Shown: positions 1 through 64,000 of the stretch, one piece after another
How positions within the stretch are numbered: the first letter of the stretch is position 1
Layout of the letters: each line of letters starts with the position of its first letter
NCBI RefSeq assembly: GCF_032444005.1
Contig: NC_091288.1
Coordinates: forward strand, 203,546,001 to 203,610,000
Source of the DNA: Ranitomeya imitator
Lineage: Eukaryota
DNA: 64,000 nt
Direction: 5' to 3'
Program-made: the position numbers and the translations under genes
The notes under the pieces: generated by a model
The model's database searches: none
The model's input: the letters and a program-made list of their open reading frames with translations, nothing else
What the model was told of the DNA's origin: nothing

Positions 1-1334
1 AGCCCCCCTTCGAGTCTTTCTTTGATACCTCCTAGGGCATTGTGACTGGCAGGGACACAACGTGCACTATCACCTGGGCCTGCCGAAACATGTCCCCTTG
101 TGTCACCACATGCATTCCTCCACACATAGGCTTAACTGTTTGATGGCCAGAGGTCCAGTGTAAATGTCGCAAATCTGTACAATTCTGGGGGGGGGGGGGG
201 ACTTAGGTTTTATTCAGACGGAAGCATCTTGCTTCCATATTACAGCCGCAAATCCTGGCCAGACTGCGCGTTTATCAAAATCGCCTTTCTGCCCTTCTGT
301 GAAAATCAGAGCGTACTTGGATGTCCAATTTTTTCACAGACCCATTAACTTGCAATTTAGTCCTCCAAGGCAGCGGGACCGAGACAGGTTTACTTCGGCG
401 CTGGTGATGCCATATCGGGCATTCTGGGGTCCTCTGACACTTACTAGCCCCCTGCCACGTCATGTGCGGCTGGTGAGTGACCATTGTGCCCCCAATACCA
501 GGCAGAGGGAGTCTACACGGTTCAATTTTAATAAACACATGAGCTCAAAACCGGCCATGCAAGTCTATGGGTCCGTAAAAAAAAATAAATAAAAATTGGA
601 CTGCACTCGGATGACATCAAAGCGTGGTCCGATTTTCACAGATCGTCAATATGGAGAAGGTGCAGAAACTTATTTTTCTCTCCTTGTACTAGAAAAACTG
701 ATGACACTCGGACCACACTCTGGTCAGAATAATTGATGCGTTTTTCTCCTACGTGGAAAATACTGACAACGTTAATGAGCCCTGAATGAGATATCTGAAA
801 TCTCATGCACATTGCTTATTTTATTTCCTTCCAGATTTGTAGCAATTTCAGCCTCTTTCACCTATTTTAATAGGGAAAAAAAACACATTAAAAAATGCAT
901 CAAAATACAAGACGACGTGTTTTTCCTAACAACGCATAAGTATTTGCAACAGAAAAAAAAAAAACTAAAAGTGGGCAAATACCCTTACACAGATGATCTT
1001 ATCCCCAAAAACAGCGCCACCTCTGTTCACAGGTTGTGTTTAGTATTGCAGATGAGCTGCAGTGCTACAAGATTGCTCCATATCTTCTCCTAAGCTGTAA
1101 CGCGTGTGCTCCCCCTCGTCTACAAAGGCATCGGTATAGGAGATACTCGGCGTGGAAGGGGGTTTGTTAGTATAGGGAAATTGCACAACTAGCAACTCCT
1201 TAAAGGCGCCGTATAAATCGAACAGAAACTGGAACGCAGCGCAAGTCCTCATAGGAGCGGTCATGATGCCTTGCAATGCTCCTAGGGGCGGTCAGGACCA
1301 CTTTTTAGATGAGACCCCATCAATGGCCAGGAAA

Positions 1335-4300
1335 CAATGGTTCTAATATACTTTATTATTTGTCAACACTTTTGTCATAAATAGAAAACATCCAAAGGGT
1401 TTCACAATGACTGGTGCAGCGATGGCGCAAAAAGCAACCAAAATGTTGTGTACGCACACTCGATCACCCACGCACACTGTATAACCTGACATACAAGACA
1501 CACGTATTCATGTACAGCTAGGCGGGGGCAGAAATACCGGAGAAGTGTCTCGCGCCCTAGATTTACAGAATGACAACTGGTAGGATTCTTATATCATGTG
1601 CAATTAAAGTGTGCAATACACTACACACACAAAACCATATGATGGAGAACGGCCGCACAGTCCGTACACCCAGGACCGATGCAAAGCAGAACATACCGAT
1701 ATCCCGAGACATTGCTGAAAGTTTACCAAACATTGGACAGAAGTTGTGGTCTGGACGCCAAAACGGAGGATCAGAAGTTCCCCGCCCGGTTCGGCTTTCA
1801 TATACTTTCAATGAAGCCTCATTTTTCGAGTTGGAGGTCAGATGAGCTCTTATGTTCTCTCATTTATATGTGCAATCAAAATATAGGACGCGTGAAAAAG
1901 TTTTGTGAAAGTGCAGAAACTTTAAAGTTATTTGTCCAGTTTTTTTTTTTATGTCCTCCATATGATGTGAATCCCCTCCGTCCAATGTCAAATCGAGCAC
2001 TAATGGGTGGTCTATTGACGGCGTCCCCCCCGCTGTGGGTCAGCGAGGGAGAGGAAACAATACATGCCTTAATAAGAGATGTGCCCCCTTCTGTCCTCCT
2101 TTCTGCTGCTACAAGGAAAAGTGCAATAGCGTTAGATCAAGTGGAGCAGATCTGAGATTATTGCAATAGGGGGCAAGTTTTTCAGTTCACAATTATATTT
2201 CTTTTACAGAGCCCGTTTTTAGGGGGTCATAATGCAAATACAAGACCCTTACACCCCCACTAATAATTTTACTGAAGTGAGGTTGAATCATTATGGAACC
2301 CTATGGTGATCTATAGCTCTGTCCACATTGTGTTCTGTTCCGAGTCCGACCTATAAATATTGGGCTTTGTCCACACAGATAAGAGCCTAACCCCCCAATT
2401 ATACTGGGGGGGGGGGGGGGGTCGACCTTTACATTTAATAGGACCCTATGCCTGACATTTGCTACCGCATGCCTATACAGCGGTATACGTCGGACCCCGA
2501 CATCGGAAATCTTTCCAAAATACGCCGTCGATGAAAAGCTTCATGTAGTGTGGAAAGAGCCCAGGCTTGGATTAGGAAAGCCACAGGTTGGGGACGGGGG
2601 TCCGAATCTTACAAGGACGAGCAGATTTCTTTAATAAAACCTGGTTCACATACACCAGGAAGAATGGTAAGGCCCACCGTTTTGGCAATACGGAAAAAAA
2701 TTACCGTAAGTGCATATGGTAACATGACCACAGCCTTAAAGGGTGTGTGCGGTCCCTAACCATTCCCCATCGAAAGGTGTGTGGAGAGGGGCGACTAATG
2801 AGAATACGTCAGAAGAAGCCGCCTGGACAGTGCCACGAGTCCTGCCGCTTGTGAACGCGCCTACGTAACCTCACGACGTTACGGTCGCCAGACACACCAC
2901 CCCCCCTTCACACATAACATGCCTACACTTTCCTTCTTTCTGCCAATGCTGGATCTGCCACGGTTCCAATTTTTGGTCAAACCCACAATACAGAGATGTC
3001 TGCATATCCCTCACTATACTTGCCAGTTATAAGCTGCGGCCCACGAGGTACGTTTGGCAAAACATTGACCTGCCATCATTTGCCGTCTACGAATCAAAAT
3101 GACAGCATTGAAGAAGTTAAAACCCGCAGGTGAATAGCACAAAAATCTTCTGCAAAAGAAAAAAAAAAAGTTTCTTTAAAAACATAAAAGCCGATATTGG
3201 GAAATGCAATCTGGAGGGCAATGGGCATACGTAGTTTATTATGGTGCCAGGTTTTGCCACTTTTAAGTGAAGGGCCTGCGATTTTTTTTTTTTTCCCCCT
3301 TCGCACTTGTTTATTGCCACCCAATTACATAGCATACAGGGTCATCTAGGGACTTTACGGTATGTGCTGGCGAGAAAAGTGTAACAGACATTGTATAGAT
3401 CTTACATTTAATTATGTACTAATATGAGCAAACGCATGTACGTGGACAAGTGCAAAGTCAGTACTAAAGGAAAAAAAATTTAAATAAATTAAAATTGGAT
3501 GAGCCAAAAAAATAATAATAAAAAAAAAATAAAAAAAAAAAATCACAAAAAACATGCTGCAAATATGATACAGTCCATAAAAGGAACACAATATAAATCT
3601 ATGGATTAGGAAACAACACAAATCTGATTAATAAGCCAGGCAGAGATGTGGCATGATGTGACGGCGGCTATTAAATGCATGAAGCCGAGGGGCGGGGCAG
3701 CCAAACTTTGCGCTGTTCATTACCATTATATTAATCAGGTATTTGCACGGTGAGGCATGAGGATAATGAGGGAGGTTTTGCAAAAAAAAAAAAAGGCTAA
3801 CGCTAGGGTTAACAAAGAAAAAAAAAAAATTGCATGACGCGATTACTTGGCATCTGCTTTGTCTCAGTTGACAGCAACTCTTGCCAGTTGGCATGAAGAT
3901 AGGACCCCAATGTACACACCCTGCCTGAAAAGAGGGCGCCATTACTGTACTGGGATGGGTCCTCCGCTACGCTCTGTAGGATAATGTCAGTATTGGTCGG
4001 ACCGCACGCTCCTTGTGCCACATACAACACATAAGGAAGACCTGAATGGGAAGGGCGACTGTGTCCTCTACATAGCAGAGGCCTCACAAACCGCTGCATA
4101 TATATATATATATATAGATAGATAGATATATGTAAAACTCTGCAACCATGTAGACACCAACATCAACTGATTGTAAGGAAAAAAATAGAAGTCATAAAAA
4201 TAAAAAAAAATTAGACATGCAGCTCCAGGCTACAAAAATAGGGCAGAATGTAGGCTGCTTCCTGTGTCGCCGGAGAGAACGGGATCTTCTTTGAAAGTTT

Positions 4301-4503
4301 TCATTAGGAAACCATAAGGGTTATATAGCAGCAGCCAGAAAGTAATGAAGATCCCATTATCAGGTCCTGTACATAAAAAGTCGTGTGCAGGACAGATCCT
4401 GGGCTGCCGAGAGCGTGGAAGGCAAGACCGACCCTGTATCCTATGACCGTGTCGCTCCTCTGGCAGCCGGCGCGCAGTCACGGAGATGTGCAGCCATGGG
4501 GAT
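1335..4503 (-). other. NAA60: Probable non-coding terminal (3' UTR) exon of NAA60; distal end uncertain
   Basis: Donor CAG|GTATG lies 7 nt after the NAA60 stop (GT at 5515-5514). The next strong minus-strand acceptor is CTTAAT...TTCTCCCTTTTCCTGCAG| ending at 4504. Minus-strand AATAAA candidates at about 3235-3240 and 1352-1357. Confidence 0.4.
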
Positions 4504-5521
4504 CTGCAGGAAAAGGGAGAAATTATTAAGTGTTAGGGTAGTGCCACCAGTGACACGGTGTCTCAACCAGCATAAGTGTATGATCGTTGGGAGCCCCAGA
4601 TGCCGAGACCCCCACACAGGGGTCCTAAAGTCCCGTGTGTGAGCGAGCATGTGCGACCATCACTCCTATACGGTGAATGGAGCAATGGTCGCACATGCTC
4701 ATTTACACAAGTGACTTTGAGACTCCCCCATGGGTCAACCCTTTTAATCCCGAGAACAAAGGTCTGGTGTCTCCTGTGTGAAAGGAAAGAGTTCATTGCA
4801 GGACCCTGGACCAACGGCCATCAAATCTACTAATCACAGGCGGCTCTGGGGTTAGGAGGAAGATCGCAGGGCTACCAATGTGGCCAATGGACCAGTGTCC
4901 TGCAATTCTTTTTGCTCCACTCTGATGACCAATGCTCCACTGCATGTCATGTGCATTCACAGGGGGACCCCCTTTATCAGGATCAGTGATAACCATTAAT
5001 GCAGAAGTTTGCATAAAGCCCATAGATTAGAAGAGAAAAAGCTGTGGACACATGCAGCCCTGTCTCCCATCAGCCAAAGAAGGCTGTACCCCAGTTCTCT
5101 CTATAGATAGGAAAATGATTTTTAAATGTATGGTTACATCTGATAGGACAGCGCCCCCTGTGGCCATAGGAACTTCCAGATTATACACAGCACGGGAGTA
5201 CCCTTGTGTTTGGTGTTATGTCTAATATGATTAATTGATGCTTGGAACAACATGACAAAAGAGAAAAAGAAGAAAGTGAAATGAGACAGAAGCAAAAATA
5301 AGGAAACATGTAAATTGGCTGCAGAAATGGTTTTTCTTTATCATGTAGGCACTAGGGACTTCCCTGAAAATTCTTTAAGCCGTGCAATGGCTGCCCTAGT
5401 TTCTGGTAGTACATGATAGACACGACCTGCCATGGGAGTGACAGTGCCCTCTGCACTCCCGCAGTGTCAGTGGTGACAGTGCCCTCGGCACTCCTGCAGT
5501 GTCAGTGTGCCATACCTGTTA

Positions 5522-7267
5522 TCACATGGTGCGACTGTACTCGATGCCACTCTTTGCAGAGATGCTGGACCAGGGAAGTAAACTACGCAGCAGAGTGTGG
5601 GCCTGGCGGTAGATCCTCTGGGGCAGCGAGCATGGGCTGAGACCGGCCAGGGCAGAACCCAGGTGCTGCAGATAGTCCGTGAAGAAACATTAAGGAAGAT
5701 AAAGAAGTAAAGAAAGTATGGCCGACCTCGACATGGTGTAAAAGAATAGCATTAATTCTCCCACTATCTAATGCTTGAAGCCAACTAGACATCTTTTAAA
5801 GGGGTCCCGAGTGCTGACATTGACAGCCTATCTTTAGGATATCAGACCGGAGGGGTCCGACAGTCAGCACCCTGACTGATCCGCTGTATGCAGCTGCAGC
5901 CGGACGCATAGTGCAATGTGTAGTGGACGTTTTGGGGTACTGCAACTCAGCTCCCATTCACTTCAACACGAGCTGATCTGCAGTACTCAAGAACGGGCAC
6001 TATACAGCGTATGAATCTGTGCTATTCCGGCTCCATATATCCAGCTGTCGAGGGAGCTGCAAAAAAAAAAAAAAAAAATCAGTGGAGTGCTGGGTGTCTG
6101 ACTCCACCGATCTGATATTCTAAGGAAAGGCCAACAATATCTAAGTAGAGGAAAACCCCCTTTAAGGAGGCCAAACCTGCTAATTTTGGTGGAAATGACT
6201 GACCAGTAAATGTGTTTGGGGAAGTCCCGACTCTTCTCTGACAGCAAATGTTTTTGGAGGATCAGGCATGTTGGATTTCAACATGCCCGATCCTTTGTTA
6301 ACCCAGTGACAGAGGTGTCCAGCAGCCATTTACATTCCTCTTCCTATTCAGAACACATGCACGCTCAGCTGAAGTGAGAGTGCATGTGTATATGGAGAGA
6401 GGAGAAAAACTGAAGGATCTTCTTTCCTAAACCCCCATTAATCTGAGAAGGATATATCACAGTCCAGGGCGGGTGCCCTCCGTTGAGGTATAGCACATAC
6501 GTGTAGGCATCCTGCAGCACCCCGCGGATGGAGTAGTAGTACGGCAGATAGTGGTGCTGATGGAAGTGTCGGTTCTCGTAAAAGCGAATGGCACTGCTGT
6601 TGGTGGTCAGCACGTGCAGGTACAGCGCCTTGCACAGGTCCTGGGCGGTACTGGAGATGTGACTCTTCAGACTTTCCAGCAGCAGGGACCCTGATAATAA
6701 AAAAAAAGCCCATTAGCGAGTGAGTAAGCACAGATACCAATTGCGGTCTGCCGCCGCGGGTCTCACCAATGCCCTGTTTCCTGAACTCCTTCACCACGCC
6801 CAGGCTCAGTATGTATGCCACCTGCGTGTCGCTGGTGAAGCTGGACGCCAAGATGTCCCCATCCTACAAGGAGGGAAATAAAGAATTAAGGTGACGACGC
6901 CGACAAGGGCGATATAAGAAGATGGCGACGCTTCCACTCACCTCTTTGTGCACTTTGGTCCTGCTCTTTATTTCGGCTACAATCATGCCCACTATTTGCC
7001 CATTGTAGGTGGCAGCCAGGGAGAAGAATTTCTTGTTCGATGTGATGTCTCGGTACCAGGAATCCGGGTACCTGCGAGGGATCGTAATAAGGGATGACGT
7101 ACATAGGATATCCAATACTGCTCGGGGCAATGGCCGCCCCCTCGGGGATAGACTTACTCGATGGGAAACCAGTCGGCACATAGTTCCTTCACCGTGTCTA
7201 TGTCATCATGGCACAGGAAGCGCAGGACCGTGTCAGCGAGAGCAGCGGGGGAGCCCTCCTCGCTCAT
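5522..7267 (-). CDS. NAA60: N-alpha-acetyltransferase 60 (NatF); join(7267-7158, 7071-6942, 6863-6767, 6690-6456, 5678-5522), 242 aa
   Basis: Spliced translation MSEEGSPAALADTVLRFLCHDDIDTVKELCADWFPIEYPDSWYRDITSNKKFFSLAATY...VAYILSLGVVKEFRKQGIG...LHVLTTN...GGHPPWTVMDYLQHLGSAL...SGIEYSRTM* matches vertebrate NAA60 motifs. Exons of 110/130/97/235/157 nt sum to 729 nt in one frame. Confidence 0.97.
5679..6455 (-). other. NAA60: U12-type (minor spliceosome) AT-AC intron in NAA60
   Basis: 5' site |ATATCCTTCT, branch TTCCTTAAT about 10 nt before terminal AC|. This is the only junction that keeps the frame (AT|G = Met191). Confidence 0.93.
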
Positions 7268-7694
7268 TCACACCTGGCAGCGACGGCAGAAAAATAAAAA
7301 TAAGTTCATGAGAAATTCTCCTCCAGGGGGCAGTATACTTTTACGTCAACAGCTTTGTTCTACCCGTCCAGACACTACCACCCCCAGCCTCCTCCGAAGA
7401 GGCGAGCTGAAGGATTACACTTCCCGTATCCTGTATCCAACCACTGTAACCCAAGAGCAGCCTCGGGTATCAGGTACCCAAGTCACAGCAGCCTCGTGCG
7501 TGAAGTGCCAAGGATCGGCCGCCTTTGTCTGCCCAGACACTAAATCCTTGGAGTATGTGCCCAGAGACTGTGATTGTTGCACCCTGGCACAGCAGAGATT
7601 ACAAGCACGCCCAATAGATAGAGGACGTACCCTACACGCAGTACGGGCGTGGAGGCAGCGGATTATGGGGCAGCGTGAAGGCAAACAGCCTCAC

Positions 7695-7771
7695 CTTGGT
7701 TCTGGAGCAGCGTGGCCTCGGATCAGCGTCTCCCGGCCGAGCCCCTCCACCGTTTACAGAGACTCCATGAG
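7695..7771 (-). other. NAA60: Candidate 5' UTR exon of NAA60 containing a 4-codon uORF
   Basis: Pyrimidine tract + TTCAG| acceptor and AAG|GTGAGG donor. Contains ATG GAG TCT CTG TAA. The next exon starts GTGTGA-ATG at 7273. Confidence 0.45.
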
Positions 7772-8631
7772 CTGAAGACAGAAAGGAGACGAGAACACAG
7801 ATTACTCCCGATGGTGCCGCAAAGCCCCCTCACTCCTGCCATCAGGTGGCTGGGATCTCGGCTATATGGCGGCATGGTACCTCGGGTACCTGGGGCGCTC
7901 TACAAGCCCTGAAAGAAGGAAGACATTACTTCTTTATGGGGTCTTTAAAGGGTTACTCAGGTGCGGTTCACTTTTGCATAAAGTGGGGATGACGTCCCAT
8001 CGACCAGCGCCCGACAGGTTGCACACGTCCTGGCAGGCACCGGCCCACTGCACTCCATCAGCTGCCACTGAGGCTGTCAGTACTGGTCCAGGGCCGTGAA
8101 CTGAAGCCGTAACACAAAATACGACCTTAATTGCACAGAAGCCCCTTTTATAGGATTATTTCCAAAATTGTATGATATCTCCTTTGCATTGGCTAACTGA
8201 TGGTGGTCCGACTGCTGGGACCCTCAGCAATTCCAAAGACGGGACTATGGTCTTCAATGGAGCTAAGGTGCACATACTCGACCTCTGGGTCTGCGGGAAA
8301 TAGCAGAGCCGTGTATTCAGCTATCTCCTGCAGTCCCATAAACAATGGATGGATGTCCCAGTGTTGGGACCCCCAGAGATCAGCAAGTGACCCGCTATCC
8401 TGCGGATCGGACATAACTTGCTAAGATAAAATACCCCTTTAAGTGGAATTAAAAAGGTTACACAGGTGTTTATAAACACGGACAAATTAAAGGGATGTTC
8501 CTATGATCTCTCTTCAGGAGCTCCTGATGATCATGCCGAGGGTCCGATCTGTCCTCTTTCTTTTTGCAGAGACAGCTTTTTCTCTTCAAAATAAGAAGAC
8601 CGCAGGGGCACTGAATCTGGATGTATCCCGC

Positions 8632-9228
8632 CAGCTTCGGAGCAGCACTTACAAGCTCTACATCAACAAGCTTGTAAACCCTGTCCTCTTTCTTATGCTG
8701 CAAGTAAAGACAGCTTTGTTTCTGCAGCATAGGAAGACCGCAGCTTCAGAGCAGCGCTTACAAGCTCTACATCAACAAGCTTGTAAGCTCTGTCCTCTCG
8801 CTTATGCTGCAAGTAAAGACAGCTTTGTTTCTGCAGCATAGGAAGACCGCAGCTTCGGAGCAGCACTTACAAGCTCTACATCAACAAGCTTGTAAGCCCT
8901 GTCCTCTTTCTTATGCTGCAAGTAAAGACAGCTTTGTTTCTGCAGCATAGGAAGACCGCAGCTTCAGAGCAGCGCTTACAAGCTCTAAATCAACAAGCTT
9001 GTAAGCCTTGTCCTCTTTCTTATGCTGCAAGTAAAGACAGCTTTGTTTCTGCAGCATAGGAAGACCGCAGCTTCAGAGCAGCGCTTACAAGCTCTAAATC
9101 AACAAGCTTGTAAGCCCTGTCCTCTTTCTTATGCTGCAAGTAAAGACAGCTTTGTTTCTGCAGCATAGGAAGACCGCAGCTTCAGAGCAGTGCTTATAAG
9201 CTCTACATCAACAAGCTTGTAAGCCCTG
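8632..9228. repeat. 109-bp tandem repeat, about 5.5 copies
   Basis: GGAAGACCGC recurs at 8732, 8841, 8950, 9059 and 9168. Each unit has two internal inverted repeats. Confidence 0.95.
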
Positions 9229-9351
9229 TGCTTTTTCCCTTGGAGACCAGCCACTGCTGATAAGATTGCAGCGGTGCACAGCACCCTTGCCAAGGAGCAG
9301 AAAGCTATAAAAACTAAAAATCCTCCTTTCTTGGGAATAAAGAGGATTTTT

Positions 9352-10581
9352 TTAACCCCTTTCTGCTATCAGATGGACTAGTACGTCCAATGGAAGAACC
9401 CCCACTTTGATGCGGGCTACGGTGGTAAGCCCGCATCAAAGCCGGGACATGTCAGCTGTTTTCAACAGAAGACATGTGCCCGCAATAGACGCACGTGGGA
9501 TCGCGATCCGCCCATGCCTATTAACTAGTTAAATGCCGCTGTCAAACTCTGACAGCGGCATTTTACAAGCACTTCTGGCCGGAAATGCGTGCACCGGTGA
9601 CCCCGTCACGTGATCAGGGGTCAGCGGTGAATCAGCATGACAACCAGAGGTCTCCTGGAGACATCTATGGTTGTTGATGCCGGATTACTGTGAGCGCCAC
9701 CCTGTGGTCGGCACTCATAGCAATGCTGTAATTTAGCTACATAGAGGCGATCTAAGCATCGCCCCTATGTAGCAGAGCCGATTAGGCTATGCCAGCTTCT
9801 AGTCTCCCATGGAGGCTATTGAAGCATGGCAAAAGTACAAAAAAAAATGTTTTTAAAAATATGAAAAAAATAAAAAAAAATATAAAAGTTTAAATCACTC
9901 ACTTTTGCCCCGTTCAAGATAAAACAATAAAAAAAACCCATACACATATTTGGTATCGCCGCGTTCAGAATCGCCCGATCTATCAATAAAAAAGGATTAA
10001 CCTGATCGCTAACTGGCGTAGCGAGAAGTTTTTTTGGTCGCCGCGACATTGCATTAAAATGCAATAACGAGCGATCAAAAGAACACATCTGCACAAAAAT
10101 GGTACCATTAAAAACGCCAGCTCTGCACGCAAAAAAATAAGCCCTCACCTGTCCCCAGATCACGAAAAATGGAGACGCTACTGGTATCGGAAAATTGCGC
10201 AATTTTTTTTTAGCAAAGTTTGGAATTTTTTTTACGACTTAGATAAAAAATAACCTAGACATGTTAGGTGTCTATGAACTCGTAATAACCTGGAGAATCA
10301 TAATGGCAGGTCAGTTTTAGCATTTAGGGAACCTAGCAAAAAAGCCAAACAAAACACAAGTGTGGGACTGCACTTTTTTTTTTTTTTGCAATTTCACCGC
10401 ACTTCCGTTTTCTAGTACACGACATGGTAAAACCAATGGTGTCTTCAAAAGAACAACTTGTATCGAAAAAAAACCAAGCCCTCACATGGCCATATTGACA
10501 GGAAAAAAAAAAGCCATGGCTCTGGGAAGGAGGGGAGCGAAAAAATGAAAACACAAAACCGAAAAAAGCTCCGGGGGTTAA
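9352..10581. mobile_element. Non-autonomous TTAA-flanked DNA transposon (piggyBac-like ends)
   Basis: TTAA-CCCC ... GGGG-TTAA termini, no transposase ORF. Confidence 0.6.
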
Positions 10582-10954
10582 AGAAGAAAATTGCCTGTGT
10601 TTACAAGCGCTTTGCAATTTTACCCATTTAAAGGGGTCCTCTGATGATATACAGATCCACAGCTCAGCTATAGTGTCTGCAGTGAAATACCGCAGTGGGA
10701 AGCAGGACGAGCTTTTAACAATTCTCATCCACGTCCTACGGAAAATTTCGAAGCAGAAAGTGTCCGGCGGTGCCGATTGCTAAGTACGCAGCATGTAAAT
10801 TCCCCGGCGGTCCCCAGCGATGACGTGTAGCCGTAGTCTGCAGCGTCCGCGCGTCATCCTCCGGTATTTTTGCAGAAAGGAAATCCGCAAGATCTGCCAT
10901 GAAATCAGTTGGTGAATTTTTCCAAACGTTTAAGGGGCTCACGAGCCAATGCTA

Positions 10955-11229
10955 GGCTACGTTCACATTCGCGTTGTTGTGTGCTGCGTCGGCGACGCAA
11001 CGCACGCAAAAACGCATGCAAAACGCTGCGTTTTGTGATGCATGCGTTCATTTTTATAGCGCAAATAAAATGCAACAAGCAGCGTCCTCTGCGCCCCGAC
11101 GCTTGCGTCCAAAAAACGCATGCGTCACAAAACGCAACACAACGCATGTCCATGCGCCCCCCATGTTAAATATAGGGGCGCATGCGTCGCCGCGGTTGTG
11201 CCCGACGCACCGCAAATGTGAACGTAGCC
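10955..11229. mobile_element. PIF/Harbinger-type MITE
   Basis: TIR GGCTACGTTCACATT ... AATGTGAACGTAGCC, TWA-like flanks, palindromic interior. Confidence 0.75.
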
Positions 11230-11378
11230 TAAAGCTGCAACTTGAGGGGTAACGGCAAGTTATGGGGGTCCAGTCCCGTGTCCGGACCGCCTGCCCCACA
11301 AGCCTCGTGTATGCCAGTGAGGCCCGTGGGGCAGGAGACCAAACCGTGACTGAACAGCCTTAAAGGGGTCCTGTTGTG

Positions 11379-11409
<31 letters not shown>

Positions 11410-11572
11410 TACATACAACTCAATTAAAGGGGTCCTGCAGGGAATTAAAGATGTAAACAGACACCAACTAAAAGGAGCTTGCTGATTGAGTATTTGGACC
11501 CCTTTAATAAGGAGGTGGCAGTTCTGGAGCATGACCTATATGGCAGGTGTATCCTGCAGCCCCCAGGATCTG

Positions 11573-11757
11573 ATCTCACAGTGTATCCCATCTCACAGTG
11601 TATCCCATCTCACAGTGTATCCCATCTCACAGTGTATCCCATCTCACAGTGTTTCCCATCTCACAGTGTATCCCATCTCACAGTGTATCCCATCTCACAG
11701 TGTATCCCATCTCACAGTGTATCCCATCTCACAGTGTATCCCATCTCACAGTGTATC
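11573..11757. repeat. 17-bp minisatellite (GTGTATCCCATCTCACA)n, about 11 copies
   Basis: Direct reading of the tandem units. Confidence 0.95.
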
Positions 11758-11759
11758 CC

Positions 11760-12250
11760 TCCGCCTGGGGACGCCTCACACACACTCTCGCCTGCATTAC
11801 CCGTGTCTCCTCCGCGCTGCTCTCTCCCGCTTCCTCCCGGTGCGGTGACGTCGCCGCTGGTCCCTCAGTTGTTTTGCTGTCGGCAGCACAGGAACAGGAA
11901 GCCGATCTTCCTCTCCAGCTCATGCGCGTCACCCGGCAGTCCGCCTGCTGCTGTGCGCAGGGTGCGTGCGTGTGCGCGGCGATCTCCATAGCAACAAAGG
12001 CCGCGAGACGAGTCCTTCCTCTACGCGCAGGCGCGGCCCGCCGGTCACACTGTCTTGACTGACACCGTGCACGCACGTACTGCGGCGCTGACGGTCACGC
12101 TCTCGCTCCGTCCTGTGTCCGTGCGTGGAGGGCACGTGCTTGTGTCCGCTGCGGATACTACAAACGCACCGTGTGAACTAAATAATAAATGGCCACTCTG
12201 TGTAGGGGAGAGGGCAGCACGCTCCATTTTGCTTGTGCGGCGTCCATATT
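11760..12250 (-). promoter_or_regulatory. CpG island, probable NAA60 promoter and first exon
   Basis: CpG-dense. CRE-like GTGACGTC near 11845, RFX X-box-like CTCCATAGCAAC near 11984-11995, NRF1-like CGCGCAGGCGCG near 12024. Minus-strand donor GG|GTAATG at about 11800. Confidence 0.6.
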
Positions 12251-13573
12251 TATTATGTAATCTGCACTAACGCAGGCGGAGCAGTCACCGACTTATAATG
12301 GACTCTCCGGATGTGGGGTCCTCCGGTGAAAGACCCTTTGTAGTCACTTAAAGGGAATGTGTCGGCCCAAACTGACAGTATAAGCTAAGCAGGCAGCCTT
12401 GTATGGATATGGCGCCCCTGTAATAATCGCCCCTGTATTATTCTGATCGCTGCCTCCATTATCCAGAAACCATGATTGATTATATATGTTAATGAGGTTA
12501 TCGGTGCACCCTGGGCGTGGCCAAGACGATCAGAGCACTATTCCGCCTGCAGGCTTTCTCTCCAGAGCTGTCAATCATCAATATCTGATTACACTTTAGT
12601 TATGGCAGAAATATTGATTTCTAAAAGTGCAGATTTTGCAGGGGCGATGTCGCCTACAAGGCTGTGTGCTGCGCTGATGCTGTCAGTTTGGGCTAATCCA
12701 TAGGATAGGGGATAACTCGCTGATCGCTGGGGACCTGGCTGTCGGGAATCCCAGAGCTCTGTTACCCCATCCTGAGTGCAGTGGCAGTGCCTGTGCTCAA
12801 TGCCTGCACCATTCATTGTCTATGGGACTGCACGCCGTTATTTACGGCAGTCCCATAGACAATGAATGGAGCAGATTGCCAGTGCATCCAGGATGGAGCA
12901 ACGGAGCCTCGATCTCTGGGGTTCCTAACGATCGCACCCCGGCAATCAGCAAGTTATCCCCTAACCTATGGATAGGCGATAAATGGCTATTCTCCAAAAA
13001 AACCAACAAGTTAAGATTCCCTTAAAGCTCTGCAGATCGGTGGGGTCCGGAGACCCCTACTGACTGCAGAAGAGAATTGTCAGAAGTGCACGGCTCCGCT
13101 CCTGCATAAGCGTCGCGCTCCCGCCTGCCGAGCAGACACTTCGGACTACTCTTCTGAGTGACCAGCGGGGTAACTGCAGCCAGTCCCATGACTCTTACTG
13201 GTACGGGAATATCATCCCTTTCTGCTCCGTTAGGTCAGACCTCCGGGAGTGACTGACGGGGCTGCAGCATCAATGTGTCCCCTGCACAGCAGCCACCCGC
13301 CGTGCAGGGAAACGCAGCGCGACCTTGTTCATGGTGGGAGCACGGAAGCAGCCCCACATCTCCTAATTCTCAGGATCGGTGAGGGTCCCAGAGGTCAGAC
13401 CACCATCAGTTATTAACTGCCAGCATATGTGGGGATTCGCTATAGATTTATGAGGCAGAGGAACAATTCCAAGAGCTATTTTTTTTCCCTTTAGGCAAGA
13501 TATTTCATAGCCATCAAGAGAAACCAGCCCGAAAATGTAGGCAGGATTCCCAGTCCATATAGCAGTGGTCTTA

Positions 13574-14458
13574 GGCCATGTTCACACCATCCTTTTTTTA
13601 ATGCGGAACTGCCGCGATTTTCCCGCTGCGGGTCCGCAGCTGTTTTCCATGCAGGGTACATTACAATGTACCCTATGGAAAACAGGAACTGCTGTGCACA
13701 CATTGTGGAAAATCCCAAAAAAAGCCGCGCTGAATAGCTGCGGTAAAAAAGAAGTACCATGTCACTTCTTTTTGCGGAACTGCAGCGGTTCTGCACCCAC
13801 TGACCTCCATTGTGAGGTCAAACCCGCAGTAATACCCGCAGACGAAAAAAATATCTGCGGGTTTTCTGCGGTTTGTGGTGCAGAACCGCTGCAGTGTGGC
13901 TGCCCCCCCGTGCTCCAATCCCACCCCCCCGTGCTCCGACACCCCCCCCCCCCCCCCCCGTGCCCTAATCTCCCCCCTTATACTTACCGGGCCTCCCGGT
14001 GTCCGTCCGGCCGTCTTCTCCCTGGGCGCCGCCATCTTCCAAAATGTCGGGCGCATGCGCAGTGCGCCCGCCGAATCTGCCGGCCGGCAGATTCGTTCCA
14101 GGCACATTTTGATCACTGTGATAACCATACAGTGATCAAAATAAAAAAAAGGTAAATGCCCCCCCCCCCCCCCCCCTTATCACCCCCATAGGTAGCAACA
14201 AAAATAAAATAAAAATATTTTTTTTTTCCCCCCACTACAGTTAGAAACTAGGGTTAGGGCTAGGGTTAGGCTTAGGGGTAGGGTTAGGGTATTTTCAGCC
14301 ATTTTAACCCTAAAAAAACTTCCTAGAAAACACACAGAAACTGCACTAAAAACCGCATCAAAAAACGCACCAAAAAACGCACCTGCGTTTTCTGCCAAGA
14401 GCTGCGGTTTTTAGTGCAGAAAAAACAGCAGGGAAATCAGGAACGTGTGAACATGGCC
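13574..14458. mobile_element. PIF/Harbinger-type composite MITE
   Basis: TIR GGCCATGTTCACAC ... GTGTGAACATGGCC with exact TTA target duplication. Carries degenerate TTAGGG hexamers at 14248-14290. Confidence 0.8.
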
Positions 14459-15532
14459 TTATACTTGCATCTCTCCAGTACGACTCCCACCAGGCCCTAT
14501 TAGAGCATGTTGGGAGTGTTACTATTAGCAGAGATGAAGAGCGTACGTGCCGTGCAACAAGGAGCTAACACTTTAGATTAGGGAGCAACCAAAGTACAAG
14601 CCCACCGGGAAAGTTCTGTATGTGGATCCCCCCCAAACCCTGTGCACCGAGGCAAAGAATGAAAGCCAAGGGGGCCGCGAGTGTGGACGCACTTGTTCGC
14701 TTTCATACCAACTCCTGTAAAAGTGAATGACGATAGCTTTGCATATGCGCAGTCATTGTCCACCTGGCCAGGCAGGACAGGGGTCCGGGACCGCTCTTCC
14801 TTCTGGATCGGAGACTTGCATCTATATTAAATGTCTAAGGTTAGCCCACCCCTTTAACATCCATAAAAGACCCTCAATCTGGGGAGCGTAAGACGGGTTA
14901 ACATTCAAGTCTTATTGCACAGATGCAGGAGCAGCCTGGCACTGCAGGCCGGGCATTCAGAAAGCAGCAGAGCGGAGGATCTGCTCAGCGATGTCGGATA
15001 ATTATCATTTTATTTCTTTACTATATATATTTTATATATACATAATAAAAAAAGATCCATCCCAATGGTCTCTATGCTCTCTCAATCCAGCTCCAACATG
15101 ATCGCACCAGGTAAAATTGCCAAAAATCGATAGGGTAGGGGATAAGTTACTTATTGCTGGGGACCCAGTGATCAGGAAACCTCACGATGGGAGGTTGTGC
15201 TCTAGACAAGGAATAGAGAGGAGGTGTCAGATCCAGAGCAATCAGTAAGTTTCCCCTACCCCACAGATGGGAGATAACCCCTTTAAGAGAATTGTCTCCT
15301 CTTTTTTTTCCACCTACATCCAAAATGTGAATGATCTTGACTTTTATTACAGTCCACAGGGGGTGACTGTGATCCAGTGGTGGGAGTTTGTCCGTCCCCG
15401 GCCTACTGTGGCCAATATGTGATGCCATCCTTTTGGCCTGGAATATCAATGGTCGGCGCATCCCTGAAGACTTTCCGTGTACGTCTGTCCTCTGTAACTA
15501 TGAGTCCTTCTCCGGGAATATTATAGAGGTAA

Positions 15533-18500
15533 TCAACGCATAGGTCGATAAGGAAAGGTCATGCCAGGCATGAACGTCTGCACAGGATGTCCTGGTAGTG
15601 TGGGGAGTGTTGGCAGCGCTGCATGGGCGGGCATTGCAGGATGTGTTGGCAGCGCTGCATGGCCGGGTAAAGCAGTATGCGCGGGTAGGGCTGTGTGTGC
15701 TGGAAGAGCAGCATGTGCGGGCAACGCTGCATGTGCGGGCAATGCTGCATGTGCGGGCAACGCTGCATGAGCAGGGAGTGTGGGGTAACCCAGAGGTGGC
15801 GTATGGATGTGAGGATAGAACGCAGGGGTCAGAGTCGGATGACTGGGCGGCTGCACAGGACCGGATACCACCAACTGCATTAAGCTGGAAGAGAAAAAAA
15901 AAAAAAAAAGTATGGGGAAGGAATGGGGGTTAAATAAGAGTTGTCTAAATTTTGGGACATTTTATTTACATTTGCTGCTAATAATTATTTTTGCAATTGC
16001 GTTACATTTACAATTTTGCACCGTTTTGCTTTCACAGTTTGTTTGTTTCCGGGTTTAATGTGGTCTGAGAGGAGCTCAGAAAAAATAAAAAGACAGATAA
16101 AAGATTTAGAAACTCCCTTTCAGACCGTCCTAGTGAGCTCACTAACGGATACCCAGTTAGCTCATTCTGCAGCCAGCAATAGACAGTGCAACAAAGAGGT
16201 TATAGACTGCAAACAGCGCAAAATGTTTAATGAAAACCAATTGTACAGATGATTTTTATTTATTTTGTTTTTAGACCAGAACGCATGCATTTCAGTAAAA
16301 AAATAAATAAATAAATTGCGGACACTTTAAAAACACAGAATATACAGGGTGGGCCATTTATATGGATACATCTAAATAAAATGGGAATGGTTGGCGAGAT
16401 CAGCTTCCTGTTTGTGGCACATTAGTATATGGGAGGGGGAAAACTTTTCAAGATGGGTGGTGACCATGGCGGCCATTTTCAAGTCGGACATTTTGGATCC
16501 AACATTTTTTTTCCCAATGGGAAGAGCGTCATGTGACACATCAAACTTATTGAGAATTTCACAAGAAAAACAATGGTGTGCTTGGTTGTAACGTAGCTTT
16601 GTTCTTTCATGAGTTATTTACAAGTTTATGGCCACTTTGAACACATTTTATAAGTGCTGCCCATTGTGTTGGATTGTCAATGCAACCCTCTTCTCCAACT
16701 CTTAACATACTGATAGCAACACCGCAGAAGAAATGCTAGCACAAGCTGCCAGTATCCGTTGTTTCAGATGCTGCACATCTCGCATTGTAAGGCAATTGTC
16801 TATGCTGTGAAGATACGAGATGTGCAGCCTCTGAAACAACGGATACTGGCAGCCTGTGCTAGCATTTCTTCTGCGGTGTTGCGATCAGTGTGTCAGGAGT
16901 GGGAGAAGAGGGTTGCACTGACAATCCAACACAATGGGCAGCACTTTGAACACATTTTACAAGTGGTCATAAACTTGTAAATAACTCATGAAGGAAGAAA
17001 GTTACGTTACAACCAGGCACACCATTGTTTTTCTTGTGAAATTCTCAATAAGTTTGATGTGTCACATGACGCGCTTCCCATTGGAAAAAATAAAGTTGGA
17101 TCCAAAATGGCCAACATCAAAATGGCCGCCCACCATGGTCACCACCCATCTTAAAAAGTTTTCCCCTCCCATATACTAATGATCCCTACATTTATATTTA
17201 TTATGTATATACACACACACACCAAGGGTGGACTAAAAAACTATTTTAATGAAGTTAGGTGACAGGAGTTCATTTTTCTATTATTAGTCTAATACACCAG
17301 TTAACGATCGATATAGGATACAGCGGGGTACTCACTTGTTATGGGGGAGTCGTGCGCAGAGGGTTCTCAGGTCATCTGCAAGGGAAACAAAAGTAATTAA
17401 CTGTTAAGGATTGTGGTCATACATCTACGCCTGGAGGACGTGCACACTGGGCAATTCAAGCTTCTCAGGTTTGCCATCTCACAAAGTGACGGCCTATCCC
17501 TAGGATATGTGATCAGTGGGGACTGGAGCAAAAACGATTGGCAGGTTCCTGATCTAGCAGCCACGTCGGTAGTCAGTGGCCACCAGATAAGGGCACCGCG
17601 ACCCTCCTGCTACCTGTGGTATTTCCGGCTCCTGGTAGTTCTCCTGCACAGTAGGCATCAACTCAAGAAGTAGCACCGTTGATTACAATGTGACTCTCTG
17701 CCACGTAACCCATTAGTCCTGGATTTAGCAAATATAAAATTTACCCCGAGTGCAAAGTAACGCTCCGGTAGCCATCGAGACTTGTAACGCTTGCGCCAGC
17801 CGATCCAATGCCAACTCCATCTCTTGCTCAGCATTCAGCGGGTTAAGCTCTTCGCAGAGTTGTCCCAGTTCTTCCACCAGAGGCACGAGCTGCTCAAATA
17901 TGATCAGTGCTAATCGCCCATACAGGCTTTTCTCTGTCAGGTGAGTCTGGAGGACCATGAGACCTTGTAAGACACTCAAATGTAGCTTGGAGTAGAGGTT
18001 CTGATCTACCCCAATAGGACCGCCACCAGCGGCCTTTTGTTTGCGTCTGTAGGCCAGAGGGGCTATCACACACCACCTCACCAGACCCATCAATGGGGAG
18101 AAGTCCAAGTAACCAATAGGCAGGTTGGCCGTAATAGGAGTGTTAAGGAAAGTGATCAAAATCAGACGAGGATCCTCGAAAATCCAAGACACGATCATTT
18201 CCAGGAGGTCATGAGGAGGAATAAGTTCTTCTGCAAAAATAAAAAAATTGCTTTAGTAAAGGGATCATCCATGATGCCTTCACCAATATAGGATACAATC
18301 TCTTACCTGAAGACATATCATACAGTGTTGCAACCGCAGTGATGAACTGGCAGCAAAACCGTGGGCTGACATTAAAGATTTGCTTCAGGGTCTGCACAGA
18401 GCCAGGAACTAGGCCGCAGTAGTCACCGACCAGAGCCTTGGCCAAACGTACACAGTACACGGCAGGAGTGCGCTGCATCAGAGGACACAACAGAAGTGTA

Positions 18501-21500
18501 AGACAACGTGCATATTAAAAATAGGATTCTGAATTCACTGACAGCAAGCAGAGGTTGAGCACTGTGAGCATTTGATGGCAAATGACTTTGTACCTGGAGC
18601 CACGATGCAGCACATTCCAGCACTGGCAACCTGCATACCGCCACTGCCATGGACGTCAGCTTCCCCAGGAGCGCCATACGCTGCTCATCTGCCTTATTCC
18701 CCTGCGGGCTGAATAGCGAGGAGAAGATGACCTGGCGGACTGCCTCCTTGGTTTGGTCTTGGAAGTAGTTGCAAAGAATCTCCAGCAGCTGCAGCTCTTG
18801 CAAGGCCGTGAATCGCTGAAGGGAGAAAAATCGGGTCAAAATTACGTATCCATTATTAGGGTCCATACGTTTCCTTTATGTATGATATAGAACAGTAATA
18901 TTGGTGGTGGGGCACTGGCCACTATTATAATAATAATAATCTTTATTTTTATATAGCGCTAACATATTCCGCAGCGCTTTACACTTTTACACACATTATC
19001 ATCACTGTCCCCGTTGGGGCTCACAATCTAAATTTCCTATCAGTATGTCTTTGGAATGTGGGAGGAAACCGGAGAACCCGGAGGAAACCCACGCAAACAC
19101 GGAGAGAACATACAAACTCCTTGCAGATGTTGTCCAAGGTGGGATTACAACCCAGGACTCCAGCGCTGCAAGGCTGCTGTGCTATCCACTGCGCCACCGT
19201 GCTGCCCTACAAATATTCCAAATGGGTCCTGGTACTTTATTTGTCTAGCCCCCGGATTACACTATTTTTGGGACACTTACTGACTGAGCCACTTGTCAGT
19301 GAAGAGATTAGGCGAGTTGCTGCCAAATAATGCGAGGACAGGATAGACGTCGTAGCTTTACTTGAAAGATTTTCATAGCGTGCAGATTAACAAATTATTC
19401 CCTATCTGCATAATAGGGGACGCTTTACTGATCGTTAGGGAAAAGCTGAACATGGCACTGGGCCATGGCCAACAGAAAATGAATGGAGCAAAGGTAAAAA
19501 AAAAAAAAAATGCGCACCACTGCTCCATTCAAGATGAGAACCATTTTCTCCGAATCACTAGAGGTCTCAGTCGTGGGACCCCCAACGATCAGGTAGAAAA
19601 TCCCTACCTTATGGATATTAGAGCATAAAGAAAAAAAGTGCTTCATAGAGAAACAACGCTCATATTGGTAATGTTGCAACAACATCAGTGAAAACTCTCT
19701 CTTAAAAAAGTGATCAAGTTTTTTCAGGAACCAAAGCGATGATTGGCAGCCCCCTCTCCCTCTCGAATAGCCCATGTGGGTTCGGCCATAGTAAAACGTA
19801 AGGAGTATATTAAAAATGAGGGTATGGTAAGGGGCGCCGATAAAAAAAAGTAGATGAAGGAATATAATCCAAAAACAGCTTATTTGGGTGGCAAAAAAAC
19901 AACTTCTGATTTCGGGGCTTTCCTGCCTCCTTTATCAGGCCAGCGCACTAATCAATGCTTGGTAAGCTTTTTGATGAAGTGGCTGGAGTGCGCCTAAAGC
20001 GAGTTATGTGATTCCGGTGGCAAAAAGCATCTTATTCCGGGGGCAAACTGGTTCCAATGAATATTTGGGAAGCTTGCCCGAAGTAGGGGGTCCATTCGCA
20101 CCTTGCTTTCTGCCACCTGAATAAACCAACATGTTTTGGGGCACTCCAGCCCCTTTGTTACAAAATAAACACACTAAACAGTGATTGGTGTAGACGGTTT
20201 AGCCCCCAAACCAGTTGTTTTCTGCCACCCAAAATAAGCCATCTTTGGATTATATTCCTTCAGCTACATTATTTTATTTTTTTTTTTTTAAATTGGCGTT
20301 CCTTAGCATACCTTCTTTCTTAACATACCTCTTTAATTTTACTACCTTATGGATAGGAAATAACTCACTATTTTGGATATACAATTAGAATATATTAAAT
20401 AAATAAAGCATTTATCACCTGTCCATGTAATAGGAGATAAATCCTGATTATTTACTCCCTTTTATTATGAGAGCAGATGTCCCAAATCTCCCAGAAGCGG
20501 TCACACTTGCTGGCCACCACTACATTCAGTTTTTTAGCACACTGACATAGACAGCACTTATCCACCAGTCTATAAACTGTAAAGGACATAGTAGCGTGCG
20601 TGCATGAAAATCGCTCTATTCAAAGGGCAGACGAGATCCTTGTTCTCGTGACTGAGGGGACCCTCATCAATCAGCAATCATACTGTACATTTAAGCACCT
20701 TTACTCACTGATAAGGGGTTGTCCCAGAAAAAAAAAGTACATTTTAATTAATAGATTTTGGAATAATAATAAGTTTCAATTTTGGATGCGTTAAAAAAAA
20801 AATGTTCCTGTGCCGAGATAATTTTGTAAATGCGTTCCTGCTGTGTACTGTGTAATGGCTGTGTCTGCTTCTGTTCTTGATCGGCACAACCACGGCTCCT
20901 GACCAGTGTAGGAAGCATAAATCACTTATGATAAGGGAGTATACAGATGACGCAGCAGGAGCTCGTAATTGCTTCCGTAAGGCAACACATTTCCCTGCCT
21001 GTTTTATCACAGGATTGTTTCTGCAGTGTCTCCAACTTTCTGAGCCCATCATAAATCAAGCCAGTAACATACAAGCTCTGGTGGCTACTGAGCTAGGGAA
21101 ATGTGTTACCGCTATGTCGTGTGTATGCTCCCTTATCATAAGTTACGTATGCTTCCTCCCCTAGGCCAGGAGCTGTGGAATGATCAGGCCAGTGGCCATC
21201 AGAGCTTGTATGTGATTAACTTGATATATGATTAGCTCAGAAGGCTGGTGGCACAGCAGAAACACTCCTGTGATAAAACAGGCAGGCAAATGTGTTACCT
21301 CACAGTAAGAAGCAATTGTGAGCTTTTGCAGTGTCATCTGTATGCTCCCTTATCTGAAGTGATTTACGATTCCTCCCCTGACCAGGAGCTGTGGTATGAT
21401 CAGACCATGTTCCTGTACGGCCAGACACAGGCTTTACACAGTACAGGGGCACACTTACAAGATTATCTCAGCACAGGAACATTTTTTTCTTTTTAACGCT

Positions 21501-22023
21501 TCCAATTGTGAAACGTATTATGTTCATAGCTCACCCCTTTAGCAAAAATCTGCAAAAACAGAAGAGAGACAAGAGCAAAGCTGGAAGCAAAATAGGCTGC
21601 AGGGATTTTTGCTACTTTGCCTTTCATCTGGATGAGGCTTGCAGATAACCATGTGCTGACGACACAAATAGTTACGAGCGGCAGAAATCTCTGCAAAACA
21701 CAAACACTGTGATCACTTCCCTGTTCTATAACCTTAGATGACACAAATCCCAGTGACGGGCTCATTCCCAGACATCAGGGGAGCAGAACCCGAACTTCCT
21801 GCAGGGTGATACAATGTAAGGAACAGACAGAAACCTTGTGGGATCCTCGATCCTTGGGAACCTGGAAGATGAACTCTTCCAGTAAATCGATGGGCCCCTT
21901 CTCCACCATGGGCACGGGGGCGCTCTGGAGCTGGCTGCTAAAATAGATATCCAGGTGGTAGAGCACCTCCTTGGCTGCGCTAAGGGCATCCCGCCGCAGG
22001 AGAGAATGGCGGATGTCACTCAT
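15533..22023 (-). CDS. INTS15: Integrator complex subunit 15 (C7orf26); join(22023-21835, 18815-18594, 18472-18307, 18230-17745, 17375-17336, 15884-15533), 484 aa
   Basis: MSDIRHSLLRRDALSAAKEVLYHLDIYFSSQLQS..., FSSLFSPQGNKAD, WIFEDPRLILITFLNTP, LDRLAQALQV, DDLRTLCARLPHNN and PAFYPHIHTPPLGY...TFPYRPMR* match vertebrate C7orf26. All introns GT-AG; 1455 nt in frame. Confidence 0.96.
16345..17181. mobile_element. Non-autonomous Tc1/mariner-derived foldback element (right end truncated)
   Basis: TA-CAGGGTGGGCC start. Arms of about 365 bp (16420-16786 and 16813-17181) are inverted copies, each carrying the transposase C-terminal remnant LKQRILAACASI...GQHFEHIL. Confidence 0.75.
18925..19206 (-). 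mobile_element. tRNA-derived SINE with L2-type tail
   Basis: Minus-strand head GGCAGCACGGTGGCGCAGTGG (A box) and GGTTGTAATCC (B-box-like). Ends GCGCTATATAAAAATAAAG(ATT)n. Confidence 0.8.
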
Positions 22024-22320
22024 CGCGGTCCTGTGGGAAGAAAACAGATACTTTAGCCTTTAATAAGTGCATCAGCTACAGTACTACAAGTCCCAGCATA
22101 CCCCATGCAGCACAATAAGAGTTGTGGTTCACAATTACCAATGTGCCCCCTCTTATATCAATAATACTGAAAACTGTTAAATCGTATATCACTGCCAGCA
22201 AGCAGAGGTAGTGAAACTGCAGCAAGTGCATCACATGGCCGCTGTCAGCTGGAGTTAGGGCGCCCCTCTCGGCACACGCAGATATCTCTATTATTGACCT
22301 GCCCTGCTGCCTCTAGTCAC

Positions 22321-22450
22321 CTCTCGCCTCTGACCTCGCTCTTCCAACTACCGTTTCCTTTGCTTTACAGGAACCACGGGCGCCGAAAAGGCTCAAATCG
22401 TATCCCTCTCGGCCACCGTAGCTGTGGATGGGCGTGGTTAGAACCAAGCC
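22321..22450 (-). promoter_or_regulatory. Probable INTS15 promoter and non-coding first exon
   Basis: CpG-rich, GC box GGGCGTGG near 22430. Donor AG|GTGACT at 22320 and matching acceptor TTCCCACAG| at 22031, just upstream of the ATG. Confidence 0.5.
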
Positions 22451-23409
22451 TCGCTTTGGCCAGGTCCTAGAAAGACGGCTTTCCTTTTTTTTTTTTCAAT
22501 TCAAAGATAACTTTATTTAAAGCGTACACTACGAGAGCATGCTCAAGTAATAGAAAGTCGGACCTCTTAACTGTGCTCTGATCTGTGCTCTGTCTTTATA
22601 CAAGGATGAGGTTTCAGTATTCAGTTCAGATTATAGATTTTAATTCTGAAAAATCATAAAGTGAACATACATCCATGCTGCGTCGTCTTTTATTCTATTG
22701 TAAAAATAAAAATGGTGTTCAGACAATATATATTATTCTATCAGTGTCTGGGAAAGCTGGGTGGTGGAAAATATGGACCCTGAGGGGTGGTCAGTGGTTA
22801 CCCAGCTTTCCCAGAGTCCTGCGGGCAATCTGGGATTTTGGAGGTGATTTTGCTCCAAAAATCATATTGTACAGAAAAGTACTAAAGGGATTGTCCGGCT
22901 TTAGGGTAGAAGTCTGCGGTCACTCAGGTGCGTGACCGCCAGTATATGATTTGCATACATGCAATCACATGCCGACTAGACATGTCCAGCATCGCTGTAT
23001 GCAAGAGTATAGAGAGAGTCAGACATGTCTAGTTGGAATGTGGCTGGAAGTATGCAAATCACATGACATCTACTCACAAGTCTGTAGTCACATAGAGTGA
23101 GTGCAGACTTGTAGCCAAAGGCCGGACCACCCCTGCCGATACAGTTACACTCTGTGGCAGAGCAGGGAGAATCGGTCTCCCTGCTCTGCCGCTATGGGGC
23201 CCCTGAGCAGGCGGGGGGGGGGTGGGGGGTGGGGGGCAGTAGGCGGCCAGGTGCCAGCAGTGGACCCTCCACTCGTCAACGCAAGGTCAGCTGATGAGGG
23301 AAGGAGCGCGCAGCACTCCTTCTCCGATCACCCCCTGTCAGCATCCGACATCATCGACGCCAACACTGATAGTGGGTGCGGTGACATCACTAACCGGCGC
23401 CCGCTGTCA

Positions 23410-24870
23410 GGAGACGAGGGGGCGCTCAGAGCTGCGGAGGAAGAGAGGTGAGTATTTTTTTTTGGGGGCTGCCTTATACTACAGGGTCTGCCTATGGGGG
23501 TACTGTCTTATACTTACAGGGTCTGCCTATAGGGGTACTGTCTTATATTACAGGGTCTGCCTATGGGGGTACTGTCTTATACTACAGGGTCTGCCTATAG
23601 GGGTACTATATTATACTACAGGGTCTGCCTACGGGGTACTGCCTTATACTACAAGGTCTGCTTATGGGGGTTCTGTCTTATACTTACAGGGTCTGCCTAT
23701 GGGGGTACTGTCTTATACTTCAGGGTCTGCCTATGGGGGTGCTGTATTATACTTACAGGGTCTGCCTACAGGGGTACTGTCTTATACTTCAGGGTCTGCC
23801 TATGGGGGTGCTGTATTATACTTACAGGATCTGCCTACGTGGTGCTGCCTTATACTACAGGAATACAAAAAGGAAATGGAGTTCTATACGGAGAACATTT
23901 AAAACAGCAATATTTATTAAAGAATCATTTTAAAATTTTCAACAGTAACAAAAATACAAAAGAAGGGAAGACCCTAGAAAATACACATCCAAGTCATAGG
24001 TACCTAAAGAACGTATGAAACATCATGGTATATCATCGTATATGTAACCATCAATGGTAGCGCACAATACTACGGTATATTCGCTGGCTCTCGTATGGAC
24101 AAGTGTCCTTCATGCATACCATTAGCAGAGAGACCAGTATATAAATGGCATATCAAGAATCAAATTTCTTACCCATGATGAAATGAAAGGCACCTAATGA
24201 CTCCGGAGAGCCCCCTGACGCGCGTTTCGCGTTGCTTTCTCAAAGAGGGAGACGAGGGGGCGCTCAGAGCTGCGGAGGAAGAGAGGTGAGTATTTTTTTT
24301 TGGGGGCTGCCTTATACTACAGGGTCTGCCTATGGGGGTACTGTCTTATACTTACAGGGTCTGCCTATAGGGGTACTGTCTTATATTACAGGGTCTGCCT
24401 ATGGGGGTACTGTCTTATACTACAGGGTCTGCCTATAGGGGTACTATATTATACTACAGGGTCTGCCTACGGGGTACTGCCTTATACTACAAGGTCTGCT
24501 TATGGGGGTTCTGTCTTATACTTACAGGGTCTGCCTATGGGGGTACTGTCTTATACTTCAGGGTCTGCCTATGGGGGTGCTGTATTATACTTACAGGGTC
24601 TGCCTACAGGGGTACTGTCTTATACTTCAGGGTCTGCCTATGGGGGTGCTGTATTATACTTACAGGATCTGCCTACGTGGTGCTGCCTTATACTACAGGG
24701 TCTGCCTATGGGGGTGCTGCCTTATACTACAGGATCTGCCTATGGGGTGCTGCCTTATACTACAGGATCTGCCTATGGGGTGCTGCCTTATAATACAGGG
24801 TCTGCCTATGGGGTACTGTTTTATACTACAGAGTCGAGTCTGCCTATGGGTGCTGCCTTGTGCTATAGAG
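23410..24870. repeat. 33-35-bp minisatellite with an exact 452-bp direct duplication (23410-23861 = 24248-24699)
   Basis: Units like GGGGTACTGTCTTATACTACAGGGTCTGCCTAT. The two blocks read identical at offset 838. Confidence 0.9.
23862..24247 (-). mobile_element. Penelope-like (pLTR/retrozyme-type) fragment
   Basis: Starts at a hammerhead-like motif (CCCT-CTTTGAGAAAGC-AAC-GC-GAAA-CGCGCG-TC-AGGG) and ends about 50 nt after AATAAA (23913-23918). Confidence 0.5.
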
Positions 24871-25300
24871 TTTGCCTATGGGGAGTGCATTATACTATAT
24901 TGAGGACTATCTGGTGCATTATATTATATGGAGGCCATTGGACAGTGTGGGGATTACAGTGAAGGGGCCATCATACAGTGTTGGAGCCATCAAACAGTTT
25001 GGAGGCTACTAAGGGGTCAGTATACTGTGTGGATGGTACTATACAGTGAGGGAGCATTATACAGTATAGGGGAGATGTACAGGGGGGACTCGGGACATTA
25101 TTAAATGTAAAGTGTGCACTTATTGTTATAGGGGAACTCAGGTTACTGTGGCTATTAAAGGGGCACACAAGGCAATATTACTTTCTAAAGGGCAAAATGT
25201 GGGCTCTGTTTTCTAGGGCACTTGCACCCGGCATTACTATATCATAGAGGGCTGCTTTAGAATTTAGAGGACACAGAGAATCACATAGCAGGTGCAGTAA

Positions 25301-25792
25301 GGCCTCTTTCACACTTCCGTCTTTTTCCTCCCGTCGAAATCCGTCGATTTTTGAAAAAACAGGATCCTGCAAATTTTTCTGCAGGATCCTGCTTTTTTCC
25401 CATACACTTGTGTTAGCGACGAATTGTGATGGATGGCCATCCGTTTCATCCGTCATACACTGGATCTGTCGGAAAATAGCAGTCTGTCGTGCGGAGAAAA
25501 CATTCAGAGGAACGTTTTTTTTCTGCACGTCGGAAAATCGCTCGGCGACGGGTCCTGCGCTGTCCGTCGTTGGCTATAATGGAAGTCTATGGACACAGGA
25601 TCCGTCAAAAAAAAAAAATCTCTCTCTCTCTCTCGAATCTTATACCTGAAAATGCAGGCAGGAACTCCTTTGATGCATCCGTCATAACACTGGATGCGTT
25701 GCACACGTTTTCCACTATTTTCACAACATCCATCGATACGTCGCTTCACTGCATCATGACGCACCCCGACCGACAGAAGTGTGAAAGAAGCC
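25301..25792. mobile_element. PIF/Harbinger-type MITE
   Basis: TIR GGCCTCTTTCACACTT ... AAGTGTGAAAGAAGCC, TAA/TTA flanks. Confidence 0.75.
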
Positions 25793-25808
25793 TTATAGGG
25801 ACACGTAC

Positions 25809-26410
25809 GGCAGCAGCGGCTCAGTATTACGGTATCAGGGGCAGTAATAGGGTCACATATGGCAGCAGCGGCTCAGTATTGGGGTATCAGGGGCAGTAAT
25901 AGGGACACATATGGCAGCAGCGGCTCAGCATTGGAGTATCAGGGGCAGTAATAGGGACACATACGGCAGCAGCGGCTCAGTATTGGGGTATCAGGGGCAG
26001 TAATAGGGTCACATATGGCAGCAGCGGCTTAGTATTGGGGTATCAGGGGCAGTAATAGGGACACATATGGCAGCAGCGGCTCAGTATTGGGGTATCAGGG
26101 GCAGTAATAGGGTCACATACGGCAGCAGCGGCTCAGTATTGGGGTATCAGGGGCAGTAATAGGGAAACATATGGCAGCAGCGGCTCAGTATTGGGGAATC
26201 AGGGGCAGTAATAGGGTCACATACGGCAGCAGAGGCTCAGTATTGGGGTATCAGGTGCAGTAATAGGGTCACATACGGCAGCAGCAGCTCAGTATTGGGG
26301 TATCAGGTGCAGTAATAGGGTCACATACGGCAGCAGCAGCTCAGTATTGGGTATCAGGTGCAGTAATAGGGACACATACGGCAGCAGTGGCTCAGTATTG
26401 GGGTATCAGC
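25809..26410. repeat. 52-bp minisatellite, about 11.5 copies
   Basis: GGCAGCAGCGGCTCAGTATTGGGGTATCAGGGGCAGTAATAGGG(A/T)CACATA(T/C) units with period 52. Confidence 0.95.
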
Positions 26411-29400
26411 AGGATGAGGAGTTGGTGCAGGTTGGGAATAGATGGTGATGGCTGGAATGTGAGGAGAGAAATATATTTTTGTTGTATTCTCTGCAAACGA
26501 GTCCTGGCTGGAAGAAGTTGTCATGTCGGTCTGGGCCAGATGGAAAAGATGGGAATAGTGACTACTCCATCAGAAAGGACGTCAGCGGTTAGTCATTATC
26601 TGTAACTGTGCAGGGCTGGTATTTACCACTGACCATATGGCGGTAATATCCATGTTGGTCTTTATATAGAGATTATCTTCAGTAACAGCACGGTCATTTG
26701 CTGAGGTTCTCCTCCACTATTAGATCGCGTCACCCAGTTGTAATCAAGGTTACCTGGTTAAAGGCCTACTCAGAAGTTTCGCCCCTCCTGAACCAAAACC
26801 CTAGCTACACCTCTGGTCCCAGGAGCCATTTTCCAACACCACAACCCCAGGCTACATGTTTCTTGTGCTTCGGCGAGCCATCTATAACGTGCTCCCAAGG
26901 CTGCAGCGTCTCCCATCGAGCACATCTGAGACGTCATTGGACGGTGATGATTACACAGGAGCTGCCAGCAGCGGATCTTGATGATTTGCCCAAACGCTTT
27001 CAGGACACCAAAGCATTCCTCAGACGACCATTATTAACCTCAGTGATGGCCGCCAAGGCTGTAAGTACTGGGATTTTTTGAACGTGAATCATACTCCATA
27101 CTGAATAAATTGAGATGTTCTGAATATTATGTTTCCATGTTTTCAGCATTTGAACATCAATGAAGTCTCCATTCTGTGATTTCCATAATTCCAAAACTTT
27201 TCCTTCTTGGTGATGCAATTTCAATGTCTTGCTTTTTTTCCATATTGGGCCCTTAGTTAACATTTGGCGTAACATTGCCCTAATAGCCTCATACAATCCC
27301 CATAGAAATCCCACTGTCTGTGAGCCATGTATATTATGCACTATTATACTGACTGTAGAAATCCATCACATTCCTGAATCTATCACCATTATTGATTTGT
27401 CTGCTGTTGGCAGAGCGTGGAATTTCCATGGCGTCACGTTTTCTGAAATTATTACCTGGAAAGTGTCTCCTCAGTGAGGTGAAATGCCGGTGAAAAGAGG
27501 GAGCTCCTGTCCACAGACAGCCTACTGACGGGTGAGCACGGTGGGACCGTAGTTATGTCTTATAGTCCTAATTTGGGGTACAGAACTAAACACATCTACT
27601 AGGGATATGTAATGTTGCCAGTAGGGGGTATAAGTGAAAGTCAGGGGTCTGGTGGTGACCGCCCAAGAGAGGCATGAAAATGGGGCTAACACTCGGGTTG
27701 CAACTGCGGAAGTCAAGTTTTACAGAGGCACAAAGGAGTTTTCCATTATTTTGACAAAGTTTTTCTAGGAGAAGCCACTTCAAAAGGTCTTTTTTTCTAA
27801 AGCGGCTCATCCAGCGGCTTTGCCAAAGCATTTTTTTCTGTACTATCTACTATAGTGGAGAGCAAGTGGAAGCCGCCTGGAGATTGACCACGCTACGTCC
27901 TTTAAGGGGTTCATAGTTTACAAAACAAAAAAAACTGAATACGTGCACAGCAAGTTGTTTTTACATTGTTGTGCACTATGCTAATTTTTTGCTTTGGTTT
28001 CGAGTTGCTTTTTCAGGAGGATTTTCTCAGGAATCCGCCTGAAAAAGCAACTCGAAACCATCGTAAAAATACGTCACGCGCACATGCCCTATACCATAAA
28101 GAAAGAAGGGCTACTTACCACTTCAGTGGTCCAACACTCTAGCATTGCCACGTTGGTGGTCTCCGCCAGGACAGGAAGCAATTATGTAGTGTCCATTATT
28201 CACCTGAAGCTAAGGAAGCCAAAAGCGACGACGTCCCAACCCCATTATGGATCCAACCTATGTTTGCATGGATTTTTTTTCCTAGATACTCCACTGTCCT
28301 CTCACTTTCCAAAAATGGCCACAAAAGATATCTGAACTTTAATTAAATGGCCAATTTTTATTCCAATCCCGTTGTGAGCACCAGTGATGATACAAACAAT
28401 AAAAAATGCAAAAAAAAAAGTATGTCTATATACAGTAAGGGGATTATAAAAGCGACAGATTGATTATTGTCCCGTAACAATCCCTAGTGATGTAATAGCA
28501 TTGGTTGTCGCTGAATATCTGGGCGTATTGAGCAGAGGTGTGACGATGCTCCCAGATTCCATCATTAGGGCGGTAATACTTGTCATACTAGTAATATCTG
28601 TCTGCCAGAGCATTGTCCTCCTATACAGGTGTGCTCCGAACCGCAGAGCTGCCTGGAAGGGTGTACGGGGAGAGCAATAGCATCAACAATGATTAATAGC
28701 CAAGGATTTTTGTTGTGATGTGCCGGTGATTATCTAATCATGACATGTGCATAAATGACTGTCGCTCACAAGTATGATAAGTGCCAGGACATACCGATCG
28801 TCGTGCCCATACGTATCAGAATGATATGGCGGCTTTCTAGGTTTTGTTTACTTGCGCTCGCTTGAAAACCATGAGCACTTCCGCTATAAATTAGCGTGAC
28901 TAACCCTTTTGTGATTTCTCATGATCAAAAGCAAAGAAATAAAGAGACCCCCATCAAAAAATCACCCTATTTATATAATATTATAAAAAAAAATGATGTT
29001 AACCCTGCTGTTGTCTTCGGTCAAAAATGACCGACCTTGAACTTCAATATTCTTTAAAAATATTCAAGATGCGGCTCTGAAACCCGTGGCCGACCGACCC
29101 ATCCTCATTTAAGTCAATCAACCACAAGTTTCAGAACCGCATCTTGAACACCCCCAAAAATACCAAAGTTCAAAATCGGTCTCCCCAGACCGAAGATAAC
29201 AGCAGGGTTTTTAAAAGGGTAATTCTTATAATTGTGAATGGATAAGATCGCAAAGTGCTTGTAAAAGCAGCAACCTTGCATTGTACCTCTTATTAAAAAT
29301 TCACTCCGTTCTCAAGATCAGAAGGATTTTTAATTCTAAAGTTTACAGCTTATTGCCTAGGTTACCCGCCGCTTCTGCAGTCTATCAGTGGTGGCCGAGG

Positions 29401-29593
29401 GTAGCGCTTGCAAGTTCTATGCTACAGAGCTTGTAAGCTCAGCTCTGAAGCTGGAAGGATCACAGGTATTTTTTTTAATGCTTTTGGTGATTTTTAGGTT
29501 TGCTTGTCCAAATATAGTATGCTCTAAGTATGGCATTTTGTTTATTAATCTCTATAGGGGAAAAAAATACAAAATACGGAGTAATAAAGACAG

Positions 29594-29682
29594 AAAACAT
29601 TGTAATTTATGCTGTTATGTACCTCTCTCTGGACCCTCAATCGCCACTCAGCGGTCGGGACATCCAGTGGCTCATACCGGAT
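29594..29682 (+). pseudogene. Candidate decayed DNase I-family exon (exon 6 equivalent)
   Basis: Encodes C-C-Y-V-P-L-S and, after a frameshift, S-G-R-D-I-Q-W-L-I-P-D. 29654-29682 matches 43384-43412 at 23/29 nt without gaps. Confidence 0.35.
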
Positions 29683-30027
29683 ATAATTTCTATTTCTTGG
29701 ATGCAGGTTCTTTAAAAAAAAAAAAATCCTTCATTGCCTGACAAAAGAACTTTTCAGTTTTCCTCTCCTGTTTTCTACATACTTCTCTCTCCTCCACCCT
29801 TTCCTTACGCTTCTGTTGATGTCATCCGGTGACATACGTATGTTTGTGTCCTTCTGCTTTTACACACTCATATATTTTACAAGAGTCACTACGCCATATA
29901 ATTATCCCTTCATTATTCATTTCCCAATGATCCTTATATCTTGGGATCTTTGGGATTAATTTAGGAATTATTTAACAGGTTCTTTAAAAAAAAAAAAAAA
30001 AAAAAAACCTTAAAAATGTCACAGTTA

Positions 30028-31550
30028 CAGAGTCATGGCCAAAAGTGTTGTTCCCGTAAATGAGGTATTTCTCACAGAAAATTATTGCAATCATACATTT
30101 TTGGTTATATTTCCTTTTGTGTGTATTGGAACAACACAGAAAAAAAAAATGAGAAAGAGGGCAAATTGAACATAATTTCATACACAACACCCAAAATGGG
30201 ATGGACAAAATAGTTGGCACTTTTCCAAAAAACAAAAACTTTGTTTCAAGCATGTGACACTCGGTCAAATTCACCTGTGGCAAGTAACAGGTGTGGGCAA
30301 TATAAAAATTACACCTGAAACCATTCAAATTCACCTGTGGCAAGTAACAGGTGTGGGCAATATAAAAATTACACCTGAAACCAGATAAAAAGGGGAGAAG
30401 TTGACTCAATCTTTGCATTGTGTGTCTGTGTGTGTCACATTATCCATGGAAAACAGAAAGAAGAGAACTGTCTGAGGACTTGAGAACCAAAATTGTTGAA
30501 AAATATCAACAATCTTAAAGTTACAAGTCCATCTCCAGAGACCTTGAGGTTCCTTTGTCCACGCTGCGCAACATAATAACATTTTTTACAACCCTTTACA
30601 CTGTAGCTAATCTCCCTGGATGACAGAGAACAGAGTTGCAATGCAGGATAGTCCGGATGGTGGATAAGCAGCACTAATCAAGTTCCAAAGACATTCAAGC
30701 TGTCCTGCCGGATCAGGGTGCATCAGTGTCAGCGCGGACTAGCCGTTGACATTTGAAAGAAATGAAACACTATGGCTGACTCTGCTGACACAGAGATATA
30801 AAAAAGCTAGACAGCACATTGCCAAAACGTATGTGAGTAAGCCAAAATCCTTCTGGGAAAGTGTCTTGTGGACAGTTGAGAGCAAGATAGAGCTTTTTGG
30901 TAAAGCACATCATTCTACTGTTTACCGAAAATGGAATGAAGCCTACAAATAACAGAACACAGTACCTACAGTCAAATATGGTGGAGGTTCAAAGATGTTT
31001 TGGAGTTGTTCTGCTGCCTCGGGCACTGGGTGACTTGACTGTGTGCAATGCATCATTAAATGTGAAGATTACCAAAGGATTTTGGGTGGCAATGTAGTGC
31101 ACAGTGTCAGAAAGCTGGGTTTGCATCCTGGGTCATGGGTCTTCCAGCAGGACAATGACTCCAAACATACTTCAAGAAGCACCCAGAAATGGATAGAAAC
31201 AAAGCGCTGGTGAGTTCTAAAGTGGCAGCAATGAGTCCGGATCTTCAGTAAATCCCATTGATCACTTGTGGAGAGATCTTAAAATTGCTGTTGGGAGAAG
31301 GCGCCTTCAAATATGAGAGACCAGGAGCAGTTTGCTAAAGAAGAGTGATCTAAAATACCAGGTGAGAGGTGTTAGAAGCTCGTTGATGGTTATAGGAAGC
31401 GATTGATTGCAGTTATTTATTCCAAAGGATGTGCAACCAAATATTAAGCTGAGGGTGCCAACAATTTTGTCTAATTGTAATAATTTTGTGGGAGAAATGC
31501 TTCATTTTCTGGGACAATTTCAAGGGTGCTAATACTTTTGGCCATGACTG
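30028..31550 (+). mobile_element. Degenerate Tc1 (DD34E-type) transposon
   Basis: TA-flanked TIRs (CAG)AGTCATGGCCAAAAGT ... ACTTTTGGCCATGACTG. Broken transposase with VKYGGGS, WVFQQDND and SPDLNPI remnants, multiple stops and frameshifts. Short internal tandem duplication near 30266-30383. Confidence 0.88.
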
Positions 31551-33081
31551 TATGTTATAAGTCAGTGGACCCCATCAAGCATCGCCCCCTTTTGGAGGGA
31601 GCGGTTCTTGGCCCTCCTATAAAGCACGCGGAGTTGAATTAATAGTCTGTAATATTGTCAGGCTCTGGATGTGTCTAACCTCTGGCACCAAGCAGAGAGA
31701 TGGTGACGGTAAAGCATAATGGAAAGTTACCGAAACCTTTCATTATACAATGATTAAACCTATTTATATTAAAGGGAACCAGTCAGCGGGCTATTACATG
31801 TAGAAATAGTGATGCGGACTTGTAGGTGCTTGTCGCTGATGAAAAGTGATACCTTTATTGCCAAAATCCGATGTGCCAGTCACGAGAAATCAAGCATAAA
31901 AATCGCATGCAGATCAGTCTTTAAGTGCACTGGGGGGTGTCAATGCACTTGAACTACTTACCCCCTAATTTGTATATCGTTTCTACTCTAGATTTTTGAT
32001 ACCTGGCACATTGTATCTCTACAAAAAAAAGGACGACAAGTGTCTATATGGCTATACCACTACTCCCATATGTAAAAATATGCTGCCAAAAGCATCTAAA
32101 TAATCATATTTAATCAATGCCGAGAAAAAAAAGTCACATTCAAGTTCTGAGCTATTAGTAAAATACAATTCTATCAATTAGGAGACTCAAAATATCTGAA
32201 CCTCATTTTCCAAACCAGCATCGGTTATGACTCCATGATAACTTTATGACTTGCTTTTTTTTCATCTTTCTTCCCACTGGAATCCCTAGGTCAAGAAATA
32301 TGTTGCCAACTAAATCTCAGTTCAGGTAATTGTTTAGAATATGCTGTATGTGAGGGATTTCTGATCTCCTGTCTCTATGTAGCAAACATTCAGAAGCAGC
32401 AGCATGGAGGACATTATACATCAGCGCTGAGCAGTGTAGCTGTGAATCCAGCTCTGGGGGAATAAAATAAAAGCACTTACTAGAAAGCACAGATCCCTTT
32501 CTTCTCCATAAACCTTAATAGGCAGCTTTAATCTGATTCCTTAGTGAGCAGGCAGTTATTTTTTTATCTTGAGCAAGACAGATTTATAGCAGTGTTACAG
32601 AATGAATGAGTTCAGGAAGCGGGGAGAGAAGTGGCTCATAAGTGGAGATAGAAGCAAAGTTCTTTGCAAAGATATATTATAAAGTTTCATTTTGCACTAT
32701 GGATTAATGCAAAGTTTGTTGAAGCGACAGTGATGATTGCAGTTGATTTTGCATTATCTGGTAATTTTGCCTCCATCATTTCCAATATTTCCTTTCTCCT
32801 GAAGCGGTCTTCCTCTTACCATCAGCCAATGTAGGTTTTACCTATGAATCTCTGACCAGTATTATACATGCTGGTGCCCTAACTATGGCAATAAATCCCA
32901 TTAGAACATGATATAAATGATGTTCCCATGGACAACATGTTCTTATCTCTGTGGACCTTGAGTTTGCACAGTCTTCTCCTGGGCAGGTGTGACACTCACT
33001 GCTTTTACTATCACCACAAATGAAATTTGGGAGGAGTCGCAGGGCTCGCTGGGTCACCTGTCTGTGTGGGAGGATATACAC

Positions 33082-33187
33082 TATATAACCTGCTGTCTAA
33101 TAATTCCAATGATAACTCTTAGACAGTCTATCATCAACGGCCGGGATCAGGAAGACACATCAGGAAAGCAGAAGCACGCCGTCCAGT
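33082..33187 (+). promoter_or_regulatory. Candidate TATA promoter and non-coding exon 1 of the DNase gene
   Basis: TATATAA at 33082-33088 and donor CCA|GTGAGT at 33186. The coding exon has acceptor CATCAG|AG-ATG at 37034, so an upstream exon is implied. Confidence 0.45.
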
Positions 33188-33784
33188 GAGTATTCAATTT
33201 TCTTCTAATCCTTTGGTACCACCACTCCCATCCTCCTCTATCTTCTGAAATAGGCTTCATCTTCTATTACTCTAGTACTTAAAGGTCTATAATGACTGGT
33301 AAAGTCCACAGTCTTATCCTGTGACATCTCTGTTTTTCTCTTGGCCCCATAGACCAAGTTGGGCTTTGTCTTCTTCAGTCCCTACTTCTTTCCAAACCCA
33401 ACAAGGGTCACGAACTCCTGCCCCAACCAAAGTCTCCTCCCTACTCCATCTCAATGAGGGTCTTCTTCTTTTTCTTACCTTATTTTTCCAAATCAGATTT
33501 ATTTTTTTACAAAAATTTTCCATTTACAGATTGAAATTTGATCAAAGACAGACTTAACAACCCCCCAAAACTTGGCCGACTTCCATCTTCTTTCTCGTTC
33601 CTCTTGGACATTGTTGATGAATTTCGCAATGTTGTGATCTTATTTATCGATTATTGGTACTGAGACACATGTAATGCCTTGTATGGCTGATATATTCTCC
33701 TTCAGCTCCCTAATACTTTATTTTTCCGGTGTACTTCGCCCTCTTTAGTTGATATCACAGGTGCCCCACATTAGCAACTTCTTG

Positions 33785-34850
33785 TGTTCTACTACTGTCA
33801 CCAGAACTATCACTACTACTACTGCCACCTCCACCACCACTACTATCCCTACCACTGCTACAACTACTACTAATACTACTATCACTACCACCACCACTAC
33901 TATCCCTACCACTGCTACAACTACTACTAATACTACTATCACTACCACCACCACTACTATCCCTACCACTGCTACAACTACTACTACCACTACTAATACT
34001 ACTATCATTACTACTATCCCTACCACTGCTACAACTACTACTACTACTATCCCTATCACTATCCCTATCACTACAACTACTACTACTATCCCTATCACTA
34101 CTACCAGTACTACTATCCCTACCACTGCCCCTACCCCTGCAACTACTGATACTACCATCATCAGTACTAGTATCCCTCCATACCACTACTAATAATACAA
34201 TCACTGCTGCCACTACTACTATCCCTATCACTAATACTACCATCACTACAACTATTCCTACCACTAATAATAGTATCATCACTACTACTACTACCATCAT
34301 CAGTACTAGTATCCCTACCACTACAAATATTACCATACCAGTACTACTCAGTACTACTATACCTATCACTGCTACTACCCCTGCAACTACTACTACCAAC
34401 ATCAGTACTACTGTCCCTAAAACTACAAATACTACCATCACTACTACCATCAGTGCTACTATCCCTACCTCTACTTCTACCATCACTACTACTAGAACTA
34501 CTATTCCTGCCATTACTACTACCTTTCCACTACTAATACTATCATCACTACTACCAGTACTACTATCCCTACCTGTACTTCTACCATCACTACTACCAGT
34601 ACTACTATTCTTATTATTACAACTACCCTTTCCACTACTAATACTACCATCACTGCTACTATCCCTTCCTCTATTTCTACCATCACTACTACCAGTACTA
34701 TCCTTACCTCTACCATCACTACTACCAGTACTACTATTCTTATTATTACAACTACCCTTTCCACTACTAATACTACCATCACTGTTACTATCCCTTCCTC
34801 TATTTCTACCATCACTACTACTATCATTACTACACTCCCTACCACTTCTA
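33785..34850. repeat. Degenerate (ACT/ACC)n low-complexity tract with 54-bp sub-repeats
   Basis: Triplet-based tract whose register shifts near 34185 and 34520. Confidence 0.85.
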
Positions 34851-35919
34851 CGTTCTGTACTTTCCCTATTTACCTCCAGCACCCCTGTGCCTACTACCTA
34901 TATATATTCCTCCCTTCATATCTAGTGCTTCATTACTCCATTATTGTAACCCTTTCCGCCCATTACGCCATTACTTCTCCACTACTCCTCCACATATGAT
35001 ATTCCTAATTTCTCTATGTCTGATTGTCATTCTGTTTTAATAGTCCCAATTTATACATTAGTACAGATAATGTCCCTGTAATGCTCCCAGTAATGGGTGA
35101 CCTGTACTCTCTCATCCTTCTCTATTACTCCTAATTTATATCTCTCCAGTACAACTCCTAATGTATGGGTCGCTGGCTCTCCTCTTCCTTGTTCGTGTAC
35201 TAATTTGCAGTCTTATTTTATTTAATCAGAACCCCATAAATAAATGATTAATTAGGTGATATATATATATTACTAGCTTCAGCCTTATCTCACTCCTCAA
35301 CATTGCTTGCCATCCTATTTGCTGAGTGGTTTTGATAATTGCAGCGTGCAGGATGTTATTATGTAAATTCCCGGGTGAATATCTTATGAATCATTAACAT
35401 CATATTATTAGTTAGATATCATTATCAGTTAGATATCACATTATTGAAACAAACATTAATCACTAAATACATAAAGGGATGTTCTTGGGAATTCTGGTAA
35501 GAGATAATTCTGGTGTTCTATTTCATATCTTGTGATGACAACTGTTCATATTCCCTATAGCGCCTCCGCAGGGAAAAAAAAGCATGACACTTTTCCTACT
35601 GAATCCTATGGAGTGTCCATGTAATGTACAGATGTGTCGGTCCTCCAGTGCGAGAGATGCTTTATGGTGCTGCTCACTCCTCTGGCTACTAGATGAGGAC
35701 CCCTTCACCGCAAAAACTCAACACCTCAGTGTTATGAACTTCACAGTTGTCCGACTGCCTTAAAACAAAATAGATTTTAAGACAAACCTTGAAAGAGGTT
35801 GTCCAATATGCAAGTATCCTCTTCATAAAGAAGAGATCTTGATCTCTTGCACCAACTATATCGACCCTTTAAGGAACTTTGCCATGTGATTTAGGATAAG
35901 AAGCCAAACCAGAACCCCA

Positions 35920-35963
35920 TTTGCAGAAACATGTTTCGGTGCGCTTCCCTTCCTCAGTGCAAA
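35920..35963 (-). ncRNA. Degenerate type I hammerhead-like motif within a dispersed repeat
   Basis: TTTGCA-CTGAGGA-AGGGAAGCGCACC-GAAA-CATGTT-TC-TGCAAA. Stem I has 6 bp; stems II and III are imperfect. Confidence 0.4.
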
Positions 35964-37036
35964 GCAGGAGATCTGGTTTGGATAGGTGAGAATCCTCGTA
36001 CTGAGGGTCTAAGTGGGAATGTTTCTCTCTGCGGAGAGTGCCAAGCCGGCATGAGGAGACTTATAGGCTTGGGACTCTCCGGAAGGAGAAACATTCCCCC
36101 TTAGACCTCATCAGGTTGTCCAAGAAATTTGAAGCCATTTCTGGTCACCTGGTAAATTTTCTCCTGCTCCAACACAACCAGTGTGGTTCTATTGGACTTT
36201 CTAAGTTTTCCTGTCGTGATGCCACTGAGACTATGCTCACGAGACCAATCACTGGTCTCATTGGTGATGGTAGCACGGTCAGCACGTGGCCGTCAGTGAT
36301 AAACTGAAGGAGTAGTCGAAACGTTATCACATCTAATAAAGACCAGTCACAACCACCAGAAAATTGTCGTTGGGCATTGGAGTGGCGGGTGATTATTAGC
36401 TATTTTTGTGATTTTAAGAAATGTCCTGCTTTCTGAGTATTTTTTAAAAAATATTGGAAACTTCTTTAATCTAAACTTATCAGCACTTAAACTCTGATTC
36501 ATTAAAAACTGGCGATTTGTCACATCCTATCCAAACCCCAGCTCTACTTTGGCAGAATTGGGCGAAACTCAAAAAATTGCAATTTTTGTGTTGCCCGAAA
36601 CTTTTGCAAAATTTGAAGATGTTTCACGCCAGTAGTCTGGTGAAAGCATCTTGATGAATCGTGCCCTTAGTACCTGCACATTTCATACATGTACATATAT
36701 AGGTGTCCTACAGGTAGCAACTTTTTTACATATACTCTGTCCTACCCCAATGCTGCCTCCCTACCGAAATCATAGGAGGTGCCATGTCCAGCTTTAGGCT
36801 TGTCCTTAGGAGCAGGATAGACTGACAGTTGTCTGAGGTGGACAACAATTTATCCTGCTGTTAATTTAGTAAATTTTCTTTAAATTAAGTTGATTCAGAA
36901 TGTTTTTTTGCTGATCCTCACCGAACAGCGACTTCTACAATAAATTTTGTATGGTTTTATTTGTTTGGTTTATTTTTTTCTAATCTATTTATGACATAAT
37001 GTTTTATGTTTATTGTGTGTTTCGTTCTCATCAGAG

Positions 37037-40000
37037 ATGCTGCGTTTGGTGATTGCGCTCATGGTCGCTTCCTGCACCGTCTCGGCGTTGAAAATCGGTG
37101 CATTTAACATTCAGGCCTTTGGGGACTCGAAAATAAATAATCCCGAAGTGTGCGCCATTATAATGAAGGTAAAGTGTTTTTCAAATATTTATACTAAATC
37201 TATACATAAAAAATTGAGGATTTAACGCTGAAAAATGATTAAAAAAGATAAAGATAAATTCTACTAAACTACATTAATGGAGAAAGACTTTAATGTGAAA
37301 ACAGGTTTCCAAGCTTCGGTAGATGAAGAAATGTGTTTGTTGCTGTGTCTATGCTTTGCGATAATTTCCAGCAACTTCTATGATTTCAGATATTGCAGCG
37401 CTATGATATAGTTCTGATCCAGGAAGTTCGGGACGCCGACCTCAGCGCAGTTACCACTATGATGACAGAACTGAATGGGTTAGACATTTTTTTACCATCT
37501 CTTACTCCTGTTTATTGCACCACTAGTCCTTCATATGAGTCCTATATCACGTCTCATGTCCAAAAAGGACAAATTACTAATGTTAAAGGTTACTTATCCC
37601 ACGCGTTTAATTTTTCAAAATGTTCAGTGTCTACTAAAGTCGATGGTGTTCATGCCCAACTGAATGTGGGCCACTTGGAAGCACAGCGGAGACTGCAGAA
37701 GGGCCTGGAAATCCCAAATGAGACAAATGTTAATATAAACACCCCTGTATAGGCCCCTTTACACATGTTGATAACCGTAGGAAGGTTTGGTGACAATCAT
37801 TGACCCGTCTAAACACTGAAATCGTACGAACACTTCATGACAATCATTGAACATGGCGGCGACCACCGGAATTGTATTAACGCTTATTATTATTATTATT
37901 ATTATTTATTTATATAGCACCATTGATTCCATGGTGCTGTACATGAGAAGGGGTTACATACAAGTTACAAATATCACATACAGTAAACAAACTAACAATG
38001 ACGGACTGATACAGAGGGGCGAGGACCCTGCCCTGGCTTACATTCTACAGGATTATGGGGAAGGAGACAGTAGGTTGAGGGTTGCAGGAGCTCCGGTGTT
38101 GGTGAGGCGGTAGCTCCGGTGTTGGTGAGGCGGTAGCTCCGGTGTTGGTGAGGCGGTAGCTCCGGTGTTGGTGAGGCAGTAGCTTCGATAGTGATGAGGC
38201 AGCAGCGGTGTCAGTGCAGGCTGTAGGCTTTCCTGAAGACTTGGTGACAATCATTGACCCGTCTAAACGTGGCAAACACCGGAATCGTATGAACACTTGG
38301 TGCCAATCACTGATCCATCTAAACATGGCAGCGACCACTGGAATGGTACGAACACTTGGTCGCAATCATTTACAAATCTAAACATGGCAACGACCACCAG
38401 AATGGCACGAACGCTTGGTGACAATCATTGACCCGTTTAAACTTGGCAGAGACAACCGGAATTGTACAAACGCTTCATGACAATCATTGACCCGTCTAAA
38501 CATGGCAACGACCACAGGAATCGTATGAATGGTTGGTCCCAATCACTGATCCATCTAAACATGGCAGCGACCACTGGAATGGTACAAACACTTGGTCCCA
38601 ATTAGGCTTGAGCGAAACGGATCGGACAAATTCAAAAGTCGCCGACTTTTGGCAAAGTCGGGTTTCATGAAACCCGAACCGATCCTAGTGTGGGATCGGC
38701 CATGCGGTCGGCGATCTTCGCGCCAAAGTCGCGTTTCGTATGATGCGTTTGGCGCCAATTTTTCAGCCAATGAAGGAGCGTGGGCAGAGTGATGACATAG
38801 TTCTTAGGGGCGTGGACGCCTATCGCCATCTTGTCGCTTGTGCGCTGTAGCGATTTGTGAGAGAGAGAGAAAAAAAATTTCCCATTGACTTTGCATTGGG
38901 TTTCGTGTTTCGGTCGATCCCCGACTTTTCGTTATAATCGGCCGATTTCACTTGACTCGACTTTTGAGATAGTCGGGTTTCGCGAAACCCGACTCGACCC
39001 TAAAAAAGTAAAAGTCGCTCAACCCTAGTCTCAATCATTTACAAATCTAACCATGGCAACGACCACACGAATTGTACGAATGGTTGGTGAGAATCATTGA
39101 CCGGTCTAAACATGGCAACGACCACCGGAATGGCACGAACGCTTGGTGAGAATCATTGACTGGTCTAAACATGGCAACGACCTCCGGAATGGCACGAACG
39201 CTTGGTGACAATCATTGACCGGTCTAAACGTGGCAGCGACCACCGGAATTGTATGAACGCTTGGTCCCAATCACTGATCCATCTAAACATGGCAGCAACC
39301 ACCAAAATTGTATTAACGCTTGGTCCCAATCGCTGATCCATCTAAACATGGCAGCGACCACCGGCTCATTCATCGACTAATTGAATTGTTCATTCTTGGT
39401 CTAAAAATTCCTCATATAATCGCCCCATACACGGTATATGGAAATATGCTACTGCCAACAACATGCAAAATCTACTTGTATCAAACAATGGAATTAACCA
39501 TCATTCATCCTTATCCGCTACCTGCCATCAAACCCAGGATTCTGGTTCTAGCTTTAAACAAAATGATTCCATTCACTTACAGCAAGCAGAAATATTTAAA
39601 ATGGTGGGGAACGGAAACACAAATACTGTATATAATGATATGCAATATATTATTGCTAATAAGTACAAACCTTTTGATTAAATTTCAGCGATTTGTCTGA
39701 ACCGACCTACTCCTATGTGGTCAGCGACACTCTTGGAAGAGACACTTATAAAGAGCGCTACCTGTTTGTCTACAGGTAAGAATCCTCAAACATTAATTAC
39801 TTTGTGTATAGCGCTAAACCTGTCCCTGTCATACATGGACAGCCATTTATCAGAAATGCCACCATGTAATACTACATTTTACCAGCGGGGGAAACGGCAA
39901 CCCCAACAAATCAGCTGCTTCCTGGGATTACCAGGAACAGGACCTGGGGAGATCAGCAGCTAATAAAAATGATAACCCCTTTAAAAGAAAAGGACACTCC

Positions 40001-43000
40001 TTTTTTACTTAAATGTATTTTTGGAGAAAAAAATTTTTTTTTGTTGCAATTGGATGTCATTTAAATGTATTTTTGCACCATTTGGCTTTTGCCGACTCTT
40101 TATTTCCTTGCACATTACTGGTTGCAGAATGAGTGAACTGAGTTCTATCAGTGAGTTCATCCTGATGGAGAGTTTCCACCTGTTTTATCTGTCTTTTTCT
40201 GAGCTCATTGGTGCTGATTTATGACCACTGATCACAACAAGGTTGAGCTGAACTTTGATGTGATCAGAAATCAGCAGTGAGGAGCTAAAAGAAAAAGACA
40301 AACAAAGATTTTGAAACTCCTCTATCTGTCTTTTTCTGAGCACCTCTTGGCTGATTTATGACCTCAAAGTTCAGCTTGGCTGTCATGTGGTCTATGATCA
40401 ACAATCAGCAGATGTGCTCAGAAAAAGACAGATAAAAGAGATACAAAATCTTTGTCTTTGTTTAGCTCCTTTCTGCTCATTTATGATCACATCAAAGTTC
40501 AGCTCAACTTTGTTGTGGTCAATGGTCATAAATCAGCACCAAAATAGCTCAGAAAAAGACAGATAAAATGGTTGCAAAGTATCCATCAGAATTAGATCAG
40601 TGACGAATCCTAGCAATGTGAATGAAGACAAACTTCTTATAAAAGCCATACCATGAAAATATTTGAAAATGAAACCCTATTGCAAAAATTAGCCAAAAAA
40701 AGGCCTTTAATCATAATAATAATTTTTAACTTGGCACATGAACACGTTAATTCTAAAACAACATCTATACAGTTTTCTTTCTAGGCAGAAGTAACACAAT
40801 CGTAATCCGTCTCATTGGTTTGGATTCTCTCTTGAAAGCATTTGATACATTTGCAAAAGATTTATGACTCTCTCAATGCTGTTAGTGTAGAAACAACCTC
40901 CCTGCTGTAACTTTCTTGTCTTATTTTTAGGACTATGTGATGTGTCGAATTACTGGTTTATCTCTTTGTATTAGCTTTGAAGCAATATTTGTGATATTGT
41001 TACTGTTCTATAAATCATTTCCCAGTGTTTGAGCTGGCACACAGCCCAGAGCACAATGAGAAGAGGGCACAGTCTGCCGAGCCTGGCACAATGCCCATGG
41101 TACCATGTATATCTGTGCCGGCTGCTGTAGGAGGCATGACGTGTAGCCGTAAAGATATGTTCATACAGGATGACCTACGAATGGTAGGGAATGGGCGCTT
41201 AGCACCATCCCTATGTAGTAGGTGGGTCGCCTGTTGAGAAAATAATAAAACGATATCCAGCTGTTGGAACCCACAGAGGTCACCTAGAGCAAGGGACACT
41301 CTCTCTCCACTCTAAAGCGGCTCTGTCACCAGATTTCACAAAACAAACTGTACACATTATTAAATAGATGTTTTAGACCTAATGAGGCTGGTGTAGTTAT
41401 CTTGAAAATCCATGTCAGAATTGCTGTATAGTGGTTCAATTGTATTCAGTCGCTGCATCTTCGGCTGCAGCTTGTACTGGGCAGTGTGAGATCTCAGCAG
41501 AAACAGAGAGGAGGGACACTGAGGAGCTGTCAATCAGGCTAAGTGGGGGGAGAGGGTGTTAAACTTTCATAAAGAGTTATACAGTCATTCTGATGTGGAT
41601 TTTCACAGTATGTACACCAATCTCATCAGGTCTAAGATCTATATAATAGTGTACACAGTTTGTATTGTGAAATCTGGCAAAAAGGATGTAAACTAAGTGC
41701 TACCTAACTTCTCACTTGGAGAGAAACTTACCTGACCTGTATTCCCCCGTAGGAATGACAAAGCGAGTGTGCACGACAGCTACCATTACCACGATCACAA
41801 CATGTACACCGGAGAAGACACCTTCAGCAGGGAACCATTTGTGGTCACGTTCCATGCTCCCGGGACAGGTCAGAACTATAGGACCATTATATTAATATTT
41901 TATGCCAAATTTGGTACCATGGTTTCAATATCTATGCACCCTTGTTCTTGAGATCGGTGCAACTCCCAGAGTTGGGACTCCCATCAATCAGCAACTGGTC
42001 ATTGATCCTGTGGATAACTGAGAAATTGCAGTCTTGGTACATCCCCTTTAAGGATTAAGGTAGTGAATACTATATATACAATTTGTCTCTTCAGAAAAGA
42101 AGATGACTTGAACTCTATAGCGCCCCCTGTTGGAAATAGCGATCCTACAAGTCACCATCGACCCTTTAACGGGCCTTGCAATATGACTAAAGGATAAGGA
42201 TAAGGATAAAAGCCAAATCAGAATCTCAATTTGCAGACGTGTTTTGGGGGTATTGCTCCTCGTCAGCGCAAAGTATGAGATCAGATCTGGCTAGGTATAT
42301 CACTTCTGATGGTTGGCACATTATAGCGCATTATTCTATAGTATGATATTTATGATTTTTATTTCCAGTCATCAAGGATTTTGTTCTGGTTCCTTTGCAC
42401 TCTGCCCCTAAAGCTGCGGTTCAGGAGATCGATGCATTATATGACGTCTATGTGGACGCATGTGAGAAATGCCAAAGTGATGTAAGTATTGTGCTGCATA
42501 TGACGGACACGGCGGCTGTACGGTGAGGGTTTATATATCTGTCGTGTGGAGATTTTACATGATGGTTTCTTCATCTCAACCCTGAAAGTGCATCAAAGTT
42601 CCATATACCTACAGCCCTAATACAAAGATTTAGGGCAGAATACACAAATCTGACAATAGAAAGTATATGGGGTAAGATTCCATTTTCAGCAATAAAGTAA
42701 CTCGTCCATGCTCGATGTTCAACTTTTTTACAATGGGAGTTGTAATACCAGACATGGTCTATGGACAAGAGTGGCGCTGTTTCTGGAGAAAAAAAATTGC
42801 CTTTTTTAAATTTCAGAAATCCTTTCAACCGCTTCTCAGACTGGCGGGAAATTTTTTAATTTTCACATTTTCGTTTTTTTTCCTCTACTTTTTCCAAGAA
42901 ACATAATTATTTTAAATGTGGTTTGTGTCGCTATTTTCAAAAACCCATTTTTTTTTTTTTAGTTTTATTTAATTACCTTAAAGGACTTGAACTTAAGTAA

Positions 43001-46000
43001 CACAGCCAGCATCTGCCTTGGCATGGTGCAGGCTCAAGTCCTGAGCCCGCACCACGCACATAGGCCTGTTATTTCACGGACTATTATGTCATGTCGAGTA
43101 GCGGCTAAAGGGGTTGTTTGACCATTTAATATATATTTGCATAGATCCCAAATCGCACCACAGGGTTACAGGGACACATGGAAGCAAAAAAAAAAAAAAA
43201 GTTATACTAGAATCAGCGCCTGTAACTATTAATCATGGGATCACAGCTTCTTACGATTTAGTAGGAAAATTATTCCCCTTTAATTCTTTGTATTTTTATA
43301 GAACATTATTTTCTTGGGCGATTTCAATGCCGACTGCAGCTACGTCACGACCTCTGACTGGGACAGCATCCGCATGTACAGCAGTGGGGACTTCACATGG
43401 CTCATAGCGGATGATATCGACACCACCGTGGGCAAATCAAACTGTGCATACGACAGGTAAGAGCAAAGATACAGCGGATGATTAAACTTATGTAATCAAT
43501 GGGATGTGAAGGGGCAATAAAGCACCATTTTTTATAACTAGCTGAAGAACCCGGCATTGCCTGGGCATAGTAAATATCTGTGGTTACTAATAGCACCTCA
43601 CTTCTCTTATTTTCCCATCACACCTCTCATTTTCACCTCACACCTCTCATTTTCCCCTCAGTATATGTTTGTCATCTCCCTTATATATAGTATACACCTG
43701 TATGTCATCTCCTGTATATAGTATATACCTGTATGTCATCTCCCCTGTATATAGTATATAGCTGTATGTCATCTCCTCCTGTATATAGTATATACCTGTG
43801 TGTCATCTCCCCTGTATATACCTGTATGTCATCTCCTCCAGTATATAGTATATACCTGTGTGTAATCTGCTCCTGTATATAGTATATACATGTGTCATCT
43901 CTCCTGTATATACAGTCATGGCCAAAATTTTTGAGAATGACACCAAAATTATATTTTCACATGATCTGCTGCCCTCTGGTTTTTATTAGTGTTTGTCTGA
44001 TGTTTATATCACATACAGAAATATAATTGCAATCATATTATGAGTACCAATAGGTTATATTGACAGTTAGAATGAGTTAATGCAGCAAGTCAATATTTGC
44101 AGTGTTGCCCCTTCTTCTTCAAGACCTCTGCAATTCTCCCTGGCATGCTCTCAATCAACTTCTGGACCAAATCCTGACTGATAGCAGTCCATTCTTGCAT
44201 AATCAATGCTTGCATTTTGCCAGAATTTGTTGGTTTTTGTTTGTCCACCCGTCTCTTGATGATTGACCACAAGTTATCAATTGGATTAAGATCTGGGGAG
44301 TTTCCAGGCCATGGACCCAAAATCTCTATGTTTTGTTCCATGAGCCATTTAGTTATCACCTTTGCTTTATGGCAAGGTGCTCCATCATGCTGGAAAAGGC
44401 ATTGTTGGGCGCCAAACTGCTCTTAGACGGTTGGGAGAAGTTGCTCTTGGAGGACATTCTGGTACAATTCTTTATTCATGGCTGTGTTTTTAGGCAAGAC
44501 TGTGAGTGAGCCGATTCCCTTGGCTGAGAAGCAACCCCACACATGAATGGTTTCAGGATGCTTTACAGTTGGCATGAGACAAGACTGGTGGTAGCGCTCA
44601 CCTCTTCTTCTCCGAATAAGCTGTTTTCCAGATGTCCCAAACAATCGAAAAGGGGATTCATCAGAGAAAATGACTTTGCCCCAGTCCTCAGCAGTCCACT
44701 CCCTGTACCTTTTGCAGAATATCAGTCGGTCCCTGATGTTTTTTCTGGAGAGAAGTGGCTTCTTTGCTTCCCTCCTTGAAACCAGGCCTTATTTAAAGAG
44801 TCTCCGCCTCACAGTGCTTGCAGAAGCACTCACACCAGCCTGCTGCCATTCCTGAGCAAGCTCGCCACTGCTTGTAGTCCGATCCCGCAGCTGAAACAGT
44901 TTTAAGATACGGTCCTGGCGCTTGCTGGTCTTTCTTGGGCGCCCTGGAGCCTTTTTGACAACAATGGAAGCTCTCTCCTTGAAGTTCTTGATGATGCGAT
45001 AGATTGTTGACTGAGGTGCAATCTTTGTAGCTGCGATACTCTTCCCTGTTAGGCCATTTTTGTGCAGTGCAATGATGGCTGCATGTGTTTCTTTAGAGAT
45101 AACCATGGTTAACTGAAGAGAAACAATGATACCAAGCACCAGCCTCCTTTTAAAGTGTCCAGTGATGTCATTCTTACTTAATCATGACTGATTGATCGCC
45201 AGCCCTGTCCTCATCAACACCCACACCTGTGTTAATGGATCAATCACTAAAACGATGTTAGCTGCTCCTTTTAAGGCAGGACTGCAATGATGTTGAAATG
45301 TGCTTTGGGGGTTAAAGTTCATTTTCTGGGCAAATATTGACTTTGCAAGTACAGTAATTGCTGTTCAGCTGATCACTCTGACATTCAGGAGTATATGCAA
45401 ATTGCCATTAGAAAAAATGAAGCAGTAGACTTTGGAAAAATTAATATTTGTCTCATTCTCAAAATTTTTGTCCATGACTGTAGTATATATGTGTGTGTCA
45501 TCTCTCCTGTATATACGTGTGTCATCTTCTCCTGTATATAGTATATACCTGTATGTCATCTCCTCCTATATATAGTATATACCTGTGTGTAATCTGCTCC
45601 TGTATATAGTATATACATGTGTCATCTCTCCTGTATATAGTATATATGTGCGTGTCATCTCCTCTATATATAGTATATATCTGTATGTCATCTCCTCCTG
45701 TATTACACCTCATTCACACGTTATTTGGTCAGTATTTTTACCTCAGTATTTGTACGCTATATTGGCAGCCTGATGAATCCCCAGCCAACAGGAAGCCCTC
45801 CCCCTGGCTGTATATATTAGCTTAGGCTGGGTTCCCATTGCGTTATGGGACCGCGTTAAACGGACAGCGTTGCACGGCGAAATTAACGCCGTGCAACGCG
45901 GCCGTTAACGCGCCCATTCACGCTAATGGGAACGCGCTTCACTAGCGCGTGCCAAGTTCGGCACGCGCTAGCGACGCGCCGGTGATTCCTGGCGCGCTGC

Positions 46001-47830
46001 GGACGCTGCTTGCAGCGTCCGAGGCGCGCCCGCGGTCCGTTCCCCGCTTTCGCAGATCGGGGATCTGCGAGAGCGGGGACGTTACCGCGACCCCGACCGC
46101 AGCCCCATAGAAAACATTGCGTTAGCGCAATCCGCTAGCGCTAAACGGATTGCACTAACGCAATGTGACCCTAGCCTAACACATACACATAATAGACAGG
46201 TCATGTGACTGACAGCTGCCGTATTTCCTATATGGTACAGTTGTTGCTCTTGTAGTTTGTCTGCTTATTAATCAGATTTTTACTTTTGAAGGATAATACC
46301 AGACTTGTGTGCGTTTTAGGGCGAGTTTCATGTGTCAAGTTGTGTGTGTTGAGTTGTGTGTGGCGACATGCATGTGGCGTCTTTGTGAGATGAGTTTTGT
46401 GTGGCGACATGCGTGTAGCGACTTTTTGTTTGTCGAGTTGCATGTGACAGGTTAGTGTAGCAAGTTGTGTGCAGCAAGTTTTGCGCGTGGCGAGTTTTAT
46501 GTGCGGTGCGTTTTGAGTATGTGCAAGTTTTGTGTGAGGCAACTTTTGCATGTGTTGCAATTTTTGTGCATTGTGGCAATTTTTCCGCGTGTGCAAGTTT
46601 TGCGTGTGGCAAGTTTTCCTTGAGGTGAGTTTTGCACGTGTGGTTAGTTTTGCATGAGCCTAGTTTTGCATGTGGTGAGTTTTGCATGTAGCGAATTTTG
46701 CGCGTGGCGAGTTTTGAGCTGTGACTTTTGTGTTTCAACTTTTATGTGGCGCTCTCACTTTAAGTCCCCCTTGTTCACATCTGGCAGCTGTCAATTTGCC
46801 TCCAACACTTTTCCTTTCACCCTTTCCCCATTATGTAGATAGGGGCAAAATTGTTTCGTGAATTGGAACGCGCAGGGTTAAAATTTCGCTCCCGGACACA
46901 CACACACACACACACACATTCAGCTTTATATATTAGATTACCCCAGATCAGTAGTTTGCAGCAATATTACCTAATTACCCTGGAAATTAACCTTGTTGGT
47001 GCCCCCTAGCTATGCCCGTGCCCCACACTTCTACTGATTCAGAGTCACTACATAATATCACATAGTATCAAAATTAGGTGGAAAAACTTTAATTGGTCTA
47101 AATGGAGATCCTCAAAACTCAGTAGGTGCTGATCTTGCAGCGTGTATGGTCTCTAAATGAGAAGTCATCTGCCACCAATTTTGGCATACTACTGAAGACT
47201 TTGCCAAGAATACACATGACCCATTTATGAAATGTGGCTTTGTTGCCCAGGGTTTTTCTTTTACTGAGCCGTTTCCACGTGTCCAACATTACCGCTCTCA
47301 GTACAGACCGACATGTACTTTTATCACGTGAACGCAACACGTTACATTGAATGCTGAAGTCGAGTTAGGAGACCAGCGACCGGTTCAGACACCTTGGTCC
47401 GTATTCAGACCGTGAAGGTCGTACATGTGATGTCTGCCTAAGAAATTATAGTGGAGTTTTGATCGGAAAAAACTTGGCCACCAGTTTGGATCCACGACAC
47501 CAAGCAACTGTATTAGTGTGTTCAAACTCTATTCAATTTTTTATTTTTTTTTTCAGAATTGTCATCAGCGGTGCCGACCTCCACAGCGCCATAGTGCCCG
47601 ACTCGGCCAAAGTTTTCAACTTTCAGGCAAAATATAAACTGACCCAAGAGCAGGTAATTAAAAAAAAAATAATAATATAAAAAGAAATGCAAAAGAATAG
47701 ATGCCAGAGGCTAATATTACTGCAATGTATCTGCATATAATACACTAGTGTTTTATGTATCTGTACCTTTTTACAGGCTCTAGCAGTGAGTGACCATTAC
47801 CCCGTGGAGTTGGAACTGATGTCTGCTTAA
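37037..47830 (+). CDS. DNASE1: Deoxyribonuclease I-family enzyme (DNASE1/DNASE1L2 clade, orthology uncertain); join(37037-37168, 37390-37478, 39689-39775, 41753-41868, 42369-42481, 43302-43456, 47557-47653, 47777-47830), 280 aa
   Basis: Signal peptide followed by LKIGAFNIQAFG; QEVRD; YKERY (E78); FSREP; PLHSAP (H134); GDFNADC; CAYDR (D212); SDHYPVE (H252). Exon sizes 89/116/113/155/97 follow the DNase I gene pattern; all introns GT-AG. Confidence 0.93.
37884..38240 (-). mobile_element. LINE (L2/CR1-type) 3'-end fragment
   Basis: Minus strand ends GGTGCTATATAAATAAAT(AAT)n and is 5'-truncated. Internal 23-bp tandem GGTAGCTCCGGTGTTGGTGAGGC. Confidence 0.5.
38605..39025. mobile_element. TA-flanked MITE
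   Basis: TA-GGCTTGAGCGA ... TCGCTCAACCC-TA. Confidence 0.7.
40130..40600. mobile_element. Long palindromic MITE core
   Basis: TTTTATCTGTCTTTTTCTGAGC...GAGCTGAACTTTGATGTGATC is mirrored by GATCACATCAAAGTTCAGCTC...GCTCAGAAAAAGACAGATAAAA. Confidence 0.6.
42230..42271 (-). ncRNA. Degenerate type I hammerhead-like motif (same repeat family as 35920)
   Basis: TTTGCG-CTGACGA-GGAGCAATACCCC-AAAA-CACG-TC-TGCAAA. GUC cleavage triplet intact; G12 replaced by A. Confidence 0.5.
43913..45480 (-). mobile_element. Tc1/mariner transposon, DD35-spaced (Traveler-like), 1568 bp
   Basis: TA target duplication; TIRs CAGTCATGG(C/A)CAAAA(T/A)TTTTGAGAATGA. Inserted into a TA of a minisatellite that continues on both sides. 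Confidence 0.92.
44090..45106 (-). pseudogene. Tc1 transposase, 338 codons in one frame with two TAA stops and catalytic E to D
   Basis: MVISKETHAAII..., GRPRKT, FSDES, QHDGAPCH...WPGNSPDLNPIDNLW. Stops at 44789-44791 and 44423-44425. Confidence 0.9.
45825..46176. mobile_element. PIF/Harbinger-type MITE
   Basis: TTA-GGCTGGGTTCCCATTGCG ... CGCAATGTGACCCTAGCC-TAA. Confidence 0.75.
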
Positions 47831-49267
47831 CCCCGGCCCTTGGTGACAAAAAGAACAGGACAACGCGACTCCCTACAGGAAGATTTAATTGATTTTTTGT
47901 ACCTCGTTACATGGTAAAAGAACATGAAAGATGTCCTTTTGCCATGACTGCAAATGTCTGCGTGTTAGACGATTTGTTTATGACACCGACATTTCATAGA
48001 CTTATAAATATAAATATTATATATGTATAGACAAATACGCACAGTCCGAAAAGTGGTGCCGTAGTGCTATAGGATGGGTCCAGGTCTCCTCTGGTGTTAC
48101 GCAGCCCTGGCATATGCGCAATGAAGTGAGAAGTCATAGCCTCAGTCGTGGTGGAAGAGCGGACTTGTATTTTTAGGACTACATGACTCCAGCAGAGACT
48201 AAGACCGCCCCCTTGACTCTTTGCCTTTAGGACACATTACTTAGATTTAGATGTCATTAGTAAGCGATGAGTATTAGGTCATCGGTTTACAGGTAGGATT
48301 ATTGATGACAGGGCCCACTACTAGTGATGAGCGAACGTGCTCGGCTAAGGTGTTAATGGAGCATGCTCGGGTCACGGGTGCTAACCAAGTGACTACGGTG
48401 TACTCAAAAAATATCCTAGAGTCCCTGCGGCTGCGTGTCTCTCGGCTGTTCGACAGCCACAACACATTTTGTTTTGCAAACTTTTTAATGCAAAAAAGTC
48501 ACATTCTTCGAAAATGTGGCGAAAATAGTGCAAAAAAAAAAAGCAACAACCCACAGATATACTTAAAATCACTATGAGGGGGAGAGAAGGGATGAGAACG
48601 GAGTAGATTGCAAGAAAATACAGCAACTTTTTTTTTTTTTTTTTAAAGTTGCAATTGATCAATGTTCTGAAAACATCTGAAGACCCCCAAACTTTGCGCA
48701 GAATGAATAAAAAAAAGCCGCAGGCAATCACATATAGCAAAATTGAAAAAAACAGACAAAAAAAAAAGCAGATGTATTATTTAATCAAGCCCATAAAGCC
48801 ATGTCCTACATTTTTGAAACATCACAACTAAGATAATAGAAAACACACTAAAATGTATGTACGGGGATGGAAGTTTGGAGATTTATGCAACAGACCAAAG
48901 AGCTAAATAATTCTAAAGAGAATAAAAAGGCAGGGGGATATCAGGTATCTGGATGGTTCTCAGACGGCAGCAGGTCGCTGAGGAAAGCAAACTGGATCCA
49001 TAGGAGTATAACATGCAGCAAGTTAGATAAACAGTATAGAAAATAAAGTGTAATTATGTATGTAACTATGTATATAATCATGTACAACCTGTAAATATCA
49101 TCTTCCCAGTGTTTCTTATGTATTAATTAGTGACATATCTTATAAAAATCTGTAATGTCTATTGTGTGGTTCCATCATTTCTCCTTCCTACCATGCGCCA
49201 GTATTACTACACACCTGGGGACATTGCTTACCTGTGTAGCAGACTGCTGCTGTGAAAACAGTGGCTA

Positions 49268-49307
<40 letters not shown>

Positions 49308-51597
49308 TCTACAAGTTCATTTAAAGAAGCCTCAATATATATATATATATATATATATATACTTTGCAGGAAAGCAAGTGGTAAAGTCCTGGATGGAAGT
49401 TGTGTGTCACCGAGGTGCCAAGTTCCAGAGATGAAGTTTTTTTTTTTTTATTGGGACAGGATTTTGGGTTAGGGTTTTAGGAGCGACCAGAAGAGCTTGG
49501 GTAGGAATGAGCGCTCCCATATCTGCAGTCCAAGCCTTCAAGGTCATATATAAGGCTGCACAGTCTGTGTGTGGGAGATAAAAAAGACCTCTAGTATTGG
49601 CAGTCACAAGTCGAAGCCAAGAGGGATAGGACTGTAATCCGAACTGTCGAGACCATCCTGGTATTTGTTGCCTGCTGCTGCTTGAACTGCTTAATTTTCT
49701 GTTATATCTTTGTGGCCAGAAGAGGCCGTTTTTTTGATAAGCACTGGAGTTTTATGAAAGCAATAAGGCTGGAGTCACACACAACGTGTAAAAATACGAT
49801 CCATTTTTTACAGACCAAATACGCAGAAATGTTCCCTGAACAGTGATCCGTATATCATCCGTAGGCAGGGTGTGGCTACGAATTTTGCTCATGTAAACCT
49901 CCATATGGCATCCGTACGGCGAGATTTTCTCGCTGGCTTGCAAAATGGACATTGAATGGATCCATGGGCTCAAATATTCGTGAAAACATATATACAGTCA
50001 GTGAGACACATATATATATTTATATTTCACACAGAGCTAGATAGCAGAAAAGCCAGTAATTCAATTGCCGGCTTTTTCTACCTCCTTATCAAACCTGACA
50101 GGCATTGAGACATGGTTTACATACAGTAAACCATTTCATATCCCTTATTTTTTTACATATTCCACACTACTGTTAGAAGTGTGTATGTGCAAAATTTGGG
50201 AGCTCTAGGTGTTAAAATAAAGGGTTAAATTACAGAAAAAAAACTGCTCCCACGCAATTTTCTCCGCCAGAGACTGAGGGCAGATATTAATAGCCTAGAG
50301 AGGGACCATGGATATAGGACCCCCCCTGGCTAAAAACAGCTGCCCCCAGCCACCCCAGAAAAGGCACATCTGGAAGATGCGCCTATTCTGGCACTTGGCC
50401 ACTCTCTTCCCATTCCCGTGTAGCGGTGGGATATGGGGTAATGAAGGGTTAATGTCACCTTGCTATTGTAAGGTGACATTAAGCCTGGTTAATAATGGAG
50501 AGATGTCAATAAGACACCTATCCATTATTAATCCAATAGTAATAAAGGGTTAAAAGAACACATTAAAATACTTTATCCATAATGAAAAAAAATACACATG
50601 GGGTTTTAACATCTTTATTGTATTTTCAATCCAACTGACGACCCTTGTCATCTGAAAAAATGGGAAAATAAAAAAGCAACAATATCCCATACCTGTCCGC
50701 CATACATTTTCTCAGCCCGTAAAATATGGTCGATAAATATATGGCTGTGTTGGACGCATGTGTTGAACGGGCTGCTGGTAACGCAATGTGAACCTAGTCT
50801 TACAAGCACATCTGTGATTGGCTGACAGGATGATCTGCAAGTGTCTTCTGTGCAGATATGACATCAATTGCACGACTGCTTTGTGTTATATTCAGTTGTA
50901 TGGAACTTAAATTTATTATTTAGAGTTGATAGTTGTGTTCTAAACTGATAAATAATACAATCTATATGTTTACATAACTTTGCTGCGCTGTAGAGTGGGG
51001 GGGGGCTCTGCAGTCTGTGTCCGCCCCTGAACATGGTAATATATATTTTAACCCAAAAACAAAGACGTTCCTTGTTACTAGAGAAACTATTGAAAGGGAA
51101 ATTAAATTGGAAACAGAATTCAGAATTAAATGTGACGGCGATCCCACGGGATGAAACTCCTGTCTCGTGCTTCAAATACAAGCAGGCTGTGTGAGCTGAA
51201 GTCATCTAAGGACAAGTCGCTCTGTGACAATTAGGAGGTGAGGATGTGGGACGGACGCTCGCTGAGCTTCATGGAATTCTCGGTAACAAGCTACTGGGAG
51301 ATGAAAGCATTTTCCAAACCTGTGGTTTCTATTAAGAATACAGTGACACGAGGAAACATTTCAAACAATTGTTTTGCAATTCTAGCTACAACTTGCTATG
51401 ATTTGCCTCATTCATAAATACCACAAAAGCGGAAAAAGAAGATAAGAGATTTTATGGTGAGTGAGTATTCATTCTTTATCGGAGTATGCAGGAAACCACA
51501 AGTGTATATAGCTTCCACTAGGCAAAATAAAATAAAATAGCTCCTCCTCAGCAGGTTACACCCACCAACTAAAGCCAAGCTAATCAGTGTTAGCTTA

Positions 51598-52078
51598 GGC
51601 TACTTTCACACATCAGGTTTTTGCCGTCAGGCACAATCCGGCGAGTTTCGAAAAAAAAACAGATCCTTTTTTTCCCCTCATAGAGTAGTATTAGCGCCGA
51701 ATTGCGCCTGAAGGCCACACGTTTCATCCGTTTTTTGCTGGATCTGTAGAAAAACAGAGAAATATACAGAGGAACGTTTTCTCTGTCCGCCGAAAAAACG
51801 CCCATCAACTGATCCGGCCAGAAATGTATGAAACGGAGATGTGAAATGATGAATGATCCGGTTTTCCATGCATTCTCCATTCAAATCATGCACATTTATT
51901 CATATTTATTTTCTCTTGTCTTGAACAGGAAGTCCAACCCCCGGTTAAAAAAAAAAATGGATCCAGAAAAAAAAAAACATACGTTGCATCAGGTTTTCCA
52001 CAATTTGCAACAAATCCGTTTTTTCAACAATTCGCTGGATCCTGCCTGCCGGTGAAAAACTGATATGTGAAAGTAGCC
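51598..52078. mobile_element. PIF/Harbinger-type MITE
   Basis: TIR GGCTACTTTCACA ... TGTGAAAGTAGCC. Confidence 0.7.
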
Positions 52079-52266
52079 GAGTCAGTAGGAGGCAGACCTG
52101 TTTCTATCTTAAGTTTGTTTTTATTTTAGCTTTTTTTTCCACTTTTTTGATTTTTACATTTAGTGCGTGTGATAGGGAAACAGTAGATATGCCACTTTGT
52201 CACTCCACATGGAGACCGAGAGCACAGTGTCTGCCTCCTACTGACACCCAAGCTAAAACAGTTTAA

Positions 52267-53136
52267 GGCCAGTTTCACATGTCAGTGGCTCCGGTACGTG
52301 TAGTGACAGTTTTTTCATGTACTGGAGACACTGACACACGTAGACACATTCAAATGTATGGGTCTATGCACATGCCTGCGTGTTTTCACAGACCGTGTGT
52401 CCGTGTTTTCAACACATGACCGTTTTTCTCCGGCAGCATGATCCGCAAAGCGTCCCGCACAAGTGCACACGGAGAACAGTGCGCACTCTCCTCCGTGTGC
52501 ACGTACCACGGTAAGAGAGACAGCGCTACAGTAAGCGCTGTCCCCTGCGTGTCGCTGAAGCCGGCATTCATCCCTTCTCTCCTGCTCGGCTGAAAGCAGC
52601 GCTAGCAGGAGAGAAGGGATGAAAGATCAAGTTTCTTTTCTTGAGGGGTCACCTCCCGCACCCCACCCCACGTGCGCCCGCCCGCTTGAAGAGAAATACC
52701 CAACTCCCGCGATGCCTGCTCTCAGCGCCGGCAGCTCGTCCCGTGTGAGCGGTCATGTGGTACCGTACCGCTCATTAAGGTGATGAATATTCATTGCATA
52801 TTCATCACCTTAATGAGCGGTACCATGTGACCACTCACACAGGACGTGGTGGGGTGGGAGGTGACCCCAAACTAATTTAAACAAAAAAAACTTGATCTTT
52901 CATCCCTTCTCTCCTGCTAGCGCTGCTTTCAGCTGAGCAGGAGAGAGGGGATGAATGCCGGCTTCAGCACCACATGCAGGGGACAGCACTTACTGTAGCA
53001 CTGTCTCTCTTGCGGCGGTCCGTGTGGTCCTCAGGCAGCACACGGCTGCCGCACGTGTGCCACATTGATGTGCCACGTGAGCACATAGATACAGATATTT
53101 CCGGTACCGGAAATATCTGGACGTGTGAGACTGGCC
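52267..53136. mobile_element. PIF/Harbinger-type MITE with internal palindrome
   Basis: TIR GGCCAGTTTCACA ... TGTGAGACTGGCC; internal inverted arms at about 52530-52650 and 52890-53000. Confidence 0.7.
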
Positions 53137-53433
53137 TGACTTGGTTCCAGTTTGTGGGTGTAACCTGCTGAGAAGAAGCTAGTTTTGTTTTTTTATTTGC
53201 ATAGTGTCAGCAGCATACACCCATTGTGTCCCGTGTCCCCCAATGAAGCAATAAAAATATAAAAGTTCTTTTGAAGGTCATGGTCCACTTTCCAAATAAG
53301 AAATAATCTTTTTATGTTTGCAAAGGTGCACTGAACTTCAGTTTTTTTTTTTTTTGTCGGGTTTTGGAGTAGCTCCATTTCGGGGCCTGTGCTTCATACA
53401 GGAAAGCCTATGATGTGGTGGCTGATCAGTCCA

Positions 53434-53930
53434 ATGCAAAAGGGACTAGTCGTCCCATAATGTAGTCTTACCCTTCTCTTTCTCCATTAGTGCCTACACG
53501 CGTCTCTCCCACAGCTTCCTTGGCGTGCCACCCGAGGAAGCTGTGGGCGAAACGCGCGTAGGGGCGCGTGTTAACACTAATGGAGAAAGAGAAGGGTAAG
53601 ACTACATTATGGGACTACTAGTCCCTTTTGCATTTGTGACATTTTGGGCCACTGGACCATAGGGAATATCCCTCTTATATCTGTGCAATAGTGGGTCTTT
53701 GTAGTTGCTTAGGAACTTATTGAGCACTGGCACTTTATCCTGTTACAATGGGTGACTACTGGAACTCATTTTTGTTATAATCTATGCCCCGCTCTGTTTC
53801 CATGGCGCAACACTGATTGTTTTTGGTGCACCCATATTTGATACTCAAATAACTCTTTGGAAATATTATTGGATCATAGTTTGTACTTTTTAGTGTTAAT
53901 AAAATATACCTTTTTATACTAATTTTGTGA
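53434..53930 (+). mobile_element. Penelope-like terminal fragment with an inverted partial copy and hammerhead-like motif
   Basis: 200-bp palindrome at 53434-53633. Motif CCGAGGA-AGC-TGTGG-GC-GAAA-CGCGCG-TA-GGGG at 53532-53564. AT-rich tail with AATAAA near 53898. Confidence 0.5.
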
Positions 53931-54530
53931 CCTGCTATACTTCATTTTCTTTGGTTATCTTTCAGTTCATGGGCTGTGTCAGAGATGGACTAATCAGCCA
54001 GCATTCATGATGTATCTTATTCCAACTTTTTCCAGATACATATGAAGCAGCTTATTTACACAAAACAAAAAAAAAAAACTCGTGTATAAAACACAAAAGT
54101 ATTGGCGATTATGACCCAAGAAAATGCTGAGATCATTCAGTAGCAGATTAGTATTTCACAACTGGAGTGCCCCCTCACAGGTACAAGTACCATCATGCAA
54201 AACACAGAACTCGTTTGCGAAAAGCATTAAGCTACTTACTGGTAGCGGCATTTTTCGGAGGCCCATGACAGCACTACGAGAGAGGGGATCCGCCCTTCAG
54301 GAACAGGAAACCTACAGATACAAAAGGGCGGTACCTCTCCCCATGCATCAGTTGTATATTAGAGCCTGAGAGGACTACCGCGGTTAGTAGCACACAAACA
54401 TACATTATATACAGTTTATGTCCAAAAATAATCAATCATAATGAACTATATACCACACGTGAGATCTATCTATCTCATTATATACATTATGGGAAGTGCA
54501 ACCCCCACGTGAATAGGGAGGGAACTAAGG

Positions 54531-54615
54531 GTGCTGTCATGGGCCTCCGAAAAATGCCGCTACCAGTAAGTAGCTTAATGCTTTATTCGGACTCCCATGA
54601 CAGCACTACGAGAGA
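54531..54615. repeat. DIRS internal complementary region (ICR)
   Basis: Reads as element 3' end + TTT (54582-54584) + element 5' start; identical to both termini. Confidence 0.93.
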
Positions 54616-54636
54616 ATTACAGAGATGTAAACTACC

Positions 54637-56065
54637 TTAGGGAGGGACTATAGCCTGTAGCACCCTTAACCCGAAGGTGAGATCAGAAGAGAACCCCAAG
54701 TCCAACCTATAGTGCTTGAAAAAGGTGGAAGGGGATGACCACGTAGCTGCCTTACATATCTGGTCGATGGAAACTCCAGATCTCTCAGCCCAGGATGCAG
54801 CCATGGCCCGAGTGGAATGTGCCCTCAGATTCTGCGGAGCTGGACCTCCACCTGCAGTATAAGCCAGAGAGATAGCCTCCCTAATCCACTTCGCTAGCGT
54901 GTACTTCGACACTAAGACCTTTCCTGGGACCTTGGAAAGATAGAAACAACGCCTCCTCTCTCTTCCAAGCATCAGTGACTGATATATATTCTAAGAGACA
55001 TCTCCTAACATCTAACGTATGGAGTAACTCCTCTTTGGAATTAGAAGGATTAGGGAGAAATGATGGTAGAACTATCTCCTGAGATCTATGAAATTCTGAG
55101 GCCACTTTTGGTAAGTAAGCTGGATCTGGTCTGAGGACTACCCTGTCCTGTAGAAACTCTGTATAGGGGGACAGCCTAGAAAGAGCCTGTATGTCTCCTA
55201 CCCTACGAGCAGATGTAATTGCCACCAAAAATGCTGTTTTGAGGGATAGTAATTTAAGTGAGGCTGAATGTAAAGGCTCAAACGGTTCTTTAGTCAAGGC
55301 TGAGAGGACTAGGTTAAGATCCCAAGGCATTGACCTATTCCTGTGTATAGGTCTGGATCTACTAGCTGCTTTGATGAACCTTGATACCCAATAATTACCA
55401 GCAATGTTGCAAGAAAATAAGGCCCCTAGGGCTGAGACTTGTACTTTTAGCGTACTCGTGGATAGATTTAGCTCTAGCCCTCTCTGCAGGAATTCTAGAA
55501 TCTGGTTGATTGGTAAACCCTCTTCGATATTAAAATTTGAAGAGGCCAGAAACTTCCTCCAAGTTCTAGAGTAGATCTTAGTTGTTATGAGTTTTCTACT
55601 CTTCATAAGGGTATCAATGAGATTTGGAGAAAATCCTCTGTTTTTTAACAGTGACCTTTCAAAGACCATGCCGTCAAATGTAGACCCTTCACTTGTGGAT
55701 GGTTGATCGGACCTTGATGAAGTAGGTCCGGGATGTCTGGCAGTACCCAGGGGTCTTCCACCGACATGGTCCTGAGCCAGGAGAACCAAGCCCTTCGGGG
55801 CCAGAACGGAGCGATCAGTATGATTCTCGCTTGATCCTCCCTTATCTTTCTGACCACCAGAGGCAACAGGTTTAGCGGGGGAAACGCATAAGCCAACCGG
55901 AAATCCCATCTGATCAGGAAGGCATCCACTACCAGCGGATATTCCCTGGGATTCAAGGAACAGAATTTTTTCGTTTTTCTGTTGTCCTTGTTGGCAAATA
56001 GGTCCACCTCTGGATGACCCCACCTGCGGACAATCTGGTTGAAGATTTTTGTGTTCAGAGACCAC
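54637..56065 (-). pseudogene. DIRS tyrosine recombinase, frameshifted near 54910
   Basis: TSARRVGD and, in the shifted frame, RAHSTR...WSS...TFFKHY (R-HxxR-Y tetrad). Confidence 0.9.
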
Positions 56066-57520
56066 TCTCCTTGTCTTAAGGTGTTTCGAAAGTCCGCCTT
56101 TATATTTTCCTTCCCTTTTATATGTACTGCTGCTAAAGATAGAAAATGATTTTCCGCTATCTGGAGCAGGCGGTCCGCTATTTCCATCAGGGACTCGGAG
56201 CGTGTTCCACCTTGGTGATTCACGTAGGCCACTGCCACCTGATTGTCGGAGAGGATTTTGACATGGTGACCCTGTAGATACACGAGGAGTTCCTTAATTG
56301 ATAATTCAATCGCCAACAACTCCTTTTGATTAGAAGAGGCTGATGTTTGGGGGTCCCATAGACCCTGGACTACCACGTCACCCATGTGTGCCCCCCACCC
56401 TGTGGGGCTGGCGTCCGTCGTAACTACCCGAGTCACTTGAGTCACCCAGGGAACTCCTGCTGACAGATTGTCTTCCCTTAGCCACCATCTAAGAGATGTC
56501 AGAACCTCTGGACTCAATGTCATCTGACCCTGCAAGGAACCCTGTAAGACTCTTGTCATAATTCAGTACGTCAAACTGTAAAGGTCTGGAGTGGAACTGG
56601 GCCCAACGGACGGCGGGAATACAGGAAGTTAGGGAACCTAACAAGGACATAGCCTGTCTAAGAGTCATGGTTGGTTCTTTAATTGCTTTTAATACCTGTT
56701 GTTGGATATGGCGCAGTTTATCAGTTGGAAGACAGCATTGTTGGGACTCGGAATCTAACAGCAGACCTAGGAATCTCTGGTTTTTTAGGGGTTGTAATCG
56801 GGATTTTTCATAATTCACGATCCAGCCCAGATTCTCTAGCTTAGATATAGCTGTTTTTACCTGAGCAAGGCAATGGTCTGCTGAGTTCCCAACTATCAGG
56901 AAATCATCCAGATAAGGGATTATGAGGATATCAGATTCACGTAAATGCGCCATGACCTCCGCAACTACTTTAGTGAATACTCGGGGAGACGTTGAGAGGC
57001 CGAAGGGAAGGGCTCTAAATTGAAAATGTCGAACAATACCCCCCATAGACACCGCCACACGTAGAAACCTCTGAAAGTTTTCATGGATAGGAACATGATA
57101 ATACGCATCTTTTAAGTCCACAACTACCATGAAGCAGTGTTTGAACAACATTTTAATTGCAGAGCTGATTGACTCCATTTTAAATGTGGCTTTAACCAGG
57201 TATTCATTCAGGGATTTAAGGTTAATGATAGTCCTAAATGATCTGTCTGGTTTCTGGATCAGAAAAAGGGGAGAGTAGAATCCACTCCCTCTTTCTGACT
57301 CTGGAACTTCAATCAGCACGTTTTTGAGGCATAAACTCACAACTTCTGCCTCCAAAGCCGTCTGTTCAATAGTGGAGGAACGTAAGGGGGTTAACATAAA
57401 TTTATCCCGAGGCCAGTGAATAAATTCTAATTTCAGACCTTCTGAAATAATACCTCGGACCCAGTCACTATTTGAGATGTTAGACCATGCGGAAGAGAAG
57501 GCTGACAATCTCCCTCCCAC
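55645..57520 (-). pseudogene. DIRS RT / RNase H / DAM-like methyltransferase ORF, frameshifted near 56550
   Basis: DLKDAYYH, LPFGL, YLDD, TTDAS, ELLAI, SDN, DLFA and YAFPP motifs. The two halves lie in different frames. Confidence 0.9.
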
Positions 57521-57532
57521 AGGGATCGCTAG

Positions 57533-58850
57533 TCATTGGTCCGGTTTCTTACGTTCTTTTGAGGAACGGCGGAACATGTAACCCGTACCTCTCCTGCGTC
57601 TATCCTCCCATCTAAAATTCTCTCTAGTGGGTGAGGATGCGCGCTTCCTTCCGCGACCAAATCTCCTCCTGTTGAATGGACGCCGATAAGAAGATGATGA
57701 CAAACTCGGGAATTTTTTCTTGTCATCTCCAGCCTTTTCAAGCAGGTCATCCAAGGTTGGCCCGAAGAGGTATTCCCCTTTGCATGGGATAGCGCATAAT
57801 TTGGACCTTGATTGAATGTCACCCGACCAACATTTCAACCACAGGGCTCTACGAGCCGCGTTGGAGAGTCCTGCTGCTCTGGCCGCCATCCTGACCGAAT
57901 CGACCGACGCGTCCGACAGGAAAGCCGCAGCATCTTGAATCACCGGAAGCGCACTTAGAATGGAACTTCTGGAAGCGCCTTCCTTAAGCTGGGATTCCAA
58001 CTGTTCCAGCCAGACCATTAGGGATCTGGCTGTACAAGTCGCAGCCACCGCTGGCCTCAACGATCCGGCTGCCATCTCCCAGGTACCTTTAAGGAAGGTA
58101 TCCGCCTTCCTGTCAAGGGGGTCTTTAAGGGATCCCATATCTTCGAAAGGTAATGCGGCCTTTTTTGATGCCTTTGCTACCGCAGCATCTAATTTAGGGG
58201 CCTTGTCCCAGGTATCCACAGTCGTATCCTCAAAGGGATATCTGCGTTTTAAGGCTGGTGGTAATGAGCCTTTCTTCTCCGGTTTCTTCCATTCCCGGAG
58301 AATCAGGTCTTGAATTTTATCATTCACCGGGAAGGACCTACGCTTCTTGTGTTCCAAACCACTGAACATTAGTTGCTGACGGGAAAGCGGAGTTTTAGGT
58401 TCTTCTAGGCCCATCGTACCTCTGACCGACTTAACTAATTTATCTACTCGGTCCAGAGGCAGACAGAATCGGCCAGATTCCTCTTCTGATGACGAGGAAG
58501 AGAGATTTGAGCCATAGGAACCTTCATCCTTATCTTCCTCTGATGAATCAGAGATCACCGAGGTTCTCTGTTTTGAACTCCCCGCCTGGGACATAGACCG
58601 CAGGGATTCCCTTACTTCTGTACGGATCATCTCACGCAGATTAGCCGTAGAAGCAGATTCTTCCGCTACCTAGGGGAGGACAATAAGGGTGATACCATCT
58701 ATCTAGCCTGATGTCACTCAACCCCTCCACTCCTGTAGACCTCACCGTCTGTTGTATACAGGAGGCGCATAATTTTTTAATATAAGAATCTGGTAACGGG
58801 ACTTCACACAGGGCACACTCCTTATGTTTCGACTTTGCACTTTTCTTTCC
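57533..58850 (-). CDS. DIRS gag-like ORF1, spliced: join(58850-58746, 58669-57533); first exon unresolved
   Basis: A 105-nt exon GKKSAKSKHKECALC...LCASCIQQT joins in frame to VAEESAS...MIRTEVRESL via a 76-nt GT-AG intron. Confidence 0.75.
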
Positions 58851-60382
58851 CTAAAATGACAAAGTATAAGGGGCCCGCGTCACTGAGTGAGCATTCACGT
58901 AGATCTCTTACCAGTGTACGCCAAAAAAGGTACCGGAACACGAGGGGGTTCTTTGCCAGTCGATGCTCTGGATCCCTGCTTGGACGAGCTTTTACGGCTG
59001 GACTGGTCACTTCTGGCATGCTCCTTCTCCGTGGCCCTTTTGTCGCACGTCCTCCGGCAACTGAAGCTGCCGCTCACCATCACTCTCCATGATGTGGATG
59101 TGACCAAAGGCAGAGCTCTATTCCCAGCTCCTGCTTAAATCCCCCTCAGATCCGGTCAGCAGGCTGCCTGGCGCCACTCCTATTGGTTCCGGCTGATGAG
59201 ACTACATCTGGGGGGTCAGCGCAGTGTGTGAGGAGACCGGCGTTCAGGATCGATGGGCGCCGCCATCTTGGATGAACTGCGCATGCGCAGTCACCCAGAG
59301 ACCGGAAACGCCTGCTGACTCCGCCCCCTCGACGTCACTGCACCGGAAACGCTCCAGCTAACGCTGAGAGCGATGCAGGACGCCGAAGAGCACGCAGCAG
59401 CGTTCCGGATAGCGTTCCCCTCCTGGCACCGCTACATCACCACCGTGCTGCACCACCACACCGAAGGAGCGATATACTTACCGGCGCCGGCGCTAACGGA
59501 GATCAGGAATCCTCTGGACTCTGCTCCCTGCTGTCTACATCACTGACGTGCAGTCCAGCCAGGACCACCGTGATGTCTTCCAGGAGCTTCCGCACCGGTC
59601 GAGGTAGGAGACCCCCCCGCTACCTGATTCGACCGGCCGGCCTGGGATCCATCTACGAGATTCATCTGTAGGATCCTGCCCCTCCAGGAATAGGAAACCA
59701 ACTGATGCATGGGGAGAGGTACCGCCCTTTTGTATCTGTAGGTTTCCTGTTCCTGAAGGGCGGATCCCCTCTCTCGTAGTGCTGTCATGGGAGTCCGAAT
59801 AAAATGAACCTGTGAAGGAGCCCTAGTGGGCTGCATTATGGATCTGTACATTTCTATAGCTTTCAAACTAACAGAAATAAGACTGATATGGACATTTCCA
59901 ATTTTTCTTCATTGTAATGACTAAGACATTTCAGAACTTAATCACAAAATATTAATTTTTTATTTAGTAAAAAGGTCAGAAAGTCTATTGACATGAAAAT
60001 GCCCAAATTGCTGCAGATTTAAAAATTATATTTTCTTGGAAAGTGGCAGGTAAAGAAGGCAGCACAAGACCACCCGTGCAGAAAGGTTGTGAGTAAGGAT
60101 GTTAGGGGTTTTAGAAACAGCTTTGCCGACTCCTGACTGACATACATTTTTTTTTTTAAGAAACCTTCTGTTCAGATGACCTAGAACAACGGCCCATCTT
60201 GATTATTTGGAGGGCTACGGTAAAAAATACAACAGGCGCACAATAGTGGCCCAGTGGACAGAAGAATTATACCACTCTGCCCCATTAAACACTATAACCA
60301 TTACCACAAGTGATAGGAGACCTCAACCTTTTCATTTCGATATATATGGTTTACTAAATCCAAGCATTAGCTCAGCCTGTGG

Positions 60383-60546
60383 TTATTTCTTCTGTTTCAG
60401 TCTGTCCATGTAGACCTGCAAAGACTTCTGGATGGAGTCTTTTGTGATGAAACTGACAAAATTGTTAATGTCGGCTTCACGATGTTTAACTAGATTGTCG
60501 ATTGTGGGTTTGCGCATGATGGATTTGGTGATCTGACGGGCATGAT
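60383..60546 (-). CDS. ECI1: Enoyl-CoA delta isomerase 1, last coding exon (rest of gene beyond window)
   Basis: Acceptor TTTTCTCACACACAG| then DHARQITKSIMRKPTIDNLVKHREADINNFVSFITKDSIQKSLQVYMDRLKQKK*, matching the ECI1 C-terminus. Minus-strand AATAAA at 59959-59964. Confidence 0.88.
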
Positions 60547-61450
60547 CTGTGTGTGAGAAAAAACAAAAAATATATGTCATATGGACTGTTTCATGGTGAA
60601 AGACGGTCGGTCACATACATAAAATATGAACAGGAAAAAAATCCAGTCGCAGAATGGGATAGCCCATCATTGCACTACCATGATCCTGAGAATGAAGGTG
60701 CTGCAGTGCCAGTAACGCTCCTGAAAGCAGCCTCCTACCTCCTGGCATCCGTGGCTCATCTTTTGGTTAGCCGGCCTGGCGCAAGGTTGTCTTTGCAGTG
60801 TAACGCACATGTGACATCGCGTCAGGATGACTAATCAAAAGAGAAACTGTGGACTCCAGGAGGCAAGAGTATGTTCTCAGGGCTCCGTCCATCGACCACG
60901 GTATATTGGATTTGGCAAATGGACTGGGTCCTTCAGAATGATTCACACCAATTCTACTCAGAACCTGTAGTTTGGGGATTGGTGTGAGTGAAGGTATTAC
61001 TTAGTAAATGGCAAGTGCCTTTGTATGATACAGAGACTTCATTGTAGAGCAATATTATAATACCGGTTTTTACGTACCGGTAATAGGATTTTACGGAGCC
61101 ACGACAGCACCCCTACGAGAGAGGGGATCCGCCCACCTTCCGGACAGGAACCTACAGGATTTAAAGGGGCGGTCCCCCTCACCACTCCAGTTTGTGTTTC
61201 AGAGTATAAGGGACACCGCCATTGAGTTAGTACATAAACATATATACTTAAACATTACTAAATACCATCACCTTCTAAAGAGTGATTTTTAATAAGCACA
61301 CTTTCCCCAAAGGGTGCAGAAACCAGTGAATAACTACGGGGGGGAATGTGCGGGTGCTGTCGTGGCTCCGTAAAATCCTATTACCGGTACGTAAAAAACG
61401 GTTTTCCTATCGCCACGACAGCACCCCTACGAGAGATTTTCAAAGATCAA

Positions 61451-63316
61451 TCACCTGGGAGGGACTACAGCACTAAGTACTGTATGGCCAAAAACTAAAT
61501 TGGCCTCTGAAGATAAATCAAGACGATAATGTCTATAAAAGGTGGAAGGAGATGACCACGTTGCCGCCTTACATATTACGTCTATGGAGACGTCCGCTCT
61601 TTCCGTCCAGGATGAGGCCATGGCTCGAGTGGAGTGGGCCCTGATGCCATCTGGTGGTGTCTGGCCTTTAGCAGTATAAGCAAGATATATGGCATCTCTT
61701 ATCCATCTGGCGATAGACGCTTTAGTTACACTCGCCCCTTTCCTTGGATTCTGAAAGGAAATAAACAGAGCCCTACTCTGCCTCCATGGTTCTGTTTTGT
61801 GTAGGTACTCTAATAGAGTTCTTCTGACATCTAACTTGTGATATTTCTGCTCGTCAGCTGAATTCGGATTGTTACAGAAAGATGGTAAAATTATTTCTTG
61901 ACTTCTATGAAATTTGGAAGCTACTTTTGGTAGGTATGCTGGATCAGGTTTTAACACTACCCTGTCCTGAAAGACCATTAAATAAGGAGGGTCTATCGAC
62001 AAAGCTTGTAAGTCACTCACTCTCCTAGCAGAGGTTAGGGCTACTAGGAAGGCTGTTTTTAAGGTTAAATTTTTAATGGAGACAGAATCTATTGGCTCAA
62101 AGGGGGCTTCTGTTAAGGCGTCTAAAACCAAATTTAGATCCCATGGTGGTAATCTAGGAATATATACTGGGTTACTACGTTCAGTGGCCCTGATAAATCG
62201 GGAAACCCATCTATTTCCCGCCACATCACTGTTATATAACGCTCCCAAAGCTGATACTTGGACTCTAAGGGTATTTACCGCCAAGCCCAATTCTCGGCCC
62301 CTCTGTAAAAACTCCAGAATAGCCGGAATTGGGACCTTGCCAGAAAAGGGATTTTGGTAGAAGGCAAGGAACTTTTTCCAAGTTTTAGCATAGATTTTAG
62401 TGGTAACTTCTTTCCGGCTATTTAAAAGGGTAGATATGAGAGCTTCTGAAAACCCTCTTCTCCTCAATAACTCCCTCTCAAATTCCACGCCGTCAGATGC
62501 AGGGATTTCACATTGGGGTAACGGAATGGACCCTGAGAAAGAAGCTCCGGGCTGGTCGGCAGTACCCAGGGGTCGGACACAGACATTGCCCTGAGTAACG
62601 AGAACCATGCCCTCCTGGGCCAAAAGGGGGCAATCAGGATCACTCTCGCCCTGTCCTCCCTGATCTTCCTGAGGACTAACGGGATCAGACACATTGGAGG
62701 GAACGCGTAAGCTAGAGGAAAATTCCAGTGTATTTGAAGGGAGTCTATTATACAGGGCTTGTCCGCCACCCGAAGAGAAGCGAACTTCCTGGTCTGCCTG
62801 TTCTCTCTCGTTGCGAATAGATCGATAACGGGCAATCCCCACAGGTCCACTATCTGTCTGAACACCCGTCGATCTAGAACCCATTCTCCCTGACGTAGAG
62901 AATGACGGCTGAGGTAATCTGCCTCTGTGTTGAGCTCTCCCCGAATGTGCACAGCTGATAGAGAGCGAAAGTGGGCTTCGGCTATTTCGAGTATGTCTGT
63001 GGCGGTGTTCATTAGGGATCTTGACCTTGTACCCCCTTGATGGTTGAGATACGCCACTACTGTTGTGTTGTCTGTCTGGACTCTTACATGTGAATCCTGC
63101 AGAGATGGAAGCAACCTGAGTAAGGCCTTCTTCACTGCCGTGAGCTCTTTCCAGTTTGAGGACTCTTGAGCCTCTAAGAGAGACCATTGCCCTTGAGTCC
63201 AGACATCTCCTATGTGAGCTCCCCAACCTATCGGACTGGCATCGGTTGTGACCGTGTTGTCTGGTACTACACTCCAGCGTACTCCTTTCCCTAAATGTCT
63301 TCTGTTTAACCACCAT
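61451..63316 (-). CDS. DIRS tyrosine recombinase, open frame
   Basis: TSARRVSD, RAHSTR and TFYRHY motifs in one 621-codon frame. Confidence 0.9.
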   Translation of the reverse strand: MVVKQKTFRERSTLECSTRQHGHNRCQSDRLGSSHRRCLDSRAMVSLRGSRVLKLERAHGSEEGLTQVASISAGFTCKSPDRQHNSSGVSQPSRGYKVKIPNEHRHRHTRNSRSPLSLSISCAHSGRAQHRGRLPQPSFSTSGRMGSRSTGVQTDSGPVGIARYRSIRNEREQADQEVRFSSGGGQALYNRLPSNTLEFSSSLRVPSNVSDPVSPQEDQGGQGESDPDCPLLAQEGMVLVTQGNVCVRPLGTADQPGASFSGSIPLPQCEIPASDGVEFERELLRRRGFSEALISTLLNSRKEVTTKIYAKTWKKFLAFYQNPFSGKVPIPAILEFLQRGRELGLAVNTLRVQVSALGALYNSDVAGNRWVSRFIRATERSNPVYIPRLPPWDLNLVLDALTEAPFEPIDSVSIKNLTLKTAFLVALTSARRVSDLQALSIDPPYLMVFQDRVVLKPDPAYLPKVASKFHRSQEIILPSFCNNPNSADEQKYHKLDVRRTLLEYLHKTEPWRQSRALFISFQNPRKGASVTKASIARWIRDAIYLAYTAKGQTPPDGIRAHSTRAMASSWTERADVSIDVICKAATWSSPSTFYRHYRLDLSSEANLVFGHTVLSAVVPPR

Positions 63317-63999
63317 CTCAGACTGTGTAGAGTGGTGGTGGAGAGCCTGAGTCTTCCGCCTAATTGCCCTTGAAGACTTCTCTCTGTATCCAAGACTTGG
63401 GCCTGTAACACTCGAGTGTGGAATTCAGCCCACTGGACGGCTGGTATGCAGGACGTTAGAGATCCCAGAAGGGACATAGCGTCTCTTAAAGTCAGATCTG
63501 GCTTCCTTGTTACCGTACTGATTACAACCCTCTGCTTTTTCTCCTCCGGAAGGAAACATTGTTGCACTTCCGAATCCAGCAGAATACCTAGGAAAGTCTG
63601 AGTTGTTGATGGGTCGAGTCTTGACTTCTCCATATTGACTATCCAACCCAAGTCCTGTAAGGAAGATATGACATGATTTAGGCGAGTACTACACTGGCCA
63701 AAGGAATTTCCTACTACCAGGAAGTCATCCAAGTAGGGTATAATTAACGTATCCTGTTCCCTGACATAGGCCATTACTTCTGCCATGACTTTAGTAAACA
63801 CCCTTGGTGCCATAGATAGACCAAAGGGCATTGCAGCAAACTGAAAGTGTCTGACCTGGTCGTTTAAGCGCACCGCCATTCTGAGGAATTGTTGATGATC
63901 CAGGTGAATGGGCAGATGGTAATACGCATCTTTTAAATCCAGGCCTGTCATATAACATCTGGGAAAGAGAAGATTAGTTGCCGTTTTAATAGATTCCAT
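62464..63999 (-). CDS. DIRS RT / RNase H / methyltransferase, 5'-partial, open frame
   Basis: DLKDAYYH, MPFGL, YLDD, TTDAS, ADYLSR, DLFA and YAFPP motifs. Confidence 0.92.
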   Translation of the reverse strand: MESIKTATNLLFPRCYMTGLDLKDAYYHLPIHLDHQQFLRMAVRLNDQVRHFQFAAMPFGLSMAPRVFTKVMAEVMAYVREQDTLIIPYLDDFLVVGNSFGQCSTRLNHVISSLQDLGWIVNMEKSRLDPSTTQTFLGILLDSEVQQCFLPEEKKQRVVISTVTRKPDLTLRDAMSLLGSLTSCIPAVQWAEFHTRVLQAQVLDTERSLQGQLGGRLRLSTTTLHSLRWWLNRRHLGKGVRWSVVPDNTVTTDASPIGWGAHIGDVWTQGQWSLLEAQESSNWKELTAVKKALLRLLPSLQDSHVRVQTDNTTVVAYLNHQGGTRSRSLMNTATDILEIAEAHFRSLSAVHIRGELNTEADYLSRHSLRQGEWVLDRRVFRQIVDLWGLPVIDLFATRENRQTRKFASLRVADKPCIIDSLQIHWNFPLAYAFPPMCLIPLVLRKIREDRARVILIAPFWPRRAWFSLLRAMSVSDPWVLPTSPELLSQGPFRYPNVKSLHLTAWNLRGSY

Positions 64000-64000
64000 C

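Follow-up and report, generated by a model that had tools for sequence, protein, structure and literature searches.

How can a retrotransposon express a pol gene that lacks a start codon of its own and lies directly behind the stop codon of gag, in the same frame? The question is raised by a DIRS1-like element of Ranitomeya imitator, located in a stretch of 64,000 nucleotides (positions 203,546,001 to 203,610,000 of contig NC_091288.1, assembly GCF_032444005.1), hereafter the window. A first, sequence-only reading proposed that this element makes a Gag-Pol fusion by UGA readthrough. From comparisons across the genome, we consider it likely that in its lineage, termed clade A here, Gag results from termination at UGA-CUR-G and Gag-Pol from reading through it. 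The relevant features of the window are as follows.

54221..59803, minus strand: DIRS1-like retrotransposon copy of clade A, broken by small indels, recognized by its terminal and internal repeats, its indels and empty-site contigs.
59699..59802, no strand assigned: left inverted terminal repeat, pairing with 54251-54354 over 104 nt at 97%.
54531..54615, no strand assigned: internal complementary region (ICR), complementary to both termini over 54 nt (54531-54584) and 34 nt (54582-54615), each 100% to a terminus.
58934..59090, minus strand: predicted first gag exon with AUG, from splice signals; 157 nt and out of phase in the window copy.
58746..58850, minus strand: predicted second gag exon with a CxxC-x12-CxxC zinc-finger-like motif, between two short GT-AG introns.
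57536..58669, minus strand: main gag exon, a stop-free frame of 378 codons with a LAP2alpha domain (Pfam E 1.8e-19).
57583..57592, minus strand: donor-like AG/GTAC (phase 1) in the tail of gag; 23 of 28 distinct clade A tails have it.
57529..57538, minus strand: candidate readthrough signal CAA-TGA-CTAG, with the stop at 57535-57533.
57488..57521, minus strand: predicted 12-bp hairpin beginning 11 nt past the gag stop, suggestive only.
55645..57532, minus strand: pol (reverse transcriptase, RNase H and C-terminal domain), in the frame of gag; broken near 56555 in the window copy.
56272..56295, minus strand: candidate splice acceptor (pyrimidine tract plus CAG) into the recombinase frame, with the CAG there in 22 of 22 scored clade A loci.
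54637..56293, minus strand: tyrosine recombinase (YR) open reading frame (ORF) overlapping pol; broken near 54913 in the window copy.
61451..64000, minus strand: element 2, of clade B1, represented here by the 3' part of pol and the recombinase; the junction of its gag and pol is outside the window, in locus L031, with pol at +1.

The window element has the hallmarks of DIRS1-like elements: inverted terminal repeats (ITRs), an ICR, reverse transcriptase (RT) with RNase H, and a YR ORF overlapping pol. Its pol matches RVT_1 (Pfam E 1.2e-21) and RT_RNaseH. The YR matches Phage_integrase at E 0.0056, below the curated cut-off; such matches are weak overall (E 2e-4 to 6e-3, below cut-off), and relatives named as tyrosine recombinase domain proteins match at E <1e-80. 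We found no integrase or protease domain and no other Pfam family at E 0.01-0.1, and the approximately 190 residues past the RNase H match, where a methyltransferase-like domain was looked for, gave no Pfam hit. The closest named protein matches are from dendrobatid frogs. DIRS1-like elements have been described as having three overlapping ORFs with ITRs and an ICR, and the parts of these descriptions available to us do not give a route of expression (PMC3266345, PMC9210276). The window element shares with Dictyostelium DIRS-1 and Xenopus DIRS-like elements the ITRs and ICR, a LAP2alpha gag and an RT/RNase H pol overlapping the YR ORF. Unlike described DIRS1 elements, it has gag and pol in frame across one stop, predicted gag introns, and a YR that overlaps only the 3' third of pol.

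Because of frameshifting indels near 56555 (pol), near 54913 (YR) and in the first gag exon, the window copy is unable to make full-length Pol itself; many of its siblings have a 630-codon pol that begins at the gag stop. The flanks 54220 and 59801 are joined in contigs of two of four sequencing runs, with three ambiguous letters at the join, which we read as an empty-site allele; the lack of a target-site duplication, another DIRS1 trait, would be read at this join. Thus, the insertion is apparently missing from some individuals or alleles. Together with a junction that is identical in all 30 best-matching loci, the empty-site contigs show that the element is young. Elsewhere, the window has strong negative GC skew at 33000-35000 (-0.80 in 34001-35000), probably a simple repeat. 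Locus L031 contains two short, host-exon-like open frames on the minus strand at about 4500-7000, suggesting a location of the elements within the introns of a gene; the frames may resemble an enoyl-CoA isomerase.

At the junction, gag ends in GAC CAA, followed by TGA at 57535-57533 and then, in phase from 57532, by CTA GCG ATC CCT GTG GGA GGG AGA TTG, all on the minus strand. The first ATG in pol is at 57397-57395, 45 codons past the gag stop. The sequence-only reading had placed gag and pol in one frame across UGA-CUAG, with the VGGRL N-terminus of pol directly past the stop and no AUG for about 45 codons. The frames, with LAP2alpha on one side and RVT_1 on the other, confirm the former, and the window sequence confirms the latter. 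The overlapping AUG and third-frame stop (TAG) that it had noted at the junction are likewise both present.

The junction is neither a chance occurrence nor peculiar to the window copy, but a trait of the lineage. We searched the 5.96-Gb genome for TGA-CTR-G in register with the codons for PVGGRL and obtained 1,010 matches, versus 0 with the reversed control. Allowing any TRR codon in that register raised the count to 1,062 (control 120), and TAA or TAG gave 7 matches, two of them clade A copies (control 112). CAA precedes the signal in 96 of the 99 matches listed; the leucine codon past the stop is CUA or CUG only, and 25 of these 99 have CUGG. The context of the clade is thus UGA-CUR-G, wider than UGA-CUAG. 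Such copy counts are not independent; clade A has a single origin.

To place the window element among its relatives, we used a pattern for the pol N-terminus, which has 3,716 sites in the genome (control 111). We took 70 of the first 100 sites listed, namely the top 30 in list order plus 40 chosen by eye from the remaining 70 to cover varied sequences; with one locus each for the window element and element 2, the pol tree had 72 rows. Groups were defined from this tree and not by their stops: clade A with 14 rows, B2 with 25 and B1 with 33. Clade A forms one clade (support 100/99), and 13 of its 14 sampled copies have TGA-C, the remaining copy (L080) having CGA. The shared frame and the constant C at +4, which a family-wide readthrough signal called for, thus hold across the clade. 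Its families differ by dS values from 1.1 to saturation, yet retain TGA-CTR-G. For the codons between the stop and the earliest AUG, dN/dS is 0.09-0.25 in the seven clade A family pairs with a defined non-zero value; one close pair has 0 non-synonymous changes, and one of the nine pairs is saturated. This stretch is under purifying selection and is therefore presumably translated in the pol frame, with entry at the stop or no more than about three codons from it.

These values bear directly on the suggestion that the UGA is an inactivating mutation or neutral inheritance, with Pol supplied in trans by other families. The window copy is indeed broken, one clade A copy has CGA, and DIRS-1 RT can act in trans according to the portion of that study available to us (PMC7192593). 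However, the stop is invariant among families that are saturated and have a pol, first codons included, under purifying selection. The dN/dS values already largely refute this explanation, which we find scarcely credible.

Alternatively, pol may be started separately, by reinitiation at a non-AUG codon (CUA or CUG) past the gag stop or from a short internal-promoter transcript as in the Candida element Tca2. AUG-independent reinitiation occurs in LINE-1 and caliciviruses, and a stretch of 45 codons that has no AUG, yet is under selection as translated sequence, fits such a start. CUA is the majority codon past the stop, though, and it is not known to serve as a start codon. The overlapping AUG lies in neither useful frame in 10 of 10 representatives, opening only 8-46 codons; we rejected it as a stop-start signal. 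It looks like a by-product of CAA-TGA, and is missing from 5 of 22 junctions in B2. Reinitiation would also leave the avoidance of TAA unexplained. Tca2, like the window element, has one in-frame UGA between gag and pol, but is an LTR element and not a DIRS; as far as the accessible part of the report goes, in yeast the sequence at its junction did not direct readthrough, and a minor promoter lay within it (PMC2194720). Altogether, a separate start of pol seems very unlikely.

A further explanation without recoding is a minor splice that removes the UGA, from a phase-1 donor (the gag-tail AG/GTAC or another) to the AG of CTAG, of CCA-G or at +34. Conserved intron signals occur elsewhere in these elements; CTAG is in pol phase and lies 60-75 nt from the tail donor (present in most distinct tails, as listed above), a distance similar to the length of the gag introns. 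All 14 sampled clade A copies have an AG in pol phase, either no more than 9 nt past the stop or at CCA-G, and one annotated clade A-like model (P0017) skips from the tail of gag into the interior of pol. The junction AGs, however, lie in purine-rich sequence with 35-40% upstream pyrimidines. An acceptor model trained on nine gag acceptors of these elements, with which the plain pyrimidine count agrees, gives the CTAG acceptor a mean of -12 bits (n=17), compared with a median of -6.8 for background AGs, +1.9 for the B1 intron and about +2 for the YR acceptor described below. The AG at +34 occurs in 6 of 10 representatives, is absent from the window's own family, and its use would delete the conserved PVGGRL. 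Across clade A, we found no conserved acceptor that preserves the pol N-terminus, as a spliced supply of an AUG to pol would call for.

One young family, with CTG-GCA-ATC-CCG past the stop, is informative here. It accounts for 8 of the 99 matches listed and has very short branches, and 3 of 8 copies keep all of gag, pol and YR intact. No AG lies between its stop and PVG and the tail donor is missing, yet its pol is under purifying selection (22 synonymous versus 9 non-synonymous changes between two copies). The family that lacks the junction AGs thus also lacks the tail GT, a co-loss that a splice pair would predict, and so a minor splice may operate in the other families. Moreover, splicing has no need for TGA-C, which in B1 is seen to be free to drift. 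We regard removal of the stop by splicing as unlikely. An annotated dendrobatid Gag-Pol (P0005) runs from the gag tail straight into VGGRL; from the protein alone, a sense codon and a splice would look alike.

From the observed frames, conservation, selection and complementary distribution of signals, we infer a scheme of readthrough, splicing and frameshifting and an order of events. In clade A, most ribosomes would stop at UGA-CUR-G, yielding Gag, for which a spliced first exon is predicted to supply the AUG; low-frequency readthrough would give the Gag-Pol fusion. The recombinase would be made from a separate spliced RNA with an acceptor inside pol. The leaky UGA-C likely goes back to ancestors where it opened into the recombinase frame (Gag-YR readthrough), and its move into the pol frame was likely caused by a small indel located between the stop and the codons for PVGGRL. 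In the sister clade B1, Gag-Pol would arise by removal of a 94-nt intron, and the leaky context was presumably lost.

The two related groups differ in where the gag stop leads. In B2, pol lies at +1 relative to gag, 22 of 25 copies have TGA-C as the stop, and the gag frame reopens directly past it; in L177 and L181 the reopened frame runs 968 codons to the recombinase, with its first AUG 490 and 234 codons in, respectively. Among copies in which the first 900 nt of pol contain no more than two stops, this frame has a mean of 5.0 stops in B2 (13 copies, 6 with none), versus 22.5 in clade A (6 copies) and 14.4 in B1 (16 copies). In B1, which includes element 2, pol is also at +1 and no in-frame ORF follows the gag stop. 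There the stops are 14 TAA, 9 TGA and 9 TAG, with none in one copy, and TGA-C occurs in 0 of 33, compared with 13 of 14 in clade A and 22 of 25 in B2, the groups with an in-frame ORF past the stop; B1 serves as an internal control. With A and B2 keeping UGA-C and B1, which has an intron into pol, having lost it, the leaky context occurs where a downstream ORF has no other entry. Each ORF appears to have one entry per group. The check on the junction of element 2 went against a shared layout: pol was at +1, not in frame, in all 11 loci read of 15 taken. Readthrough of UGA as the source of Gag-Pol is therefore supported by sequence comparison for clade A but is not general in DIRS elements, as the pol frame of element 2 and the frame-shifting intron of B1 indicate.

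The predicted B1 intron starts at a G/GTGAGT-type donor in the CxGEY motif of gag (31 of 33 copies), followed by a branch-point-like CCTAA or CCTGA, a pyrimidine tract and a YAG 94-101 nt later. Its length is 3n+1 in 29 of 31 copies, and in 27 the splice would reach pol in phase. A less strict donor pattern matches 0 of 14 clade A, 3 of 25 B2 and 32 of 33 B1 copies. This conserved 94-nt 3n+1 intron in coding gag, seen in L081, L086, L094, L100, L116, L129 and other B1 loci, lies about 240-140 nt before the PVGGRL codons. Several annotated dendrobatid models, which may or may not rest on RNA, break at the CxGEY motif into the pol frame (P0003, P0004, P0006-P0011, P0014, P0022, P0025, P0030, P0039, P0040). 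Entry into pol in B2 may instead involve UUU_CG, which occurs in the gag frame within the gag/pol overlap in 18 of 25 B2, 2 of 33 B1 and 8 of 14 clade A copies. Several B2 sites read UCC_UUU_CG, and a shift in the clade A copies would reach only a nearby stop. Candidate +1 frameshift sites to pol (UUU_CG or UCC_UUU_CGU) were also noted about 130-150 nt before the PVGGRL codons in L096, L097, L098, L101 and L141. Upstream AUGs in the pol lead-in of the B clades were rejected as starts, as they are scattered between -54 and -324 and are missing from some families. A +1 shift at the stop codon itself in these clades was dropped once the B1 intron and UUU_CG emerged.

Predicted splicing is not limited to B1. 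Short GT-AG intron signals are present in 5' gag of all three groups, and an in-phase AUG lies upstream of the first gag donor in 21 of 25 clade A loci; among sibling loci, 27 of 30 have a first exon whose length is divisible by 3. The signals (58670-58933 of the window, minus strand; L177-L196) are kept in genomic copies of all three groups, the second intron in clade A only, and unspliced RNA is therefore implied as what gets copied. A second, stronger donor, G/GTAAG at 58911-58906 (minus strand), lies 21-26 nt past the in-phase gag donor, and its phase varies among families.

Toward the recombinase, the candidate entry in clade A is the acceptor noted above, a pyrimidine-rich CAG that is in YR phase and lies about 1,250 nt from the start of pol. 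All 22 loci scored, out of 25 full-length ones, have it, and the YR is open for 546 codons past it in 7 of 8 copies checked. B1 has an equivalent acceptor in 6 of 6 copies, and of six B2 copies three have no AG in YR phase and three score poorly. No donor for the clade A acceptor was identified with certainty, and the predicted splice was not seen among 18 annotated Gag-YR models. An 'LSQGP' acceptor and an AUG at the pol/YR boundary were rejected as YR entries, neither being conserved. Contigs of four runs contained no joint at the gag introns or at the junction, although the runs may be DNA and contigs drop rare forms.

RNA structure past the gag stop gives a weaker signal. The 12-bp hairpin is found in the window family and is not in one register across clade A families, where folds consist of family-specific hairpins with a weak consensus. 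Mean z in clade A is -1.5 at 60 nt and -0.9 at 120 nt, compared with -0.3 and +0.1 in the B1 control, which reaches -1.15 at 200 nt. Separately, L096, L121, L141 and L098 have a predicted long-range stem from about 10 to 125 nt past the gag stop (mean z -2.3), with a G-rich 5' arm and, about 100 nt downstream, a C-rich arm, resembling the extended element of alphaviruses.

We extended the comparison to distant DIRS1 elements in metagenomes. The scan kept 80 loci with 31-42% identity to the query, and 66 remained after dropping 14 with less than 700 nt upstream. In 49 of these gag, the stop and YR are in frame, in 2 gag, the stop and pol, in 10 there is no in-frame ORF, and in 5 no gag was found. 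In the former, a single stop is in frame with a recombinase ORF of about 1,000 codons and pol is at +1, as in B2. Their 46 distinct junctions comprise 34 TGA (22 TGA-C), 12 TAG (10 TAG-G) and 0 TAA, versus 22 TAA and 4 TGA-C among 86 ordinary termini of these ORFs (Fisher p, with relatedness ignored, 4e-5 and 7e-9). UUU_CG occurs in the gag/pol overlap in 16 of 46 loci versus 2 of 46 equal upstream windows, and would thus explain about a third of the distant loci. An AUG lies within 50 codons of the start in 26 of 48 distant YR frames, and the 930-970-residue YR models of other frogs begin at such an early AUG; in the frog elements, such AUGs come from a conserved Trp codon of pol and are missing from some families. 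The two loci with the stop leading into pol are L286 (CAA-TGA-CTT) and L253, which is doubtful. In L286, at about 2160-2170, the CAA-TGA-CTT in the pol frame appears to be an independent origin of the clade A layout, and the YR frame also opens before the junction.

A stop in frame with the recombinase ORF is the commoner layout, and probably the older one. Protein trees with outgroups place B2 as basal and A with B1 (SH-aLRT 95), and the proposed order of events follows from them; these were quick searches with SH-aLRT support, one of which left out nine long or misframed rows and most outgroups. Related branches aim the same stop at the recombinase or use a predicted intron, and the elements therefore likely swapped routes to the same fusion proteins. 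We give an even chance to a broader reading, in which DIRS1 elements generally would use gag-stop readthrough for Gag-recombinase and a UUU_CG +1 shift for Gag-Pol on one RNA. One frog lineage would then have moved the recombinase to splicing, freeing the leaky stop, which one daughter clade re-aimed at pol and the other replaced by a frame-shifting intron.

UGA-CUAG is the strongest known readthrough context in vertebrates. In the accessible parts of earlier work, UGA-CUA is the alphavirus type and UAG-G the gammaretrovirus type of context (PMC3159437), and MuLV has Gag and Pol in one frame across one stop, made by readthrough (PMC3159437, PMC5009743). The window element differs from MuLV in having UGA-CUR rather than UAG-G and no detected protease domain, and its readthrough is a candidate only. 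Clade A resembles alphavirus type II (UGA-CUA/CGG) in its UGA-CUA context, its conserved single in-frame UGA with C at +4, a downstream frame that has no start of its own and is apparently translated, and a hairpin about 11 nt downstream in some families. Unlike that type, a quarter of its sites have CUG and the structure is not conserved in register. The influenza PA-X motif for +1 frameshifting is UCC_UUU_CGU, as given in the part of that source at hand (PMC5009743); B2 relatives and distant DIRS1 elements share UUU_CG as a candidate shift, which is not the route of the window element.

Goodwin and Poulter may have remarked on in-frame gag/YR stops and on introns, and an earlier mention of an in-frame gag/YR stop in the primary DIRS1 papers is possible. 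A search of titles and abstracts, with those primary papers outside its reach, returned no paper on readthrough, introns or frameshifting in DIRS elements. The portions available to us of ten related articles likewise hold no account of them (PMC3266345, PMC9210276, PMC7192593, PMC5941688, PMC8547959, PMC3783388, PMC6681497, PMC5633606, PMC5009743, PMC5718144). How the start-less pol and recombinase ORFs of DIRS elements are expressed is not addressed in those same portions.

The clade A junction is real and conserved, and sequence evidence indicates that it is likely read through. For every ORF of every lineage, our comparison proposes a specific route of expression that can be tested; it also yields about 1,000 candidate UGA-CUR-G sites in a vertebrate genome, and would account for the odd gene-annotation models of these elements. 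Of most interest is the apparent exchange of one mechanism for another (readthrough, +1 frameshifting or splicing) between neighbouring lineages, which would form a natural series of such replacements. If the broader reading, with two recoding events on one RNA, is true, these three would be interchangeable solutions within one genome.

Follow-up and report, generated by a model that had tools for sequence, protein, structure and literature searches.

Two spliceosomal introns in gag of a DIRS1-like retrotransposon of Ranitomeya imitator and their retention in genomic copies

The DIRS1-like element and its surroundings

The window, i.e., the whole stretch of 64,000 nucleotides of Ranitomeya imitator contig NC_091288.1 analysed here, carries a whole DIRS1-like (tyrosine-recombinase, YR) retrotransposon on the reverse strand at 54221..59803, which is assigned to family A and delimited by alignment ends and by the geometry of its inverted terminal repeats (ITRs) together with its internal complementary region (ICR). 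The copy comprises 5.58 kb in a genome of 5.96 Gb, and the closest named proteins derive from dendrobatid frogs. Copy-to-copy alignments start at 59803 or a few bases from it, beyond which the flanks differ, and end at 54221. The left ITR (59699..59803, reverse strand, as for all features of the element given below) has 104 nt and is 97% complementary to 54251-54354. The right ITR together with a terminal extension occupies 54221..54354. The two ITRs are non-identical, and their outer ends differ. The ICR (54531..54615) is complementary to the left and right termini placed next to each other, with 54531-54584 being 100% complementary to 54221-54274 and the adjoining part matching the left end.

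The largest gag exon, exon 3 (57533..58669), comprises 378 codons and encodes a LAP2alpha-like domain (Pfam PF11560, E 1.8e-19). Directly after the gag stop and in frame with it, the reverse transcriptase (RT) frame is situated at 56489..57532 (RVT_1, E 1.2e-21); it is broken from the RNase H part onwards in the window copy and forms a single frame of 630 aa in the sibling L145. An RNase H and adenine-methyltransferase-like part occupies 55645..56562 (RT_RNaseH, E 1.6e-6; Dam, E 0.025, a Pfam match below the cut-off, though at the expected place after RNase H). The putative tyrosine recombinase frame (54637..56293) occurs here in two pieces, the ORFs 56293-54881 and 54990-54637, of which only the first was scanned and gave no Pfam match. 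The recombinase frame of the neighbouring family B element matches Phage_integrase with an E-value of 2.3e-4, which is below the cut-off, and is 77% alike to that of family A over 128 nt. Compared to its siblings, the window copy thus has frame breaks in exon 1 (see below), pol, and the recombinase. Family A is young: out of 991 candidates, 40 matches were scored, all of which extend across the two gag introns with an identity of 99-100% in this region.

With ITRs, an ICR, RT and RNase H, and a LAP2alpha-like ORF1, the element plan is that of a DIRS1-like YR retrotransposon of the vertebrate clade. The element has no env, integrase, or LTRs; likewise, a GIY-YIG endonuclease, pseudo-LTRs, and a single ORF, as in Penelope-like elements, were not found, and both architecture and Pfam matches are of the DIRS type. 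In family A and its sister subfamily A', the gag stop is embedded in TGA-CTAG (window 57535-57529), followed by RT in frame. This context, which we take to be a leaky read-through motif, suggests that a Gag-Pol fusion may be formed by read-through in A/A'. Families B and D differ at the gag stop, and family D has its recombinase frame directly behind this stop and in frame with it.

The same plan of ITRs, ICR, LAP2alpha-like gag, RT/RH/MT, and YR is described for the vertebrate DIRS1-like elements DIRS_XT/XL of Xenopus in the available parts of Gazolla et al. (PMC9210276) and Abascal et al. (PMC4495291). In these parts gag is treated as a single ORF, whereas in the element described here the start codon and a four-cysteine knuckle reside on upstream exons. 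The main texts of PMC9210276, PMC3266345, and PMC3783388 contain neither "intron" nor "splic", and that of PMC4495291 does not contain "intron". In the open literature covered, no account of introns in vertebrate DIRS gag was found; Repbase, subscription papers, and supplements lay outside this scope and may mention them.

A second DIRS element, belonging to family B, is located at 61059..64000 on the reverse strand and extends past the window end to ~66240; it contains gag intron 1 and lacks intron 2. The elements of families A and B are 1.3 kb apart in the same orientation (window 61059-64000; L031 to ~5740). Exons of a host enoyl-CoA hydratase/isomerase gene are situated at 60547-60383 of the window and at 6075-6395 of L031, the latter with an ECH_1 Pfam match. 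These two exons flank the family B element, which shares their orientation, and the apparent stop codon of the gene precedes the start of family A by ~580 nt. Pieces of two DIRS families are also present in L087, and a clustering of insertions is possible. Further features of the window are a Tc1-like transposase fragment (44789-45181) with inverted ends at 43911-43958 and 45435-45482, several minisatellite arrays with units of 17, 33-34, 52, 59, and 109 nt along with an exact tandem duplication of 838 nt (23410-24547, 25691-26418, 8523-9346, 11517-11810, and 38218-39422), an inverted repeat of 318 nt whose arms are separated by 27 nt (16468-17130), and a strongly G-poor simple-repeat tract at 33800-34800 with a GC skew of -0.8.

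Exons, introns, and splice sites of gag

Exon 1 (58934..59090) provides the start codon and encodes a Ser/Arg/Lys-rich N-terminus that is predicted to be disordered. It has 156 nt in 28 of 29 other copies, where 52 open codons run in phase 0 to the donor at 58933, and 157 nt in L002 as well as in the window copy. In the latter, the frame from 59090 stops after 27 codons, and an ATG at 59080 opens 49 codons that reach the donor in phase 0. Intron 1 (58851..58933) is an 83-nt GT-AG intron in phase 0 with a weak donor, and exact genomic deletions of it occur. Exon 2 (58746..58850) has 105 nt in phase 0 and encodes a basic patch followed by a knuckle (GKKSAKSKHKE-CxxC-x12-CxxC-IQQT). Intron 2 (58670..58745), with 76 nt, GT-AG ends, and phase 0, ends directly before the 378-codon gag frame starting at 58669 and is, among the families examined, restricted to the A/A' clade. 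The original prediction had placed a 105-nt phase-0 exon at 58850-58746, between an acceptor ending at 58851 and a donor from 58745, and these coordinates all hold; also confirmed are its joining of the knuckle exon to gag in frame by a 76-nt intron, the two acceptor TAGs as in-frame stops, and the lack of a Met in exon 2.

Both introns agree with the U2 type, since they have GT-AG ends and a pyrimidine tract and their removal restores the frame. Reading through unspliced RNA from the ATG at 59090 in other copies leads to a stop after 64 codons, and in 7 out of 7 copies taken from A, A', B, C, and D the unspliced exon 1 frame stops after 53-88 codons, before the knuckle. Due to this early stop, unspliced RNA cannot encode the knuckle-bearing Gag.

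Of the donor sites noted originally, 58933 and 58911 as candidate upstream donors and 59481 as another strong donor, only 58933 is the one used in intron-less copies. The site at 58906..58911, just inside intron 1, is stronger than the used donor, and A, A', B, C, and D all have a corresponding inner GTRAG, located 19-23 nt into intron 1. As donor of intron 1 it is ruled out, because all five intron-less copies are cut at the site matching 58933; no copy or contig spliced from 58911 was found. The third site, a strong 5' splice donor-like motif in the leader (59476..59481, G/GTAAG), is present in A, A', C, and D at a distance of 297-322 nt from the left terminus. For a possible role as donor of a leader intron, no acceptor, deletion, or joint was detected in 105 loci (some of them fetched twice) and in the contigs. 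An unusually stable fold of the intron RNA was observed in none of nine sequences (z -1.1 to +1.7).

The four-cysteine knuckle of exon 2, which would bind zinc, is conserved in NCBI frog gene models. It corresponds to no Pfam family; only a weak DZR_2 match (E 0.099) was obtained, on P0012. In a relative's predicted model, pLDDT is below 50 for most of residues 1-71 and ~80-87 over residues 71-100, the knuckle part. The model matches PDB 2v0x (E 2.8e-9), and the fold search matched LAP2alpha only. The same three exons are joined in the NCBI model P0066 of the sister subfamily, which, as an automated model, represents agreement and not proof. Many frog gene models named "LAP2 alpha-like" are probably these DIRS elements. 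In the older models P0016, P0034, P0039, and P0043, host genes without relation to DIRS are spliced to its intron-1 acceptor. Judged from these models, the acceptor may act as an exon trap and as a route to LAP2alpha-type exonisation, or the joints may be a gene-finder artefact.

Exact loss and retention of the introns among copies

Genome-wide counts were obtained with exon-end motifs and cover only copies of the same clade that match these motifs exactly. For intron 1, 308 copies have the donor and 5 have exon 2 directly joined (5/313 exact losses), after four of nine pattern matches (L138-L141) had been dropped beforehand as unrelated DNA. Intron 2 is kept in 487 copies and precisely joined in 3 (3/490); here, two of six matches (L129 and L132) were dropped as unrelated DNA, and one (L130/L144), which keeps the intron with a variant donor, was scored as retained. 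New insertions therefore keep each intron at ~98-99%. The intron-less copies that had been proposed as a check do exist as rare exact losses, and nearly all copies keep the introns.

All intron-1 losses (L126, L135, L136, L137, and L143) belong to subfamily A', which has ~80% nucleotide identity to the window family; with a narrow motif for the window family, no intron-1 loss was found genome-wide. The intron-2 losses are L125, L145, and L146, of which L145 belongs to the window's own family. All eight intron-less copies begin at the left terminus, and the four that were fetched whole (L125, L126, L145, and L146) reach the right terminus too. None of the eight lacks both introns.

Reverse transcription of a spliced RNA is expected to leave an exact genomic deletion of the intron, and such deletions exist for both stretches. 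We thus regard it as confirmed that two real introns, excisable at exact GT-AG borders, interrupt gag, as had been predicted. In principle, the splice signals might have arisen by chance, with Gag translated from the first exon-3 Met and ordinary microhomology events accounting for the deletions. Several NCBI models do start in exon 3 (P0020 and P0021), the junctions share 1-3 letters, and one imprecise deletion runs across intron 2 (L127). This explanation is already contradicted by the exact GT-AG deletions, of which twelve occur in three families that differ in flanking sequence; furthermore, families B-E have a knuckle that continues directly into the remainder of Gag, and codon positions 1-2 show conservation in exons 1 and 2 (7-14% divergence). 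We consider it extremely improbable.

According to a tree of exon 3 comprising 38 copies, at least four intron-1 and at least three intron-2 losses occurred separately, and loss in a single clade is rejected for each intron (p-AU 7e-32 and 5e-72); the short copy L118 and families B-E were left out of the trees throughout. The sole possible pair consists of L126 and L136, one of which may be the parent of the other (support 85/73). Since losses recur without spreading, a role of the introns in cis is suggested. Occasionally, intron-less copies may nevertheless propagate, considering this pair and the losses in family D.

In family B, the same donor context precedes an 82-nt intron at the same codon, and the knuckle runs straight into Gag. 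Intron 1 has 106 nt in family C and 78 nt in family D, again at the same codon. As Gag identity among families A-D is 47-56% and all four share this position, intron 1 must be old. None of the families B, C, D, and E has intron 2. The prediction that gag needs at least two introns therefore applies to the A/A' clade and fails for families B, C, and D, which carry intron 1 alone. The comparison is unrooted, so that intron 2 would have been either gained in A/A' or lost elsewhere. In family E (L094-L098), the gag intron comprises 91 nt and lies upstream of the common position by a few codons; its donor is strong, and there is no inner donor. From its position, an independent gain or sliding is possible. 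Intron-less copies were found in two (C and D) of the three other families with intron 1. In family D, three of 89 listed copies (L100-L102) lack exactly the 78-nt intron and are complete with open gag, pol, and recombinase frames; these losses share two sites, and one origin is possible. In family C, one of 93 listed copies (L108) is without the intron, and the deletion is exact.

The ITRs suggest that intron-keeping copies passed through RNA as well. Among 19 right ends considered, the ITR was readable in 12. In the intron-keeping copies L011, L016, and L025, a variant of the left ITR recurs in the right ITR and not in the ICR, and one such mirrored variant is private to L025. Of the ten copies that have a variant in the left ITR and whose right ITR is readable, seven show no mirroring, which is what mutation at a later time would produce. 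Mirroring fits the model of DIRS reverse transcription in which one end is regenerated from the other, as outlined in the available part of PMC7192593, and it weakens a DNA-only route. By such a route, most copies would arise by recombinase-mediated excision and reinsertion or by duplication, and only the rare intron-less copies via RNA. In favour of this route, the element has a putative tyrosine recombinase frame, and Cryptons are known as YR transposons that are DNA-based (accessible passages of PMC3212892). Apart from the three mirrored copies, the maintenance of the RT-RH frame and of the ICR as well as the termini of the intron-less copies, which are the same as in the rest, speak against it, and we regard the DNA route as very unlikely.

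Splicing state and the fate of the element RNA

The RNA data consist of assembled contigs of runs that were guessed to be RNA, and joints without GT-AG ends were treated as deletion variants or related families. For the window copy, no splice joint was present in any of four runs, and several unspliced contigs cross both introns. As to the junctions originally proposed for checking, the equivalent of joint 58746/58669 was found for the sister copy L110 in three of four runs, from two studies, and an intron-1 joint was found in none of the seven runs that cover the window copy and L110 contigs. In the intron-2 joint, the shorter side amounts to just 27 letters, and the joint could also stem from genomic copies without the intron. 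Hence it is supportive of splicing and not decisive.

The intron interiors had been expected to evolve faster, and the opposite was observed. Between A and nine A' copies, the introns diverge by 12-21%, four-fold sites of exon 3 by 54-57%, and codon positions 1-2 of exon 3 by 9-11%. Judged from this comparison, the introns evolve about three times slower than four-fold sites, and both are under sequence constraint. The non-neutral interior argues for an added function and not against the status as introns. Passive persistence could also be considered, i.e., real introns that are slowly spliced in a few master copies and that loss at ~1% has not yet removed, with no function in cis. Intron loss is indeed rare, few copies of any kind found lineages, the successful families B, C, and D do without intron 2, and conservation is expected to be raised in short introns that largely consist of splice signal. 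However, the introns are conserved over nearly their whole length, all four families retain the inner donor, and intron 1 has remained at one position despite a Gag identity of 47-56%. This makes passive persistence appear unlikely.

In our judgment, it is quite probable that the element sorts its RNA by splicing state, with unspliced RNA as the replication template and spliced RNA producing Gag in trans. Unspliced RNA would be reverse-transcribed and integrated, and spliced RNA would be translated into a Gag that acts in trans. The weak donor and the stronger donor-like site just inside may keep splicing inefficient, and template RNA may be shielded from the spliceosome by bound factors, Gag or others, close to the 5' end. 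In addition, the introns may carry a cis signal for packaging, export, or expression, so that intron-less copies would be poor parents. A similar competition is discussed for DIRS-1 of Dictyostelium: in the available part of PMC7192593, an engineered intron near the 5' end is partly kept in the cDNA, and partial retention is ascribed to competition between splicing and retrotransposition factors. Replication from unspliced RNA combined with Gag from spliced mRNA had been proposed originally and stands as the best reading, with neither a fully spliced mRNA nor the protein observed. What speaks against such a sorting of template and message is that intron 2 is not universally needed, since families B, C, and D are successful in its absence.

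As a variant of the preferred explanation and compatible with sorting by splicing state, two promoters may be active, with a short spliced gag mRNA starting at an internal promoter at ~59337-59135 and a separate full-length RNA from the left end avoiding splicing. Nine ATGs are situated between the left end and 59090, which would make the full-length RNA a poor Gag message. A cluster of promoter-like motifs, presumably CRE, NRF1-, YY1-, CCAAT-, and TATA-like (59135..59337), precedes the gag ATG as a putative internal promoter. Moreover, the lack of double-loss copies is expected if fully spliced RNA without the left end cannot be a template, but double loss would be very rare anyway with two rates of ~1%. 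Assembled contigs cannot reveal transcription starts, and a 100-nt part of the motif cluster is missing in the subfamily copy L128. We therefore consider two promoters conceivable, though somewhat improbable.

Returning to the sorting by splicing state, a further step would be that the obligatory gag introns constitute an RNA-fate switch, in which intron sequence marks the genome, splicing removes the mark and licenses Gag translation, and intron-less offspring are sterile. This extension is tentative, and we would not expect it to hold in full. In retroviruses, Gag is translated from unspliced RNA, which also is the genome. The element described here is alike with regard to the balance of spliced and unspliced RNA and differs in that Gag is not made from unspliced RNA; the originally proposed likeness to a complex retrovirus is thus turned into its inverse, as the unspliced frame ends ahead of the knuckle. 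Retrotransposition is expected to strip introns, and laboratory reporters depend on this stripping. Spliceosomal introns inside retrotransposons, including YR elements, have been reported for fungal Ngaro/DIRS and plant Ogre elements; these are fungal or plant cases and are not known to represent an obligatorily split vertebrate gag with measured retention.

According to the available passages of Oberlin et al. (PMC5580714), the plant Ty1/Copia element EVD dedicates a spliced RNA to Gag and the unspliced full-length RNA to the rest. One alternative intron centred on the protease gives rise to a short Gag RNA that raises Gag output, and U1 snRNP also blocks premature termination. In contrast to EVD, Gag of the present element is unreadable unless introns inside its coding sequence are removed. 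Penelope-like elements keep an intron after retrotransposition (PMC8557442, in part), as observed here, and differ in RT class, integration, and the location of the studied introns in the 5' UTR. Deletion of a 75-bp Penelope intron nearly abolished reporter expression, and selection for keeping it was proposed (PMC2377424, in part). The available passages of both papers hold no estimate of intron loss rate.

With regard to the biology of the family, the picture of vertebrate DIRS Gag is corrected by an N-terminal basic region and a four-cysteine knuckle that are missed in a one-ORF reading. An abundant vertebrate retrotransposon keeps coding introns at ~98-99%, and the genome itself records the rare failures. 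This provides a measurable system for how and why some retroelements keep introns, the significance of which is stated as unknown for Penelope-like elements in the available part of PMC8557442. If the RNA-fate switch were true, each RNA would be either message or template, and Gag would act purely in trans. The life cycle of this retroelement would then be inverse to that of retroviruses and would contain a built-in natural retrotransposition reporter.
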